Positions 1 to 64,000 of a DNA stretch of 64,000 bases are shown piece by piece (position 1 is the stretch's first letter; each line of letters begins with the position of its first letter). This stretch comes from Denitratisoma sp. GTDB lineage: Bacteria > Pseudomonadota > Gammaproteobacteria > Burkholderiales > Rhodocyclaceae. The notes under the pieces are model-generated. The model was not told the origin of the DNA and searched no databases. It worked only from the letters and a program-made list of their open reading frames with translations. The stretch spans positions 189,950 to 253,949 of the forward strand of contig JAVSMO010000001.1 of assembly GCA_032027165.1 (NCBI GenBank), given 5' to 3'. The position numbers were made by a program, and so were the translations under genes.

Positions 1-676
<676 letters not shown>

Positions 677-687
677 GGGATACGAGC

Positions 688-1575
<888 letters not shown>

Positions 1576-1596
1576 TCGTTTCTTGTATTTGGCAGC

Positions 1597-1627
1597 AGCG
1601 CCGCCTCAAGGGCGGCGTTGTTGTTTG
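1597..1627 (+). terminator. Rho-independent terminator after sucD
   Basis: Stem CGCCGCC (1599-1605), loop TCAAG, stem GGCGGCG (1611-1617), followed by TTGTTGTTTG. Starts 22 nt after the sucD stop. Confidence 0.6.
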
Positions 1628-1878
1628 CAGACCTTGGGCAATGACTGAAATGCCGTCAAATTTGCGACCAAGAAATATTTGACTATCTTCATGTTTGCCT
1701 GTAAGAATTACGATTAAATTGCTGTTTCTACGCAGGTTGGTCGGCTTTAAGGGTATTCTTGCGGCCTGCGGCATAACGTTTCAAGCTGTGCGCGAATGTG
1801 TTGCGGGTCGGGTGTCCGCATGCGCACGGTTGCTTCTCCAATAAAGACAAAATATTCGGCAGGAGAGGACAGCGCAGC

Positions 1879-4461
1879 GTGTCAAAGACTTTCTGGAAAA
1901 CCGACTGGTTCATCGGCGTTGTCGTGAGCGTGGTCATGCTCTTTGCAGGCAGCGGCGAATTGCTGCAGAGCCTGGAGCGCAAGGCCTATGACCTCGGTGT
2001 CGGTGCTGTGTCTCGAGAGCCAAGCAGCAGGATCGCGGTCATCGCCATCGACAAGCAGAGTATCGACAACCTCGGCCGCTGGCCCTGGTCACGCGAAGTG
2101 CATGCGAAGATGATCGATGGACTGGCGGCCGCCAAGGCCAAGGTTATCGCCTCATCCATTTTCTTCTCCGAGCCCCAGATCGATCCCGGGCTCGCCTACA
2201 TCAACAAGCTGATCGAACTCTACGGCCAGGCCGGCGGTGCGCCGCTGACGGGTACGCCGGAGGCGCTGGCGGCCCAGTTGCCCCCCCTGGGGCAGTTCGG
2301 CCCGGTGTTGGCCGAGGCTGAACAGAAGCTCAATAGCGACCGACGCATGGGCGAATCGGTCGCCAAGGCGGGCAACGTAGTCCTGCCGATGCTGTTTCGG
2401 CTCGGGGAGCCGCGCGGGAGGCCGGACAGACCCTTGCCGGACTTCATCAAGAAAAATGCGATTTCCCAGGTCGAAAAAGGCGAGGAGGCGCCGCTTCTTA
2501 CCTCTGACGTGGAGGCGCCGGTCGTCGAGGTGCTCGGCCTCAATGCGGCGGCAATCGGCCATCTCAACGTCAATCCCGATGTGGATGGCGGCATACGCAC
2601 CGAGCCGCTGGTGCTGGCCCATTTCAACGAAATCTACCCCTCCCTGTCGCTGATGATCGCGGCGAAGAGCCTCAATCTCGGCGTCGCCGACATCAAAGTC
2701 AAGCTGGGTGACTCGGTAAGGCTGGGCAATCTGAAGATCGGCACCGACCCGGTCATGCAGATGAACACCTTCTTCTACAAGGATCGCGAGGGCAAACCTG
2801 CCTTTCAGGTGGATTCGTTCTTCGACGTGACCAGCGGCAAGATTCCCCTGGACAAGTACAAGGACAAGATCGTACTGATCGGACCGACGGCCGCCGGCAT
2901 CGGCAGCATCTTCGTCACGCCCGTGTCGCCCGCCATGCCGGCGGTGCTGATGCAGGCGCATACCGTGTCCAGTATCCTCCAAGAGCATTTCTTCGTCGTG
3001 CCGACATGGGGCTGGATCGTCGAGCGGCTGGCCTTCCTTCTGGTGGCCGCCTACCTGATCGCGCTACTGCCGCGCCTCAAGGCAGGCATGGGGGCGGGCG
3101 TGACCGTTGGCCTGTTTGCGGCCTTGGTGGCGGCGCACTTCGTCCTCATGACGACGCAATTGATATGGCTGCAACTTATGGTGCCCGCAACTTTGCTGTT
3201 GGTGGGCCACGCCCTGCTGACCACCAAGCGCTTCCTCGTCACCGAACGGGGCAAAGAGAAATCGGAGGCCGAGTCGGCCGAGTCCAACCGCATGCTGGGT
3301 CTGGCCTTCCAGGGCCAGGGCCAACTCGACATGGCCTTCGACAAATTCCGCAAGTGCCCGATGGACGAGGCCGTGATGGAAAACCTCTACAACCTGGGAC
3401 TGGATTTCGAGCGCAAGCGCCAGTTCAACAAGGCCGAGTCGGTTTTTCGCTACATGGCTGATTTCAATCCGAAGTTTCGCGACCTGGAAACACGGCTGAA
3501 TCGGGCCAAGGCCATGTCGGAGACTGTGATGCTGGGCGGCGGCGGACGATCGACCGCACAGGGCACCATGATTCTCGAGGGCGGCCAGGTGGAAAAACCC
3601 ATGCTTGGCCGTTACCAGGTTGAGAAGGAACTCGGCAAGGGCGCCATGGGCGTGGTGTACCTTGGCCGCGATCCGAAGATCAACCGCGTCGTGGCCATCA
3701 AGACCATGGCGTTGTCGCAGGAGTTCGAGGAAGACGAACTCAAGGACGTGAAGGAGCGCTTCTTCCGGGAAGCGGAAACGGCGGGTCGTCTGAATCACCC
3801 GAACATCGTGACCATTTTCGATGCCGGCGAGGAGCACGACCTGGCCTACATCGCCATGGAATTCCTCAAGGGCAAGGACCTGGTCCCATATACCAAGACC
3901 GGCAACCTGATGCCGCTGGCCAAGGTGATGGACATTGTCGCCCGGGTTGCCGACGCGCTTTCCTACGCCCACCAGAACAGCGTGGTCCACCGCGACATCA
4001 AGCCGGCCAACATCATGTACGAGCCGGAGTCCGACGCGGTCAAGGTGACCGACTTCGGCATCGCCCGCATTACCGATTCGTCGAAGACCAAGACGGGCAT
4101 GGTGTTGGGCACGCCCAGTTACATGTCGCCGGAACAACTGGCCGGCAAGAAGATCGACGGCCGTTCCGACCTTTTCTCCCTCGGCGTCATGCTTTACCAG
4201 ATGGCTTGCGGCAAGCTGCCCTTCGAAGGCGATTCGATGGCCCAGTTGATGTTCAAGATCGCAAACGAACCGCACCCCCACATCCGCGAGTTCAACCCGC
4301 AGGTGCCGGAGTGTCTGGCGGCGATCATCGACCGGGCACTGGCCAAGGACAATGCGCAGCGCTACCAGACCGGCGCCGAAATGGCGGCCGATTTGCGTGC
4401 CTGCATGGGCTTGAGCACGGGCGGGGGTGCGCCCTCGCCGCAGGTTGATTTCAATCTTTGA
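1879..4461 (+). CDS. Membrane sensor Ser/Thr protein kinase: CHASE2 - TM block - TPR-like linker - Hanks kinase
   Basis: GTG 1879 is preceded by AGGAGAGGA (1861-1869); the ORF track start at 1798 is less likely. N-terminus has the CHASE2-like GRWPWSR motif. Hydrophobic helices lie at about aa 390-470. Kinase motifs: GKGAMGVVY..VAIK, HRDIKPAN, DFG, SYMSPE. Confidence 0.85.
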   Translation: MSKTFWKTDWFIGVVVSVVMLFAGSGELLQSLERKAYDLGVGAVSREPSSRIAVIAIDKQSIDNLGRWPWSREVHAKMIDGLAAAKAKVIASSIFFSEPQIDPGLAYINKLIELYGQAGGAPLTGTPEALAAQLPPLGQFGPVLAEAEQKLNSDRRMGESVAKAGNVVLPMLFRLGEPRGRPDRPLPDFIKKNAISQVEKGEEAPLLTSDVEAPVVEVLGLNAAAIGHLNVNPDVDGGIRTEPLVLAHFNEIYPSLSLMIAAKSLNLGVADIKVKLGDSVRLGNLKIGTDPVMQMNTFFYKDREGKPAFQVDSFFDVTSGKIPLDKYKDKIVLIGPTAAGIGSIFVTPVSPAMPAVLMQAHTVSSILQEHFFVVPTWGWIVERLAFLLVAAYLIALLPRLKAGMGAGVTVGLFAALVAAHFVLMTTQLIWLQLMVPATLLLVGHALLTTKRFLVTERGKEKSEAESAESNRMLGLAFQGQGQLDMAFDKFRKCPMDEAVMENLYNLGLDFERKRQFNKAESVFRYMADFNPKFRDLETRLNRAKAMSETVMLGGGGRSTAQGTMILEGGQVEKPMLGRYQVEKELGKGAMGVVYLGRDPKINRVVAIKTMALSQEFEEDELKDVKERFFREAETAGRLNHPNIVTIFDAGEEHDLAYIAMEFLKGKDLVPYTKTGNLMPLAKVMDIVARVADALSYAHQNSVVHRDIKPANIMYEPESDAVKVTDFGIARITDSSKTKTGMVLGTPSYMSPEQLAGKKIDGRSDLFSLGVMLYQMACGKLPFEGDSMAQLMFKIANEPHPHIREFNPQVPECLAAIIDRALAKDNAQRYQTGAEMAADLRACMGLSTGGGAPSPQVDFNL

Positions 4462-4466
4462 GAGGA

Positions 4467-5291
4467 ATGATGGATCTCAGCCAGGTTCTGCAAATCGTCA
4501 GCCGCTCGGATGCCGGCATGGTGCGCTCGCACAATGAGGACGCCGTCTTCGCGAATGCCGCCTGCGGCTTGGCCATCCTGGCCGACGGGATGGGGGGGTA
4601 TAACGCTGGCGAGGTCGCAAGCGGCATGGCGACCACCCTGTTGGGCAGTGAAATCGAGAAGGCCTTCGCGAAGACGGAGCCCCACCAGCTCGACGCCGCC
4701 GGCAAGCTGTATTCCCACACCGTCCTTGAGGCAGAAATCGCCCGTGCCAACACGGCGATCTACCAAGCGGCACAGAGTCAGCCTCAGTATGCCGGCATGG
4801 GCACGACCCTGGTGGTTGCCCTGTTCTACGACAACATGATGACGGTCGCGCATATCGGCGACTCCCGGCTCTATCGCTTGCGCGGGGGCGAATTCCAGGC
4901 GATCACGCGCGATCATTCCCTGTTGCAGGAGCAGATAGACAGCGGCATGATTACACTGGAGGAGGCGCGCCATTCGCAGAACAAGAACCTGGTTACCCGG
5001 GCGCTGGGTGTAGACCCGACGGTCGAGCCGGAGATCCGCGATTACGATACGATGCCGGGAGACCTATACCTGTTGTGCTCCGACGGGCTCAATGACATGG
5101 TCGAGGACGAGGAGATCGCCCTCACCCTGCAGGCGCTGTCAGCCAACCTCGATCTGGCGGCGACGCAGCTGATTCAGACGGCGAACGATAGCGGGGGGCG
5201 GGACAATGTTTCGGTAGTGCTGGTGCGCATTACGCGCGAATATCCGGCGGCGCGCGGCTGGTGGGCGCGACTGCTGCAATGGTTCAAGTGA
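4467..5291 (+). CDS. PP2C-family Ser/Thr protein phosphatase
   Basis: Motifs RSHNEDA, ADGMGG, CSDGLNDM, GGRDNVS. Start is ATG 4467 or 4470, just after GAGAGGA. The frame overlaps the kinase stop (4459-4461), suggesting translational coupling. Confidence 0.9.
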   Translation: MMDLSQVLQIVSRSDAGMVRSHNEDAVFANAACGLAILADGMGGYNAGEVASGMATTLLGSEIEKAFAKTEPHQLDAAGKLYSHTVLEAEIARANTAIYQAAQSQPQYAGMGTTLVVALFYDNMMTVAHIGDSRLYRLRGGEFQAITRDHSLLQEQIDSGMITLEEARHSQNKNLVTRALGVDPTVEPEIRDYDTMPGDLYLLCSDGLNDMVEDEEIALTLQALSANLDLAATQLIQTANDSGGRDNVSVVLVRITREYPAARGWWARLLQWFK

Positions 5292-5311
5292 ATTGACGAG
5301 AAGGACGCAAC

Positions 5312-6070
5312 ATGGCTGCTAAGTTGATCCTAAGCATGGATGGCCTGGTGCTCAAGGAAATTCCGCTCACCAAAGAGCGGACGACGATCGGGCGCAAGCC
5401 GCATAACGATATCCAGATCGACAATCTGGCCATCAGCGGCGAACATTCGGTGATCGTCACGATCCTCAATGATTCGTTTCTTGAGGACTTGAACAGCACC
5501 AATGGCACTTACGTGAATGGCCAGCCCATCAAAAAGCATTTTCTGCAGAACAACGACGTCGTCGAATTGGGCAAATACAAGCTCAAATACATTAACGAGA
5601 CGCCCACGCAGACGACGGCTGCGGATTTCGAGAAAACGATGGTGCTGCGGCCCGACCTGATGAAGAAGACGGCGGAGCAGACGGCTGCCAAGTCATCCTC
5701 GATGAGCGATACACAGGTCGGCATGAAGGCCCTGGATACCCATGCCGGCATGGCGCCGCCTGCCCAGGGGGCTCCTCCGGCAGCGGCGCCCGCCCCGCAG
5801 GCGATGCCGACCGGGGCCATCCAGATCCTGACAGGCGCCAATGCAGGGAAGGAACTGGAGTTGACCAAGAATCTCACCACCTTGGGCAAACCGGGCGTTC
5901 AGGTGGCTGTCATCACCCGCCGCCCGCACGGCTACTTCATCACCCATGTCGAAGGGGCCAACTTCCCGGTCGTCAATGGCACTACGCTGGATGCCCATCC
6001 GCGCGAATTGAAGGATCATGACGTCATTGAGCTGGCCGGCATCAAAATGGAGTTCTTCCTCAAGAGCTGA
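5312..6070 (+). CDS. FHA-domain protein: N-terminal canonical FHA, Pro/Ala/Thr-rich linker, C-terminal FHA-like domain
   Basis: N-terminus reads TIGRKPHNDIQIDNLAISGEHSVI...STNGTYVNG (the GR...SxxH...NG pattern). The C-terminal 85 aa have an FHA-like layout (LGKPG...VNGTTL...) with GK in place of GR. Confidence 0.85.
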   Translation: MAAKLILSMDGLVLKEIPLTKERTTIGRKPHNDIQIDNLAISGEHSVIVTILNDSFLEDLNSTNGTYVNGQPIKKHFLQNNDVVELGKYKLKYINETPTQTTAADFEKTMVLRPDLMKKTAEQTAAKSSSMSDTQVGMKALDTHAGMAPPAQGAPPAAAPAPQAMPTGAIQILTGANAGKELELTKNLTTLGKPGVQVAVITRRPHGYFITHVEGANFPVVNGTTLDAHPRELKDHDVIELAGIKMEFFLKS

Positions 6071-6183
6071 GTCCGGCGACACAATCTTGGATGCAGTATC
6101 CCGGCTGCATGCAGTTTTGAAACCGCCACCATGAGTTGGACGTCAGGCTTGCTTAATGCGGGACAGTTCGGGAGGGGGCGGTT

Positions 6184-8415
6184 TTGAAGCAGTACATCGT
6201 CAGGTACGCACTGGGGTTCGTGGTATTGCTTGTTCTGCTAGGCCACGCGGCGCGTTTCTACGAGCTCGGCTTCATCAACCGGCTCGACGCCATCATCTAT
6301 GACACCAAGGTGCGCCTTACCATGCCTAAGGGCATGGATGATCGTGTCGTCATTCTCGATATCGATGAGAAATCCCTCGGAGAGATCGGCCGCTGGCCCT
6401 GGGGGCGGGATCGGGTTTCGCAGCTCGTCAGGAAACTGTTCGATCAGCATGGGGTCGCCATTCTCGGCTTTGACGTCGTCTTCGCCGAGCCGGATGACAG
6501 TTCCGGCTTGAAGGCGCTTGAAGGGCTGGCCAAGGGGGATCTCAAGGACAGCACGCAATTCCAGGCAGCGCTCAAGGAACTCCGACCGCAGCTGGATCAT
6601 GACGGGCGTTTTGTGGAAACGCTCAGGGGACGTCCGGTGATTCTCGGCTATTACCTTTCGGGGCGAAGCGACGGCGTGTCCAGCGGCGCATTGCCTCCGC
6701 CCGTATTGCCCGAAGGCAGCTTCACGGGGCGAAGCATTCCCTTCACCATCTGGACCAATTACGGTGGCAATCTGGCCGAGTTCCAGAAAGCGGCCCTTTC
6801 CGGAGGGCACTTCAATCCCCTGGTCGACTTCGATGGCATCTCGCGTCGAGTTCCCCTCTTGGCCGAATTCAAGGGCGAATACTATGAAGCGTTGTCGCTG
6901 GCCATGGTGCGGGCTCTGATCGGCCAGCCGAAGGTGGTGCCCTGGTTTCCTGATGACCGCTGGTTTTCCAGCAAGAGCTACCAGGGCATGGAAGCCATCG
7001 ACCTGCCGACCGCGCGCGGCACGCTGCGCGTCCCGGTGGATGAAAACGTTGCCGCCCTGATTCCCTATCGCGGCTACCAGGGCAGTTATCGATACTATTC
7101 GATTGCCGACATCATGGCGGACCGGATCAAGCCGGGCGAGCTCAAAGGCAAGATTGCTCTGATCGGCACGACTGCGCCGGGCCTGCTCGACCTGCGCGCC
7201 ACTCCCGTAGGGGAGGCTTATCCCGGGGTGGAAATTCATGCCAACCTGATCACAGGCATGCTTGACGGGGCAATCAAGCATAAGCCGTCCTATGTGCTGG
7301 GGGCCGAAGTGATTCTACTTCTGCTGGCCGGCCTCGTGATGGTGCTGTTGCTGCCGCTGCTATCGCCGCTACGGGCAACCCTTGCATCCATTGTGCTGTT
7401 GCTGTTCATCCTGACGGTGAACCTCGTCTTCTGGGAGTACGGCAACCTGGTGCTGCCGCTCGCCTCCGCCGTGCTGCTGGTACTGACTTTATACGCGCTC
7501 AACATGTCGTACGGCTATTTCGTCGAGTCGCGGACGAAGCGGCAGTTCACCGAGTTGTTCGGACAGTACGTGCCACCGGAACTGGTGGAGGAAATGAGCC
7601 GCAATCCCGAGTCCTATAGCATGGAAGGCCGCAAGGCCGAGCTGACCGTGCTGTTCTCGGACATTCGTGGATTTACAACGATATCCGAGGGGCTCGGGCC
7701 GGACGAACTGACCCGCCTGATGAACGAGTACCTGTCGGCCATGACCGAAGTGGTGCGCAGGAACAGAGGTACCCTGGACAAATATATCGGGGACGCCATC
7801 ATGGCCTTCTGGGGCGCTCCGGTGAGCGATGCGCAGCATGCCCGCCATGCCGTCGTCACGGCGATGCAAATGCAGGCCGCCCTGCCTGCGGTCAACAAGA
7901 CGTTTGCCGCAAAGGGCTGGCCCGAAATCAAGATTGGCGTCGGCGTCAACACGGGCGACATGACCGTGGGCGACATGGGGTCGGCCGTGCGCAAGGCTTA
8001 TACTGTCATGGGCGATGCGGTAAACCTCGGTTCGCGGCTTGAGGGCATCACCAAGCAGTACGGAGTCGGCATTCTGGTGGGCGAGACTGCGCGCAAGGCC
8101 ATCAAGGACATCGTCTTCCGGGAGGTGGACCGGGTGCAGGTGAAGGGCAAGGAAGAGCCGGTTGCCATCTATGAGCCGATCGGCCTTGAAGGCGAGGTAG
8201 ACAAGGCAACACAGGAAGAGATCAAGCTATGGAACCAGGCCTTGCGCCACTACCGCGCCCAGGAATGGGATCAGGCGGAGGTGGCGCTGTTGAACTTGTC
8301 GCGGCTGGCGCCCGGACGGGCACTGTACGGCAAGTATATGGAACGGATTACCCATCTGCGCAGGGAACCGCCCGAGCCGGGATGGAAAGGCGTGTGGAAG
8401 TTCGAGACCAAGTAA
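6184..8415 (+). CDS. CHASE2-sensor class III adenylate/guanylate cyclase
   Basis: TTG start follows GGGAGGGGG. CHASE2 motif GRWPWGR, then a TM block at about aa 365-445. Cyclase motifs: LFSDIRGFT, DKYIGDAIMAFWG, GDAVNLGSRLE. Confidence 0.9.
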   Translation: MKQYIVRYALGFVVLLVLLGHAARFYELGFINRLDAIIYDTKVRLTMPKGMDDRVVILDIDEKSLGEIGRWPWGRDRVSQLVRKLFDQHGVAILGFDVVFAEPDDSSGLKALEGLAKGDLKDSTQFQAALKELRPQLDHDGRFVETLRGRPVILGYYLSGRSDGVSSGALPPPVLPEGSFTGRSIPFTIWTNYGGNLAEFQKAALSGGHFNPLVDFDGISRRVPLLAEFKGEYYEALSLAMVRALIGQPKVVPWFPDDRWFSSKSYQGMEAIDLPTARGTLRVPVDENVAALIPYRGYQGSYRYYSIADIMADRIKPGELKGKIALIGTTAPGLLDLRATPVGEAYPGVEIHANLITGMLDGAIKHKPSYVLGAEVILLLLAGLVMVLLLPLLSPLRATLASIVLLLFILTVNLVFWEYGNLVLPLASAVLLVLTLYALNMSYGYFVESRTKRQFTELFGQYVPPELVEEMSRNPESYSMEGRKAELTVLFSDIRGFTTISEGLGPDELTRLMNEYLSAMTEVVRRNRGTLDKYIGDAIMAFWGAPVSDAQHARHAVVTAMQMQAALPAVNKTFAAKGWPEIKIGVGVNTGDMTVGDMGSAVRKAYTVMGDAVNLGSRLEGITKQYGVGILVGETARKAIKDIVFREVDRVQVKGKEEPVAIYEPIGLEGEVDKATQEEIKLWNQALRHYRAQEWDQAEVALLNLSRLAPGRALYGKYMERITHLRREPPEPGWKGVWKFETK

Positions 8416-8431
8416 CGTAAGAGATAAAGAA

Positions 8432-9199
8432 ATGAAGGTCAGAGTTCTCGGCTGCAGCGGCGGGATTGGCGGGCGCCATCTGCGCACTACTTCGCTGCTT
8501 GTCGACCACGACATCCTAATTGACGCAGGAACCGGTGTGGGTGATCTGTCGCTGGCCGAACTGGCTTTGATCGATCACGTTTTCCTCACCCATTCGCACC
8601 TCGACCATGTTGCCTGTTTGCCGTTCATGGTCGACACCGTGGGCGACATGCGCAACAAACCGCTGACGGTGCATGCCACCCAGGCCACGCTGGAAATCAT
8701 CCAGGCGCACATCTTCAACTGGGCCATCTGGCCTGACTTCTCGGAAATCCCCAACCGCGAGAAACCGTTCATGCGCTATGCTGAACTGAAGACCGGCAAG
8801 ACGGTGAAGGTGGAAGGGCGCGAGATCACCCCGCTTCCGGCCAATCACACCGTACCCGCGGTGGGCTATCGGATCGATTCCGGCGAGGGCAGTCTGGTGT
8901 TCAGCGGCGACACAACGGTGTGCGATGAGTTGTGGAAGGTCGTGAACAAGATCCGCAACCTGCGCTACCTCATCATCGAAACCGCCTTTTCCAACCGCGA
9001 GCGGCAACTTGCCGTCGCCTCGAAGCATCTATGCCCCGATATGCTTCGGGAGGAACTGCTGAAACTCCAGCGCGAGGCGGATATCTACATCACTCACCTC
9101 AAGCCCGGGCAGATCGAGCTGACCATGCAGGAAATCGAGGAGTTCATCGGAGAATACAGGCCGCGCATGTTGCAGAACAACCAGGTGTTTGAGCTGTAA
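8432..9199 (+). CDS. Class II 3',5'-cyclic-nucleotide phosphodiesterase (metallo-beta-lactamase fold)
   Basis: 255 aa starting MKVRVLGCSGG, with the THSHLDH metal motif. Layout resembles CpdP/yeast PDE1-type class II PDEs. No obvious signal peptide. Confidence 0.75.
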   Translation: MKVRVLGCSGGIGGRHLRTTSLLVDHDILIDAGTGVGDLSLAELALIDHVFLTHSHLDHVACLPFMVDTVGDMRNKPLTVHATQATLEIIQAHIFNWAIWPDFSEIPNREKPFMRYAELKTGKTVKVEGREITPLPANHTVPAVGYRIDSGEGSLVFSGDTTVCDELWKVVNKIRNLRYLIIETAFSNRERQLAVASKHLCPDMLREELLKLQREADIYITHLKPGQIELTMQEIEEFIGEYRPRMLQNNQVFEL

Positions 9200-9209
9200 G
9201 GGCTCGCGA

Positions 9210-10277
9210 ATGAGCATGCAATCCATTTCCACGGACGTATTGAGGCGGCTCGAGCCGCTGGGGGCGCTGTCGCCGGACAGCCTTCGCGAGATATCCCGCA
9301 TGTGCTATGCAGAAAAAATCAGCCGGAATCTCGACCCGTTCCGGCTGCAGGGCATGCAGGGGCAGGCTGTCTATCTCGTCAAGGGCGAATTGAAGATTGA
9401 TTATCCGGATTCAAGCTCCGAAATCCTGGTCGGCGGGACAGAGGCAGCCGTTCGTCCGCTGGACAAACGAAAACCCGCATTTACGGGCGCCAAGGCGATT
9501 ACGGACGTCGAGTTGATCCGAATCGACGAGGAACTGCTCGATATCATGCTGACGTGGGACCAGCTGGCCGCCCCGCAGGCCACAGCTGGCGCGAAGAAAA
9601 CCCCGGATGCGGCGGATCGTACGGATTGGCGCACGATGTCCGGCATGTTTGCGGCAGAGAACCTGACGCACGGCATATTTGCCAGTCTGCCGCCGGCCAA
9701 CATAGAGGCGCTGTTCGCACGTTTTCACCGCATCAAGGTGGCGCGCGGCGAAGTGGTCATCAGAGAAGGGGAGGATGGAGACTTCTATTACGTCATCGAA
9801 AGCGGGCGTTGCACGGTGTCCCGCCAGATTGGGGGCGCCACCGTCGGACTGGCCGAGTTGAAGACCGGCGATGCCTTCGGGGAGGAAGCCTTGGTGGCAA
9901 ACACCAAGCGAAATGCGACGGTTGCAATGAAAACCGATGGCGTTCTGTTGAGGCTGGCGAAGGCGGATTTCATCGAGTTGCTGAAAGAGCCCCTGATGCA
10001 TCGCATTTCGCGTCCGGAAGCGGACAAGAAAGCGGCTGCCGGAGCAATCTGGCTGGACGTCCGCTTTGCTGCCGAATACAACACCGACAAGCTGCCGGGG
10101 GCGATCAACATTCCGCTCAACGAGATACGCAACCTGTTCGGCTCTCTCGACCGCCAGAAGGAGTATATTGCCTACTGTCAGAGTGGGCGACGCAGTTCGG
10201 CGGCAGCATTTCTGCTCTCCCAGCGTGGCTATAAGACTTATCTGCTCGAAGGCGGTCTTCGCGGCAGTGCTGCATAA
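9210..10277 (+). CDS. Cyclic-nucleotide-binding (CAP effector-type) protein fused to a C-terminal rhodanese domain
   Basis: Canonical cNMP cassette GDAFGEEAL...KRNATV follows a degenerate first cNMP-like domain. The C-terminal rhodanese has the active-site loop YCQSGRRS. ATG 9210 lies in frame with the ORF-track TTG 9189. Confidence 0.85.
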   Translation: MSMQSISTDVLRRLEPLGALSPDSLREISRMCYAEKISRNLDPFRLQGMQGQAVYLVKGELKIDYPDSSSEILVGGTEAAVRPLDKRKPAFTGAKAITDVELIRIDEELLDIMLTWDQLAAPQATAGAKKTPDAADRTDWRTMSGMFAAENLTHGIFASLPPANIEALFARFHRIKVARGEVVIREGEDGDFYYVIESGRCTVSRQIGGATVGLAELKTGDAFGEEALVANTKRNATVAMKTDGVLLRLAKADFIELLKEPLMHRISRPEADKKAAAGAIWLDVRFAAEYNTDKLPGAINIPLNEIRNLFGSLDRQKEYIAYCQSGRRSSAAAFLLSQRGYKTYLLEGGLRGSAA

Positions 10278-10313
10278 GGCACGCATCCCAATGGCTCAGA
10301 AGGGAAATCTGGT

Positions 10314-12689
10314 ATGAGTGCGGTGCTTGGTTCGACTCAGGATTCTGGAGGCGGGGGCGATGTCGCCAGCCGCCTGTCTTTCTTCAAGAACCTCCAGACA
10401 GTCACCAACAAGATCCATGCGACGGCCAACATCGACGAGATCATGCTCGAGTTGTCGCAGGATATCTGTACGTTGTTCAACGCGGATCGGCTGACCATTT
10501 ACTCGATCAGCGAGGACAAGTCATCCATCGTCTCCAAGGTCAAGACCGGCCTCAATTCCTTCAAGGACCTGCGGCTGCCGATCGCCGACCAGAGCATCGC
10601 CGGCTTCGTTGCGCTGTCGAAAAAGCTGGCCAATATCAGCGACGTCTACGACGAGGCGGAACTGAAGTCGCACACACCCAGCCTGCGCTTCCTGCAGGAG
10701 GTGGATAAGCGTACCGGCTACCGCACCAAGCAGATGTTGGTGGCCCCGATTACCGACGCGCAAAGCGGTGAGTTGCTCGGGGTGGTCCAGCTCATCAACA
10801 ACAAGTCCGGAGCGCCTTTCTCCCAAGTGGCAGAGGAGGGAGTAAAAGGACTGTGCGAAACGCTGGCCATTGCATTCACCCAGCGCCAGAAGCCGGCGCA
10901 TGTCGTCAAATCGAAATATGACCATCTGGTCGCCGATGCCGTGCTTTCGGCTGCCGAGTTTGATCTTGCCACGCGTTCTGCGCGGCGCAAGGGCATGGAT
11001 ATCGAAGAGGTTTTGCAGCATGAATTCCAGGTCAAGCAGGCGGCGATCGGCTCCGCGCTGTCAAAGTTCTTCGGCGTGCCCTATGAACCCTTCAAGGGCG
11101 ATCGCATCAAGCCGATGGATCTGCTGAAAAACCTCAAGCGGGATTACGTCGAGGAAAACCAGTGGTTGCCGATCGAGGAAACGAAGGAAGGCGTCGTCAT
11201 CCTGACGATGGATCCCGAGCAGGTCAAAAGCTCACGCATCGTCAACAACGTCTTTCCGAAGAACAAGCTGGTCTTCCGCGTCACCACCATCCAGGAATTC
11301 AAGCAGACGCTCGACCAGTTCTATGGCGCCGCCGCCGATTATGGCTCGGTTGGCGATCTTCTTTCCGGCATGGACGAAGGGGAGGAGGGCGGTGGCGAGC
11401 TGACCGGAGAAGACCTTTCTGCGGCAGCGGACAACGAACTGGTCAAGCTCGTCAACAAGATCATCATCGATGCCTACAATCAGGGCGCATCGGATATTCA
11501 TATCGAGCCGCGGCCGGGCAAGGACAAGACCATCATCCGCTTCCGCAAGGACGGCTCGCTGGCGAACTACATCGAGATTCCGGCAAGCTACCGCAATGCC
11601 CTGGCAGCGCGCATCAAGATCATGTGCGATCTGGATATATCCGAGCGTCGCAAGCCCCAGGACGGCAAGATCAAGTTCAAGAAGTTCGGTCCGCTCGATA
11701 TCGAACTGCGCGTTGCGACGATTCCATCGGCCGGCGGCGTCGAGGATGTGGTCATGCGCATCCTCGCCGCCGGGGAACCGATCCCGCTCGAGAAGCTCGG
11801 CATCCTGCCACACAACCTGGAGCGGTTGAAGAGCGTAGTCGAGAAGCCCTATGGACTGTTCTTCGTCTGCGGTCCGACCGGTTCGGGAAAGACAACCACG
11901 CTGCATTCCGTTCTGAAACACCTGAATACGCCGGACACGAAGATATGGACGGCAGAAGACCCGGTCGAGATCACGCAGAAAGGGCTGCGGCAGGTCCAGA
12001 TCAACCGCAAGGCCGGACTGGATTTCGCCACCATCATGCGCGCCTTTCTGCGTGCCGACCCGGACATCATCATGGTTGGCGAGATGCGCGACAAGGAGAC
12101 CGTCTCCATCGGCATCGAGGCGTCGCTGACCGGCCACCTGGTGTTCGCCACGCTGCACACCAACAGCGCGCCCGAATCGATCACCCGCCTGCTCGACATG
12201 GGCATGGACCCCTTCAACTTTGCCGACGCCCTGCTCGGCATCCTGGCGCAGCGCCTGGGCAAGCGCTTGTGCGGAGAATGCAAGGAGGCCTACACCCCCT
12301 CAGGGGAGGAAATGAAGAGCCTGCTCACCGAGTACTGCGAGGAACTGCTCAACACCAGCACCTTCAAGAAGGATGCCAAGGCAGGCTACGAGACGGTGTA
12401 CAAGGAATGGGTGAAGAATTATGCCGACGACAAGGGACAGTTCAAGCTCTACAAACCGAAGGGCTGCGAAAAATGCAACAACACCGGCTACAAGGGGCGA
12501 GTCGGTTTGCACGAACTGATGGTGGGAACGGATAATGCCAAGAAGCTGATCCAGGAGCATGCTCGGGTTGCCGAGCTGGTCGCCTGCGCCCTGGAGGACG
12601 GCATGCGTACCCTGAAGCAGGATGGCATCGAGAAGGTGCTGCAGGGCATCACCGACATGAAGCAGGTTCGGGCGGTTTGCATCAAGTAA
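10314..12689 (+). CDS. GAF-domain-fused GspE/PilB-family secretion/pilus-assembly ATPase
   Basis: N-terminal GAF spans about aa 30-190, followed by a T2SSE_N-like domain. Walker A is GPTGSGKTTTL and Walker B region is IIMVGEMRD. Tetra-Cys motif CGEC...CEKC is typical of extension-type ATPases. Confidence 0.9.
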   Translation: MSAVLGSTQDSGGGGDVASRLSFFKNLQTVTNKIHATANIDEIMLELSQDICTLFNADRLTIYSISEDKSSIVSKVKTGLNSFKDLRLPIADQSIAGFVALSKKLANISDVYDEAELKSHTPSLRFLQEVDKRTGYRTKQMLVAPITDAQSGELLGVVQLINNKSGAPFSQVAEEGVKGLCETLAIAFTQRQKPAHVVKSKYDHLVADAVLSAAEFDLATRSARRKGMDIEEVLQHEFQVKQAAIGSALSKFFGVPYEPFKGDRIKPMDLLKNLKRDYVEENQWLPIEETKEGVVILTMDPEQVKSSRIVNNVFPKNKLVFRVTTIQEFKQTLDQFYGAAADYGSVGDLLSGMDEGEEGGGELTGEDLSAAADNELVKLVNKIIIDAYNQGASDIHIEPRPGKDKTIIRFRKDGSLANYIEIPASYRNALAARIKIMCDLDISERRKPQDGKIKFKKFGPLDIELRVATIPSAGGVEDVVMRILAAGEPIPLEKLGILPHNLERLKSVVEKPYGLFFVCGPTGSGKTTTLHSVLKHLNTPDTKIWTAEDPVEITQKGLRQVQINRKAGLDFATIMRAFLRADPDIIMVGEMRDKETVSIGIEASLTGHLVFATLHTNSAPESITRLLDMGMDPFNFADALLGILAQRLGKRLCGECKEAYTPSGEEMKSLLTEYCEELLNTSTFKKDAKAGYETVYKEWVKNYADDKGQFKLYKPKGCEKCNNTGYKGRVGLHELMVGTDNAKKLIQEHARVAELVACALEDGMRTLKQDGIEKVLQGITDMKQVRAVCIK

Positions 12690-14338
12690 GCGCCGTGGAC
12701 ACCATCGAGGACCTCTTTCGGCGGTTCGAGCAGCTCAACGAGATCGGCGCTGCCCTCTCCCACGAGCGGGATATCGGCAGGTTGCTCGAGAACATTCTGG
12801 TCGCTGCCAAAAACATCACCCACGCCGACGGCGGTACCCTCTACCGCATGACCGAGGGCGAGGCCAGCCTGCGTTTCGAGATCATGCGCAACGACAGCCT
12901 GAAGATCGCCCTGGGCGGCACCTCGGGCAACCCCATCCCCTTCCCGCCGTTGCCGTTGCGCACCGAGAGCGGCGAAGAGAACAACTCGATGGTGGCCGCC
13001 TACGCCGCCATCCACCAGAAGACCGTCAACATCGACGACGCCTACCAGGCGGAGGGCTTCGATTTCTCCGGCACGCGCAAATTCGACGAGCGCACCGGCT
13101 ACCGCTCGCAGTCGTTCCTGACGGTGCCGATGAAGAACCACGAGAACGCGGTGATCGGCGTGCTGCAACTGATCAACTCGATTGACCCGGACACGAAGCG
13201 GGTCGTGCCGTTCTCGGCCGCCGACCAGCAGCTGGCCGAATCGCTTGCCTCGCAGGCGGCCATTGCCCTGACCAACCGCCAGCTCATCACGCAGTTGGAG
13301 CAGCTGTTCGAATCCTTCATCCAGTTGATCAACGTGGCGATCGACGAGAAATCACCCTATACGGGCGGCCATTGCGAGCGCGTGCCGGTGCTCACCATGA
13401 TGCTGGCCGAAGCGGTGAACGAGACTAAAACCGGGCCGCTTGCCGACTTCGGCATGTCGGACAAGGACCGCTACGAACTGAAGATTGCCGGACTGCTGCA
13501 TGATTGCGGCAAGGTGACGACGCCGGTGCATGTGGTCGACAAGGCCACCAAGCTGCAGACGCTTTTCGATCGCATCCACCTGGTCGATACCCGCTTCGAG
13601 GTGCTCAAGCGCGATGCGCAGATCGCCATGCTCAAGGCCAAGCTGAACCTTCGCGATTCCCACGATTCGCGTGCGGAGGCCATGCTCGAAGAGGACCTCG
13701 TGCGCCATCTGCGCCAGATCGACGCCGACCGCGAGTTCCTGCGTCAGGCGAACATCGGCTCGGAGCTGATGACGCCGGAAGCCCAGGAGCGCGTGAAGAA
13801 GATCGGGACCGGCTACCGCTGGATGGACGTCGGTGGCAAATCCGCCAACTTCCTCACCGATGACGAACTGGAGAACCTCAACATTCGCGCCGGCACGCTG
13901 ACGCAGAAGGAACGCGAGACGATCAATTACCACATCGTCGCCACCAACAAGATGCTCGAGCAGTTGCCTTGGCCCAAGCACCTGAAAAACGTCCCGGAAT
14001 ACGCCGGCGGCCACCACGAACGCATGGACGGCAAAGGCTACCCGAAAGGGCTCACCCGCGAGCAGATGAGCGTGCAGGCCCGCGTCATGGGCATTGCCGA
14101 CATCTTCGAGGCCCTGACTGCCCGCGACCGGCCCTACAAGCGCGGCAAGACGCTATCCGAATCGCTGGAGATTCTCGGCAACTTCAAGCTCAACGGCCAC
14201 ATCGATCCGGATCTTTTCGATGTCTTCGTGCGGCAAAAGGTGTATCTGAAGTACGCTGAGCAATTCCTCGACCCGGAACAGATCGACGAAGTGGATGAAT
14301 CGAAAATTCCAGGCTACCAAGCACGGAATGCTGCTTAG
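12677..14338 (+). CDS. GAF-domain HD-GYP phosphohydrolase (predicted c-di-GMP phosphodiesterase)
   Basis: N-terminal GAF, then HD (LLHDCGK) and GGHHERMDGKGYPKGL (HHExxDGxGYP). The start is uncertain: TTG 12677 overlaps the upstream stop by 13 nt; GTG 12695 is the alternative. Confidence 0.88.
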   Translation: MHQVSAVDTIEDLFRRFEQLNEIGAALSHERDIGRLLENILVAAKNITHADGGTLYRMTEGEASLRFEIMRNDSLKIALGGTSGNPIPFPPLPLRTESGEENNSMVAAYAAIHQKTVNIDDAYQAEGFDFSGTRKFDERTGYRSQSFLTVPMKNHENAVIGVLQLINSIDPDTKRVVPFSAADQQLAESLASQAAIALTNRQLITQLEQLFESFIQLINVAIDEKSPYTGGHCERVPVLTMMLAEAVNETKTGPLADFGMSDKDRYELKIAGLLHDCGKVTTPVHVVDKATKLQTLFDRIHLVDTRFEVLKRDAQIAMLKAKLNLRDSHDSRAEAMLEEDLVRHLRQIDADREFLRQANIGSELMTPEAQERVKKIGTGYRWMDVGGKSANFLTDDELENLNIRAGTLTQKERETINYHIVATNKMLEQLPWPKHLKNVPEYAGGHHERMDGKGYPKGLTREQMSVQARVMGIADIFEALTARDRPYKRGKTLSESLEILGNFKLNGHIDPDLFDVFVRQKVYLKYAEQFLDPEQIDEVDESKIPGYQARNAA

Positions 14339-14343
14339 CAGCA

Positions 14344-14366
14344 GAAGTGACGCGGGGCGTCACTTC
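14344..14366 (+). terminator. Possible terminator hairpin after the HD-GYP gene (no U-tract)
   Basis: Perfect 10-bp stem GAAGTGACGC / GCGTCACTTC with a GGG loop, 6 nt after the stop. It lacks a T-run, so function is uncertain. Confidence 0.3.
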
Positions 14367-14444
14367 CTGCCCTTGCAATTCATGTCCATGCACCTCTCAA
14401 GCATTCATCTTAAATAAAACAAAGCATTAAATCATTACCCCATC

Positions 14445-14460
14445 TGGCACGACTATTGCG
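14445..14460 (+). promoter_or_regulatory. Sigma54 (-24/-12) promoter for pilA
   Basis: TGGCAC-N5-TTGC (TGGCACGACTATTGCG) with GG-N10-GC spacing, about 72 nt upstream of the pilA ATG. pilA is RpoN/PilR-dependent in several proteobacteria. Confidence 0.6.
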
Positions 14461-14530
14461 TAAAATCCCACGTGTGTCGGGAGCGTCATAAGATCCCTGC
14501 CATACTTTCCAACTGCAGAAGGAGAACTTC

Positions 14531-14977
14531 ATGAAGACGATTCAAAAAGGCTTTACCCTGATCGAACTGATGATCGTGGTCGCGATCATCGGCATCTTGG
14601 CCGCCGTTGCACTGCCGGCCTATCAGGACTACACGGTTCGCGCCAAGGTTTCGGAAGGTCTGATCGCCGCTTCGTCGGCGCGTACCGCCGTTTCCGAAGT
14701 CTATGCGAATGCCGGCCGGATGCTGCCCAGCGCTGCCTCGATGAACGTGCAGACGCAGGATTCGCAGTGGGTGGCAAGCGTGGGTTGGACGTATACCGAC
14801 GATAATTCAGGCGATATCGTCGTGACGCTCAAGGACGTTGCCGGTTTGGGCGCAGCGAGAAATACCACCCTGATTCTCCGTGCCTCTGGCACTTCGACGA
14901 CCGGCGCAGTGGGCTGGCTGTGCGGCAAGGGCACGATCAACTCGAAGTACCTGCCGGGTTCCTGCAAGGACTTCTGA
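14531..14977 (+). CDS. pilA: Type IVa major pilin
   Basis: AAGGAG RBS. Short leader MKTIQKG, then [27 protein letters not shown] (Phe1, Glu5). C-terminal disulfide loop [15 protein letters not shown]. Confidence 0.92.
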
Positions 14978-14997
14978 TCGATCCGGTCTGACGAGAG

Positions 14998-15030
14998 GCC
15001 CCCTGGCGATCCCAGGGGGCTTTTTCTTTC
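14998..15030 (+). terminator. Rho-independent terminator after pilA
   Basis: GCCCCCTGG (14998-15006), loop CGATC, CCAGGGGGC (15012-15020), then TTTTTCTTTC. Confidence 0.8.
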
Positions 15031-15039
15031 TGCCTCCCC

Positions 15040-16962
15040 GTGCGAACTTCAGCCCTTGCCGCGCTTGCGACGTTCGTTGTCTGTACGCTTCTGGCGGCGC
15101 TTTACGCACCGGGGCTGCAGGGCGGCTTTTTCTTCGATGACGAGCCGAGCATTCTGTATGCCGAAGGCGTTCGCCTCGATCGTCTCGACGCAGGTTCTCT
15201 GCGCGAAGCATTCGCCAGCGGACGCTCCGGCCCCTCGGGCCGTCCCGTCGCCCAGTTGAGCTTCGCCCTCAATTACCATTTCAGCGGCTTCGAGCCCATC
15301 GCCTTCAAGGCGACCAACCTCGCCATCCATGCCGCCTGCGGGGTGCTGGTTTTCCTGTTGAGCCTGCGCCTCTACGCGGCGTCGCGCGTCCCCAAGGCAA
15401 TGGTGTTTGCCGGCGTTGTGGCCGTGATCTGGCTGTTGCATCCGCTGCAACTTACGCCGGTCCTGCACGTCGTGCAGCGCATGACCAGCCTGTCGGCCCT
15501 GTTTCTCCTGGCTGCCCTGCTATCTCATGTGGTCGCGCGCGAGCGTGGTGGCCGCGGCGGCGCAACCCTTCTCATATTGGCCTGGGGCGTGCTGTGGCCC
15601 TTATCGTTTTTCAGCAAGGAAAGCGGTGCGCTTTTCCCGTTCTTCGTGCTGGCTTGGGAGCTGATCCTGCGGCGCAATGAACGCGGCAGTCTGGACGGCT
15701 TCGCGCGCGTCTTCGCCGTACTGGCTGGGCTGACTTTGCTCGGGGCAGCGATCTACCTGGCGCTGCCTTCCGGCCGATGGCTGTGGGCGGGCTATGCGGT
15801 TCGCGACTTTTCCCCTTTCGAACGGATGCTTACGGAAGGGCGCGTGCTGTGGTTCTACATCGGGCTCGTTGCCCTGCCGCGCCTGGAAGCGTTAGGACTC
15901 TACCACGACGACATCGCCCTCTCGACCGGCTTGCTTACGCCCTGGACGACGCTGCCGGCGTGGGTGGGCCTGGTCGGCCTGGCCTGGCTGGCCTGGCGGC
16001 TCCGTTCGCGGGCGCCGCTTGCGTCTTTCGGCATTGCCTGGTTCTTTGTCGGCCATGCGCTGGAGTCCACCCTCTTGCCGCTGGAAATCGCTCACGAGCA
16101 TCGCAACTACCTGCCGCTGCTCGGCATCCTGCTGGCTGGCGTCTATGGACTGAGCCGCCTGTTGGCGGCACCCGGGCCACGCAGGACGCTCGGCCTCACG
16201 CTGGCCGTGGCGGTGCTGCTCTACCTGCCATTCGTTACCGCATTGCGGGCACACCAGTTCAGCGGAGAACTCCTGCGCACGCAAATCGAGGCGCAGCATC
16301 ATAGAGGGTCGCCGCGGGCCCAGTACGATGCGGGGCGCGTACTGGCTTCGCAACTCGAGGCGATGCAGACCGATTCTCCGGCCTATTCGTTCGCAAGGGC
16401 GCATTTCGAGCGGGCAGGCGAGCTGAATCCCGGCTTCAAGCTCGGTTTGCTCGGGCTCATTTATCTGAACTGCCGCGCCGGGATACCGGCTGAAACAGGC
16501 TGGGTTGCGGAATTGGCCCGCCGCTTGCGCAACACGCCGTTCGGCCCGGGCGACAGCGGGGTATTGCTCCAGTTGAAGGACCTCTCGATCTCGGGCACCC
16601 TCTGTCTCAAACGAGCGGATGTGGAGCAACTTTTTGTCGCTGCGCTGGACAACCCGACCGCCGCCCCGCATCACCGTGTCGACATGCACTCATGGCTGGC
16701 GGATTACCTGGTGCTGGGTGCGCGCGATCTGCCTGCCGCCCAGATCGCACTGGAGCGCGCCCTGGCTCTTGCCCCGTATAATTCCGGCAACCGCCTTAAG
16801 CGGGCGCAACTGGCCATTCTCCTGGGCCGTCGGGCAGAAGCCCTGGAGATTCTGGCCAAGGTGGAGAAGCTGCCCTTGAAACGTGCCGAAAGGGAATTGA
16901 TGGCCGAATTGAGGCGTTGCCTCGACAGCACACAGGCTGGTGTCGCCTGCGTCGGCAAATAG
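15040..16962 (+). CDS. Polytopic membrane GT-C-like glycosyltransferase (PMT/TMTC/ArnT-like) with C-terminal TPR-like domain; candidate pilin glycosyltransferase
   Basis: 640 aa. After the first hydrophobic helix comes the acidic motif GGFFFDDEPS. About 10 hydrophobic segments run to about aa 400, followed by a soluble helical-repeat C-terminus. Starts 10 nt after the pilA terminator. Confidence 0.55.
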   Translation: MRTSALAALATFVVCTLLAALYAPGLQGGFFFDDEPSILYAEGVRLDRLDAGSLREAFASGRSGPSGRPVAQLSFALNYHFSGFEPIAFKATNLAIHAACGVLVFLLSLRLYAASRVPKAMVFAGVVAVIWLLHPLQLTPVLHVVQRMTSLSALFLLAALLSHVVARERGGRGGATLLILAWGVLWPLSFFSKESGALFPFFVLAWELILRRNERGSLDGFARVFAVLAGLTLLGAAIYLALPSGRWLWAGYAVRDFSPFERMLTEGRVLWFYIGLVALPRLEALGLYHDDIALSTGLLTPWTTLPAWVGLVGLAWLAWRLRSRAPLASFGIAWFFVGHALESTLLPLEIAHEHRNYLPLLGILLAGVYGLSRLLAAPGPRRTLGLTLAVAVLLYLPFVTALRAHQFSGELLRTQIEAQHHRGSPRAQYDAGRVLASQLEAMQTDSPAYSFARAHFERAGELNPGFKLGLLGLIYLNCRAGIPAETGWVAELARRLRNTPFGPGDSGVLLQLKDLSISGTLCLKRADVEQLFVAALDNPTAAPHHRVDMHSWLADYLVLGARDLPAAQIALERALALAPYNSGNRLKRAQLAILLGRRAEALEILAKVEKLPLKRAERELMAELRRCLDSTQAGVACVGK

Positions 16963-17047
16963 CCGTTCCGGCGCTGGAGCGGGAATCAGTAGAATTTCAT
17001 TTTGCAGTGGCGGCTGCATTTTATGAATAGGCCTTGGGAGCGCATGC

Positions 17048-17347
17048 ATGATCCTGAGTTGGTTCGATGCAAAGGCGGCAGTCGATTTCGGGCACGGCCT
17101 TGCCGACTTCTATGACAAGCAATCCAGACTCAATGCGAAGGCGAGCAATCAAAAGATTGCGGATAAGCAGCAGAAACTCGTGGCGCAGCTTTTGCTGAAG
17201 GCCCGGCAGTTCAATGCCGCGCATAAGTTGAATGCGTATCAAAAGGCGAAACTGGGTAATGCCTTCAAGTGGAAATTGCATGACATGGGTCACGATACTG
17301 AGCTTGTCGATGTGATGACCAAGGACCTCATGTTTGCCTTGCGATAG
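17048..17347 (+). CDS. Hypothetical small Lys-rich helical protein
   Basis: 99-aa ORF in the lowest-GC part of the window. GGGAG lies 8 nt upstream of the ATG. No motif recognised. Confidence 0.4.
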   Translation: MILSWFDAKAAVDFGHGLADFYDKQSRLNAKASNQKIADKQQKLVAQLLLKARQFNAAHKLNAYQKAKLGNAFKWKLHDMGHDTELVDVMTKDLMFALR

Positions 17348-17381
17348 CGCTGCATCCAGCGGGAAGTACTTGGGTGATTCG

Positions 17382-19037
17382 ATGTTCAAGTGGTTCAGGA
17401 AGGTTTTTCTGAGCAAAGGCAGCAGCGAGCCTGCAACAGGACAAGAGGCGCCTGTTATGACTGCCTATCGGGTGGACGAGGAGGTACAACAGGCCTACCG
17501 CCTGCTTTCCGAAGGCCAGCCGAGGCAGGCGGAGGCATGCTGTCGGCGCGCCCTCAAGGCGGATGCAGGTGTCGCAGAAGCCCACTACTTGCTCGGCTCT
17601 GCGCTGAGGGCTCAAGGTCGCCTGCTGGAGGCGATCGCGAGTTACCGTCATGCCACTGTACTCAGGCCGGATTACGCTCAAGCGCATTTGGACATGGGGG
17701 AAGTGCTTTCCGGGCAGGGCGATCTCGACGCGGCAATCATCGCTTTCAGGGCTGCCGCTTCGCTGCTTCCGGATTATGCGGAGTTGCATTCGAACCTGGG
17801 TACGCTCTACCGGAAGCGCGGCCATGCCGGCCAGGCGGAGGCCTGCTATCGGGAGGCGATCAAGCTCAAGCCCGATTTCTACGCCGCGCATTTCAATCTC
17901 GGAAATTTGCTGCTGAATCAGGGACGATTGTCCGAAGCCGAGGTCTGCTATCAGGCTGCCATTGCATGCAAGCCCGACTTGGTTGCGGCCCATCACAATC
18001 TGGGCGACGTCTTGAAGGATCAGGGCAGGTTCGATGAGGCGATGTCCTGCTACGAACGGGCGCTGACGGTTTCCCCCGATTACCCGGCATCCAGATGGCA
18101 CCAGACGATGCTGTCGCTGCTGACGGGCGACTTGCAAAGAGGCCTTCCGGGCTATGAATATCGCTGGAAGCTGGCGAAGGAGGAACAGCCGCGCGACTTT
18201 ACGCAGCCTTTGTGGCTGGGCGACGCGGATATTCGCGGAAAGACCATCCTTTTGTACGCCGAAAAAGGTTTCGGCGATACGCTCCAGTTCGTGCGTTATG
18301 CAGCACAGGTTGCGGCACTGGGCGCCAAGGTCATCCTGGAAGTGCAGGCACCGCTCAAGTCGCTGCTGTCAGCGTACCCGGGCATGGATAAGGTTCTTGC
18401 GAGAGGCGAGCCCCTGCCGCCATTTGAGTACCAGTGCCCCCTGATGAGCCTCCCCCTGGCGTTCAAGACGGTAGTTGCCACGATCCCCGCTATGAACCGC
18501 TATATTTCAGCGCCGTCGGATCGCGTCACGTACTGGGCCGGCCAAATGAAGCAATACCGTTCTCCGCGCATCGGCCTCGTCTGGTCCGGCAATACCGGGC
18601 AGTCGAACGACATGAACCGCTCGATGACCCTGAAGGTACTGGCTCCCCTGATATCTGGCTCGCGCCATCATTTCTTCGCCTTGGTGAAGGAGGTGCGGGA
18701 GCACGACAGGACGCTGCTGCGGTCAATGCCCAATGTGACCGACCTTTCCCAGCAACTGACGGATTTCAGCGAGACGGCAGCGATTCTCGAGAATCTGGAT
18801 TTGCTGATTGCCGTTGACACCTCGGTGGCCCATCTGGCCGGTGCACTTGGGAAACCTGCTTGGATAATGCTGTCTTACGTGCCGGACTGGCGCTGGTTCA
18901 TCAACCGCCCGAATAGCCCCTGGTACCCGTCCGTGCGGCTGTTCAGGCAGCCTGCGCACAACGATTGGGGAAGCGTCGTCGAGTTGCTGAGGACTGAGCT
19001 AGATCTGCTTATTGCGGACAGGAGCGAATCTTGCTGA
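17382..19037 (+). CDS. TPR-repeat protein fused to a GT9-like (heptosyltransferase-fold) glycosyltransferase domain
   Basis: N-terminal half holds about 6 TPRs (A..Y..ALK..PD repeats). C-terminal half has GFGDTLQFVRY...VDTSVAHLAGALGKP, typical of the ADP-heptose transferase family. ATG 17382 is chosen over the upstream ORF-track start. Confidence 0.75.
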   Translation: MFKWFRKVFLSKGSSEPATGQEAPVMTAYRVDEEVQQAYRLLSEGQPRQAEACCRRALKADAGVAEAHYLLGSALRAQGRLLEAIASYRHATVLRPDYAQAHLDMGEVLSGQGDLDAAIIAFRAAASLLPDYAELHSNLGTLYRKRGHAGQAEACYREAIKLKPDFYAAHFNLGNLLLNQGRLSEAEVCYQAAIACKPDLVAAHHNLGDVLKDQGRFDEAMSCYERALTVSPDYPASRWHQTMLSLLTGDLQRGLPGYEYRWKLAKEEQPRDFTQPLWLGDADIRGKTILLYAEKGFGDTLQFVRYAAQVAALGAKVILEVQAPLKSLLSAYPGMDKVLARGEPLPPFEYQCPLMSLPLAFKTVVATIPAMNRYISAPSDRVTYWAGQMKQYRSPRIGLVWSGNTGQSNDMNRSMTLKVLAPLISGSRHHFFALVKEVREHDRTLLRSMPNVTDLSQQLTDFSETAAILENLDLLIAVDTSVAHLAGALGKPAWIMLSYVPDWRWFINRPNSPWYPSVRLFRQPAHNDWGSVVELLRTELDLLIADRSESC

Positions 19038-19067
19038 AATCCCTTCCTTATACGGCGGATATGGAAT

Positions 19068-27657: not shown

Positions 27658-28926
27658 CTAGCGGCCGCCGTTCAGGACCCAGCGGACGAACCTGCGCAAG
27701 CGCGGGTACCCCTTCAGCCAGCCGACCAGCCGGCCCAGGGTCAGGTGAAAATGATAGGCAAGCACGGCGCCCAGATCGGGCAGCAGCCGGCGCCGTGCCT
27801 CGCTCGAGAGGGCGGGATCGGGGGCATCCACGAACCGGCGTGGCCGGTCGGGCTCGCATTTTGCTGCAAGCGTCGCTTCGAGATAGCGGCGCTGATACCT
27901 TCGGTCGGGCTCGAGATGGCAGCCCTCGGCCCACTCGTTCCAGGCATTGATGAACACCAGGCGCTCCTGCTCCGGGAAGTCGCGCGCGCTGCGCTCGATG
28001 GCCTGCGCCAGCCAGCACTCGTAGTTTTCCGGCGAGGTGCCCATCACGATGACGCCGCGGCTTCCCGTGCGAGGCGTGTTGTCCCAGGCGGGGAAGACGC
28101 CGCGGAAGACGTTGGAGTGCTGGTAGCGCCTTTCAAGGTACGTCGTTGCGATCTCCCTGTAATCCACCACATAGCCGGCGAAGGGATCGCGGAAGGCGAT
28201 GTTCTTCGCCAGGTTCCTGCTCTGCAGGTTGTGGGGCGGGAATTCCACGCCGCTGTCGAAGCCGAACTGGGCGTAATCCTGGTTGCCGTGCGTCAGTGCG
28301 GCGCAGACATGGATTTCGCCGATGCCGGCGGTGCGGCAGAAGTCGCGCCAGACGGCGACAGTCTTGCGCGCATCGGGCAGGTGCTGCGGTCGGTAAACGA
28401 TGAGGAAAGGGGCGCCGCCGACGCGGATATAGCGGGGGTCGGTGAGGAAGGGCGCCAGGCTCCGTATGAAGTTGAGGTCGTCGTCCGGCAGGTAGCGCTG
28501 GGCGATGAGGATCTCGTGCTCGGCGGCGTCCCACCGGCGCGTCCAGTTTTCGTTGGCCCAGCACAGGCAGAAAGGCATGTCGCTTTCCGGATCGGCCAGC
28601 ATGTCGTCGAGCGGCTGGTTGAGCAGGCGCGTTCCCGAGAACCAGTAGTAGTGGTAGCAGAAGCCGTCGATGCCGTATTCCTTCGCCAGGCGGATCTGCT
28701 CGTGGCGCGTTTCGCGCACGCGCAGGTCATAGAAGCCGAGGTCGGCCGGCAGATGGGGCTGATAGTGGCCGTCGAACAGGGGCTGCGCCTTGGTGACGTT
28801 GGTCCATTCGGTGAAACCCTTGCCCCACCACTTGTCGTTCTCGGGGATGGGATGGAACTGCGTGAGGTAGAAGGCGATGATGCGGGGGAATCGGTCGGGC
28901 CTGGCCGGCGTCGTCTGGTCGATCAT
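27658..28926 (-). CDS. WbsX-family glycosyl hydrolase/transferase-like polysaccharide biosynthesis protein
   Basis: IIAFYLTQFHPIPENDKWWGKGFTEWTNV is the hallmark N-terminus of the WbsX family. Confidence 0.8.
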   Translation of the reverse strand: MIDQTTPARPDRFPRIIAFYLTQFHPIPENDKWWGKGFTEWTNVTKAQPLFDGHYQPHLPADLGFYDLRVRETRHEQIRLAKEYGIDGFCYHYYWFSGTRLLNQPLDDMLADPESDMPFCLCWANENWTRRWDAAEHEILIAQRYLPDDDLNFIRSLAPFLTDPRYIRVGGAPFLIVYRPQHLPDARKTVAVWRDFCRTAGIGEIHVCAALTHGNQDYAQFGFDSGVEFPPHNLQSRNLAKNIAFRDPFAGYVVDYREIATTYLERRYQHSNVFRGVFPAWDNTPRTGSRGVIVMGTSPENYECWLAQAIERSARDFPEQERLVFINAWNEWAEGCHLEPDRRYQRRYLEATLAAKCEPDRPRRFVDAPDPALSSEARRRLLPDLGAVLAYHFHLTLGRLVGWLKGYPRLRRFVRWVLNGGR

Positions 28927-28938
28927 CGAGGCGGTTCC

Positions 28939-29784
28939 TCAGTGGCGGATGCCGAGGCGCTGCAGCAGGCGGGAGATCCGCGCTCGGGTCTCCAGGCTCA
29001 GGAAGGAAATAAGGAAGCCGAGCAGCCGGTTGCGTTGGGCGCCAGCGCTGAAGCCGCCTTGGCCGGGTGCCGGCACTGCGAGCGATTCGAGTTGCAGCGC
29101 CTTGCCCTCCGCGGCCTGCGGCACCGCTCTGAGCACGACCTGGTAGACGTTGCCGAAGCGGTTCCATTCGAGCGCCTTGCGTGCCTCGCGAGGCAGCTTG
29201 CGCCAGCGGCTGGCGAACTCGGTCTGTTCCGGCGCGCGCACCACAAAGTCGGCTTCGACGATCTTGAAGCCGGCGTCTTCGAACAGCTTCTGGATGTTGC
29301 GGATGCCCCAGAAGCGGATGTGCGTGCGATCGAGCAGACCCCAGGGCTGGTATTCGAAGTCCTCGTTGAGCAGGCAGGCGACGACGGCACTGTGGGCGAC
29401 ATGGGGCAGGGAGATGACGACGCAGCCGTCGTCGGCGAGCAAGGGCAGCATCTTCTTGAGTGTGCCCCAGGGATCGTAGAGGTGCTCGAGTACGTCGGCG
29501 GCGACGACGACGGAAAACTTCCCGTCGCCGAGCAGCGCCGGCCACTGTGCGTCGTTAAGATTGCAGGGATGCACCTTCTCGCAGTATTCGGAAACGATCG
29601 CGATCGCCTCGGCGTCCAGTTCGAGTGCCGTGATGCGGCAGCCGTTGCCGTGCAGGTGGCGGGTGATCGAGCCAGGGCCGGGGCCGAGCTCGAGCACCCG
29701 CATGCCGCTACCCACCATGCGGATCACCTTCGCGGCGGCAGTGTCGGGATTGACCTGGTATTCGTATTTGTGGCGTTGGGCCAT
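28939..29784 (-). CDS. Class I SAM-dependent methyltransferase
   Basis: Motif I VLELGPGPG, plus DVLEHL. Confidence 0.8.
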   Translation of the reverse strand: MAQRHKYEYQVNPDTAAAKVIRMVGSGMRVLELGPGPGSITRHLHGNGCRITALELDAEAIAIVSEYCEKVHPCNLNDAQWPALLGDGKFSVVVAADVLEHLYDPWGTLKKMLPLLADDGCVVISLPHVAHSAVVACLLNEDFEYQPWGLLDRTHIRFWGIRNIQKLFEDAGFKIVEADFVVRAPEQTEFASRWRKLPREARKALEWNRFGNVYQVVLRAVPQAAEGKALQLESLAVPAPGQGGFSAGAQRNRLLGFLISFLSLETRARISRLLQRLGIRH

Positions 29785-29947
29785 AGCTCAGGCCGTTTGT
29801 GCTACGGAAAAGGCTGCAGTCGGATTCTTCCGGATTACATTACATCCACTTTGCCCGACATTGTACCTTCCGGAATTTCGCTTGGCTTGGCTCCGCCGAT
29901 GGCATTCCGCTGCGCCGAGAAATCGCGGCCATCATTTCGTAGCGGGA

Positions 29948-30790
29948 TCAGAGCCCTGTTTTTTGCCAATAAACGCCGACGCCGTCGATTTCGATGATTT
30001 CGTCGTCGATATTCCGCCGGGACCGGAACTCATCAACGGCTTTGCGGCATCCCTCCACGACGCGGTAGTCGTCGACGATCACATAGCCGCCGACGGAGAC
30101 CCTGTCGTAGAGATGAGATAGAGCGTCCATGGTCGACTCGTACATGTCGCCGTCCATGCGCAGGATGGCCAGCGGGCCGGTCTGCGCCCCCGGGAGGGTG
30201 TCCTTGAACCAGCCCTTGAGGAAGACGACCTGCCCATCGAGCAGGCCGTAGCGCTCGAAGTTGTGCCGAACCGTCTCGAGCGGCACAGCCAGCTCACTGT
30301 AGGTGTGGAATGTATCTCCCGAATCCGCTGGATAGGCGGCATCGGGTGGTGGCAGGCCCTCGAATGAATCGGCGGCCCATACCTTGCGGTCCTTGACGCC
30401 GTACGCCTCCAGGACAGCTCGCAGATAGATACAGGCACCCCCCCGCCAGACGCCGGTCTCGATGAAGTCGCCGGCCACGCGGTTGAAGAGCGCCTCCTCA
30501 GCCAGCAGGCGCAGGTTTGCCATGCGCCTGCGCCCTATCATCGAGTGGGCCACGGATGGCCAGTCCCAGCCGTACTCGCGCAACGTCTTGTCGAAGGTGT
30601 CGCTGCCGAGCGCCTTCAGCGGCGGGTCCTCGTAGATGCTGCCCGTCAGGCAGTCCAGCATCAGTTGCAGATAGCGGTCGCGCACGCGGCGCAGCCTGCC
30701 GAAATGGCGGTACTGAAGGTAAATGACCAGCTTGCGCCGCAGTCGGCGCAGCTTATATTGGAAGCCATCGGTCCTTACCATCGCCATCAC
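29948..30790 (-). CDS. TylF/MycF-family O-methyltransferase
   Basis: GDFIETGVWRGG, DSFEGLP, LRMDGDMYEST, GGYVIVDDY. Confidence 0.85.
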   Translation of the reverse strand: MMAMVRTDGFQYKLRRLRRKLVIYLQYRHFGRLRRVRDRYLQLMLDCLTGSIYEDPPLKALGSDTFDKTLREYGWDWPSVAHSMIGRRRMANLRLLAEEALFNRVAGDFIETGVWRGGACIYLRAVLEAYGVKDRKVWAADSFEGLPPPDAAYPADSGDTFHTYSELAVPLETVRHNFERYGLLDGQVVFLKGWFKDTLPGAQTGPLAILRMDGDMYESTMDALSHLYDRVSVGGYVIVDDYRVVEGCRKAVDEFRSRRNIDDEIIEIDGVGVYWQKTGL

Positions 30791-31530
30791 CCGGCACGCT
30801 TCAAGCGGGGCAGCTCGTTTCGCGCGTAGTCATAGAGCTGGCGATCCAGCCCGGTCAGTCGGTCCAGCAGCGCCCTAATTTCCGGGGCTTGCGCCTCGGC
30901 TCCCGGCCGCCCCGGCGTCTCGTTCAGTTTCGGCATGCTTTCCATCCCAGGTATCCCCAGCGCCCTTAGTACGGGTGCCGCATCGGCGGCGAACGTCTCG
31001 GTAAAGCCCACATGCGACAACTCGGCAATATGTTCCTTGGCCAGGCGCAGCAGTTCGTCCTCGCCGAAATCGGCGATGGTCCGGTCGTCGCGGTGGGCGT
31101 AACCGTGGGCCAGTTGCCAGACTTGGTTATTCCAGATGTTCTTGCGCACCCAGGGATCATGCAATCCGGCCTCCAGAAATCCGGCAAGGTTCAGTTCGTG
31201 CGCCTTTTGGTAAATGATGAATTCTGCCGGATCGCGAGACCGGCAGAAATAGTACATGGACAGGATGCGCTCAGCCGGGTCCCGCAGGAAAGTGAAGGTG
31301 TAGCGGCCTTCCATCAGGGGCCGCGCGAAATGGTAGCCGATGTGGCCGGAAATGAAGCGGACATGGTGCAACTGGTCGGGGGACTTGCCCCAGCAGTCGC
31401 CATGGCTGGCTAGGCTGTCTCCGTAGTGTTGCCGTGCCAGATGGAGAATCGACGTGCCAGCGGTCTTCTGGATGTGCAGGAAGAGCGCCGGCACCGACCC
31501 GGGCCGGGGTTTTCTCCGGAAAAGCGACAT
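30787..31530 (-). CDS. Sulfotransferase (Sulfotransfer_2-like)
   Basis: 5'-PSB-like LHIQKTAGTS and 3'-PB-like FLRDPAERILSMYYF. The start abuts the wzt stop, and there is a 4-nt overlap with the TylF gene. Confidence 0.75.
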   Translation of the reverse strand: MSLFRRKPRPGSVPALFLHIQKTAGTSILHLARQHYGDSLASHGDCWGKSPDQLHHVRFISGHIGYHFARPLMEGRYTFTFLRDPAERILSMYYFCRSRDPAEFIIYQKAHELNLAGFLEAGLHDPWVRKNIWNNQVWQLAHGYAHRDDRTIADFGEDELLRLAKEHIAELSHVGFTETFAADAAPVLRALGIPGMESMPKLNETPGRPGAEAQAPEIRALLDRLTGLDRQLYDYARNELPRLKRAG

Positions 31531-32859
31531 CTACGCCACCGCCTTTCCGGCCAGGCGAGCCGCAGACTGGCAGCTAAAGCCCACCGCTCCGATGCCGCTA
31601 TGTTCCGTCTCTGCCTCGACGCGGAAGCGCAGGGCGCTTTGCCGGCCATGCAGCGCGTATTCGATGCCCGCCTGACTGCCGAACACCGCCACGCTGATCA
31701 GGTAGCTGCCCGGGTTCAGGACGCATTTGAAATCGAATTGCGCAACGACAGTCTCGCCGCCGGCAACCTGCGCCATGCCGGCTTCGGCCGAAGGGGCTGT
31801 CCATGCGCCGCCCAGACGCGTGCCGTCGAGTGTCTTGATCAGCATGGCACAGCGCACATGACGGGCGTCTGCGACGAAGCGAGCCCTGAACAGGCATCGG
31901 CCGTCCTGGCCGGTGCGCAGGACGGTCACGCTCCGACCGGCGGCGTCCACCAGTTGAACATCCTCGATCAGGGCGCCGTTCGGCTCGTAGGCCACGGCAA
32001 CGTGAGCCTCCGCCTCGCCTGCCCCCTCATCGTCATACACCTCCGCCATGAGGCCCGCGTTGTCGGCATGCCCGCCGGCTTGCGATCGGATCCGCTCGCG
32101 CGCCGCCTGGCGGGTGTCCGGCCCGGCGTTGAGAAGCCGCCGGTACTGCACGACGATCGACTCGGGCGGACCGCTCAACAACTGCTCTCCTTCATCGAGC
32201 AGGATCGCCCGCCCGCAAAGCCTGGCGACTTGTTCCATGTCATGGGACACGAAGAGGATGGTGCAGCCCGCATTGCGCAGATCGCCTATGCGCCGGAAGC
32301 ATCGCGCGCGGAAGCCGGCATCGCCCACGGCCAGCGCCTCATCGACCACCAGGATCTCGGGGTCCACATGCACTGCGACGGCGAAGGCCAGCCGCAGGAA
32401 CATCCCGCTCGAGTAGGTCCGCACCGGCTGGTCGATGAACTCGCCGATGTCGGCGAAGGCGGCAATATCGCCGAATCTTTCTTCCATCTGCTTTCCGGAC
32501 AGCCCCATCAGTGCGCCCTGGAAATAGGCATTCTCCCGTCCCGTGAACTCCGGGTTGAAGCCGGCGCCCAGTTCGAGCAGGGCCGAGATCCGGCCAGTGA
32601 CCGACAGCGAGCCCTCGCTCGGTTTGAGGATGCCGCACACCAGCTGCAGCAGCGTGCTCTTGCCCGAGCCGTTACGACCGACGATGCCGAGCATTTCTCC
32701 GCGCCGGACGTCGAACGAGACATCGCGTAGCGCGGTGAATTCCCGGTGATAGCGCTTGAGGCCGAAACTGAGGAACTGCTTGACGCGGTCGCCGGGATGA
32801 CCGAAGAGCCGGTAGATCTTGCCCAGATTGCGCGCGGAGATGACGATGTCAGACGCCAT
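31531..32859 (-). CDS. wzt: O-antigen/glycan ABC exporter ATP-binding protein with C-terminal carbohydrate-binding domain
   Basis: Starts MASDIVISARNLGKIY (CAT at 32857-32859). Walker A is GRNGSGKSTLL and the signature is YSSGM. An extra C-terminal beta-rich domain of about 190 aa is Wzt_C-like. The 603-aa ORF-track entry is an out-of-frame N-terminal extension. Confidence 0.88.
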   Translation of the reverse strand: MASDIVISARNLGKIYRLFGHPGDRVKQFLSFGLKRYHREFTALRDVSFDVRRGEMLGIVGRNGSGKSTLLQLVCGILKPSEGSLSVTGRISALLELGAGFNPEFTGRENAYFQGALMGLSGKQMEERFGDIAAFADIGEFIDQPVRTYSSGMFLRLAFAVAVHVDPEILVVDEALAVGDAGFRARCFRRIGDLRNAGCTILFVSHDMEQVARLCGRAILLDEGEQLLSGPPESIVVQYRRLLNAGPDTRQAARERIRSQAGGHADNAGLMAEVYDDEGAGEAEAHVAVAYEPNGALIEDVQLVDAAGRSVTVLRTGQDGRCLFRARFVADARHVRCAMLIKTLDGTRLGGAWTAPSAEAGMAQVAGGETVVAQFDFKCVLNPGSYLISVAVFGSQAGIEYALHGRQSALRFRVEAETEHSGIGAVGFSCQSAARLAGKAVA

Positions 32860-33499
32860 GGCCGGCTTCGGCTTGTGCAATGACGTTGCGCTCGCGCAGC
32901 AGCGACAGCAGGGTTGCAATGGATTCCCCGACGCCGGTTCGACTCGTGTCCAGCACCAGGTCCGGGTGCTCCGGCGTCTCATAAGGCGCCGACACGCCAG
33001 TGAAATGGGCGATGCCGCCGGCCCGGGCCTTGGCGTAGTTTCCCTTCTCGTCGCGCGATTCGCAAACTTCGACCGGACAGCGGCAATACACCTCGATGAA
33101 ATTCTCTGCGCCGACCAGTTCGCGCACCTTCCGTCGATCGGCTGCGTAGGGCGAGACGAAGGCGGCCAGGGTGATGATGCCCGCATCCAGGAACAGGTTC
33201 GCCAGTTCCCCGATGCGACGGATGTTTTCCGCACGGTCCTGCTCGGCGAAGCCGAGGTCGCGGCACAGGCCGTGCCGGACATTGTCTCCATCGAGCACGT
33301 AGGCGTTGCGGCCTTCGGCGAAGAGGCGCTCCTCCAGTCCATGTGCCAGCGTGGACTTGCCCGAGCTGGGCAGGCCGGTGAACCAGACCAGCACGCTGCG
33401 ATGGCCGCTGCGCGCCTCGCGCATCGCGCGGGTCACCCGCTGCGGGTGCCAGCGCAGGTGGGGATCGATGCTGCCGGGAGCGGGCTTGTCAGAGGGCAT
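32849..33499 (-). CDS. cysC: Adenylylsulfate (APS) kinase
   Basis: VLVWFTGLPSSGKSTLA, LDGDNVRHGL and FVSPY give near-textbook CysC. It has 11-nt overlaps with both wzm (upstream) and wzt (downstream). Confidence 0.92.
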   Translation of the reverse strand: MPSDKPAPGSIDPHLRWHPQRVTRAMREARSGHRSVLVWFTGLPSSGKSTLAHGLEERLFAEGRNAYVLDGDNVRHGLCRDLGFAEQDRAENIRRIGELANLFLDAGIITLAAFVSPYAADRRKVRELVGAENFIEVYCRCPVEVCESRDEKGNYAKARAGGIAHFTGVSAPYETPEHPDLVLDTSRTGVGESIATLLSLLRERNVIAQAEAGHGV

Positions 33500-34319
33500 C
33501 GGCGAACTCGTCGCGGCTGTGCTGGAAGAAGGCGTGGCCGAGGATGGCAGCGGCGAAGCCCAGTGCGAGTGCGGCAGACCAGGCGGCCCAGGGCACGGGC
33601 AGTCCCAGGACGGCGGCGCGCGCCGCTCCGATCACCGCGCCGAGCGGGTTGGCGTTGTAGAGAAAAGTCAGTCCCGGCGGCACGGCGCTGGCGGGGTAGA
33701 ACACCGGCGAGAGGAACAGCAGCATCTGCACGAAGAGCGGCACGATCTGGCTCATGTCCTTGATGAACACGCCCCAGGCGGCGAGGAACCAGGCCGCACC
33801 GATGGCGAGCAGCACGACCGGAAGCAGCAGCAGGGGGAAGAGCAGCAGGCCGGACGAGAGGTTGCCCGTCCATGCCAGCGCTGAGGCGAGGATGAGGAAG
33901 TTGAAGGCGGCATGCACCAGCGCCGCGCCGAGCGGCACCAGCGGCAGGATGTCCACCGGGAAGATGATCTTCTTCACGTAGGCTGGAAAGCTGCGCACGG
34001 CTGTCGAGGCGCGCGAGACGGTTTCGCCGAAGACGTTGAAGACGATCAGGCCGCAGTAGAGGATGAGCCAGAAGGGCAGGCCTTCGCGCTGCTCGGGCCA
34101 GCGCGCCTGGAAGATGTGGCCGAAGACGAAGGCGAAGATGGCCAGCATGAGCAGGGGGCTGAGGAAGATCCACAGCACGCCGAACATGGCGCCGCGGTAG
34201 CGCAGCAGGACGTCGCGCTTGACCAGTTGCCCGAGCAGGTAGCGGTGGCGGGCGATGCCGGCGGCGATTGCGAGGGGGTTGAGCGTGATCGAACTCATGG
34301 GCGCTCGGTGGTTGCGCAT
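33489..34319 (-). CDS. wzm: ABC-2 type glycan exporter permease
   Basis: 276 aa, about 6 TM helices, with the typical N-terminal L..L..RD...RY.....G..W motif. Confidence 0.85.
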   Translation of the reverse strand: MRNHRAPMSSITLNPLAIAAGIARHRYLLGQLVKRDVLLRYRGAMFGVLWIFLSPLLMLAIFAFVFGHIFQARWPEQREGLPFWLILYCGLIVFNVFGETVSRASTAVRSFPAYVKKIIFPVDILPLVPLGAALVHAAFNFLILASALAWTGNLSSGLLLFPLLLLPVVLLAIGAAWFLAAWGVFIKDMSQIVPLFVQMLLFLSPVFYPASAVPPGLTFLYNANPLGAVIGAARAAVLGLPVPWAAWSAALALGFAAAILGHAFFQHSRDEFADAL

Positions 34320-34972
34320 ATCCGGCGTGCAAGGGTGGCGACGGCGCCGGGAAGCTCGGCGAAATGCCGGAGCACGGCGTCCGGTGCGGTGGCGATGCCG
34401 GCCGCGCCGTAGCCGTAGGCGGCGTGGATGAAGCGCAGGCCGTTTTCGCGTGCGGCGGCGGCATCCTCGTCGGAGTCGCCGACGAAGCAGGCGCGCTCCG
34501 GGTCGATGCCGTAGTGCGCCACGAGGCGCTTCGTCACGGCCGCCTTCGAGGGGGCCGGCGGCTCGGTCTCGTCGCGCGTGTGGATGCCGGCGAAGTGCCG
34601 CGCCAGGCCGAGCGCCTCGAGGATGCGGCGCGTCGGCACCAGCCGCTTGTTGGTGACGATGTAGAGGTGCGCACCGGTCGCGGCAAGTTGCGCCAACCCG
34701 TCCGCCACGCCGGGGAACACCGCTGTTTCACGGTAGCCCTCCGTGTCGTAATCGGCCTTGAAAGCTTCGACCAGCCGCGCAAGCCTCGCCTCGTCGGCGA
34801 GGCCGCTCACCTGCCGCAGCGTCGCTGCCAGCGGTGGGCCGATCAGCGAGGCTTCGAGCGGCACGGCCGGACGCAGGCCGTCGGCCGCCAGGATGCGCCC
34901 GAACGAGGCAAGGATGCCCGGCGAGGAGTCGATCAGGGTGCCGTCGAGGTCGAAGAGGATGTCGGTAGGCAT
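34295..34972 (-). CDS. HAD-superfamily phosphatase (phosphoglycolate-phosphatase-like)
   Basis: DLDGTLIDS motif I, TNK, GDSDED. Its 3' end overlaps the wzm start by 25 nt. Confidence 0.8.
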   Translation of the reverse strand: MPTDILFDLDGTLIDSSPGILASFGRILAADGLRPAVPLEASLIGPPLAATLRQVSGLADEARLARLVEAFKADYDTEGYRETAVFPGVADGLAQLAATGAHLYIVTNKRLVPTRRILEALGLARHFAGIHTRDETEPPAPSKAAVTKRLVAHYGIDPERACFVGDSDEDAAAARENGLRFIHAAYGYGAAGIATAPDAVLRHFAELPGAVATLARRICATTERP

Positions 34973-34982
34973 TTCGTGGTGT

Positions 34983-35471
34983 TTATACCAGATCGGGCGC
35001 GATCACCGCACGCAGCACGGTTTCCTCGCTGCCGTTGCGCATGCGCCGGGTGAACCACCAGAGCGCGCCTTTCCTGACGCTCCAGTCGGCGGCGTCGCCG
35101 GTGAGCAGCAGTGCTGCCGCGCGCCCCAGCGTCGGTTGGTGGCCGACGACCACCACCGTGCCGCCGGCATGGGGCCAGCCGACGGCGCCGAGCAGGCTGG
35201 CCGCGCTGGCGCCGGTGCCGAGCTTTTCCTTCACGTCGAAGGGCAGTTCCAGCGCCTCGGCCGTCTGCACGGCGCGCACGGCGGGGCTGGCGAGGATGCG
35301 CGCATCGGCGGGCAGCCGCTTCCCCAGCCAGCGCGCCACCTGTTTCGCCTGCTTGCGGCCGCGCTCGGTGAGCTTGCGCTTCGCATCGGGCATGCCGTCC
35401 TCGGCCTCGGCGTGGCGCCAGAGAATGATGTCCATCGTCTTTTCCGCTGCGGCGGAGGGCTTGTTGGCCAT
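34983..35471 (-). CDS. sixA: Phosphohistidine phosphatase SixA
   Basis: 162 aa with ILWRHAEA (RHG/RHA motif) and VVGHQP. Start CAT at 35469-35471. The 598-aa ORF-track entry is an artefactual extension. Confidence 0.8.
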   Translation of the reverse strand: MANKPSAAAEKTMDIILWRHAEAEDGMPDAKRKLTERGRKQAKQVARWLGKRLPADARILASPAVRAVQTAEALELPFDVKEKLGTGASAASLLGAVGWPHAGGTVVVVGHQPTLGRAAALLLTGDAADWSVRKGALWWFTRRMRNGSEETVLRAVIAPDLV

Positions 35472-35473
35472 GG

Positions 35474-37006
35474 TCAGCCTTTCTTCCAGAATCGCTTGAT
35501 GGTGCGCAGGCGCCGGATGCCCTGCAAAGCCAGTCTGCACAGGACGGCGTGGCGCGGTCCGTGCCACCCTCCCGTGAGGGCGACCGCCTCGCGCAGCGCC
35601 GGGTCGCTGCCCATGCACTGCATCAGCAGGGGGCCGGCGCGCGACAGGTCGTTGAGCGCGCCGAGGCTGTCCTGCAGGGCGGTGAGGATGGCGAGGGCCT
35701 TGCGCGCCTCCCGCTCCCGGTAGAGCGGTGCGAAGAATTCGATGGCGTAGCGCAGCCGTTTCACGCCGATGCGCAGCGCATGCAGGCTGGCAGGGTCGGC
35801 GTTCCCGGCTGCGTCGGCGAGGGCCAGCGCCTTGCGGTGCAGCCGGTTGAGGCGGCGGGCGGCGAAGGCCGCCAGCGTTTCCTCCGCCGGGGCGCCGCGC
35901 TGCCCGCCTGCGGTGCGCTGCAGGCGGGCATTGAAGTCGAGCAGGGAACGGGCGTGCGAGGAAGAGGCCAGCGCTTCCCGCAGGGCGGCATGTGCCTGTC
36001 GGCGCGCCTGCCCGACGGATTTTGCCAATGCCGCCATCTGGGCGTTGTCGGCAAAGGCAGCTTGGGCCGGCCCGACGATCTCTGCCGCCAGCACGTCCCA
36101 GTCGCGTGCTCCGCCGAGGCTGCGCGACAGGTCGCGAATCGGCGGGACCACGGCCTGCTCGAAGCCGGCCGGCAGCGCCGGCCGGAAGGTGCGCAGGGCT
36201 GAACGCAGCCGTCGCAGCGCCACGCGCATCTGGTGGATGAATTCCGGATCCTGCTCGCCGGCGCCGAGCGTGTTCCATTGCAGTTGCGCGATGCAGGCGG
36301 CGGCGATGGCGCGAAAAGCGTCCAGCGGCGCCTGTGCCGCGCGGAGCGGCGAGGGCGCGGCCTTGACCGGCTTCAGCGGCGTGCCCAGGCGCAGCCGGTA
36401 GCCGCGCTCCGCCTTGGAGAGAATCTCGGGCCGCAGCGGCAGATCGGCGGCCAGGGCGAGCGCGAGGTCGAACAGGGCATCCGTCCTTCCTTGCTCCAGC
36501 TCGATCTCGATTTCGGACAAGGCCTGGCGCTCGTCGCCGGCTTCGATCCAGCCGCGGTCGAGCATGAGCAGGATGGCGCCGCCTTGCGCCGGCCGCAGCC
36601 GCCAGGCCTGGCGCTTGAAGACGGTCTCGAAGGCCGGCTCGAGATGCGAACGGATGCGCTGCCGCTCGAGCAGCGCGCGCAGCCGCGGGTCGTCGATGCC
36701 GGCGAAATCGAAGCGCCCGCGGTAGGGCCGCTCCCATTCCGGCCGCACGGCGAGGCCGCCGCTCGTCGTGCCCGCGCACTTGACGGTCTGCAGCCAGCCG
36801 CGCCCCTGCCGGCGCGTACGCAGGGCGACGCCCTTGCGGTGCAGGGCCAGGTCGGGCGTGTCGTAATAGACGTTGACGAGTTTGCGGGCGGCGAGCTTTT
36901 CCGCCTCTCGCAGGAGCGGATGGCGCAGGAAGGCGCGGTGCGCCGAGGCCGGCAGCGACAGCTTGATTTCGACTTCTTCCTTCATGAGACGGGCATTATC
37001 GCCCAT
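35474..37006 (-). CDS. CYTH-CHAD domain protein (triphosphate tunnel metalloenzyme fused to polyphosphate-granule-associated CHAD domain)
   Basis: The N-terminal EVEIKL motif opens a CYTH fold. The C-terminal 280 aa are helical and rich in His/Arg (HQMRVALRRLRS, LHALRIGVKRLRY), typical of CHAD. The stop lies 2 nt before the sixA start. Confidence 0.8.
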   Translation of the reverse strand: MGDNARLMKEEVEIKLSLPASAHRAFLRHPLLREAEKLAARKLVNVYYDTPDLALHRKGVALRTRRQGRGWLQTVKCAGTTSGGLAVRPEWERPYRGRFDFAGIDDPRLRALLERQRIRSHLEPAFETVFKRQAWRLRPAQGGAILLMLDRGWIEAGDERQALSEIEIELEQGRTDALFDLALALAADLPLRPEILSKAERGYRLRLGTPLKPVKAAPSPLRAAQAPLDAFRAIAAACIAQLQWNTLGAGEQDPEFIHQMRVALRRLRSALRTFRPALPAGFEQAVVPPIRDLSRSLGGARDWDVLAAEIVGPAQAAFADNAQMAALAKSVGQARRQAHAALREALASSSHARSLLDFNARLQRTAGGQRGAPAEETLAAFAARRLNRLHRKALALADAAGNADPASLHALRIGVKRLRYAIEFFAPLYREREARKALAILTALQDSLGALNDLSRAGPLLMQCMGSDPALREAVALTGGWHGPRHAVLCRLALQGIRRLRTIKRFWKKG

Positions 37007-37022
37007 CTGGCGCGCCGATAAG

Positions 37023-38236
37023 CTATTGGTAGCGGAGGGCCTCGATGGGGTCGAGCCGGGCCGCCTTTCTGGCCGGATAGAATCCGAAGAAAATTCCCAC
37101 GCCGGCCGCTACGGCGAAGGCGGTGAGGACCGAGCTGCCGGAGACGACGACGGTCATCTTGGCGAGCTGGTTCACCAGCAGGGCGCCGCCGACGCCGAGA
37201 AAGAGGCCGATGGCGCAGCCGATCACGGAAATGATGATGGCCTCGAGCAGGAACTGGGCGAGGATGTCGCGCTCGCGCGCGCCGATCGCCATGCGGATGC
37301 CGATCTCCCGCGTGCGCTCGGTGACCGAGACCAGCATGATGTTCATGATGCCGATGCCGCCCACCAGCAGCGACACCGAGGCGATGGCCCCGAGCAGCAG
37401 CGACATGACGCGCGTCGTCTCGGCCGCCGTGTCGGCCACCGCGGTGAGGTTGCGCAGGGTGAAGTCGTTGTCGGCGCTGTCGCGCAGGCGGTGGCGCTGG
37501 CGCAGCAGCGCCTCGATGGATTTCTCCACCGCCGGCATCGCCTCGGCCGAGCTGGCCTTCACCAGGATCTGGCGCACCGAACCCTGGAAGGGGGTGCCGA
37601 ACACCTTGCGCTGGGCGGTGGTGAGAGGCATCACCACCAGGTCGTCCTGGTCGCGCCCCTCGAGGTTCTGGCCCTTCGGCGCCAGCACGCCGAGGACGGT
37701 GAAGGGCGCCTGGCCGATGCGGAAGGTCTTGCCGACCGGGTTCTCGTCGCCGAACAGGTTCTGCGCGACGGTGCGGCCGACCAGCGCCACGCGGGTGGCG
37801 GCGCGCACGTCGGAGTCGGTGAAGGAGGCGCCGTCGGCGATCGGCCAGGAGCGCGCATCGAGGTAGGCGGGCGTGGTGCCCTGCACCCAGGCGTTCCAGT
37901 TGTTCGGGCCGTAGACCATCTGCACCGAGCCCCAGTGCACCGGGGCGACGGTGTCGACGCCGTCCAGTTCGGCGATGGCATTGGCGTCGGCGACGTTGAG
38001 CGTCGGCGCGCTGCCGCTGCCGGTTCGCACGCCGCCCGCCGAGGTGTAGCCGGAGAGGACGACGAAGATGTTGCTGCCCATCGAGCTGATGGTCTGCGCC
38101 ACGGCGTACTGCGCGCCCTGGCCGATGGCCATCATCAGCACCACGGCGCCGACGCCGATCACCATGCCGAGCATGGTGAGCAGGGTGCGCAGCCGGTTGG
38201 CGCCCATGGCGCGCCAGGCCTCGTGCAGCATGGCGC

Positions 38237-38243
<7 letters not shown>
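37023..38243 (-). CDS. MacB/FtsX-type ABC transporter permease (separate polypeptide)
   Basis: N-terminal AWRAMGANRLRTLLTMLGMVIGVGAVV, a large periplasmic loop, and C-terminal FtsX helices (REIGIRMAIGA). Confidence 0.88.
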
Positions 38244-38952
<709 letters not shown>

Positions 38953-38953
<1 letters not shown>

Positions 38954-40182
38954 CAGAACAGCCTCATGCGGAAGGTGCTCGATGAGGCGGCCGGCGAGGC
39001 GTTCGGCAGGTTTTCGCCCGTGATCACCTTGTCGCCTTCCTTCAGCTCGCCGCCGGCGACCTCGGTGAAACGGGAATCGGTGATCCCGGTGCTGACCTTG
39101 ACGGCCTTGAGCCGGCCTTCCTCGAGGACATGCACGGTGCCGCTGCCGGCATCGCGCCGCCGCTTTTCGCCGCCGGACTGGCCGCCGGGCCGGCTGCCGT
39201 TGGCGGATTTTGCGGGTTCGCCGTCGACCTTCTCGGCGGGCTTGCCTGCCTTGTCCGCTTCGGCGGGCTTGAAGCGCAGCGCGGTATTGGGCACCAGCAG
39301 CACGCCCTTCTTCTGCGCCACCACGATGCTGACGTAGGCGGTCATGCCGGGCAGCAGGGTCTGCTCGGGATTCTCCACGGCGACGACGACGTTGTAGGTC
39401 ACCACGTTCTGCTGCGTCGTCGGGTTGAGGCGGATCTGCTTCACCTTGCCGCGGAAGCTGCGGTTGGGGAAGGCGTCGACGTTGAAGCGCACCGGCTGGT
39501 CGACGCGGATCGCCCCGATGTCGGCCTCGGCGAAGGTGGTGTAGATCTGCATCTGCGTCAGGTCCTGCGCGATCTTGAACAGCGTCGGCGTCTGGAAGCT
39601 GGCGGCGACCGTCTGCCCGACGTCGATCTGCCTGTCGACCACCACGCCGGACACCGGCGAGCGGATCACCGAGTAGCCGAGGTTGGCGCGGTCGCGGTCG
39701 TTCTGCGCGCGGGTGAGCCGGGCCTGCGCTTCCGCCGCCTCGCGCGCCTGCACCGCCTGGTCGAGTTCCTGGCGCGAGATGTATTCCTGCTGGAAGAGCG
39801 ATTTCATCCGGGCTTCATTCGCGCGCGCGAGCTGCAGCGAGGCTTGTGCGCTGGCGACGCTGGCATCGCTCTGCCGCACCTGCGCCGAATAGATGGCATC
39901 GTCGAGTTCCGCCAGCACCTGTCCGGCCTTGACCTGGTCGTTGAAGTCGACATGCAGCTTCTTCACGGTGCCTGACACCTGGGTGCCGACGCTGACCAGC
40001 GTCACCGGGTTGAGCGTGCCGTTGGCGGAGACCGTCTGGGTGACGTCGCCTTTGGCCAGTGCCTGCGTCTTGTAGCGCTGCTCCGGGCTGGCGGCGGCCT
40101 TCTTCTGATAGAGGTAGTAGCCGGCGCCCGCTACCAGGCAGGCAGCGACGGCGAATACGACGGTTTTCTTCACGTGCATCAT
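38953..40182 (-). CDS. HlyD/MacA-family periplasmic adaptor
   Basis: N-terminal TM helix, coiled-coil hairpin, beta-barrel and lipoyl-like motifs. Overlaps both neighbours. Confidence 0.88.
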
Positions 40183-41606
40183 GGACGGTCTTTCTGCGAG
40201 GCGGGGGCCGCGGCTTGCGGTGCGAGGTCGGTGAGCAGTCCCGAGTCCAGCGCGCCCATGGCCTGCGCCAGGGCGGCGCGCGAGACGAACCAGTTGGTGC
40301 CGGCCTGGATGCGCTGCTGCCGCGCGTTGGCCAGCGCCACCTGGGCGGTGAGCAGGTCGAGGATGCTGCCGACGCCGGCGCGGTAGCGGCCGGCGGCGAC
40401 CCGCTCCGACTGCGTCGCGCTTTCCAGCAGATCTTCGGCGGTTTTCACCGACTGGGTGGCGGTGGCGAGGTTGGCATGGGCGTTCCAGACGTCGAGCGCC
40501 ACCTGCAGGCGCACCTGCTCGCGCCGCGCCGACTGGAGATCGGCCTGGGCTTCCGCCGCCCGCACCTTGTAGGTGGTGGAGAAGCCGCTGAAGAGCGGGA
40601 TGTTCACGCTGAGGCCGATGCTGGAGCTGTCATAGGCCGGCTGGCCGGCGATCTGGCTGCGGCCGGCGCCGACGCCCAGCGAGACTGTCGGCAAGTGCGC
40701 GGCCTTCGCCGCATCGATGTTTGCCCGGGCGGCGCGGAACTGCGCCTCCGCCGCGGCAAGGTCGGGGCGCCGCGTGCGTGCCTCCTCGATCAGGCGCGTG
40801 ACGTCGGCTTCGAAACCCGCGCCCGGTGCGGCGGCCGGCAGCGGCGCCAGCGTCAGCGCCAGCGTCGGATCGATGCCGATGACGTTGGCGAGCGTCCCCT
40901 GCGCGGTCTTCACGGCGCCTTCGGCGCCGATGCGGTTGAGCACGGCCTGGGCATGGGCCGTCCGCGCCTGCAGGCGGTCGGCCGGGGTGGCGGTGCCGAC
41001 GCGGTAGCGGGCTTCGGCGGCATTCAGCGATTCGAGGGCGGCCTTCTCCGACAGCCGAGAGGCCTCCAGCACGGCGTCGGCGGCCTGGCGCTGGAAGAAG
41101 GCCTGCACGGCAGCCAGGAAGATCGCCTGCACGGTGGCGTCGCGCGCGAACGAGGCGGCGGCAAACAGCTGGCGGGCGTTTTCCAGCGAGGCCGAGCGGG
41201 CGCCGAAATCGAACAGCACCCAGGACAGGTCGGCGTCGACAGAGCGCTGCGTGTAGGGGTCGCTGCCGCGCGCCGCCTCGTTGCGGATGCGCGCGACCGA
41301 GGCGCCGGCCGAGACGGAGGGCAGGAAGGCGGACTGCGCCACGCCGACCTGGGCCGCCTGCACGCGGGCGCTGGCCCAGCCCTGGCGCGTCTGCGGGTTG
41401 TTGCAAAGGGCGAGGTCCACCACCGCGGCCAGGTCGAGCGGACTGGCGAGATCGGCGGGCTGGCAGGGCGCCGGCGCGGGATGCAGACCCGCCATCGGCG
41501 GCACGGCCTCGAGCGCGCCGAAGGGATCGGCCGCCAGCGCCGGCGTCGCGGCAAGGGCAGCGGCCAGTATCCCGCGCCGCAGCGCCAGGAAAAAGTCAGT
41601 CTCCAT
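40179..41606 (-). CDS. TolC-family outer-membrane efflux protein
   Basis: Signal peptide plus two repeated halves of helical/beta motifs. ATGA overlap with the adaptor gene. Confidence 0.85.
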   Translation of the reverse strand: METDFFLALRRGILAAALAATPALAADPFGALEAVPPMAGLHPAPAPCQPADLASPLDLAAVVDLALCNNPQTRQGWASARVQAAQVGVAQSAFLPSVSAGASVARIRNEAARGSDPYTQRSVDADLSWVLFDFGARSASLENARQLFAAASFARDATVQAIFLAAVQAFFQRQAADAVLEASRLSEKAALESLNAAEARYRVGTATPADRLQARTAHAQAVLNRIGAEGAVKTAQGTLANVIGIDPTLALTLAPLPAAAPGAGFEADVTRLIEEARTRRPDLAAAEAQFRAARANIDAAKAAHLPTVSLGVGAGRSQIAGQPAYDSSSIGLSVNIPLFSGFSTTYKVRAAEAQADLQSARREQVRLQVALDVWNAHANLATATQSVKTAEDLLESATQSERVAAGRYRAGVGSILDLLTAQVALANARQQRIQAGTNWFVSRAALAQAMGALDSGLLTDLAPQAAAPASQKDRP

Positions 41607-41705
41607 GGTACGGCGAATTCTACCGTGCCATGCCGCAGTGCAATGTAATGGAATGTAACGGGCCGGTCGCCGCGCCGTCCTGCGGGAACCGACTTACTTT
41701 CGTTC

Positions 41706-43421
41706 TCAGGCGATGCCGGGATTGCCGTCCATGCCGATCAGCTTCGGCGCGTTGAGCTGGCGCGGCGCGACGACCTTCCTGTCGCGTAGCCACTTCGCCA
41801 CGACATCCCAGATCGGCTCGCCGCTGGCGCCTTCGGCCACCGGCGCCCAGCCGGCCACCTTGTAGGTCTTGTTCGCCTCGATGGGCTTGCCGTCCAGGCG
41901 CATGTCCTGGATGCGATGGCCCATGGCGGCGTTCGGATCGCAGGCATAGCTCATGCCGCCGACGCGCACCATGTCGCCGCCCTGCTGCTTGTAGGGGTCG
42001 GGGTTGACCAGGTTGTCGCAGACGTCCTCGAGGATGTTCTTGATCATCTCGCCGCTCATGTCGGTGAGCGTCGTGTAGGGATACGTGATCGCCGTCTGGT
42101 CCATGACATGCTCGAAGGCGACGGCCTGGCCGGGCAGGATGCTGGTGCCCCAGCGGAAGCCGGGCGAGAAGGCAATCTGCGCGCCCTTCACCTCCAGCAT
42201 GGCGTCGAGGATGAGCTGGTCCCAGCTGCCGTTGAAGTTGCCGCGGCGGTAGAGCAGGCCCTCGCTGACGGCCAGCTTCTCCTCCAGCTTCGCCCGGTGC
42301 GGCGCGCGCACCTTGTCGATGTAGGCGGTCATGGCCTTGTCGGCCGGCAGCAGGTTGGCGAACACCGGCAGCAGCTTGTAGCGGAAGCCCTGGACCTTGC
42401 CGCCGCGGACGTCGAAGTCGAGCACCGAGAGGAACTTGCCGTTGGAGCCGGAGTTCATCACCAGCGTCTGGCCGCCGGCGTTCTTCACCATCGAGGGCGC
42501 CGGCACGCCGTCGTGGGTGTGGCCGCCGAGGATGGCATCGATGCCGGTGACGCGGCTCGCCATCTTGAGGTCGACGTCCATGCCGTTGTGCGAGAGCACC
42601 ACCACCGCCTGGGCGCCCTTGCCGCGCGCCTCGGCGACGACCTTCTGCATTTCCTCGTCCTGCACGCCGAAGGTCCATTCCGGCGTGAAATGGCGCGGAT
42701 GGGCGATGGGGGTGTAGGGAAAGGCCTGGCCGACGATGGCCACCGGTACGCCGTTCATCCGGCGGATGACGTAGGGCTTGAACACCGGGTCGCCGAAGTC
42801 GGTGGTCTTGACGTTCTGTGCGAGGAATTCGACCTTACCGGCGAAATCCTTTTCGACGATTTCCTTGACGCGTTCGGCGCCCAGCGTGAACTCCCAATGC
42901 GGGCACATGATATCCACGCCGAGCAGCTTGCAGGCGTCGACCATGTCCTGGCCGCGGCTCCACAGCGCCGTGGCCGAGCCCTGCCAGGTGTCGCCGCCGT
43001 CGAGCAGCAGTGCGCCCGGGCGCGAGGCGCGCAGGCGCTTCACCAGCGTGGCCAGGTGGGCGAAGCCGCCGACCTTGCCGTAGGTCTGTGCCGCCGCGGC
43101 GAAATCGAGGTAGGTGAAGGCATGCGCCTCGATGCTCTTCGGCTTGATGTTGAAGGCCTTGAGCAGGTGCTCGCCGACCAGGTGTGGCGCCTTGCCCTGC
43201 GCCCCGCCCAGGCCGAGGTTGACGTTCGGCTCGCGGAAATAGATCGGCAGCAGCTGGGCGTGACAGTCGGTGAAGTGCAGGAAATGCACGTTGCCGTAGC
43301 GCGGCAGGTCGTAGAGCTTCTCGCCGCCCTGGGCAGCGAGAAGCTGGCGGCTGTCGAGGGCGAAGCCGGCCGCGGAGGCGGCGGCGAGGATCTGCAGGAA
43401 TTCTCTGCGGTTCATGGACAT
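41706..43421 (-). CDS. soxB: Thiosulfohydrolase SoxB
   Basis: Tat leader MSMNRREFLQ. Dimetallo-phosphoesterase/5'-nucleotidase fold (HFTDCHAQ, GGDTWQGS, LSHNG, GGHTHD). Confidence 0.92.
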   Translation of the reverse strand: MSMNRREFLQILAAASAAGFALDSRQLLAAQGGEKLYDLPRYGNVHFLHFTDCHAQLLPIYFREPNVNLGLGGAQGKAPHLVGEHLLKAFNIKPKSIEAHAFTYLDFAAAAQTYGKVGGFAHLATLVKRLRASRPGALLLDGGDTWQGSATALWSRGQDMVDACKLLGVDIMCPHWEFTLGAERVKEIVEKDFAGKVEFLAQNVKTTDFGDPVFKPYVIRRMNGVPVAIVGQAFPYTPIAHPRHFTPEWTFGVQDEEMQKVVAEARGKGAQAVVVLSHNGMDVDLKMASRVTGIDAILGGHTHDGVPAPSMVKNAGGQTLVMNSGSNGKFLSVLDFDVRGGKVQGFRYKLLPVFANLLPADKAMTAYIDKVRAPHRAKLEEKLAVSEGLLYRRGNFNGSWDQLILDAMLEVKGAQIAFSPGFRWGTSILPGQAVAFEHVMDQTAITYPYTTLTDMSGEMIKNILEDVCDNLVNPDPYKQQGGDMVRVGGMSYACDPNAAMGHRIQDMRLDGKPIEANKTYKVAGWAPVAEGASGEPIWDVVAKWLRDRKVVAPRQLNAPKLIGMDGNPGIA

Positions 43422-43435
43422 GTCGGGGGGTCCTC

Positions 43436-43464
43436 AAAAAAAAGGGCTTGGCAACGCCAAGCCC
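43436..43464 (-). terminator. Intercistronic hairpin/terminator between soxX and soxB
   Basis: On the minus strand: GGGCTTGGC-GTT-GCCAAGCCC followed by TTTTTTTT. The T-run continues straight into the GAGGA RBS of soxB. Confidence 0.55.
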
Positions 43465-43482
43465 CCGTGAGCATGGTCGTTG

Positions 43483-44106
43483 TTATTTGCTGTTGACCGG
43501 CGATTGCGGATCGAGCAGCAGGGCGACGAGGTTCTTGATCTGCTGCTCGTTCAGTGCATTGACGTGGCCGAAGCGCGGCATCGCCGAGCACAGGTTGAAG
43601 GCCTTGGCGTTCCAGATCTTGCCGTAGACATACTTCTGCATGTCCGGGGTGTTGCCACGCGTCTTGCCGAACTGGTAGAGGCTCGGGCCGATGGTGCCGA
43701 AGGACATCTCGGTCGGCGAGATCTGGTGGCAGTTGTAGCAGTTGCCGCCGCCGGGCACGCCGGCCTTGTCGCTCCAGGTCATGCCGCGACCGCTCTGCGC
43801 CAGCTTCTCGCCGGCCTTCCAGTCGCCCATCAGCTTGCCGTCGGCCGGATATTTGATGGCTTCCAGCTGGTCTTTTTCGAGACGCGCGGCGACGTCCTTG
43901 GGCGGGTTGTCGCCGCTGCGGTTGCAGATGGCCTGGACGCCGTCCTCATGCAGGCGGTCGGTGGTGGCGATGCCTTTCGCCTTGAAGTCGCGCTTCATCA
44001 TGGCGACGGCCTCGGCGCGGTAGTTGCGGATGTCGTCGGCGAGCACGGCGCTGCAGGCCAAGGTGGCGGCGAGGCCGGCAATGATTTTTCTGTTCATGGC
44101 TTTCAT
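43483..44106 (-). CDS. soxX: Monoheme cytochrome c SoxX
   Basis: Start MKAMNRK (CAT at 44104-44106, GGAG RBS), signal peptide, CYNCH heme motif. Lies directly downstream of soxA. Confidence 0.85.
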   Translation of the reverse strand: MKAMNRKIIAGLAATLACSAVLADDIRNYRAEAVAMMKRDFKAKGIATTDRLHEDGVQAICNRSGDNPPKDVAARLEKDQLEAIKYPADGKLMGDWKAGEKLAQSGRGMTWSDKAGVPGGGNCYNCHQISPTEMSFGTIGPSLYQFGKTRGNTPDMQKYVYGKIWNAKAFNLCSAMPRFGHVNALNEQQIKNLVALLLDPQSPVNSK

Positions 44107-44117
44107 CTCCTGTCCCC

Positions 44118-44978
44118 TTAACGCTTGATGCCCGGGCCTTTGTACGTCTGGCCGTTGGCGGTTACGGTCATGTAGGCGAGCAGGGCGGTGATGGAATCCG
44201 AAAGATAGTTCGGCTCCGGGAAGCGCTGCTGACGGAAGCAGTCGTTCATGCGCCACTGCTGGGTGAGCATGAAGCCGCCGGTCATGCGGTAGCCCGGCCA
44301 GCCCTGATAGGCGCGGATGGCTTCCCCGGGCTTCCTCAGGTTGGGCAGGTCCTGGGTGCGAATGCGCTTGCCGTCCTCGCCGTGGCAGGAGGCGCAGGAG
44401 AAGTCGTAGGGACCGGCGCGATAGGCAAAGATCTCCTTGCCGATGTTGTAGGCCTCGATCTCCTTCGGGTGCCTCTGCGGCGCGGCAATCTTCATGTTGC
44501 GCGACTGGGCAGCAACGTAGGTGATGACGGAGACGTGGTCAGGCGTCTTGTTGACGTTGCTGAAGGGTTGCTTGCGGATGTCCGCTTCGTCGTAGCCGAG
44601 GTACTTGATCATGCAATGCACGACGCGCCGCTCGGCGTCCATGACCTGGCCGACGTCGGCGAAGTAGCGCGGCATGTGCACGTAGGCGCCCTTGACGACG
44701 CCGGCGCCGAGGCCGAGATCGCATTGCGCCATCGAGGCGCCGTTCGGCCCCTTCTTGTTCTTCCAGATGTCCTCGCCCTTGGCCTCGAACAGTTCAGCGG
44801 GGTTGTCCTCCTCGAGGACTTCGCGGAATTTCTCGAATTCCTTCGAAACCTCGCTTTTATTGGCGGGGGCGGCGGCCTTCGCCGGTGGCGGGGCCTTCTT
44901 TGCGGGCTGCTGGGCGTGCACGGCGAACGATGCCGTCAATGCCGCGGCCGCGAGGAGCATGCCAAGTCGCTGCTTCAT
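44118..44978 (-). CDS. soxA: Cytochrome c SoxA
   Basis: Start MKQRLGM (GGAGGAAGA RBS), signal peptide, CASCH heme motif. Position lies between soxZ and soxX. Confidence 0.85.
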   Translation of the reverse strand: MKQRLGMLLAAAALTASFAVHAQQPAKKAPPPAKAAAPANKSEVSKEFEKFREVLEEDNPAELFEAKGEDIWKNKKGPNGASMAQCDLGLGAGVVKGAYVHMPRYFADVGQVMDAERRVVHCMIKYLGYDEADIRKQPFSNVNKTPDHVSVITYVAAQSRNMKIAAPQRHPKEIEAYNIGKEIFAYRAGPYDFSCASCHGEDGKRIRTQDLPNLRKPGEAIRAYQGWPGYRMTGGFMLTQQWRMNDCFRQQRFPEPNYLSDSITALLAYMTVTANGQTYKGPGIKR

Positions 44979-45058
44979 GGTTCTTCCTCCTTGTGGGTGC
45001 TGCTGCATTTCCGGGACGGTCATTGCCGTCCCGGGTTGTTGTTCTGCCCCGTCCCGCC

Positions 45059-45373
45059 TCAGGCGGCGATGGTGGCTTCGTCGGTGCGCTTGTCGCCCTT
45101 GTTGTCCACCCAGTTGATGACGACCTTGTCGCCGGCCTTTGCGCCCTTGACGCGGAAGCCGAACACCGGATTGCGCGAGACCGAGGTGGCCGTCTGGCCC
45201 TGGATCACGCGCTTGCCGGCCACATCGATGGTGATCGACTGGATGTAGTGTGCGGGCACCAGGTTGCCGGCGTTGTCCTTGCGCTGACCCGTTTCCATCG
45301 GGTGGCTCATGAGGACGCGGATCTCGGCGGTGTCGCCCTTCATCTGGGCGCGGATTTTCATTGGATCTGCCAT
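45059..45373 (-). CDS. soxZ: Sulfur carrier partner SoxZ
   Basis: 104 aa: MKIRAQMKGDTAEIRVLMSHPMETG... Confidence 0.9.
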   Translation of the reverse strand: MADPMKIRAQMKGDTAEIRVLMSHPMETGQRKDNAGNLVPAHYIQSITIDVAGKRVIQGQTATSVSRNPVFGFRVKGAKAGDKVVINWVDNKGDKRTDEATIAA

Positions 45374-45410
45374 GTCGTTTCCTTCACATAGTCTTTGTCG
45401 ATGGATTCGC

Positions 45411-45884
45411 TCAGCCGCCGCAGCCGCCGACCGTGACCTTGACTTCCTTCTTGGCCCTGTAGTACTTGCCGTCCGCCGTCTTGGCGACGACTTCGACCAG
45501 GGAAGTCTGGCCCATTTTCAGTCGCAGTGCCATTTCGGGCAGGGCGCCGTTGGCGAAGTCGAAGGCGCTGGAGAGTGGCAGCGGATTCTTGTCGACCAGC
45601 ACTGCGAGCGAAATGGTGTTGGGAATGCTGCTGCTGACGTCGACCGGCACGACGGCGCCGTTTTCGGCGATATCCGGCGCCTTGATGGCGATGCCCGTGC
45701 TGTCGGCCGCACTGGCGGCGCCGATGTTCTTGAGTGCGCCCGCCATGTCCTTGGCCTCGAAGGCGGCGCGGTTGTATTCGGCGGCCAGCACCTGGGAAGG
45801 CTTGAGCACGCCGGCCGCTATGGCCGCCGCGATCGCCCCGGTGGCGCCCGCCCCTTTCAGCAGGGTTCTGCGCAATGCATCCAT
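45411..45884 (-). CDS. soxY: Sulfur carrier protein SoxY
   Basis: Tat-like leader RRTLLKGAG. The C-terminal VTVGGCGG carries the carrier cysteine motif. Confidence 0.92.
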   Translation of the reverse strand: MDALRRTLLKGAGATGAIAAAIAAGVLKPSQVLAAEYNRAAFEAKDMAGALKNIGAASAADSTGIAIKAPDIAENGAVVPVDVSSSIPNTISLAVLVDKNPLPLSSAFDFANGALPEMALRLKMGQTSLVEVVAKTADGKYYRAKKEVKVTVGGCGG

Positions 45885-46123
45885 CCGTGTGACTCCTATG
45901 TTGTTGGCTCGTCTGCCGATTCGGAAGGCATGACGATGTAGCAGTGAGATTCAGTCCAAAGCCGACAGGTTCCCGGTCAACTTGTGGTTGTGGAGCGTGA
46001 CACGCAAAGGACCTGTCCGGACTCTAGCCGTTAAAGCGCGGCAGGACAACTCACTGGTATTGATTGAAAAATAAGCCTTGCCAATTTCAGTATCGGCTAA
46101 TACTTGCAACCGTAAAGCAATGA

Positions 46124-46603
46124 TCAACCTGCTCGCCAATGGCCGCTCTTGCCGCCGGCTTTTTCCAGTAGACGTATATTTTCGAAATATATTCCACGGT
46201 CGACGGCCTTGCACATGTCGTAGATGGTCAGCAGGCCGATGCTGACCGCGGTCAGCGCCTCCATTTCCACGCCGGTGCGGCCGACGGTTTCGGCCGTTGC
46301 TTCGCAGGTGATGCTGGCGCGCGCACGGTCGATGGAAAACTCCACGCCGACCCGTGTCAGGGGGACCGGATGACAGAGGGGGATCAGGTCCGAGGTGCGC
46401 TTTGCCGCCTGGATGGCGGCAATGCGCGCCACGCCGAGGACGTCGCCCTTCCTGGCGTCGCCGGATTCGATGAGGGCCAGGGTTGCAGGTTGCATGAAGA
46501 CGGTGCCGACGGCACGGGCGATGCGATGCGTTTCGCCCTTTTCGGCCACGTCGACCATGTGTGCCTGGCCGCGGGCATCGAAATGCGTCAGGGGCTTGGA
46601 CAT
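46124..46603 (-). CDS. moaC: Cyclic pyranopterin monophosphate synthase
   Basis: 159 aa starting MSKPLTHFD, with [28 protein letters not shown]. The ORF-track N-terminal extension is artefactual. Confidence 0.92.
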
Positions 46604-46614
46604 GGCCGGCCTGT

Positions 46615-47064
46615 TCAGGCGGAGGGCGCCGGCGGCGGGGGGATGTTCAGGTCGGTCCAGTAGCGGCCGAGCAGTTCGACGGTCTCGCGCAGGCGGCCGT
46701 AATCCAGGGGCTTGCGCACATAGCTGTTGGCGCCGAGCAGGGCCGCAGCACGCACGTCGCGCTGCTCGGAGGAGGCCGACAGGATCACTACCGGCAGCAG
46801 CCGGGTGCGCGGATGCTCGCGCAGTTCGCGCAGGACTTCCAGGCCGTTCACCTTGGGCAGGTTCAGGTCGATCAGCGCCACGCCCGGCAGGTCGTCGCTG
46901 CTGCGCCTGGCATGGGCGTTGCGGGCGAAGAGATAATCCAATGCCTCCACGCCATCGCTGCACAGCGCGACCATGTCTTCCGGGATGACGGGCTGCAGGG
47001 CGTTCAGGATCAGCCGGGTGTCCTCTGGCGAATCTTCGGCGAGCAGCAGGGCGTGTGTACTCAA
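46615..47064 (-). CDS. Receiver-only (CheY-like) response regulator
   Basis: LLAEDSPED, phosphoacceptor context [15 protein letters not shown]. No output domain. TTG start. Confidence 0.85.
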
Positions 47065-47161
47065 GGGAGAACCTTCTCTGATCGGGACGATCTGATCAAT
47101 TTACTTTTTGTTACCTTTGGCCGCCATTCTAGCCGATGTGCACCAAGGTATCATATAAGCG

Positions 47162-48607
47162 ATGAGATTCAGAACACTGGCATCCTTCGCCTTTCTCGCG
47201 ATCCTGGCGCCCGGCGCTTACGCCGAGGGCTTGCCCGAACTGGGCGAGGCCTCCCGGTCGGACCTGCCGCCCCATATGGAAAGGCGCATCGGCGAGTCGA
47301 TCGTTCGAGACATCCGCCTGCGGGAGCCGGCCTATATCGACGATGTCGAGATTGCCGCCTACCTGAATTCCCTGGGTGCACGCCTCACGGCGGCCATGCC
47401 CGAGGCGGGCCAGAGCTTCGAGTTCTTTGCCCTGCGCGATGCCACGCTGAATGCCTTTGCGCTGCCGGGCGGCTATATCGGCGTGCATAGCGGCCTCATT
47501 CTTGCAGCGCAGTCCGAGTCCGAGCTGGCCGGCGTGCTTTCGCACGAAATCGCCCACGTTACGCAAAAGCACCTGGCCCGGCTGATGGGCAAGCAGAACC
47601 AGGCCCAGGTGACGCAGTGGCTGGCGCTGGCCGTGGCGATCCTGGCGGCGCGCTCGAATTCCGACGCGAGCCAGGCGGCGATCGTGGCAGGCACGGCCGC
47701 CGGCGTGCAGACCATGCTCAACTACACGCGCGATTTTGAGCGCGAGGCCGACCGCATCGGCATCCAGACCCTCGATCGGGCCGGCTTCGACGTGCGCGGC
47801 ATGGCCAGCTTCTTCGAGCGCATGCAGAAGTTCGGGCGCCTCTACGAGAACAACGCGCCCGGCTACCTGCGCACCCACCCGCTCACCGTCGAGCGCATCA
47901 GCGACATGGAGAACCGGATCCTGCAGGCGCAGTACCGGCAGGTGGCGGATTCGACCGAGTTCCAGCTGGTGCGGGCCAAGCTGAGATCAGGCCAGGGCGA
48001 CCCGCGCGACGCCGTCACCGATTTTGAAACCCAGCTGCAGGAACGCAAGTATCTGTCCGAGGCCTCGGCCCGTTATGGACTGGCCATGGCGCAGATGCGG
48101 GCGAGGAACTACCCTGCCGTCGAACGCGAGCTTGCCGAATTGCGCCGGCTCAAGGCGTCCTCGCCCATGATCGACACCCTGGCCACGGATGTGAGGAAGG
48201 CGCAGGGCGACATGGCCGGGGCGCTGAAGCTGTATCGCGAGGCCCGCATTCGCCATCCCCGCAACAGGGCGCTGCTCTACGGCCAGATCGATGCGCTGCT
48301 GGCGAACGGCCAGGCCCAGGCGGCGTTGAAGACGGCGACCGACGAACTGCAGCTGACGCCCTCCGACGCCGCCCTGCACGGTCTGCAGGCGAAAAGCTAC
48401 GCCGCCCTCGGCAAGCGCCTGCAGCAGCATCGCGCCCAGGCCGAACTGTACGCACTGCGGGGCCAGCTGGTGGCGGCGATCCAGCAGCTGGAGCTGGCCC
48501 AGAAGGCCGGCGACGGCGACTTCTTCGAGCATTCCCAGGTCGATGCACGCCTGCGCGAGCTGCGGGTCCGGCAGCAGGAGGAAGCGAAGCAAAAGTTGCC
48601 CCTGTAA
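47162..48607 (+). CDS. bepA: M48 metalloprotease with C-terminal TPRs (BepA/YfgC-like)
   Basis: Signal peptide, HEIAHV zinc motif, downstream E...D ligand region and a TPR-like C-terminus. Confidence 0.8.
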   Translation: MRFRTLASFAFLAILAPGAYAEGLPELGEASRSDLPPHMERRIGESIVRDIRLREPAYIDDVEIAAYLNSLGARLTAAMPEAGQSFEFFALRDATLNAFALPGGYIGVHSGLILAAQSESELAGVLSHEIAHVTQKHLARLMGKQNQAQVTQWLALAVAILAARSNSDASQAAIVAGTAAGVQTMLNYTRDFEREADRIGIQTLDRAGFDVRGMASFFERMQKFGRLYENNAPGYLRTHPLTVERISDMENRILQAQYRQVADSTEFQLVRAKLRSGQGDPRDAVTDFETQLQERKYLSEASARYGLAMAQMRARNYPAVERELAELRRLKASSPMIDTLATDVRKAQGDMAGALKLYREARIRHPRNRALLYGQIDALLANGQAQAALKTATDELQLTPSDAALHGLQAKSYAALGKRLQQHRAQAELYALRGQLVAAIQQLELAQKAGDGDFFEHSQVDARLRELRVRQQEEAKQKLPL

Positions 48608-48751
48608 GGCCGACTTGAATCGCTTATGGGTTGATGCAGGTCAAAAAATCGACCCCCCCTATTTCACAATAAAATAAAACGATTATTGCCACTTCCCGGA
48701 AGTGTTAGCCTTCGCTCCGACTCGAAAAAGGCTATATAGGGAGGAGACGCA

Positions 48752-49960
48752 ATGGCACTGGTCAATCCGCACGGCGGGGGCGCGCTGAAGCCCCTGTTGC
48801 TGCAGGGCGAGGCGCACAAGGCCGAACTGGCGCGCGCCCAGACGCTGCCGAAAATCAAGGTCAGCTCTCGCGAGAAGGGCGACATCATCATGCTGGGCAT
48901 CGGCGGCTTCACGCCGCTCGACGGCTTCATGACCCACAGCGACTGGCAGGGCGTGTGCGACGGCATGAAGATGGCCAGCGGCCTGTTCTGGCCGATTCCC
49001 ATCACGCTGTCGACCGACAAGGCGACCGCCGATTCGCTGAAGACCGGCGGCGACGTCGCGCTGCTCGACCCGGACAGCGGCGAGATCCTCGCCACCATGA
49101 AGGTCACCGAGAAGTACGCCATCGACAAGGCGCACGAGTGCGCCATGGTCTTTAAGACCACCGACATGGAGCACCCCGGCGTCAAGATGGTGATGGAGCA
49201 GGGCGACGTGAACCTCGCCGGTCCCGTCAAGGTGCTCTCGCAGGCCGAGTTCCCCGCCAAGTACGGCGAGTTGTTCATGACCCCGGCGCAGACCCGGGCG
49301 CTCTTCGACTCCTACGGCTGGTCGAAGGTCGCCGCCTTCCAGACGCGCAACCCGATGCACCGCTCGCACGAGTACCTGGCCAAGGTGGCCATCGAGACCT
49401 GCGACGGCGTGCTGATCCATTCGCTGCTCGGCAACCTCAAGCCCGGCGACATTCCCGCCGACGTGCGCGCCGAGGCCATTGCCACGCTGACCGACAAGTA
49501 CTTCGTCAAGAAGACCGTGGTGCAGGCCGGCTACCCGCTCGACATGCGCTACGCCGGCCCGCGCGAAGCGCTGCTGCACGCGCTGTTCCGCCAGAACTAC
49601 GGCTGCTCGCACCTGATCGTCGGCCGCGACCATGCCGGCGTCGGCAGCTACTACGGCCCCTTCGACGCCCACCACATCTTCGACGAGATCCCGAAGGGCG
49701 CGCTGGAGACCCAGCCGCTGAAGATCGACTGGACGTTCTGGTGCTACAAGTGCGGCGGCATGGCCTCCGCCCGCACCTGCCCGCACGGCGATGAGGATCG
49801 CCTGCTGCTGTCGGGCACCAAGCTGCGCAAGATGCTTTCGGAAGGCGGCGACGTGCCGCCGGAGTTCTCCCGTCCCGAAGTGCTGGAGATCCTGCGCGCG
49901 TACTACGCGGGACTGACCGAAAAAGTTGAAATCAAGCTCGCCGGCCATTCGGCGCGCTGA
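48752..49960 (+). CDS. sat: Sulfate adenylyltransferase (dissimilatory-type ATP sulfurylase)
   Basis: [13 protein letters not shown] and GRDHAGVG motifs. GGAGGAG RBS. Confidence 0.93.
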
Positions 49961-49969
49961 TTTTGGTTC

Positions 49970-50001
49970 ACGCCGGCACAAGGGTGCCGGCGTCGTTTTT
50001 T
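49970..50001 (+). terminator. Strong hairpin with T-run between sat and aprB (terminator/attenuator)
   Basis: ACGCCGGCAC-AAGG-GTGCCGGCGT (10-bp stem), then CGTTTTTTT, which runs directly into the AGGAGAAGG RBS of aprB. Confidence 0.6.
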
Positions 50002-50013
50002 AGGAGAAGGAAA

Positions 50014-50490
50014 ATGCCAACCTTTGTTCGTACCGAGAAATGCGATGGCTGCAAGGGCCAGGACAAGACCGCCTGCATGTACATCTGCCCGCACAACCTG
50101 ATGAAGCTGGACAAGGACGGTTCCGACACCGGCCATGCCATGAAGGCCTACAACCAGGAGCCGGAGCAGTGCTGGGAGTGCTACTCCTGCGTGAAGATCT
50201 GCCCGCAGAACGCCATCGAGGCGCGCCACTACGCCGACATCGTGCCGCTGGGCGGCTCGGTGCAGCCCCTGCGCGGTTCCGACTCCATCATGTGGACCAT
50301 CAAGTTCCGCAACGGCACCATCAAGCGCTTCAAGTTCCCGATCCGCACCACCGCCGAAGGCTCGATCGACCCGTACGGCGGCAAGCCGATGCCGAAGATG
50401 GCCGACCTCGACAAGCCGGGCGTCTTCACCAAGGACGTCATGGGCGGCTACCGCGGCGGCAAGGCCGACGAACTGATCCGCGTGAAGTAA
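50014..50490 (+). CDS. aprB: Adenylylsulfate reductase beta subunit
   Basis: MPTFVRTEKCDGCKG..CMYICP and CWECYSCVKICP ferredoxin motifs, plus the AprB-specific C-terminal tail. Confidence 0.93.
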   Translation: MPTFVRTEKCDGCKGQDKTACMYICPHNLMKLDKDGSDTGHAMKAYNQEPEQCWECYSCVKICPQNAIEARHYADIVPLGGSVQPLRGSDSIMWTIKFRNGTIKRFKFPIRTTAEGSIDPYGGKPMPKMADLDKPGVFTKDVMGGYRGGKADELIRVK

Positions 50491-50527
50491 GCGGCGAACC
50501 GACAACTTTCGAAATAAGGTGACTGCA

Positions 50528-52552
50528 ATGTCTGGAACTTTTGACAAACCCGAGATCGTCCAGGAAGAAGTGGACATCCTTCTCATCGGCGGCGGCATGG
50601 CCTGCTGCGGCGCCGGCTACGAGATCATGCGCTGGGCCGAGGCCGTCAAGGCCGAGACCGGCAAGGAACTGAAGATCAAGCTGGTCGACAAGGCCGCCAT
50701 GGACCGCTCCGGCGCCGTGGCCCAGGGCCTGTCCGCCATCAACACCTACATCGGCCCCGAGCAGGACCCGGCCGACTACGCCCGCATGGTCTCCAACGAC
50801 CTGATGGGCATCACCCGCGACGACCTGGCCTACGACCTCGGCCGCAACGTCGACGACTCCGTGCACCTCTTCGAGGAATGGGGCCTGCCGATCTGGAAGA
50901 CCGACGCCGACGGCGTGCGCCACGACGGCGCCGAGTCGCAGCGCGAAGGCCTGCCCGCCCTGAAGGACGGCGGCAAGCCGGTGCGTTCGGGCAAGTGGCA
51001 GATCATGATCAACGGCGAATCCTACAAGTGGATCGTCGCCGAAGCCGCCAAGAAGGCCCTCGGCCTCGACCGCATCCAGGAGCGCGTCTTCATCGTCAAG
51101 CTGGTGAACGACAAGAACGACCCGTCGCGCGTCGCCGGCGCGGTCGGCTTCTCGGTGCGCGAGAACAAGATCTACGTGTACAAGGCCAAGGCCATCCTGC
51201 TGGCCGCCGGCGGCTGCGTGAACCTGTTCCGTCCGCGTTCGGTGGGCGAGGGCACGGGCCGCGCCTGGTACCCGGTGTGGAACGCCGGCTCGACCTACGC
51301 CATGGCTGCCGAAGCCGGTGCCGAGCTGACGATGATGGAAAACCGCTTCGTGCCGGCCCGCTTCAAGGACGGCTACGGCCCGGTCGGCGCCTGGTTCCTG
51401 CTCTTCAAGGCCAAGGCGACCAACGCCTACGGCGAAGACTACATGGTCAAGAACAAGGAGATGCTGAACGACTACCCGCCCTACGGTCAGGCCGCCGTTC
51501 CCGCCTCCTGCCTGCGCAACCACCTCATGCTGAAAGAGATGAAGGAAGGCCGCGGCCCGATCTACATGGACACCGTCACCGCGCTGGCCAAGCTGCGCGA
51601 GACCCTGACGCCGAAGGAAGTGAAGCACCTCGAAGCGGAAGCCTGGGAAGACTTCCTCGACATGTGCATCGGCCAGTGCGGCATCTGGGTCGGCGAGAAC
51701 ATCGAGCCCGAGAAGACCATGTCCGAGCTGATGCCGACCGAGCCCTACCTGCTCGGCTCGCACTCCGGCTGCTGCGGCATCTGGGTGTCCGGCCCGACCG
51801 ACGTTGGCGCGCCGACCACCGAGGAACTGCCGGGCGTGCCCGAGCACCTGCCGAAGGGCTGGAACTGGGGCTACCGCTCGATGACCACGGTCAAGGGCCT
51901 GTTCACCGCCGGCGACGGCGTCGGCGCCTCGGGCCACAAGTTCTCCTCCGGTTCGCACACCGAAGGCCGCCTCGCCTCCAAGGCCATGGTCAAGTACGCC
52001 CTCGACAACAAGGACTGGAAGGTCGAGCTGGACACCGATCCCGCCGTCCTCGCCGAGGAGATCTACAAGCCGGTGCGCAACTTCCTCGAGCACAAGGACT
52101 ACAGCACCGCCATCGACGTGAACCCGATGTACATCACGCCGAAGATGCTGCAGTTCCGCCTGCAGAAGATCATGGACGAGTATGTCGCCGGTGTCGCCAC
52201 CTACTACAACACCAACGACAAGATGCTGGCCGTGGCCGAAGGCAAGCTGGAGATGCTCAAGGAAGACGCCCAGAAGATGCGCGCCAAGGACCTGCACGAG
52301 CTGCTGCGGGCCTGGGAGAACTACCACCGCATCCTGACCGCCGAAGCGCACATGAAGCACATCCAGTTCCGCGAGGAGAGCCGCTACCCCGGCTTCTACT
52401 ACCGCACCGACAAGAACTTCGTCGATGAGCAGAACTGGCACTGCTTCGTGAACTCCGTCTATGACAAGAACACCAAGAAGTGGACCTGCTTCAAGCGCAA
52501 GCACGTCGACCTGGTGGACAAGTCGAAGCTGTTCAAGGCGGCCGCGCACTAA
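50528..52552 (+). CDS. aprA: Adenylylsulfate reductase alpha subunit
   Basis: FAD motif DILLIGGGMACCGA. Length and context match AprA. ATG 50528 is preceded by AAGGTG. Confidence 0.93.
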   Translation: MSGTFDKPEIVQEEVDILLIGGGMACCGAGYEIMRWAEAVKAETGKELKIKLVDKAAMDRSGAVAQGLSAINTYIGPEQDPADYARMVSNDLMGITRDDLAYDLGRNVDDSVHLFEEWGLPIWKTDADGVRHDGAESQREGLPALKDGGKPVRSGKWQIMINGESYKWIVAEAAKKALGLDRIQERVFIVKLVNDKNDPSRVAGAVGFSVRENKIYVYKAKAILLAAGGCVNLFRPRSVGEGTGRAWYPVWNAGSTYAMAAEAGAELTMMENRFVPARFKDGYGPVGAWFLLFKAKATNAYGEDYMVKNKEMLNDYPPYGQAAVPASCLRNHLMLKEMKEGRGPIYMDTVTALAKLRETLTPKEVKHLEAEAWEDFLDMCIGQCGIWVGENIEPEKTMSELMPTEPYLLGSHSGCCGIWVSGPTDVGAPTTEELPGVPEHLPKGWNWGYRSMTTVKGLFTAGDGVGASGHKFSSGSHTEGRLASKAMVKYALDNKDWKVELDTDPAVLAEEIYKPVRNFLEHKDYSTAIDVNPMYITPKMLQFRLQKIMDEYVAGVATYYNTNDKMLAVAEGKLEMLKEDAQKMRAKDLHELLRAWENYHRILTAEAHMKHIQFREESRYPGFYYRTDKNFVDEQNWHCFVNSVYDKNTKKWTCFKRKHVDLVDKSKLFKAAAH

Positions 52553-52577
52553 GCCGTCCGCAGGTTGTCGGAAATGC

Positions 52578-52610
52578 AACCGGGCGCCGCAAGGCGCCCG
52601 GTTTGCTTTC
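52578..52610 (+). terminator. Rho-independent terminator after aprA
   Basis: AACCGGGCGCC-GCAA-GGCGCCCGGTT, then TGCTTTCC. Confidence 0.7.
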
Positions 52611-52704
52611 CAGCCCCGCATTCCCCCTGCTGTCGTGCGGGTTGGTGAATCGCAAGGTCCCGGACTATGATTCGGGAAATCAAGCCAGTGAAAGAGCAAG
52701 AGAC

Positions 52705-53625
52705 ATGAGCATGGACACCTACATGGCGAAGGACCTGCCCTTCCCCGAGAGCCCGGTCGTGCCGGAGATGGTGGATGGCGGCAAGACCATCCAGTTCCAG
52801 TGCCGCAAGGGCATCGCCTGCTGGAATGCCTGCTGCAGCAACATCGACATCTCGCTGACGCCCTACGACATCCTGCGCCTGAAGCGGCGGCTGGGACTCG
52901 CCTCGGCGCAGTTCCTGCAGCAGTACGCCGTGCCCTACGAGCTGGAGAAGGACGGCATCGCCGGCATCAAGCTGAAGCCGGTCAGCGGCGGCAGCGCCTG
53001 CCAGTTCATGACGCCGGAGGGCTGCAGCGTCTACGAGGATCGCCCGACCGCCTGCCGCTACTACCCGGTGGCGCTGCTGTCCATGCGCAAGCAGGACGAA
53101 TACACCGACACGCATTCCTACGCCCTGGTGAAGGAGGCGCATTGCCTCGGCCACAACGAGCCGCGCAGCCTCACCATCGACGAATACCGCGCCGAGCAGG
53201 GCCTGCCGGAATACGACGAGCAGGGCCGCGGCTGGCGCCAGCTGGTGCTGAAGAAGATGTCCTCGGGCCCGACGGTGGGCAAGCCCTCGGTGAAGAGCCG
53301 CCAGCTGTTCTTCATGACCTGCTACGACATCGACACCTTCCGCGCCTTCGTCGATTCCGGCCCCTTCAACGACCTCTACGACGTGCCGCCGGCCGAGCGC
53401 CAGGCCATGCTGGGCGACACGCTGGAGGCCGAGCAGCGGCTTCTGCAGTTCGGCTACCGCTTCCTGCGCCAGGTGCTGTTCGGCGAGGATTCGATCAGCC
53501 TGCACAAGGAGGCGGCGGAGAAGCGTCGCGAGCAGGCGCGGGCGAAGGCGCAGCAGGCCGAGCGCGAGGCCGCCGAGAAGCTGGCGCGCGAAGAGGATCC
53601 CCGCGACGAGGGGTTCGACGATTGA
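52705..53625 (+). CDS. YkgJ/UPF0153-family Cys-cluster (Zn/Fe-chelating) protein with charged coiled C-terminal tail
   Basis: [13 protein letters not shown] (CxxCC-type) and [23 protein letters not shown]. The C-terminus is [29 protein letters not shown] 52705 is chosen. Confidence 0.75.
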
Positions 53626-54446
53626 GCGAGGCGCTCGGTACCCGCGGCATCGCTCCCACCCTGGCGCGGATCGAGACCGAGCCGTACTACCAGGCCATCC
53701 ATGACGAGGTGGCCCTCTTCGAATCCGCCCATCGCCGCCGCCTGCCGGTGCTGCTGAAGGGGCCGACCGGCTGCGGCAAGACGCGTTTCGTCGAATACAT
53801 GGCCTGGAGGCTGAAGAGGCCGCTGGTCACCGTGGCCTGCCACGACGACCTCACCACCGCCGACCTCGTCGGCCGCTACCTCATCGTCGGCAACGAGACG
53901 GTGTGGGTGGACGGCCCGCTGGCCGCCGCGGTGCGCGCCGGCGCCATCTGCTATCTCGACGAGATTGTCGAGGCGCGCAAGGACACCACGGTTGTGATCC
54001 ATCCGCTGGCCGACAACCGCCGCCTGCTGGCCATCGACAAGCGCGGCGAACTGCTCGCCGCGCCGGACGACTTCATGCTGGTGATCTCCTACAACCCCGG
54101 CTACCAGAGCGTGCTGAAGGAGATCAAGCCGTCCACGCGCCAGCGCTTTGTCGCGCTGGAATTCGACTACCCCGAGGCCGCCGTCGAGGCCGGCATCGTC
54201 GCCACCGAAGGCGGCGTCGACGCCGGGACGGCCCGCCGCCTGGTCAAGCTGGCCGAACTGACGCGCAACCTGAAGGGCGCCGGTCTCGACGAGGGCGCCA
54301 GCACGCGCCTGCTGGTGCACGCCGCCCAGCTCATCGCCGACGGCGTCGAACCGGCGGCGGCCTGCACCGCGGCGGTCGCGCGGGCGCTGAGCGACGATCC
54401 CGAGATGACGGGGACGCTGGATGACCTCGTCCACGCCGTCTTCTAG
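53622..54446 (+). CDS. MoxR-class AAA+ ATPase of the CbbQ/NorQ/NirQ type
   Basis: Walker A GPTGCGKT, Walker [11 protein letters not shown], about 274 aa. The TTG start overlaps the upstream stop (TTGA). Confidence 0.88.
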
Positions 54447-56514
54447 AAAGCTTTTCTCCGACGAACTCGAGCAGCGCCTCGACGAGCTGCTCTTCGCCTC
54501 CACCTCGCACCGTTCGGCGAAGGGCATTGCCGACGGCCTCGAGCGACTCAAGCGCGAAGAACAGGAGCGCGTGCTGCACTGGGTCGGCGTCGCCGCCCAG
54601 TCGTATGCCGAGATCGGCTATCAGGTCGCCGCGCTGGCGCCGCACGCGCTCGAACGGCTGGATGCCGCGGGCTTCGAGGCCTGGGTGCTGGCCGGTCTGG
54701 ACGCCTACGACCGCCAGGGCGGTCAGGCGGCGATGGCCTTGCTGCGCGACCTCGACGGTTTTTGCGCGCTGCGCGAGAACGCGCCCGCAGCGGCGTCTCT
54801 CGCCGATATCGAGACGCGCCTGGGGCGCTTCCTGCAGGGCCTGGCCGGCCGGCCGCTGGCACTCGCGGCGGGAGCGGTCGCCCACACCGACACCGAGACC
54901 GTCTTCCTGCCGGCGCAACTGGCGTCGCTGCCGACGCAGGATGGCAACCGCCGCCTCTACAAGGCGACGGCGGCGCTGCTGTGGGCGCAGACGCGCCATG
55001 GCACCTTCGGCACGGCGGCGGTGGACATCGAGGCGGCGTTCGCGCGCTGGCCCGAGCGCGAGCGGGCGCTGCGCTGGTTCGCCGCGCTGGAGGCGGTGCG
55101 CCTCGAGGCGGTGCTGGGTGAGGAACTGCCCGGCCTCGCCGCCGAGATCGCCGCGCTGCGCGGGCCCTGGCCGGAGGAATTGCGCGCGGCCGTCGAACGG
55201 CTCGGCCGCCCCGATGCCGCCGTGTCGCAGACACTGACTTTTCTCGACGAATGCATGGCCGGCGAGGCGGAGCCGCCCTCGCTGCCGCATGCCGGCGCGA
55301 TCGACCTCGCGGCCGCGCTGCGCGTGCGCGCGGCGCGCATCGCGCGCGAGGCCGAGGTCGTGCGCAAGGCGCTGTCCACCCTGAAAGGCTTCGGCGGCCG
55401 CCAGGGCGCCGGCAAGCAGGCGCCGACGGTGAATCTCGAAGGCGGCAAGCTCGAATTCCGCCTCGACGGCGAAGCCATCGCGCTGCCGCCCGAGGCGCAG
55501 GCGGCAGCGCAGTCGCTGCTGCAGGACCTGGACGAACTGCCGCCGGAATGCCTGGTGCCGGCCGGCCCCGGCGCCTGGCAGCCGACCGAACGTGAAGAGT
55601 GCGAGAGCGGCGGCGAGGATGCCCTCACCAGCCACCGCGAGCCCCACCGTCGCTACGACGAGTGGGACTATCGCCGCCGCGCCTACCGCCGCGGCTGGTG
55701 CCATCTTTTCGAGATCGACCTGGCACCGGGCGATCCGGACTACGTGGCAAAAGTCAGTCTGCGCAATGCGGCGCCGATCCGCCAGATCCGCCGGCGCTTC
55801 GAGCTGCTGCGCGGCGAGGACCGCCTGCTCGGCCGCCAGCCCGAAGGCGAGGAGATCGATGTCGACGCCCTGGTCGAGGCGGCCGGCGACCGCGCCGCCG
55901 GCACCGAGCCGGAAGCGCGGCTGTACAGCCGCCGCATCCGCAACGAGCGTTCGCTGGCGGCGATGTTCATGGTGGACATGAGCGGCTCGACCAAGGGCTG
56001 GGTGAACGACGCCGAGCGTGAGTCGCTGGTGATGCTGTGCGAGGCGCTGGAGACGCTCGGCGACGCCTACGCCATCTACGGCTTTTCCGGCTGGACGCGC
56101 ACGCGCTGCGACATCTATCCGGTGAAGCGCTTCGACGAAGCCTACGACGCGGCGGTGCGCGCACGCATCGCCGCCATCGAGGCGAAGGACTACACGCGCA
56201 TGGGCGTGGCCATCCGCCATCTCACGCAATTGCTGGAAGCGCAGCCGGCGCGGCACAAGCTGCTGGTGACGCTCTCCGACGGCCGGCCGGACGACTTCGG
56301 CGACGAGTACCGCGGCCACTACGGCATCGAGGACACGCGTCGCGCGCTGCAGGAGGCGCACGAGCGCGGCGTGCGCAGCTACTGCGTCACCATCGACCGC
56401 CACGGCGCCGACTACCTGCCGCGCCTCTACGGCCCGGCGCGCTACACGGTGCTCGACGACGCGAAGAAACTGCCGCTGAAGGTGGCCGACATCTACCGCA
56501 GGCTGACCACCTGA
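54421..56514 (+). CDS. VWA-domain partner protein of the CbbO/NorD type
   Basis: 697 aa. C-terminal VWA with MIDAS VDMSGST and LSDGRPDD. Overlaps the AAA+ gene by 26 nt. Confidence 0.8.
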
Positions 56515-59500
56515 GGCTCGGCCAGCGGCAGCAGCACCGGCGGGCCCAGATCCAGCCGCGTCTCGACCCAGCCGTCTTCCGCGTTTTCAAGACTGAGGGC
56601 GGCCCCCGTGGGCGGCAGGAGGGAGCGGACCAGGTTCAACCCCGTGCCGAGCCCCTTGCCGCCGGCGAAATCCAGGCTGGTGTCGAGACGTCCCGGGTTT
56701 TTGATGATCAGTTGCGCCCTGTCTCCATCGCAGCGGATGTCGAGTGAGACCTGCGTCCTGTCCTTGCCGTGGCGCAGGGCATTCGTCAGCAGTTCGTTGA
56801 GGATGAGCGCCACGGGCACCGCCTCCGCTTCGGCGACGGCCCACCTGCAGGCGCGGTCGGGGCAGTTCAGGCCGATGGGAGCGCCCGTGATGCCGCCGAG
56901 GAAGGCGGTGATTTCCGCTGCCAGGCTGCGCAGGCTGGCGTCGCCCGTTTCGGCGCGCCCTTGCAGGCCGTGCACGATGGAGATGGCGTTGATCTGTGCG
57001 GCGAAGTTCTGCAGCACGGACTCGAGCCCGGGTTGTTCATGAATGTGCTGCCGCAGCAGCCCGGCGAGGCCCTGCAGGTGGTTCTTGATGCGGTGGTGCA
57101 CTTCGCGCACCAGGGTGTCGCGCTGCTGGCGGGCGTATTCCAGGCGCCTCGCCTCGGCTTCGCGCCGTTCGGTGACGTCCTGCGCCACGCCGACGCTGCC
57201 GATCACCTCGCCCGAAGCAGTGCGCACCAGGCCGATGGTCAGCAGTACCCAGAAGACCGAGCCGTCCTTGCGCACGTAGCGCTTTTCCAGTGAACCGACG
57301 CCGATCTCCCCACTGCGCAAGCGCACACTGAGCGCCAGGTTCGCCGGCACGTCTTCGGCATGTGTGATGTCGGCGAAGCTCCGTTGCAGCAGTTCCGCCT
57401 CGCTGTAGCCCAGCATCTCGCACTGGGCGCGGTTGACCATCAGGTAGCGCCCGCCGGCGTCGGCGATGGCGATGCCGACCGGGGCGCTGTCGAAGATGGC
57501 GCGCAGGCGCGCCTCGCTCTCCGCCAGGGCCTGCTCGGCCTCGACGCGCGCGGTGACGTCCTCGGCCAGGATCATGCGCGCCGGGCGGCCGAGAAATTCC
57601 ACGTCCTGGAACCAGATCGCCGCCTTGAGCAGGCTGCCGTCCTTGCGCCTGTGCGTCCACGTGCGCCCTTGCGGCCTGACCTTGGCCTTCACCATCCTTT
57701 CGAATTCGGCCACTTCCTCCGGCGGGCGGATGTCGCACAGGGTCATGGCGAGAAACTCCTCGCGCGTGTAGCCGTATTGGGCGACGGCGGTGCCGTTGAC
57801 CTCGATGAAGGCGAGGGTGTCGACGTCGAACACCCACATCGGCAGCGGGCTGCTCTCGAAGAGGAAGCGGTAGCGTTTCTCGCTTTGCTTCAGTTCCGCC
57901 TCGGCCCGCTTGCGCTCGGAAATGTCGCGCACCACCGACATGATCGCCGGCTTGCCGTCGACGACGATGCGTGCGCCGGCCGCTTCGACCTCGATGACCT
58001 GCCCGTCGAGCGCGCGGTAGTGCATTTCCGCCGGCTGCAGGAACGGCACCTCTCCCAGTGCAAGGCTGGCGGCGCGCCGTTCGGTATTCGCCCTGTCCGT
58101 CGGGGCGACCAGATCGTGCCAGTCGCGGCCGACCAGGTCGCGTTCCGATTCCGCGCGGAACAGGCGCACGGCGGCGTCGTTGGTGTAGAGGACGATGTTG
58201 TTCCAGTGCACGAAGACGGCGTCGGGCGAGAGCTTGAAGAGGAAGCGGTAGCGCTCCTCGCTGTCGCGCAGGGCCTGCTCGGCCCACTTGCGTTCGCTGA
58301 CGTCGCGCCCGGTGTAGGTCAGGGCGCCGATGTCCGGATCGCCGAAATGGTTGGTGAAATTGGCCTCGACGAGCATCCAGTGGTCGTAGCGGCCCCTGAC
58401 ACGGTGCTCGAACCGCTGGGGCAAACCGGGATGGGCGAGGGCATTGACACGGGCCGCCTCGACACGGCCGACATCTTCCGGGTGCACCAGCGCCGTTCCG
58501 CTGGCGATGCTCTCTCCCGTCAGCCTGCTCCCCAGCTGCTGCTCGACCGAGGGGCTGGCGTAGACGATGCGCATGTCGCGGTCGAAGAGCACGAGCAAGT
58601 CCCAGGCATTCTCGATCAGCCTTCGGAAGCGCGCCTCGCTGGCGGCCAGTGCCGCCTTGGTGGATTCCTGCTGGGTCAGGGCCAGTTCGCTTTGTCCGCG
58701 CCGGTACCAGGCGAGCATGGCCAGGCCCAGCGCCATCACCAGCAGCGACGCCAGCGTGCCGGACCACAATGCTTCACGCCGCACCGGAGCGAGAATCTCT
58801 TCCCGATCGAGCTTGGAGACGACGAACCAGGGCATGTCCGGCACCTGGCCGACGGCCGCCAGCACCGGCACGCCGCGGTAATCGATGCCTTCGGTAATGC
58901 CATGGCCGCCGCGGGCCGCCACGGCTGCCGGCAGACTGGATTCCCCGGTATGCCTTTTTAGCTTCTCCGCTTCGGCATGTCGGAGCGAACTCAGGTAAGT
59001 GATCTCGCCGTTGGTGCGCTCGACCAGGAAGGTTTCCCCGCTCTCGCTGGGCGACGGCCAGCGGCGCAGGAAAGGGTCGAGATGGGCTTTCGGATCGAGG
59101 TGGAACACCAGCGCGCCGACGATCGGCGCGCCAGGCCGCCGGCTGTCGGCCACGGGCGCAGCGATGTCGATGTCGATGTGGTGCTGCTTGCCGGCCTCGC
59201 TGTGGTAGGCACGGGAGATGGCGGTTTGTCCTGCTTCCATGGCGGTTCGGGCCGCCTTTGCCGCTGCCGCCAATGCATCCTCGCCGATCTTGCCGACGCC
59301 GAATAGGCGATTGCCCTGGCGATCCAGCAGCAGGACCGCCTCGTAGCCGTATTCCTTGCGGATCTGCTCGAGCTGATTCGGCAGGGCGTCCGGCCCATAC
59401 GCCCATGCGTCAGCGCCTTTTCCCGTCGCGGCGATGGCCAGGAGCGGCCGGTTGCTTTGCACGAGGGCATCGCTGCGCCGTTCATCCAGCCAGAAGCGGA

Positions 59501-59675
59501 TGAACTCGATCTTCAGTTCGGCCGTGGCCTGCAGCTCTCGGCCGCGCTCGCGCAGCACGGCCGCCTCGTAGGCGGAGACGGCCGAGTACCAGAGGGCGCC
59601 GATGCCGGCGGCGAGGAGCAGGAAGGCGATGGCCAGCCATTGGCCGGACAGTTGGCGCTGCGGCGAGGGTGTCAT
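56493..59675 (-). CDS. Membrane sensor histidine kinase: periplasmic sensor domain, about four PAS domains, HisKA_2 and HATPase
   Basis: Two TM helices flank a sensor domain of about 270 aa. Repeated PAS blocks are present. The phosphoacceptor region is EVHHRIKNHLQ. The C-terminus has G-box GKGLGTGLNL. Confidence 0.85.
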   Translation of the reverse strand: MTPSPQRQLSGQWLAIAFLLLAAGIGALWYSAVSAYEAAVLRERGRELQATAELKIEFIRFWLDERRSDALVQSNRPLLAIAATGKGADAWAYGPDALPNQLEQIRKEYGYEAVLLLDRQGNRLFGVGKIGEDALAAAAKAARTAMEAGQTAISRAYHSEAGKQHHIDIDIAAPVADSRRPGAPIVGALVFHLDPKAHLDPFLRRWPSPSESGETFLVERTNGEITYLSSLRHAEAEKLKRHTGESSLPAAVAARGGHGITEGIDYRGVPVLAAVGQVPDMPWFVVSKLDREEILAPVRREALWSGTLASLLVMALGLAMLAWYRRGQSELALTQQESTKAALAASEARFRRLIENAWDLLVLFDRDMRIVYASPSVEQQLGSRLTGESIASGTALVHPEDVGRVEAARVNALAHPGLPQRFEHRVRGRYDHWMLVEANFTNHFGDPDIGALTYTGRDVSERKWAEQALRDSEERYRFLFKLSPDAVFVHWNNIVLYTNDAAVRLFRAESERDLVGRDWHDLVAPTDRANTERRAASLALGEVPFLQPAEMHYRALDGQVIEVEAAGARIVVDGKPAIMSVVRDISERKRAEAELKQSEKRYRFLFESSPLPMWVFDVDTLAFIEVNGTAVAQYGYTREEFLAMTLCDIRPPEEVAEFERMVKAKVRPQGRTWTHRRKDGSLLKAAIWFQDVEFLGRPARMILAEDVTARVEAEQALAESEARLRAIFDSAPVGIAIADAGGRYLMVNRAQCEMLGYSEAELLQRSFADITHAEDVPANLALSVRLRSGEIGVGSLEKRYVRKDGSVFWVLLTIGLVRTASGEVIGSVGVAQDVTERREAEARRLEYARQQRDTLVREVHHRIKNHLQGLAGLLRQHIHEQPGLESVLQNFAAQINAISIVHGLQGRAETGDASLRSLAAEITAFLGGITGAPIGLNCPDRACRWAVAEAEAVPVALILNELLTNALRHGKDRTQVSLDIRCDGDRAQLIIKNPGRLDTSLDFAGGKGLGTGLNLVRSLLPPTGAALSLENAEDGWVETRLDLGPPVLLPLAEPQVVSLR

Positions 59676-59824
59676 CGTTGCGGTTCGGAAATTTCCGGAT
59701 TCGATATTACTACCGATGGGCTTCGGCGCGCGACGCCGGGCGGTGAAGGCCGATGAATTCGGCTAAAATGCCGAACCTTTGTGCCGGCTGCCGGGCCGGC
59801 GGCATGACGACCAGGAGTGAGTAA

Positions 59825-60433
59825 GTGCAGCTTGCGTGTTTGGATCTCGAAGGCGTTCTGATTCCCGAAATCTGGATCGAGTTCTCGAAGCGGACGAACA
59901 TCCCCGAACTGTCGCGCACGACGCGCGACGAGCCGGACTACGACAGGCTGATGAAGGGGCGCCTGGCCATTCTCGAGCAGCACAAGCTCGGCCTGCCCGA
60001 CATCCAGAAGGTCATCGCCGAAATGGGCCCGCTTCCGGGCGCGCCCGAGTTCCTCGACTGGCTGCGCGAGCGCTTCCAGGTGATCATCCTGTCGGACACC
60101 TTCTACGAGTTCGCCATGCCGCTGATGCGCCAACTCGGCTATCCGACGCTGATGTGCCACAAGCTGGAGGTCGATGCGAAGGGTTTCGTGCGCGACTACA
60201 CCCTGCGCATGCCCGAGCAGAAGCGCGAGTCGGTGAAGGCCTTCAAGTCGATCAACTTCAAGGTCATCGCCGCCGGCGATTCCTACAACGATACCGCCAT
60301 GCTGGCCGCGGCCGACGCCGGCATCCTCTTCCGTCCGCCGCAGAACGTCATCGACGAGTTTCCGCAGTTCCCCGTCACGCGCAGCTACGATGAGCTGGCC
60401 GCCGCCTTCGAGGCGGCCAGCCGGTCGATCTAG
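59825..60433 (+). CDS. thrH: Phosphoserine phosphatase/homoserine phosphotransferase ThrH-like HAD enzyme
   Basis: [39 protein letters not shown] start. Confidence 0.8.
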
Positions 60434-60516
60434 CCGGCGCTTTCCCGGCCCGGCGGCTTGAGCCCTCTGCCGTTCGGTGGCACGATGGGCGCGACAACCG
60501 AACGGGAGGGGGCGTC

Positions 60517-61566
60517 ATGGCAGATCGGAAAACACCGGGCAAGACCCTGTTGATGGTGGCTGTGGCCGTTCTGCTGGCGGCCGGCGGCTGGTTTGCCTGG
60601 CAATACTTCAACGAGCCGCCCCCGCCACCACCTCCGCCGCCCAAGGCTGCCAAGTCGGCTGCAGCGCCTGCCGCGCCCAACCAGGACAAGACGATCGAGG
60701 AGATCCTGCGGGTGACGGGCATGGACCATATGCTGAACCAGTTGCCGGAGCAGATGCTGGCCGGCATGCGCCAGGCTGGCAAGCAGGACAAGAGCGGCAA
60801 GCTCTCGCCGGGCGACCTGGCCGAACTGGAGCGGCTGACGCGGGAAGCCTTCCCCGCGCAGGGCTTCCGGCAGCGCGTGACGGCCGCCCTGAAGAAGGGG
60901 TTCGAGGCGCAGCGTTTCCGGGAATTCCTCGCCGACAGTTCCATGCCGCTGGCAAAGCGCATGACTGAGCTGGAGAAGCTGCAGCCGAAGCAGGAGGAAC
61001 TCGCGGCGTTCATGGCCGGACTGAAGGCGAAGCCGCTGGCGCCGATGCGGGTGAAGCTGGTCGAGCGCATCGACATGGCCGGCCGTGCCAGCGAACTGGC
61101 CACCGAGTCCATGTTCGCCACCGTGAGGGGCATGGCGCGCGGTTTTTCCGGCGCCGATGCGAAGCAGGCCGCCGATGTCGACAAGGCGATCGAGCAGCAG
61201 CGCGCGGCCGCGGCAGACAATATCCGCAACGCCGTGCGTTTTTCCCTGGCCTACGCCTATCGCGACGTGAGCGATACCGATCTGGCCGAATACGCCCGCC
61301 TGCACGAGAAGCCCAGCACCCAGTTCGTGCTGGGGCTGATGTTCGATGCCCTGGTCGAGGAAATCCGCAGCGGCTCGGAGCGCCTCGGTGCCGGCCTCGA
61401 AAAGCTGCTCACGGCCAAGCGCGCCGGGAAGCCTGCGTCGGCGGCCGACGCCGGGTCCGCGGCGGCCTCGCGGCCGATGCGTTCCCGGGCCGGGGAAGAT
61501 GCGCGCGAGTGCCTGCGCTTCGAGGCCAACCGGCAGGTGATGGGCTGCGCGGAACGGTACCGATAA
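60517..61566 (+). CDS. Hypothetical membrane-anchored protein with poly-proline linker
   Basis: N-terminal TM helix LLMVAVAVLLAAGGWFAW, then EPPPPPPPPPK, then a helical domain of about 280 aa. No confident family assignment. Confidence 0.5.
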   Translation: MADRKTPGKTLLMVAVAVLLAAGGWFAWQYFNEPPPPPPPPPKAAKSAAAPAAPNQDKTIEEILRVTGMDHMLNQLPEQMLAGMRQAGKQDKSGKLSPGDLAELERLTREAFPAQGFRQRVTAALKKGFEAQRFREFLADSSMPLAKRMTELEKLQPKQEELAAFMAGLKAKPLAPMRVKLVERIDMAGRASELATESMFATVRGMARGFSGADAKQAADVDKAIEQQRAAAADNIRNAVRFSLAYAYRDVSDTDLAEYARLHEKPSTQFVLGLMFDALVEEIRSGSERLGAGLEKLLTAKRAGKPASAADAGSAAASRPMRSRAGEDARECLRFEANRQVMGCAERYR

Positions 61567-61572
61567 AAGCAA

Positions 61573-61596
61573 ACGGCGAGGCCCCCGCCTCGCCGT
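61573..61596. terminator. Hairpin terminator between convergent genes (U-tract on minus strand)
   Basis: ACGGCGAGGC-CCCC-GCCTCGCCGT (10-bp stem). On the minus strand it is followed by TTGCTTTTAT, so it most plausibly terminates the qmoB-hdrCB transcript. Confidence 0.6.
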
Positions 61597-61622
61597 GCCG
61601 TGCGGCCTGACTTTTCCCGCGG

Positions 61623-62519
61623 CTACTTCTTCGCGATCTCTTCCAGCTTCGTCGCCTTGATCAGCTGGCCGTCGAGGCCGGCTTCCTTGGCGCTGCCGCC
61701 GTAGGCGACGGTCATCAGCTGGGAGTAGTAGAGCACCGGCATGCTGAACTTCGTGCCCTGCTTCTTGTTGATCTCGCTCTGGTAGATCTCGACATTGGCC
61801 TGGCACAGCGGGCAGGGCGTGACGATCATCTCGGCGCCGTGGTCGTAGGCCGACTCGACGATGTCGCGGATCTGCTTTTGCGACTTCTCCGGCTCGGAGA
61901 AGGCGAGCGCGCCGCCGCAGCAGGTGACCTTCTGGTCGTAGGGCACGGCCTCGCCGCCGACGGTCTCGACCAGCTTGTCGAGGTACACCGGGTTCTCGAA
62001 GGATTCGCCGGCGATGCCGAAGGGGCGGTTGGTCTGGCAGCCGACGTAGCCGGCGAACTTGATGCCTTCCAGCGGCTTCACCACCGGCTGCTTGAGGGCG
62101 TCGTAGCCGAGGTCCTCGATCAGCACCTCGACCATGTGGCGTATCGGCGTCGTGCCCTGGTACTGCAGGCCGGCGGCGGCCAGCGCCTCGTTGGTTTCCT
62201 TGAGCAGGACTTCGCTGTGGTCGAGGCGTTCCTTCACCTCGCGCTGGGCGAGCCAGCAGGCGGCGCAGGTGGCGACCATCTCCTTGCCCGGCATGTGCGT
62301 TTCGGCCAGGGCGAAGTTGCGCGCCGACAGCGCCAGGCGCGGCAGTTCGCCGCCCTCGGCGTAGCCGATCGAGGCGCCGCAGCAGTTCCAGTCGGGGATT
62401 TCGGTGATCTTGACGTCGAGCTTGTCGCACATGGCGTTCACCGACGTCAGGTAATTCGAGGCCGAGGCCTTCGACTGCGAGGAGCAGCCGGGGTAGAACG
62501 CGTATTCTTTCTTTGCCAT
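61623..62519 (-). CDS. hdrB: Heterodisulfide-reductase subunit B-like protein (two CCG domains)
   Basis: YPGCS...DWNCCGAS and CPLCQ..., VTCCGG. Confidence 0.88.
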   Translation of the reverse strand: MAKKEYAFYPGCSSQSKASASNYLTSVNAMCDKLDVKITEIPDWNCCGASIGYAEGGELPRLALSARNFALAETHMPGKEMVATCAACWLAQREVKERLDHSEVLLKETNEALAAAGLQYQGTTPIRHMVEVLIEDLGYDALKQPVVKPLEGIKFAGYVGCQTNRPFGIAGESFENPVYLDKLVETVGGEAVPYDQKVTCCGGALAFSEPEKSQKQIRDIVESAYDHGAEMIVTPCPLCQANVEIYQSEINKKQGTKFSMPVLYYSQLMTVAYGGSAKEAGLDGQLIKATKLEEIAKK

Positions 62520-62538
62520 TTGCTTTCTCCGTCGGGGC

Positions 62539-63168
62539 CTACTTGGCGAAGCCCTTCTTGCGGTCTTCGATCTGGCGCGCCTTCTCGATCATGGCCTTGA
62601 AGCCGGCCTGGTCCTTGACGCCGTGGCCGCCGAGGATCTCCATCGGGTTGAGGCGCTTGGCCTTGACCAGGCCGAGGCCGACCGCCTGCATGTTGAGGGC
62701 ATTCTTGATGCCCTGCACGAAGCCGTCCTTGAAGTAGAGGGCCAGCGAGAAGGTCAGCTCGTTCACGCGGCCCTTCTTGATCAGGTTGTTCCAGAACAGC
62801 GTCGCCGTCTCGCGCGTCGGCTGGCCCTTCGGCGCGATGCCGAGGCGGTGGGCGTAGTTGGCCAGGCCGTGCATGATGTGGGTGATCGGCAGCTTGCGCG
62901 GGCAGCGCACGATGCAGTTGTAGCAGGAGGTGCACATCCACATCGAGTCGGAGGAGAGCACTTCCTCGCGCTTGCCGGCGCGGATCATCATGAAGATTTC
63001 CTGCGGCGGATGCGCCCAGGCGTTTCCGAGCGGGCAGGAGCCGGCGCAGACGCCGCATTGCATGCACATGCGCACCCAGTGGCCTTCCTCGACGTTGGCC
63101 TCGACTTCCTTGAGGAAGCTGTTCTTGTATTTCGCGATGGCGGTTTGGTTCGCGGTGGTCATTATCAT
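62539..63168 (-). CDS. hdrC: Heterodisulfide-reductase subunit C-like 2x[4Fe-4S] protein, apparently soluble
   Basis: CMQCGVCAGSCP and CTSCYNCIVRCP. No convincing TM helices in its 209 aa. Confidence 0.85.
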   Translation of the reverse strand: MIMTTANQTAIAKYKNSFLKEVEANVEEGHWVRMCMQCGVCAGSCPLGNAWAHPPQEIFMMIRAGKREEVLSSDSMWMCTSCYNCIVRCPRKLPITHIMHGLANYAHRLGIAPKGQPTRETATLFWNNLIKKGRVNELTFSLALYFKDGFVQGIKNALNMQAVGLGLVKAKRLNPMEILGGHGVKDQAGFKAMIEKARQIEDRKKGFAK

Positions 63169-63175
63169 GCGCTCC

Positions 63176-64000
63176 TCAGCCGAAGCCCTTCATCGGTGAC
63201 AAACCAATCTCTTTGATTTGATCGACGTACTCGTTGATCAGCTTCACCACGCGGGCATTGTCGGTGATCGCCACCTCCAGCGTCTGCACGCGCTCGGTCT
63301 CGAGGCCGAGCTGCTTCAGCGTGTCGTCGATCTTGCTCATCCGGTAGTAGGCCATCTCCGAGCCCTTGACGAAGTGGCACTGGTAGTCGTCGCCCTTCTT
63401 GCAGCCCATCATCATCACGCCGTCGTAGCCGGAGTTGAGCGCGTCGGTGATCCAGATGGTGTTCACCGAGCCGAGGCAGCGCACCGGGATCGCCCGCACG
63501 AAGGCCGAATAGGTCAGGCGCTGGATGCCGGCCATGTCGAGGGCCGGGTAGGCGTCGTTCTCGCAGGCGAGGATCAGGATGCGCGGCTTCTCCTCGAACT
63601 CGTCGGGGATGTTAACCGCCTTGATCTGCATGCCGACGGTGTCGCAGGAGTAGTTTTCGAAGGAGATGACGCGCACCGGGCAGGCGCCCATGCAGGTGCC
63701 GCAGCGGCGGCAGCGCTCCTCGTTGAACTTCGGGAAGCGCTTCTCGTCCTCGTCGATGGCGCCGAAGGGGCATTCCACCGTGCAACGCTTGCACTGGGTG
63801 CAGCCCTCGAGGCGCGCGATCGGGTAGGACAGGTCCCAGGCGCGCGGATGGGCGGCGCGGCCGCGGGCGGCGTTCTCGACGGCCTGGATCGCCTTCAGCG
63901 CGGCGCCGGTGGCGTCCTCGGTGGCCTGCAGCATGTCCATCGGACGGCGCGTCGGGCCGGCGGCATAGACGCCGGTGCGGCGGGTTTCATACGGGAAGCA
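63176..64000 (-). CDS. qmoB: QmoB/HdrA-like flavoprotein, C-terminal part (ferredoxin plus MvhD-like domain); 5' end beyond window
   Basis: The frame stays open to the window edge (..YETRRTGVYAAGPTRRPMDML..). Contains CTQCKRCTVECP, CRRCGTCMGACP and the MvhD-like ILILACENDAY...VRCLG...MMMGCKKGDDYQCHF. Confidence 0.8.
   Translation of the reverse strand, partial: CFPYETRRTGVYAAGPTRRPMDMLQATEDATGAALKAIQAVENAARGRAAHPRAWDLSYPIARLEGCTQCKRCTVECPFGAIDEDEKRFPKFNEERCRRCGTCMGACPVRVISFENYSCDTVGMQIKAVNIPDEFEEKPRILILACENDAYPALDMAGIQRLTYSAFVRAIPVRCLGSVNTIWITDALNSGYDGVMMMGCKKGDDYQCHFVKGSEMAYYRMSKIDDTLKQLGLETERVQTLEVAITDNARVVKLINEYVDQIKEIGLSPMKGFG

Follow-up and report, generated by a model that had tools for sequence, protein, structure and literature searches.

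Several described systems resemble parts of the locus examined here, which lies in a 64 kb stretch of DNA from Denitratisoma sp. that was analyzed as a whole and is referred to as the window. Tlr0485 in Thermosynechococcus vulcanus is a GAF-HD-GYP c-di-GMP phosphodiesterase activated by cAMP (Enomoto et al. 2020, as cited in bioRxiv 10.1101/2021.11.05.467447, PMC8846402). As far as it is described there, it shares with a protein in the window a GAF-HD-GYP architecture in which the HD and HHExxDGxGYP motifs are intact, as well as the proposed logic whereby cAMP on the GAF domain leads to c-di-GMP hydrolysis. The window protein differs in that it is betaproteobacterial, is encoded beside a presumed cyclase and phosphodiesterase, holds an insertion of about 110 residues in the HD-GYP domain, and has a glycine (G52) rather than an arginine at the position of R291 in CyaB2. 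PmGH of Persephonella marina (PDB 4MCW) also has the GAF-HD-GYP architecture and an identical DKRTGYRT motif, and its GAF domain was a strong sequence match to both GAF domains in the window. No ligand has been identified for the PmGH GAF domain, and the precedent is structural rather than functional.

The other GAF domain is located on an ATPase, and its best solved relative is found in CyaB2 of Anabaena (PDB 1YKD, E = 6.8e-29), which like CyaB1 has tandem GAF domains. The motifs A-D-R-x-T, I/F-A-G, D-x-x-T/N-G-Y-R-T and G-V-x-Q-L-[VIL]-N are common to the two, but the window protein has a single GAF domain, with a T2SSE ATPase in place of a cyclase as its output, and the Asp of the NKFDE motif is replaced by Ala (A173) or another hydrophobic residue. 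MshE, PilB and PA14_29490-type ATPases are controlled by c-di-GMP via the MshEN domain (PMC5013675, PMC4624772). They share with the window ATPase a T2SSE core with a Zn-cysteine motif, an N-terminal MshEN-like fold and, in concept, the gating of a pilus or secretion motor by a second-messenger nucleotide through an N-terminal sensor. The window ATPase differs in its degenerate half-sites, an added N-terminal GAF domain and the predicted messenger, cAMP. Finally, cAMP controls cyclic-dinucleotide enzymes in Lcd1 (Leptospira GAF-GGDEF, PDB 5W10), GacB (Myxococcus GAF-Hypr GGDEF) and Bd1971 (cNMP-binding-EAL), where it acts via a GAF or CAP-type domain, but these have other output domains and only weak similarity to the window GAF domains (E = 1.7e-5 and 0.014 for 5W10).

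Gene content and linkage of the cluster

All features described here are located on the forward strand. The cluster contains a CHASE2-class III nucleotide cyclase of 743 amino acids (nt 6184-8415; Pfam CHASE2 and Guanylate_cyc), the catalytic domain of which covers approximately nt 7630-8157. The substrate pair is Lys (in DKYIGD) and Thr (in AYTVMGDAVN); the same pair occurs in P. aeruginosa CyaB (3r5g) and Spirulina CyaC (1wc0), whereas the guanylyl cyclase Cya2 (2w01) differs. These 2 residues, both metal Asp residues, the Asn and the Arg were invariant in 64 of 64 orthologs. The cyclase is predicted to be of the adenylyl type and, since the Lys/Thr pair is that of adenylyl cyclases, the product would be expected to be cAMP and not, as originally predicted, cAMP/cGMP.

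The following gene (nt 8432-9199) codes for an MBL-fold protein of 255 amino acids (Pfam Lactamase_B_2 and PDEase_II), predicted to be a class-II-like cyclic-nucleotide phosphodiesterase. It scored 44.5 bits against PDEase_II, for which the cut-off is 23.7, and matched the NCBIfam family "cyclic nucleotide-degrading phosphodiesterase" weakly; its HSHLDH motif was invariant (67/67). The next protein, of 362 amino acids (nt 9189-10277), combines a CAP-type cNMP_binding domain (Pfam, 182-266) with a Rhodanese domain (279-358), contains the phosphate-binding cassette FGEEAL...RNATV, and is a putative accessory third cNMP receptor. It is followed by the genes for the GAF-MshEN-like-T2SSE ATPase (nt 10314-12689; 791 amino acids; Pfam GAF, MshEN and T2SSE) and the GAF-HD-GYP protein (nt 12677-14338; Pfam GAF, HD and HD_5). 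The latter is a predicted c-di-GMP phosphodiesterase in which the HD and HHExxDGxGYP motifs were invariant (68/68). Its start was placed at TTG 12677, giving 553 amino acids, versus GTG 12695 and 547 amino acids in the database annotation, and the databases hold 547 amino acid proteins that are 100% identical to it. An accessory trio upstream (nt 1798-6070) consists, according to Pfam, of a CHASE2-Ser/Thr kinase (nt 1798-4461), a PP2C phosphatase (nt 4458-5291) and an FHA protein (nt 5312-6070).

The genes for the cyclase, the MBL phosphodiesterase and the GAF-HD-GYP protein were all located at most 10 kb from the GAF-ATPase gene in 39 of the 49 fully flanked loci, and this four-gene set occurred in 2 gene arrangements, one of them divergent. 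Taken singly, the HD-GYP and MBL phosphodiesterase genes were each near the ATPase gene in 46/49 loci, and a nearby cyclase gene was missing in 5. The gene for the CAP-type/rhodanese protein was present in only 18 loci and absent in Undibacterium, and the kinase/PP2C/FHA trio was present in 36 to 40 of the 49 loci and absent from the four-gene form in Oxalobacteraceae. In Undibacterium pigrum, the bare four-gene module was located between housekeeping genes. It was also noted that no pilus or T2SS structural genes were conserved beside the ATPase, that a type IV pilin gene (nt 14531-14977; Pfam Pilin and N_methyl) is a variable neighbor, adjoining in only 16/49 loci, and that neither a platform protein nor a secretin was encoded anywhere in the window. 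These patterns support the conclusion that both GAF domains are firmly tied by genome context to a class III cyclase and a cNMP phosphodiesterase, and the cluster context strongly supports a cAMP circuit.

Relationship between the two GAF domains

The GAF domains cover residues 40-187 of the ATPase (nt 10431-10874) and residues 32-198 of the HD-GYP protein (nt 12770-13270), as delimited by Pfam. The peptides quoted in the original prediction were found verbatim at F126-S170 (nt 10689-10823) and R134-S180 (nt 13076-13216), respectively. Translated in all six frames, the window contained the pattern D..TGYR[TS]...L..P[IM]...GV.QLIN at just two places, one in each of these domains. For both domains, the PDB structures matched were nearly all those of CyaB2 or PDE2/5/6/10. 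Matches of both domains to cNMP-type GAF structures in the PDB had E-values from 1e-29 to about 1e-5, and other GAF types gave 1e-2 or worse. The ATPase GAF domain matched CyaB2 best, followed by PDE6/10/2/5 and PmGH. For the HD-GYP GAF domain, the best matches were to PDE5 GAF-A/B (1.5e-18 with the single sequence, 2e-28 with the family profile), followed by CyaB2, PmGH, PDE2A and PDE10A. This comparison supports the proposed placement of both domains in the PDE/CyaB cNMP-GAF clade, and not with FhlA/NifA, bilin or heme GAF domains. The fold evidence, which covers the ATPase GAF domain only, agrees: with an AF2 model (pLDDT 77), the top 22 Foldseek matches were all cNMP-type GAF domains, the first being PmGH.

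The two domains had been described as paralogous, and homology well beyond chance was evident both by BLASTP (29% identity, E = 8e-15) and between the family profiles (probability 99%, E = 6e-18), but the term applies only at the subfamily level, and they are not close paralogs. When phmmer scores were brought to a common library size, the ATPase GAF domain scored 34 bits against its neighbor (E = 0.0025), as compared to 54 and 53 bits against the CyaB2 GAF domains (range 52-54), 46 against PmGH, 43 against PDE10A and 42 against PDE2A; 4462 representative clusters passed a cut-off of E <= 0.001 that the neighbor did not. One reading of the term, that a local duplication within the operon left both domains with the same ligand and mechanism by recent descent, would fit the adjoining genes, the common motif and the 29% identity, but is scarcely credible given these scores. 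Moreover, the nearest relatives of the ATPase GAF domain were GAF domains on other T2SSE ATPases, with one to three such domains each, and the HD-GYP GAF domain scored highest against PDE5 GAF-A (37 bits in the same scheme) and has the PDE5-specific long beta2-beta3 region and NK-to-F spacer. Judged by these comparisons, the domains represent a CyaB2-like lineage in the ATPase and a PDE5-like lineage in the HD-GYP protein.

Predicted ligand pockets

The PDE2A contacts S424, I458, A459, D485, T488, T492 and E512 correspond to T61, I95, A96, D131, T134, T138 and Q159 in the ATPase GAF domain, and to T54, V106, A107, D137, T140, S144 and Q164 in the HD-GYP GAF domain. The cAMP contacts of CyaB2 GAF-B, R291, T293, I308, D356 and N359 (PMC4411481), correspond to R59, T61, V76, D131 and T134 in the ATPase, the first 4 being conserved. 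A contact framework of the beta1 Thr, I/V-Ala, D-x-x-T-G-Y-R-T/S and Gln is kept in both domains. D58, R59, S94, G97, D131, T134, G135, Y136, R137, Q159, N162 and F169 were invariant in all 81 ATPase orthologs, and T61 (79/81), A96 (79/81) and T138 (75/81, otherwise Ser) nearly so. In the HD-GYP GAF domain, T54, D137, Y142, Q164, N167 and F179 were invariant and D51 (73/74), S144 (71/74) and D183 (70/74) nearly invariant, and T140 was kept in 57/74, bulky residues having replaced T140/G141 in Oxalobacteraceae.

The pattern given in the original prediction as a cNMP-binding signature is typical of the cNMP-GAF clade, but the published NKFDE motif was kept at only 3/5 positions in each domain (N162-N163-F169-A173-E174 and N167-S168-F179-D183-Q184). 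Single NKFDE mutations weaken or abolish cGMP binding in PDE2, PDE5 and PDE11 (PMC11977230). It is thus conceivable, if on balance unlikely, that one or both GAF domains no longer bind cyclic nucleotides and are dimerization or scaffold modules or bind another small molecule, the link to the cyclase being indirect, for example via the CAP-type protein. The lack of an R291-equivalent Arg in the HD-GYP GAF domain, the loss of its TG dipeptide in Oxalobacteraceae, and the invariant K75, K77 and T78 in beta2 of the ATPase GAF domain, which have no counterpart in the liganded GAF domains compared, would agree with such a loss. Nor does clade membership guarantee binding, since the clade includes PmGH as well as PDE5 GAF-B, which we take to be a non-binder and whose comparison sequence lacks TGY.T. 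However, both domains retain the direct contact positions, and the NKFDE motif of CyaB2 GAF-A is likewise 3/5 although that domain holds bound cAMP in the 1YKD structure. Furthermore, the minimal module lacks the CAP-type protein, so that its cyclase and phosphodiesterase would be without a reader unless the GAF domains read the nucleotide.

Within this clade, sequence does not allow specificity to be predicted (PMC4411481), and the nearest solved relatives of the HD-GYP GAF domain, those of PDE5, are cGMP-specific; the Arg that it lacks contacts adenine N1 in CyaB2. We nevertheless consider it improbable that the ligand is cGMP, or both nucleotides, even for this PDE5-like domain alone. The sole cyclase in the cluster has the adenylyl pair, the one characterized GAF-HD-GYP protein responds to cAMP, and the guanine-recognizing Phe-Asp position is occupied by M70-R71 in the HD-GYP GAF domain and K77-T78 in the ATPase GAF domain. 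The Phe-Asp dipeptide is carried by the cGMP-binding PDE2 and PDE5 GAF domains, and also by the cAMP-binding PDE10A GAF-B.

The MshEN-like region and a proposed cAMP module

The ATPase, an exact match to MDT3734794.1 (Denitratisoma sp.), has orthologs in at least 597 species genomes. It is labeled only as a "GspE/PulE family protein" in the databases, and its scores against the PilB and GspE equivalogs both fell short of the curated cut-offs. Its T2SSE core (nt 11427-12668, residues 372-785; Pfam 3e-118) contains GPTGSGKT and CxxC...CxxC, and Walker A and the four Zn-cysteines were invariant (81/81). In the MshEN-like region (nt 10908-11333; helical part at about residues 199-257, Pfam match at 253-340), the c-di-GMP motif was degenerate in both 24-residue half-sites, and none of the 81 family members matched the relaxed motif (PMC5013675). 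In a register checked against M. xanthus PilB, half-site I has K201-Y202-D203 and half-site II has D229-I230-E231 in place of RLG; E231 was invariant and the other replacements nearly so. Since the motif is missing, the ATPase probably does not sense c-di-GMP, the substrate of the HD-GYP protein, and the motor and c-di-GMP turnover are probably parallel outputs, which refines the wiring first suggested. Overall, the original observation was confirmed in part, and its interpretation is partly supported.

Going by the sequence evidence, we lean towards the view that the region belongs to a cAMP signaling module that is self-contained and conserved across Betaproteobacteria, and in which two GAF domains of different ancestry read cAMP in parallel. 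The membrane-bound CHASE2-adenylyl cyclase would convert an extracytoplasmic cue into cAMP, which the MBL-fold phosphodiesterase would clear. The PDE5-like GAF domain would switch on c-di-GMP hydrolysis upon binding of cAMP, as in Tlr0485, activation being the presumed direction of regulation and cAMP the presumed ligand. Because the MshEN motif is degenerate, the CyaB2-like GAF domain at the N-terminus of this orphan PilB/GspE-family hexameric ATPase may supply the allosteric input, standing in for the c-di-GMP/MshEN input known in MshE and PilB; nothing in the window indicates what the ATPase would power. While a cAMP-activated GAF-HD-GYP protein is already known, we found no description in the literature of a cNMP-type GAF domain on a PilB/GspE-family ATPase, and the GAF-bearing motor ATPase would be the part of the module for which no precedent was found. 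In many lineages, the CAP-type/rhodanese protein and the CHASE2-kinase/PP2C/FHA trio would add further inputs and outputs to the module.

Relationships of the two GAF domains

Both peptides quoted in the original prediction were found verbatim, at positions 10689-10823 and 13076-13216, and translation of the window in all six frames contained their shared core pattern at exactly 2 sites. GAF domains were called by Pfam in the motor ATPase, a GAF-MshEN-like-T2SSE protein (10314-12689, +), as well as in the GAF-HD-GYP protein (12677/12695-14338, +), and each of the two proteins had a 100% identical database entry. The best PDB match of the ATPase GAF (residues 40 to 187) was CyaB2 1YKD, with both of its GAF domains (6.8e-29), followed by PDE6C, PmGH, PDE10A, PDE2A, and PDE5, and non-cNMP GAF domains (cyanobacteriochromes, PtsP) were matched only at E ≥ 0.008. 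For the HD-GYP GAF (residues 32 to 198), the best match was PDE5 GAF-A/B, at 1.5e-18 with the single sequence and 2e-28 with the family profile, followed by CyaB2, PmGH, PDE2A, and PDE10A; outside the clade, the family profile matched DevS at about 1e-4 (6e-5) and NifA at about 1e-3 (2e-3).

An AF2 model of ATPase residues 1 to 360 (pLDDT 77) had the secondary-structure order of a GAF domain, and the best 22 Foldseek matches to this model all belonged to the cNMP-GAF clade, with target-normalised TM scores of up to 0.82. The AF2 model of the HD-GYP protein, which was built from a shallow alignment of 86% to 100% identity, was unusable (pLDDT 52, below 50 in the GAF region), and the fold evidence therefore concerns the ATPase GAF, while the assignment for the HD-GYP protein rests on sequence. 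By these comparisons, both GAF domains are of the cNMP type (PDE2/5/6/10/11, CyaB1/2) rather than of the FhlA/NifA, bilin, or haem types. The proposed kinship with the CyaB and PDE families was thereby borne out: the nearest characterised relatives were cNMP binders for both domains, and neither grouped with the FhlA/NifA or bilin types as judged by the PDB E-values.

The two domains had also been described as paralogous, which held at the level of the clade, a profile-profile comparison giving a probability of 99% (E = 6e-18, 28% identity), but not for a local pair. Under one scoring scheme, the ATPase GAF scored 54 and 53 bits against the 2 GAF domains of CyaB2, 46 against PmGH, 43 against PDE10A, and 42 against PDE2A, whereas its score against the neighbouring HD-GYP GAF was 34 bits (E = 0.0025); the HD-GYP GAF itself scored best with PDE5 GAF-A. 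When 1.84 billion representatives were searched exhaustively with the ATPase GAF, 4462 proteins had E ≤ 1e-3, and for 162 of these E was ≤ 1e-30. The top relatives were other T2SSE ATPases (with GAF, GAF-GAF, or GAF-GAF-GAF arrangements) and multi-GAF proteins, with only one GAF-GAF-HD-GYP protein among them. A local duplication was rejected because the neighbour scored below CyaB2, PmGH, PDE10A, and PDE2A. The lower neighbour score and the T2SSE-ATPase relatives argue for 2 GAF lineages instead of a duplicated pair and, on these scores, the operon unites a CyaB2-like lineage in the ATPase with a PDE5-like lineage in the HD-GYP protein.

It was also noted that close relatives of the ATPase GAF are found in very large multi-GAF proteins (P0243, P0244, P0335, P0347, and P0359 in our search set). 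One multi-GAF relative of 2051 amino acids contained 7 matched GAF stretches; in another, 4 GAF domains were joined to an Mrr-type restriction endonuclease domain, and in a third, 3 were joined to AAA_35. Proteins with GAF and Sel1 repeats were also among the relatives.

Residues of the ligand pocket

The window GAFs were aligned to liganded GAF domains, with the target sequences taken from HMMER alignments, and 2 contact lists were mapped, one for CyaB2 GAF-B and one for PDE2A GAF-B. The contacts in CyaB2 GAF-B are R291, T293, I308, D356, and N359 (PMC4411481). They corresponded to R59, T61, V76, D131, and T134 in the ATPase, and to G52, T54, I69, D137, and T140 in the HD-GYP GAF. For PDE2A GAF-B, we took the contacts to be S424, I458, A459, D485, T488, T492, and E512, in a numbering that agreed with the sequence at 10 of 10 positions. 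Their counterparts were T61, I95, A96, D131, T134, T138, and Q159 in the ATPase, and T54, V106, A107, D137, T140, S144, and Q164 in the HD-GYP GAF.

Both domains keep the Ser/Thr of β1, the Ile/Val-Ala at the N-terminus of α4, the Asp-x-x-Thr-Gly-Tyr/Phe-x-Thr/Ser element, and the Gln/Glu of β6. Rather than missing binding-pocket residues, the alignment places the framework contacts in both. PDE5 GAF-B, which we take to be a non-binding comparison, was without the TGY.T element in this alignment. Residues F438, D439, and Y481 of PDE2A vary among known binders and were different in the window GAFs as well.

Among 81 ATPase orthologues, D58, R59, S94, G97, D131, T134, G135, Y136, R137, Q159, N162, and F169 were invariant, and T61 (79/81), A96 (79/81), and T138 (75/81, the rest Ser) nearly so. 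The 74 HD-GYP orthologues shared invariant T54, D137, Y142, Q164, N167, and F179 and near-invariant D51, S144, and D183, and T140-G141 were replaced by bulky residues specifically in the Oxalobacteraceae. Counts of the pocket motif among distant representatives were left out because fragments confounded them.

In the Oxalobacteraceae, the FD..TGYRS stretch of the HD-GYP GAF (residues 136 to 144) was changed to FDQQFHYKT, FDQQRGYHS, FDETYHYHS, and similar sequences. The altered loci, by our locus numbers, were L004, L005, L014, L015, L065, L067, L069, L073, L074, L078, and L079, and the TGYR of the ATPase GAF was invariant where this motif was altered. In this family, the HD-GYP sensor may bind a different ligand or none.

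The "cNMP-binding signature" of the original prediction was upheld for the framework contacts of both domains but only in part for the published NKFDE motif, N-K-Xn-F-X3-D-E (PMC11977230, PMC4411481), mutations in which impair binding in PDE2, PDE5, and PDE11 (PMC11977230). The ATPase GAF matched 3 of its 5 positions (N162-N163-F169-A173-E174), as did the HD-GYP GAF (N167-S168-F179-D183-Q184, S168 being mostly Ala across the family), and the Lys-Asp pair was incomplete in each. CyaB2 GAF-A, which binds cAMP in the 1YKD structure, also matched 3 of 5 in the pocket alignment; NKFDE is accordingly not strictly required, and its incompleteness in the window GAFs calls for caution but does not refute the prediction.

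The gene cluster and its conservation

The genes from sucC/sucD (14-1575) to the type IV pilin (14531-14977) were all located on the + strand and were tightly packed or overlapping. Between sucC/sucD and the ATPase gene lie those for a CHASE2-Ser/Thr kinase (1798-4461), a PP2C phosphatase (4458-5291), an FHA protein (5312-6070), a CHASE2-class III cyclase (6184-8415), an MBL-fold class-II-like cNMP phosphodiesterase (8432-9199), and a CAP-type cNMP-binding and rhodanese protein (9189-10277). A promoter and terminator scan of positions 1400-15200 gave nothing exceeding the shuffled expectation. The start of the HD-GYP gene was ambiguous: the longest open reading frame begins at a TTG codon at 12677, giving a 13-nt overlap with the ATPase stop, and the 547-amino-acid database entries begin at a GTG codon at 12695, 6 nt past that stop. 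The 2 genes look translationally coupled whichever start holds.

The CHASE2 sensor domain is used twice, in the kinase and in the cyclase directly downstream of the kinase/PP2C/FHA trio. This trio is reminiscent of PpkA/PppA/Fha1, the threonine-phosphorylation switch of type VI secretion. In the CAP-type/rhodanese protein, the phosphate-binding cassette is canonical (FGEEAL...RNATV), and the N-terminal 160 residues or so are without annotation; this protein is a putative accessory reader, since it was present in only 18 of the 49 loci with full flanks.

In an alignment to 3r5g, 1wc0, and 2w01, the substrate pair of the cyclase consisted of the Lys in DKYIGD and the Thr in AYTVMGDAVN. P. aeruginosa CyaB and Spirulina CyaC share this pair, and Glu/Gly take its place in Cya2, a guanylyl cyclase. 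The Lys, the Thr, both metal-binding Asp residues, and the transition-state Asn and Arg were invariant in 64 of 64 orthologues. The cyclase is accordingly classed, from its residues, as a putative class III adenylyl cyclase of the Lys/Thr subtype, and of the "cAMP/cGMP" originally proposed as its product, cAMP is expected and cGMP is not. In CyaB2, adenine is contacted by R291/T293, which the A-D-R-x-T element of the ATPase GAF matches; sequence is not a reliable guide to ligand specificity in the cNMP-GAF clade (PMC4411481).

The ATPase family, with identities of about 70%, had members in no fewer than 597 species genomes, most of them betaproteobacterial. Within 10 kb of the ATPase gene, the cyclase, the phosphodiesterase, and the GAF-HD-GYP protein were all encoded in 39 of the 49 loci, and singly the HD-GYP protein in 46, the phosphodiesterase in 46, and the cyclase in 42. 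The kinase/PP2C/FHA trio accompanied this module in 36 to 40 of the 49 loci, but not in the four-gene form of the Oxalobacteraceae. In this family, the ATPase gene is transcribed divergently from those for the cyclase, the HD-GYP protein, and the phosphodiesterase, and linkage has been kept despite the rearrangement. In Undibacterium pigrum, the module consists of exactly 4 genes, located between BenE and glyoxalase/PGI/KsgA/PdxA/SurA/LptD, without the CAP-type protein, the kinase trio, or the pilin. The 2 GAF proteins are thus the only candidate readers of the cyclase product in this minimal form, and of the indirect arguments that sensing is direct this is the strongest.

The motor ATPase and a possible cAMP circuit

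The ATPase belongs to the T2SSE superfamily (Pfam, 3e-118), and its core is intact, with invariant Walker A and 4 invariant Zn-cysteines. It scored 485.6 against the PilB equivalog TIGR02538 and 454.8 against the GspE equivalog TIGR02533, under the NCBIfam curated cut-offs of 675.65 and 630.25, respectively, and its database name is only "GspE/PulE family protein". The c-di-GMP motif of MshEN domains is a tandem 24-residue RLGxx(L/V/I)(L/V/I)xxG(L/V/I)(L/V/I)xxxxLxxxLxxQ (PMC5013675). None of 81 family members matched the relaxed published pattern; with the register checked against M. xanthus PilB, the RLG elements were replaced by a conserved K-Y-D (Gly11 to D203) and, in motif II, by D-I-E (D229-I230-E231). 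A reading of c-di-GMP through MshEN was rejected on these motif grounds, and with so degenerate a motif the motor is probably blind to c-di-GMP. The paths from cAMP to the motor and from cAMP to the HD-GYP protein would be parallel branches.

A pilin gene adjoined the ATPase locus in only 16 of 49 loci, and no structural neighbour was conserved. The window contained neither a platform protein nor a secretin, and a search of its remaining 42 kb for ATPase partners gave only polysaccharide, efflux, and sulfur-metabolism genes. Downstream of the pilin are genes for 3 large TPR-rich proteins (640, 567, and 889 amino acids; 14531-21737 with the pilin), whose TPR matches are PilW-, Tgl-, and PrsT-like, and a glycosyltransferase cluster comes next. 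This arrangement may represent a pilin-modification or pilus-stability set and was poorly conserved across loci (3 to 8 of 80). The G+C content steps up at about 22000: it is 0.58-0.61 over 1-22 kb, where the signalling cluster, the pilin, and the TPR genes are located, and 0.64-0.72 over 22-64 kb. The latter part contains polysaccharide genes (glycosyltransferase, Wzt ABC, methyltransferase, sulfotransferase), a MacB/HlyD/OEP efflux system, an ATP-sulfurylase, and a PAS-HWE kinase. A CYTH-CHAD protein is encoded at 35474-37006 (-); its family, the triphosphate-tunnel metalloenzymes, counts class IV adenylyl cyclases among its members, and nothing linked the protein to the module.

In the HD-GYP protein, the HD and HHExxDGxGYP motifs were invariant (68/68). 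An insertion of about 110 residues (positions 13500-13860; residues 277 to 395, approximately) interrupts its HD-GYP domain, which Pfam matched as HD (230-330) and HD_5 (397-513). The AF2 model shows the insertion, at low-to-moderate confidence, as 2 long helices, short helices, and a small β-hairpin, and as modelled it resembles the insertion subdomain of Leptospira LIC_11189, a REC-GAF-HD-GYP protein (PMC12943098).

The architecture and catalytic motifs are shared with Tlr0485, an established cAMP-activated GAF-HD-GYP protein (bioRxiv 10.1101/2021.11.05.467447, PMC8846402), and a cAMP response is predicted here by analogy. Lcd1 and GacB are established examples of GGDEF enzymes controlled by cAMP-binding GAF domains, and Bd1971 is one of an EAL enzyme under CAP-type control. 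The HD-GYP half would, by this analogy, add one more member to the Tlr0485-type mechanism. Our literature search retrieved no report of a GAF domain on a PilB, GspE, or MshE ATPase, nor of this cluster; the ATPase half, as read from its domains, joins a well-known sensor to a well-known motor in a pairing for which this search gave no precedent, and the c-di-GMP site usual for such motors is degenerate in it.

That cNMP-type GAF domains are wired to the neighbouring cyclase is well supported by this indirect evidence. We lean, by a little, towards the full mechanism in which a cAMP circuit would be read by both GAF domains, with more confidence in the ATPase GAF than in the HD-GYP GAF because its pocket is invariant or nearly so. 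More tentatively, and as a proposal that we would not yet favour, a large family of PilB/GspE-type ATPases, with relatives of 1 to 3 GAF domains in other lineages, may have swapped its messenger input, the ancestral MshEN c-di-GMP site being dead and a CyaB2-like GAF making the motor cAMP-gated. Together with an adenylyl cyclase, a cAMP phosphodiesterase, and a cAMP-activated HD-GYP protein, it would form a portable four-gene circuit that lowers c-di-GMP and switches on an orphan motor. The cargo of such a motor could be a pilus or a secretion system, or its role could be purely signalling, as has been reported for M. xanthus PilB.

[quoted passage not shown] The module would also be a compact, gene-linked case of cAMP-to-c-di-GMP crosstalk and, because it is present in the cultured, tractable Oxalobacteraceae Undibacterium, Duganella, Pseudoduganella, and Noviherbaspirillum, the hypothesis is open to direct test there.

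Follow-up and report, generated by a model that had tools for sequence, protein, structure and literature searches.

The 64-kb stretch of Denitratisoma sp. DNA that was analyzed (hereafter, the window) carries a trio of overlapping genes, ykgJ and two genes designated Q and D, located downstream of sat-aprBA and upstream of a QmoAB-HdrCB module. The following features were located in this region:

48752-49960, plus strand: sat (ATP sulfurylase), a 402-aa ORF and the first gene of the sulfite-to-sulfate module
50014-50490, plus strand: aprB (APS reductase Fe-S subunit), an ORF of 158 aa
50519-52552, plus strand: aprA (APS reductase flavoprotein subunit), a 677-aa ORF
52570-52611, plus strand: GC-rich hairpin with a U-rich tail, 3' of aprA (RNA fold)
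52705-53625, plus strand: ykgJ, 306 aa, ATG at 52705 and TGA at 53623-53625
53622-54446, plus strand: Q, 274 aa, TTG start at 53622-53624 and TAG at 54444-54446
53760-53783, plus strand: Walker A (P-loop) GPTGCGKT of Q, residues 47-54, aligned with CbbQ and NorQ structures
53949-53966, plus strand: Walker B region CYLDEI of Q, residues 110-115, aligned with the same structures
54421-56514, plus strand: D, 697 aa, ATG at 54421, overlapping Q by 26 nt
54886-54912, plus strand: TDTETVFLP, a motif of the D N-terminal domain (alignments)
55975-55992, plus strand: MIDAS DxSxS (DMSGST) of D, residues 519-524
56188-56205 and 56272-56295, plus strand: motif positions holding the other MIDAS residues of D, T592 and D620, respectively
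61623-62519, minus strand: hdrB-like subunit with a CCG domain, part of the QmoAB-HdrCB module (matches to CCG in Pfam and to CoB-CoM heterodisulfide reductase B)
62539-63168, minus strand: hdrC-like 4Fe-4S subunit (domain matches)
63176-64000, minus strand: 3' part of qmoB (FlpD and Fer4 (ferredoxin) matches), the gene continuing beyond the window

The junction between ykgJ and Q reads TTGA, the TTG start of Q sharing letters with the ykgJ stop codon in a 4-nt overlap. The stretch running from the preceding stop codon to the conserved “EPYY” residues at the start of Q contains no further ATG, GTG, or TTG. Independent gene calls on an identical public contig gave matching models (306, 274, and 697 aa) that likewise overlap by 4 and 26 nt; thus, the three overlapping genes of the preliminary description were recovered by both ORF analysis and independent calling.

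The start of aprB was set at the ATG giving 158 aa, chosen to agree with relatives. The AprB proteins of related loci were 86–99% identical to that of the window and carried Fer4 and APS-reductase_C domains, the AprA homologues carried FAD_binding_2, and the sat homologues of related loci carried PUA_2 and ATP-sulfurylase Pfam domains. The identity of the window AprA was 87–100% to Rhodocyclaceae loci and 90–91% to Gallionella-type loci. AprBA had been placed directly upstream of the trio, behind a terminator. The position of aprBA and the presence of a strong hairpin (−38.2 kcal/mol, z = −4.4 vs. shuffles) were confirmed; a simple terminator scan did not pick the hairpin up. The element is likely a terminator, an attenuator, or an mRNA-stabilizing element, as judged from its predicted fold. 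The QmoB-HdrCB genes described downstream of the trio were found on the minus strand at 61623-64000; in the related loci L008 and L009, QmoB is full-length (747–754 aa) and is followed by QmoA. As also noted earlier, a scan of ORFs over the 64-kb window revealed neither Rubisco nor NOR genes.

The Q protein matched PF07728 (AAA_5, 121.8 bits) and then PF08406 (CbbQ_C, 104.7 bits). With its Walker A at residues 47–54, it corresponds to the 274-aa MoxR-class AAA+ protein with a GPTGCGKT loop of the preliminary description. Over its full length, Q scored 322–354 bits against solved structures (6l1q, 5c3c, 9qh4, 9qhd), namely 354 (6l1q) and 351 bits against CbbQ, and 324 (9qh4) and 322 bits against NorQ. 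By sequence, Q is a MoxR-class AAA+ ATPase of the CbbQ/NirQ/NorQ subfamily with an intact AAA+ module. It adjoins D in most related loci. In neighbour-joining trees with few labelled references (three CbbQ and one CbbO), all 33 sampled Qs adjoining this D family formed one clade (100% bootstrap; 95–100% for the Q clade over the trees), which stood apart from NorQ (100%) and from CbbQ together with amidase-linked Q (100%), and was sister to the latter group. The window Q, 59–64% identical to CbbQ, was external to the CbbQ clade (88% bootstrap).

In the D protein, a linker joins a family-specific helical N-terminal domain (residues ~1–400) to a VWA/MIDAS domain at the C-terminus (~410–697). The VWA Pfam match and the DMSGST motif at residues 519–524 bear out the 697-aa partner with a C-terminal MIDAS VWA domain that had been reported. 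The MIDAS motif is defined as DxSxS...T...D (PMC13036017), and D519, S521, S523, T592, and D620 were invariant in family alignments A1 and A4. The VWA domain of D was closest in sequence to that of NorD (38–41% identity), and a Foldseek search with D gave the NorD VWA domain as the best match (9qh6_G, E = 1e-14), followed by the Midasin MIDAS domain. NorD structures matched D over residues 404–696 only; in BLAST, CbbO aligned over residues 408–692 only (33% identity) and amidase-linked D in the VWA domain only (29% identity). Alignments among NorD proteins extend over 560–640 aa, whereas those of NorD with the window D or with the profile of the wider family are limited to the C-terminal ~290 aa, and hhalign of the D family against NorD likewise aligned just the C-terminal part. 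Against a two-sequence profile of CbbO and amidase-linked D, hhalign returned a remote alignment of 578 columns at 24% identity.

The N-terminal domain (~400 aa) had 428 representative homologues, and ~50 representative proteins of 670–740 aa aligned with D end to end at 33–47% identity. The motif TDTETVFLP, with T156, D157, L163, and P164 invariant in A1 and the motif also present in the A4 consensus, is kept across the whole D family and is faintly common to NorD (a weak match to residues 79–121) and CbbO (aligned by hhalign). In its predicted domain structure, D is a CbbO/NorD-type VWA partner with an intact MIDAS and a fold closest to the NorD VWA. The alignments suggest that its N-terminal domain defines a broad family separate from NorD, CbbO, and amidase-linked D. 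According to the trees and alignments, Q and D evolve together as a clade of their own and do not represent a CbbQO or NorQD pair that has been displaced.

The superfamily that holds the Q-D lineage is CbbQ/NorQ-CbbO/NorD. The Q/O-type Rubisco activase CbbQO (6l1q, 5c3c; PMC4660213) shares with the window pair a ~270-aa single-module MoxR AAA+ protein (AAA_5 plus CbbQ_C), a ~700-aa partner with a C-terminal MIDAS VWA domain, adjacent and overlapping genes, a sister position of Q, and a remote profile-level alignment of D to CbbO over most of its length; the neighbours of the window-type pair, however, are apr, ykgJ, and qmo. NorQD, the FeB-insertion chaperone of cNOR (9qh4-9qhg; PMC9976466, PMC13036017), has the same two-protein architecture, the closest VWA, an intact MIDAS DxSxS-T-D, and the P-loop GPTGCGKT, but the N-terminal ~400 aa of D cannot be aligned with NorD except for a faint “DxExxxLP” motif, and norCB is not found near the window pair. 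The amidase-linked Q/D (aliphatic amidase-Q-D, Paraburkholderia plasmid pBN4, AmiB type) is another Q/D pair that adjoins a client other than Rubisco or NOR, which shows that the family has diversified onto new enzymes. This pair groups with CbbQ/CbbO (100% bootstrap for Q; D aligns with CbbO over 550 aa) and not with the window pair. RavA-ViaA of E. coli (fumarate reductase, NADH dehydrogenase; PMC10585395, PMC3893208) resembles the window pair as a MoxR AAA+ and VWA system working on a flavoprotein/Fe-S respiratory enzyme. It represents another MoxR subfamily with another partner architecture, and is likened to Q-D by function alone. AprA and FrdA are members of one flavoprotein superfamily.

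The ykgJ product scored 41.8 bits against PF03692 (CxxCxxCC; cutoff 23) over residues 33–129, and the score of a divergent homologue in L145 was also above the cutoff. Together with a charged tail at residues 263–306, this agrees with the YkgJ-type Cys-cluster protein with a charged helical tail described earlier. Its nine Cys residues (C33, C39, C43, C44, C99, C107, C117, C147, and C206) are all invariant, and mean column identity in alignments A2 and A3 was 66–75%; the protein had 5513 homologues. The AlphaFold model is disordered around the Cys residues (mean pLDDT 60); no match was obtained with this low-confidence model in Foldseek or with the sequence among solved structures. NCBIfam contains no model for this form, and the literature search found no apr-linked YkgJ/PF03692 member. 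With the YkgJ/UPF0153/PF03692 family, including E. coli YkgJ and FliB, it shares an N-terminal CxxCxxCC-type domain above the Pfam cutoff; the window form differs in its length (~300 aa), strong conservation, nine invariant Cys, an added helical domain with the charged tail, and a fixed place after aprA. The ykgJ gene comes after aprA in 53 of 53 window-type aprA genes, including those where Q/D is absent, and Gallionella-type loci have a 90%-identical AprA and YkgJ with no Q/D nearby. YkgJ is a separate and tighter partner of window-type AprBA than Q/D. FliB, a PF03692 flagellin methylase, is reported to bind a [4Fe-4S] cluster (PMC8598068). YkgJ is probably an Fe-S protein, whose role would be that of an accessory subunit, a relay for electrons, or a donor of clusters.

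A total of 156 D-family loci were surveyed. The genome set had 80 species-level loci, and in the metagenome set D was only 40–50% identical to that of the window. Among loci of at least 12 kb, apr, ykgJ, or qmo/hdr lay beside D in 58 of 93 (39/58 in genomes and 19/35 in metagenomes); Rubisco and norB lay beside it in 0/156 loci, and the contiguous cbbL-cbbS-cbbQ-cbbO of L096 was found as a positive control. By our estimate, the chance of a random gene lying within 10 kb of apr/qmo in a 3–4 Mb genome is roughly 1–2%. In genome loci with a full upstream flank, ykgJ was present in 30/47 and aprA in 29/47, and hdrB was found downstream of D in 19 of the 46 with a full downstream flank. Within the genome set, qmo/hdr occurred downstream only with apr present (14 loci vs. 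0). The complete genome of “Ca. Desulfobacillus denitrificans” (L022), reported to be without norBC (PMC8402940), has the same cluster as the window.

The sulfur-linked loci span several deep clades, and their layouts vary: some read aprBA-ykgJ-Q-D, whereas in others Q-D is divergent from an apr operon of the AprM type or from qmoAB-hdrCB. In the metagenome set, L172, L178, and L180 again show the order sat-aprBA-ykgJ-Q-D, and L145, L161, and L131 show a divergent aprBA-ykgJ-Q-D arrangement. An AprM-like-aprBA operon, representing another Apr lineage, is divergent from Q-D in L152, L154, L160, and L167. In 18 metagenome loci, the immediate upstream neighbour of Q is a divergently transcribed qmoA, the intergenic region measuring 150–370 bp. 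The YkgJ-Q-D trio noted at the outset is therefore a recurrent layout but not an obligate unit, as YkgJ follows window-type aprA without Q/D, and the AprM-type and qmo-linked loci have Q-D without YkgJ.

The presence of Q-D beside apr/qmo in many distantly related sulfur oxidizers points to what may be an undescribed helper system for APS reductase. No description of a Q/D link to APS reductase was found in the literature searched, in agreement with the preliminary description, whose author was not aware of any account of a Q/D remodeller for a sulfur-oxidation enzyme. The reading proposed there, of such a remodeller serving a sulfur-oxidation enzyme, is supported by phylogeny and co-occurrence; the client and the chemistry are what we infer. 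Two outcomes had been named as speaking against that reading: nesting of the pair within CbbQO or NorQD clades, and a lack of co-occurrence with sulfur genes. Instead, Q formed its own clade outside NorQ and CbbQ, D aligned with NorD and CbbO in the VWA domain only by BLAST, and co-occurrence with aprBA/qmo was found.

The link is not universal, and about a third of D-family loci have no sulfur gene nearby. This leaves room for the view that Q-D serves a non-sulfur client, such as a respiratory or housekeeping complex encoded elsewhere, and merely sits by inherited synteny at a chromosomal site where apr/qmo clusters were inserted or lost alongside. Among genome loci whose upstream flank is complete, 17 of 47 have Q-D without apr or ykgJ, and neither apr nor qmo is present in 11 of the 34 with both flanks complete. 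The layout M48 peptidase-Q-D without apr or qmo at the locus is found in ~14 species-level genomes, which include the first-branching clade of the NorD-rooted neighbour-joining D tree as well as others that fall within apr-linked Sterolibacterium. The neighbours in apr-less loci are Sua5, PurEK, FolD, CtaA, and CcoG; L024 retains sat-Q-D without aprBA-ykgJ; one metagenome clade of Q/D has housekeeping surroundings (PFK, MTAP, and class II RNR); and Thioploca, among others, has a solitary D that lacks Q. However, the apr/qmo link recurs at a D identity of only 40–50%, in at least four architectures and with two Apr lineages; therefore, a single ancestral juxtaposition cannot explain it. The shared divergent intergenic region flanked by Q and qmoA in 18 loci also argues against hitch-hiking, which we regard as rather unlikely.

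It would be quite improbable, in our assessment, that Q-D is a CbbQO variant, that is, a displaced Rubisco activase found near sulfur genes only through a chemolithoautotrophic lifestyle. The sister position of the Q clade to CbbQ and amidase-linked Q, the slightly higher scores of Q against CbbQ than NorQ, and the reach of the hhalign alignment into the N-terminal domain of CbbO/amidase-linked D would fit such an origin, as would the Rubisco encoded elsewhere in the genome of “Ca. D. denitrificans.” Nevertheless, no Rubisco gene was found among the ORFs scanned in the window or in the 156 related loci, while the true cbbLS-cbbQ-cbbO of L096 is contiguous, Q lies outside the CbbQ clade, and the BLAST likeness of D to CbbO is confined to the VWA domain. 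The N-terminal domains are thought to set client specificity (PMC9976466), which also counts against a Rubisco activase.

A similarly low probability is given to YkgJ itself being the client, with Q-D loading a metal or Fe-S cluster into YkgJ, or extracting one, and YkgJ then acting on Apr. Translational coupling of ykgJ-Q-D in the window, L009, and L022, the location of ykgJ immediately upstream of Q in 23 genome and 6 metagenome loci of three deep clades, and the Fe-S protein gene that likewise lies between norQ and norD in L094 are consistent with this idea. However, AprM-type and qmo-linked loci have Q-D without any YkgJ, Gallionella-type loci have YkgJ without Q-D, and ykgJ is often kept apart from Q-D by toxin-antitoxin modules or by genes on the opposite strand that cover several kb; unrelated opposite-strand genes separate ykgJ from Q in 22/45 Rhodocyclaceae-type loci. 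Finally, NorQD proper, inserting non-haem iron (FeB) into a cNOR whose genes lie elsewhere, has hardly any probability: public annotations call the D homologues NorD (“nitric oxide reductase activation protein NorD”), in both sequence and fold the D VWA domain comes nearest to NorD, and many Q/D carriers are denitrifiers, but this candidate is contradicted by the Q tree (Q outside the NorQ clade), the D alignment (C-terminal ~290 aa only, NorDs aligning full-length with each other), the absence of norB from the 156 loci, and the reported lack of norBC in “Ca. D. denitrificans.”

On balance, and by a modest lean, we favour the reading that Q-D is a MoxR-type AAA+/VWA remodeller, an unrecognized sister lineage of CbbQO, functionally tied to APS reductase-Qmo in sulfur-oxidizing Beta- and Gammaproteobacteria. 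If the pair works as CbbQO and NorQD do, the pore of a Q hexamer would hold the VWA finger of D, and the D N-terminal domain and MIDAS site would dock on the client. AprBA would be the most parsimonious client, because it is the sole component common to YkgJ-type and AprM-type loci; the alternative would be AprBA in complex with QmoAB-HdrCB. ATP hydrolysis would open the client, allowing either the insertion of an FAD or Fe-S cofactor or the release of a state that is trapped or inhibited. In the window lineage, YkgJ may merely have become co-translated with Q-D. The Gallionella-type AprA and YkgJ occur without nearby Q/D; therefore, Apr has no general need of Q/D. The mechanistic analogy draws on PMC9976466 and PMC13036017, together with the Foldseek hit of D to the VWA domain of NorD.

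More tentatively, and at somewhat less than even confidence, we propose that Q-D may be an “APS reductase activase/maturase” acting on AprBA, alone or with QmoAB-HdrCB or AprM, and that YkgJ may be a third, Fe-S-bearing component of the window-type AprBA that has so far gone unrecognized. The activity could consist of cofactor insertion or of the rescue of a trapped flavoenzyme, for example, from a dead-end FAD or nucleotide adduct. If this is true, the role would parallel the action of CbbQO on Rubisco, and two new components would join a pathway whose list of parts (Sat, AprBA, and Qmo/AprM) is regarded as complete.

The three overlapping genes were recovered by ORF reading of the window at exactly the positions assigned to them in the preliminary description. 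The gene calls recorded for the identical public contig GCA_029980345.1 contain the same three models and the same overlaps:

52705–53625, + strand: ykgJ, 306-aa ORF (ATG 52705, stop 53623–53625)
53622–54446, + strand: Q, MoxR-class AAA+ gene, 274-aa ORF (TTG 53622, stop 54444–54446), TTGA overlap with ykgJ
54421–56514, + strand: D, gene of the VWA partner, 697-aa ORF (from ATG 54421), 26-nt overlap with Q

The Pfam search assigned the ykgJ product to PF03692 (CxxCxxCC) and Q to AAA_5 and CbbQ_C, and it placed a VWA domain at the C-terminus of D. Both Walker A (GPTGCGKT) and the Walker B region are present in Q, and all MIDAS residues (DxSxS-T-D) are present in D. Judged from sequence, the AAA+ motor of Q is intact, as is D, which is a MIDAS-VWA adaptor belonging to the finger-in-pore class. 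The genes sat, aprB, and aprA are located upstream of ykgJ, and RNA folding revealed a strong hairpin with a U-rich tail behind aprA (z = -4.4), which a simple terminator scan of the window did not pick up. On the 3′ side, D is followed by a PAS/HWE histidine kinase gene, thrH, a gene of no known family, and then hdrB, hdrC, and qmoB (opposite strand). The remaining main ORFs of the 64-kb window encode signalling proteins, polysaccharide-synthesis enzymes, and Sox proteins; neither Rubisco nor NOR was found among the main ORFs scanned across it.

The PAS/HWE histidine kinase gene (1060 aa, - strand) converges on D (+), and the two share their last 22 nt (56493–56514); the same convergent kinase lies behind D in several relatives (L008, L014, L021–L023, and L025; L numbers denote related loci from genomes, plasmids, and metagenomes). 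A 349-aa ORF at 60517–61566, hydrophobic near its N-terminus and containing a run of prolines, belongs to no Pfam family; L017 and L025 were the only loci in which homologs were seen. Far upstream (1777–14338), a signalling cluster encodes a CHASE2 Ser/Thr kinase, a PP2C phosphatase, a CHASE2 adenylate/guanylate cyclase, a GAF-MshEN-T2SSE ATPase, and a GAF-HD protein.

A genome scan with the D profile, using one genome per species, yielded 80 full-length relatives with 56–90% identity, nearly all from Rhodocyclaceae, Sterolibacteriaceae, and Sulfuritalea-type genomes and a few from MAGs labelled Thiohalomonadaceae or Gammaproteobacteria. Among the 47 genome loci with a complete upstream flank, ykgJ was located within 10 kb in 30 and aprA in 29. 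The ykgJ gene adjoined Q in 23 genome loci, and in 22 the two were separated by 1–8 kb filled with unrelated, mostly opposite-strand genes. Where both flanks were complete (34 genome loci), the qmoAB-hdrCB module was found 3′ of D in 14, always together with apr. Neither apr nor qmo occurred in 11 of these 34, most of which had an M48 peptidase-Q-D arrangement amid housekeeping genes.

Toxin-antitoxin modules were observed within the ykgJ/Q/D string of close relatives, namely PhdYeFM with or without PIN between ykgJ and Q, and NTP_transf_2/HepT between Q and D (L004:10968–11228, L005:10968–11635, L006:16829–17475, and also L015, L017, L018, and L022). The string seems to be a hot spot of insertion. 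Locus L024 (7717–12079) had the order M48 peptidase-sat-Q-D, with aprB, aprA, and ykgJ absent between sat and Q, which looks like a clean deletion sparing an intact Q/D pair. In addition, a gene for a CBS-domain protein of about 205 aa was located directly 3′ of D on the opposite strand in L064 (6827–7444) and 19 other genome loci; where qmo was present, it sat between D and hdrB.

Taken alone, the pattern of the close relatives is compatible with inherited synteny, that is, with an orphan Q/D pair at a conserved site beside which the apr cluster was inserted by chance: 17 of the 47 genome loci had no apr, and an apr-less D clade branched first. However, the wider D family, at 40–50% identity, had apr or qmo neighbors in several other architectures. 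For this reason, chance insertion was dropped as the main explanation and kept as a rival. The wider family was reached by using residues 1–400 of D as the query against all representative proteins, which returned 428 relatives. About 50 of them were full-length (670–740 aa) and 33–47% identical to the window D end to end, and matched NorD, CbbO, and the amidase-linked D in the VWA part only. A profile built from these proteins found 1170 more. The few members with a named source included some from MAGs labelled Thioploca, Beggiatoa, and Gammaproteobacteria, usually auto-annotated as "NorD"; the first four contexts examined were uninformative.

A metagenome scan then provided 80 loci with D 40–50% identical to that of the window. 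The order of the window, sat-aprB-aprA-ykgJ-Q-D, recurred in L172, L178, and L180. A more divergent aprBA-ykgJ-Q-D layout was present in L145 (AprA 71%, YkgJ about 50%), and its ykgJ-Q-D part was visible in L161 and L131. In L152, L154, L160, and L167, an operon of the other Apr lineage (AprA 44% identical to that of the window), with a gene for an AprM-like protein of 4–5 TM ahead, ran divergently from (Metallophos_2)-Q-D. The commonest metagenome layout was qmoA-qmoB-hdrC-hdrB directly divergent from Q, with qmoA as the immediate upstream neighbor of Q in 18 loci, mostly at a distance of 150–370 bp. The association with sulfur-oxidation genes, raised in the preliminary description from the neighbors in the window, was thus borne out: among loci of at least 12 kb, sampled by D or YkgJ similarity, apr, ykgJ, or qmo/hdr occurred in 19 of 35 from metagenomes and 39 of 58 from genomes, the rate expected for a functionally unlinked gene being about 1–2% by our estimate. 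About a third of the loci had no sulfur gene nearby, some D genes had no adjacent Q, and Gallionella-type organisms had a 90% identical AprA with no Q/D nearby. Recurrence across deep clades, in varied architectures, and with two Apr lineages is a classic signature of functional coupling. Q and D evolve together, and their genomic setting ties them to Apr-Qmo.

Several further features were observed in these loci. In the clade where Q diverges from qmoA, D was about 1010 aa long and had an extra N-terminal domain resembling class-I SAM methyltransferases, with weak PF10672 and Methyltransf_25 matches (proteins P0433, P0448, and P0484); such a D was found at L134:9089–12130 and in about 15 other metagenome loci (L107, L129, L130, L135–L137, L140, L146, L149, L156, and L166). 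A Metallophos_2 (PF12850) phosphoesterase gene accompanied the system (L008:20913–21437, L009:17441–17956, L160:8433–8960, L152, and L162), adjoining qmoA in Rhodocyclaceae loci and immediately preceding Q in those of the AprM type, so that the apr/qmo/Q-D neighborhood may have it as one more conserved member. In 17 metagenome loci, a class II ribonucleotide reductase gene and a separate TSCPD-domain gene were located directly 3′ of D (L147:6715–8838; L135:14686–15387), a linkage that probably reflects lineage synteny.

The relation of the pair to known Q/D systems was examined with labelled references from annotated plasmids (cbbL-cbbS-cbbQ-cbbO in L096, norCB-norQD in L011–L013 and L094, and amidase-Q-D in L095), to which the CbbQ and NorQ sequences of solved structures were added. 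The plasmid searches gave mostly norQD, and CbbO was represented by the single cluster of L096. In neighbor-joining trees with few labelled references, the Qs adjoining the D family formed one clade, with 95% bootstrap support in the first tree and 100% in the second (33 sequences). This clade was separate from NorQ (100% bootstrap) and separate from, but sister to, the group of CbbQ and amidase-linked Q (100% bootstrap). The BLAST similarity of D was confined to the C-terminal ~290 residues, with 38–41% identity to NorD, 33% to CbbO, and 29% to the amidase-linked D, whereas NorDs aligned among themselves end to end. Profile comparison likewise matched D with NorD in the C-terminal part only, and with CbbO and the amidase-linked D remotely (24% identity) over most of the length. 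In a model of D that is only moderately confident, the nearest fold to its VWA domain was that of NorD, whose N-terminal domain the deposited NorQD models omit. The Q trees and D alignments indicate that Q/D is a distinct lineage of the superfamily.

The genomic data also bear on Rubisco and cNOR as clients. "Ca. Desulfobacillus denitrificans," which carries the same cluster as the window (L022; D 84% identical), was reported from its complete genome to have no norBC at all, and its aprAB and sat are located at DSYM_23230-50, with Rubisco about 170 genes off (PMC8402940). The absence of norBC removes cNOR as the client in this organism. Rubisco, although present in that genome, never neighbors Q/D, and the pair stands outside the CbbQ clade; among 156 related loci, neither Rubisco nor norB was found. 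The separate Q clade and the VWA-limited BLAST similarity of D argue against a displaced CbbQO or NorQD.

Two plasmid clusters among the references deserve mention. On plasmid pBN4 of Paraburkholderia aromaticivorans (L095:5929–9579), a separate Q/D pair lies behind an aliphatic amidase gene; its Q falls with CbbQ, and its D can be aligned to CbbO over 550 aa. This is a further client context of the Q/D family, related to neither Rubisco nor NOR. On a Sphaerotilus sulfidivorans plasmid (L094:6980–10728), a gene for a 309-aa 4Fe-4S protein (Fer4_5) lies between norQ and norD, a parallel to an Fe-S protein gene lying inside a Q/D operon.

A protein search with YkgJ found 5513 homologs, those with about 70% identity belonging to Gallionella, Sideroxyarcus, Casimicrobiaceae, and Nitrosomonadales. 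In two loci of such homologs (L001, and L002 from Gallionella), ykgJ was located immediately behind sat-aprB-aprA with no Q/D nearby. In all sampled loci with the downstream region visible, ykgJ followed the aprA of the window type on the same strand at 69–352 bp (53 of 53 cases). Thus, YkgJ is a fixed partner of the window-type AprBA. The protein is very strongly conserved, with nine cysteines, all invariant, and a charged helix at its C-terminal end. The PDB sequence search returned no relative of solved structure, and there was no NCBIfam match; the AlphaFold model (pLDDT 60) had disordered Cys regions, and its Foldseek comparison with the PDB gave nothing meaningful. YkgJ is most plausibly a putative Fe-S accessory to window-type AprBA that is now co-translated with Q-D in the lineage of the window.

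By analogy with the known pairs, the Q hexamer would engage the VWA finger of D, the client would be bound by the family-specific N-terminal domain of D and the MIDAS site, and it would be opened through ATP-driven twisting. AprBA is the most parsimonious client, since it is the sole component common to the YkgJ/Qmo-type and AprM-type loci. The dominance of qmoA as the neighbor of Q means that QmoAB-HdrCB or an Apr-Qmo complex also stays a candidate. The remodelling might serve cofactor insertion (FAD or Fe-S), comparable to the insertion of iron by NorQD or to the action of RavA-ViaA with an FrdA-like flavoprotein, or it might release a trapped state of the client, as CbbQO does.

In the literature searched, neither a Q/D pair associated with apr or qmo nor a YkgJ linked to apr was described; there was no paper connecting YkgJ with apr, and no link of APS reductase with MoxR/VWA or of apr/qmo with norQ/cbbQ. 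Q/D represents a new lineage among the remodellers of this family, and its presumptive client is new as well. Dissimilatory APS reductase is central to the global sulfur cycle and serves as a standard marker gene; to our knowledge, no accessory factors beyond Qmo or AprM are recognized for it. If it does have an AAA+/VWA remodeller of its own and a Cys-cluster protein linked to it throughout, the parts list of the pathway is incomplete, and the extra parts could, we infer, explain the trouble in expressing Apr in other hosts. The known clients of the Q/D family are Rubisco and cNOR, and the amidase-linked pair hints at another client type; a further client would be a natural experiment in how the VWA partner sets specificity through its variable N-terminal domain. 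A corollary is that thousands of public proteins from sulfur oxidisers that bear the label "NorD / nitric oxide reductase activation protein" are probably misnamed. Wrong labels of this kind can distort metagenome-based predictions of denitrification potential.
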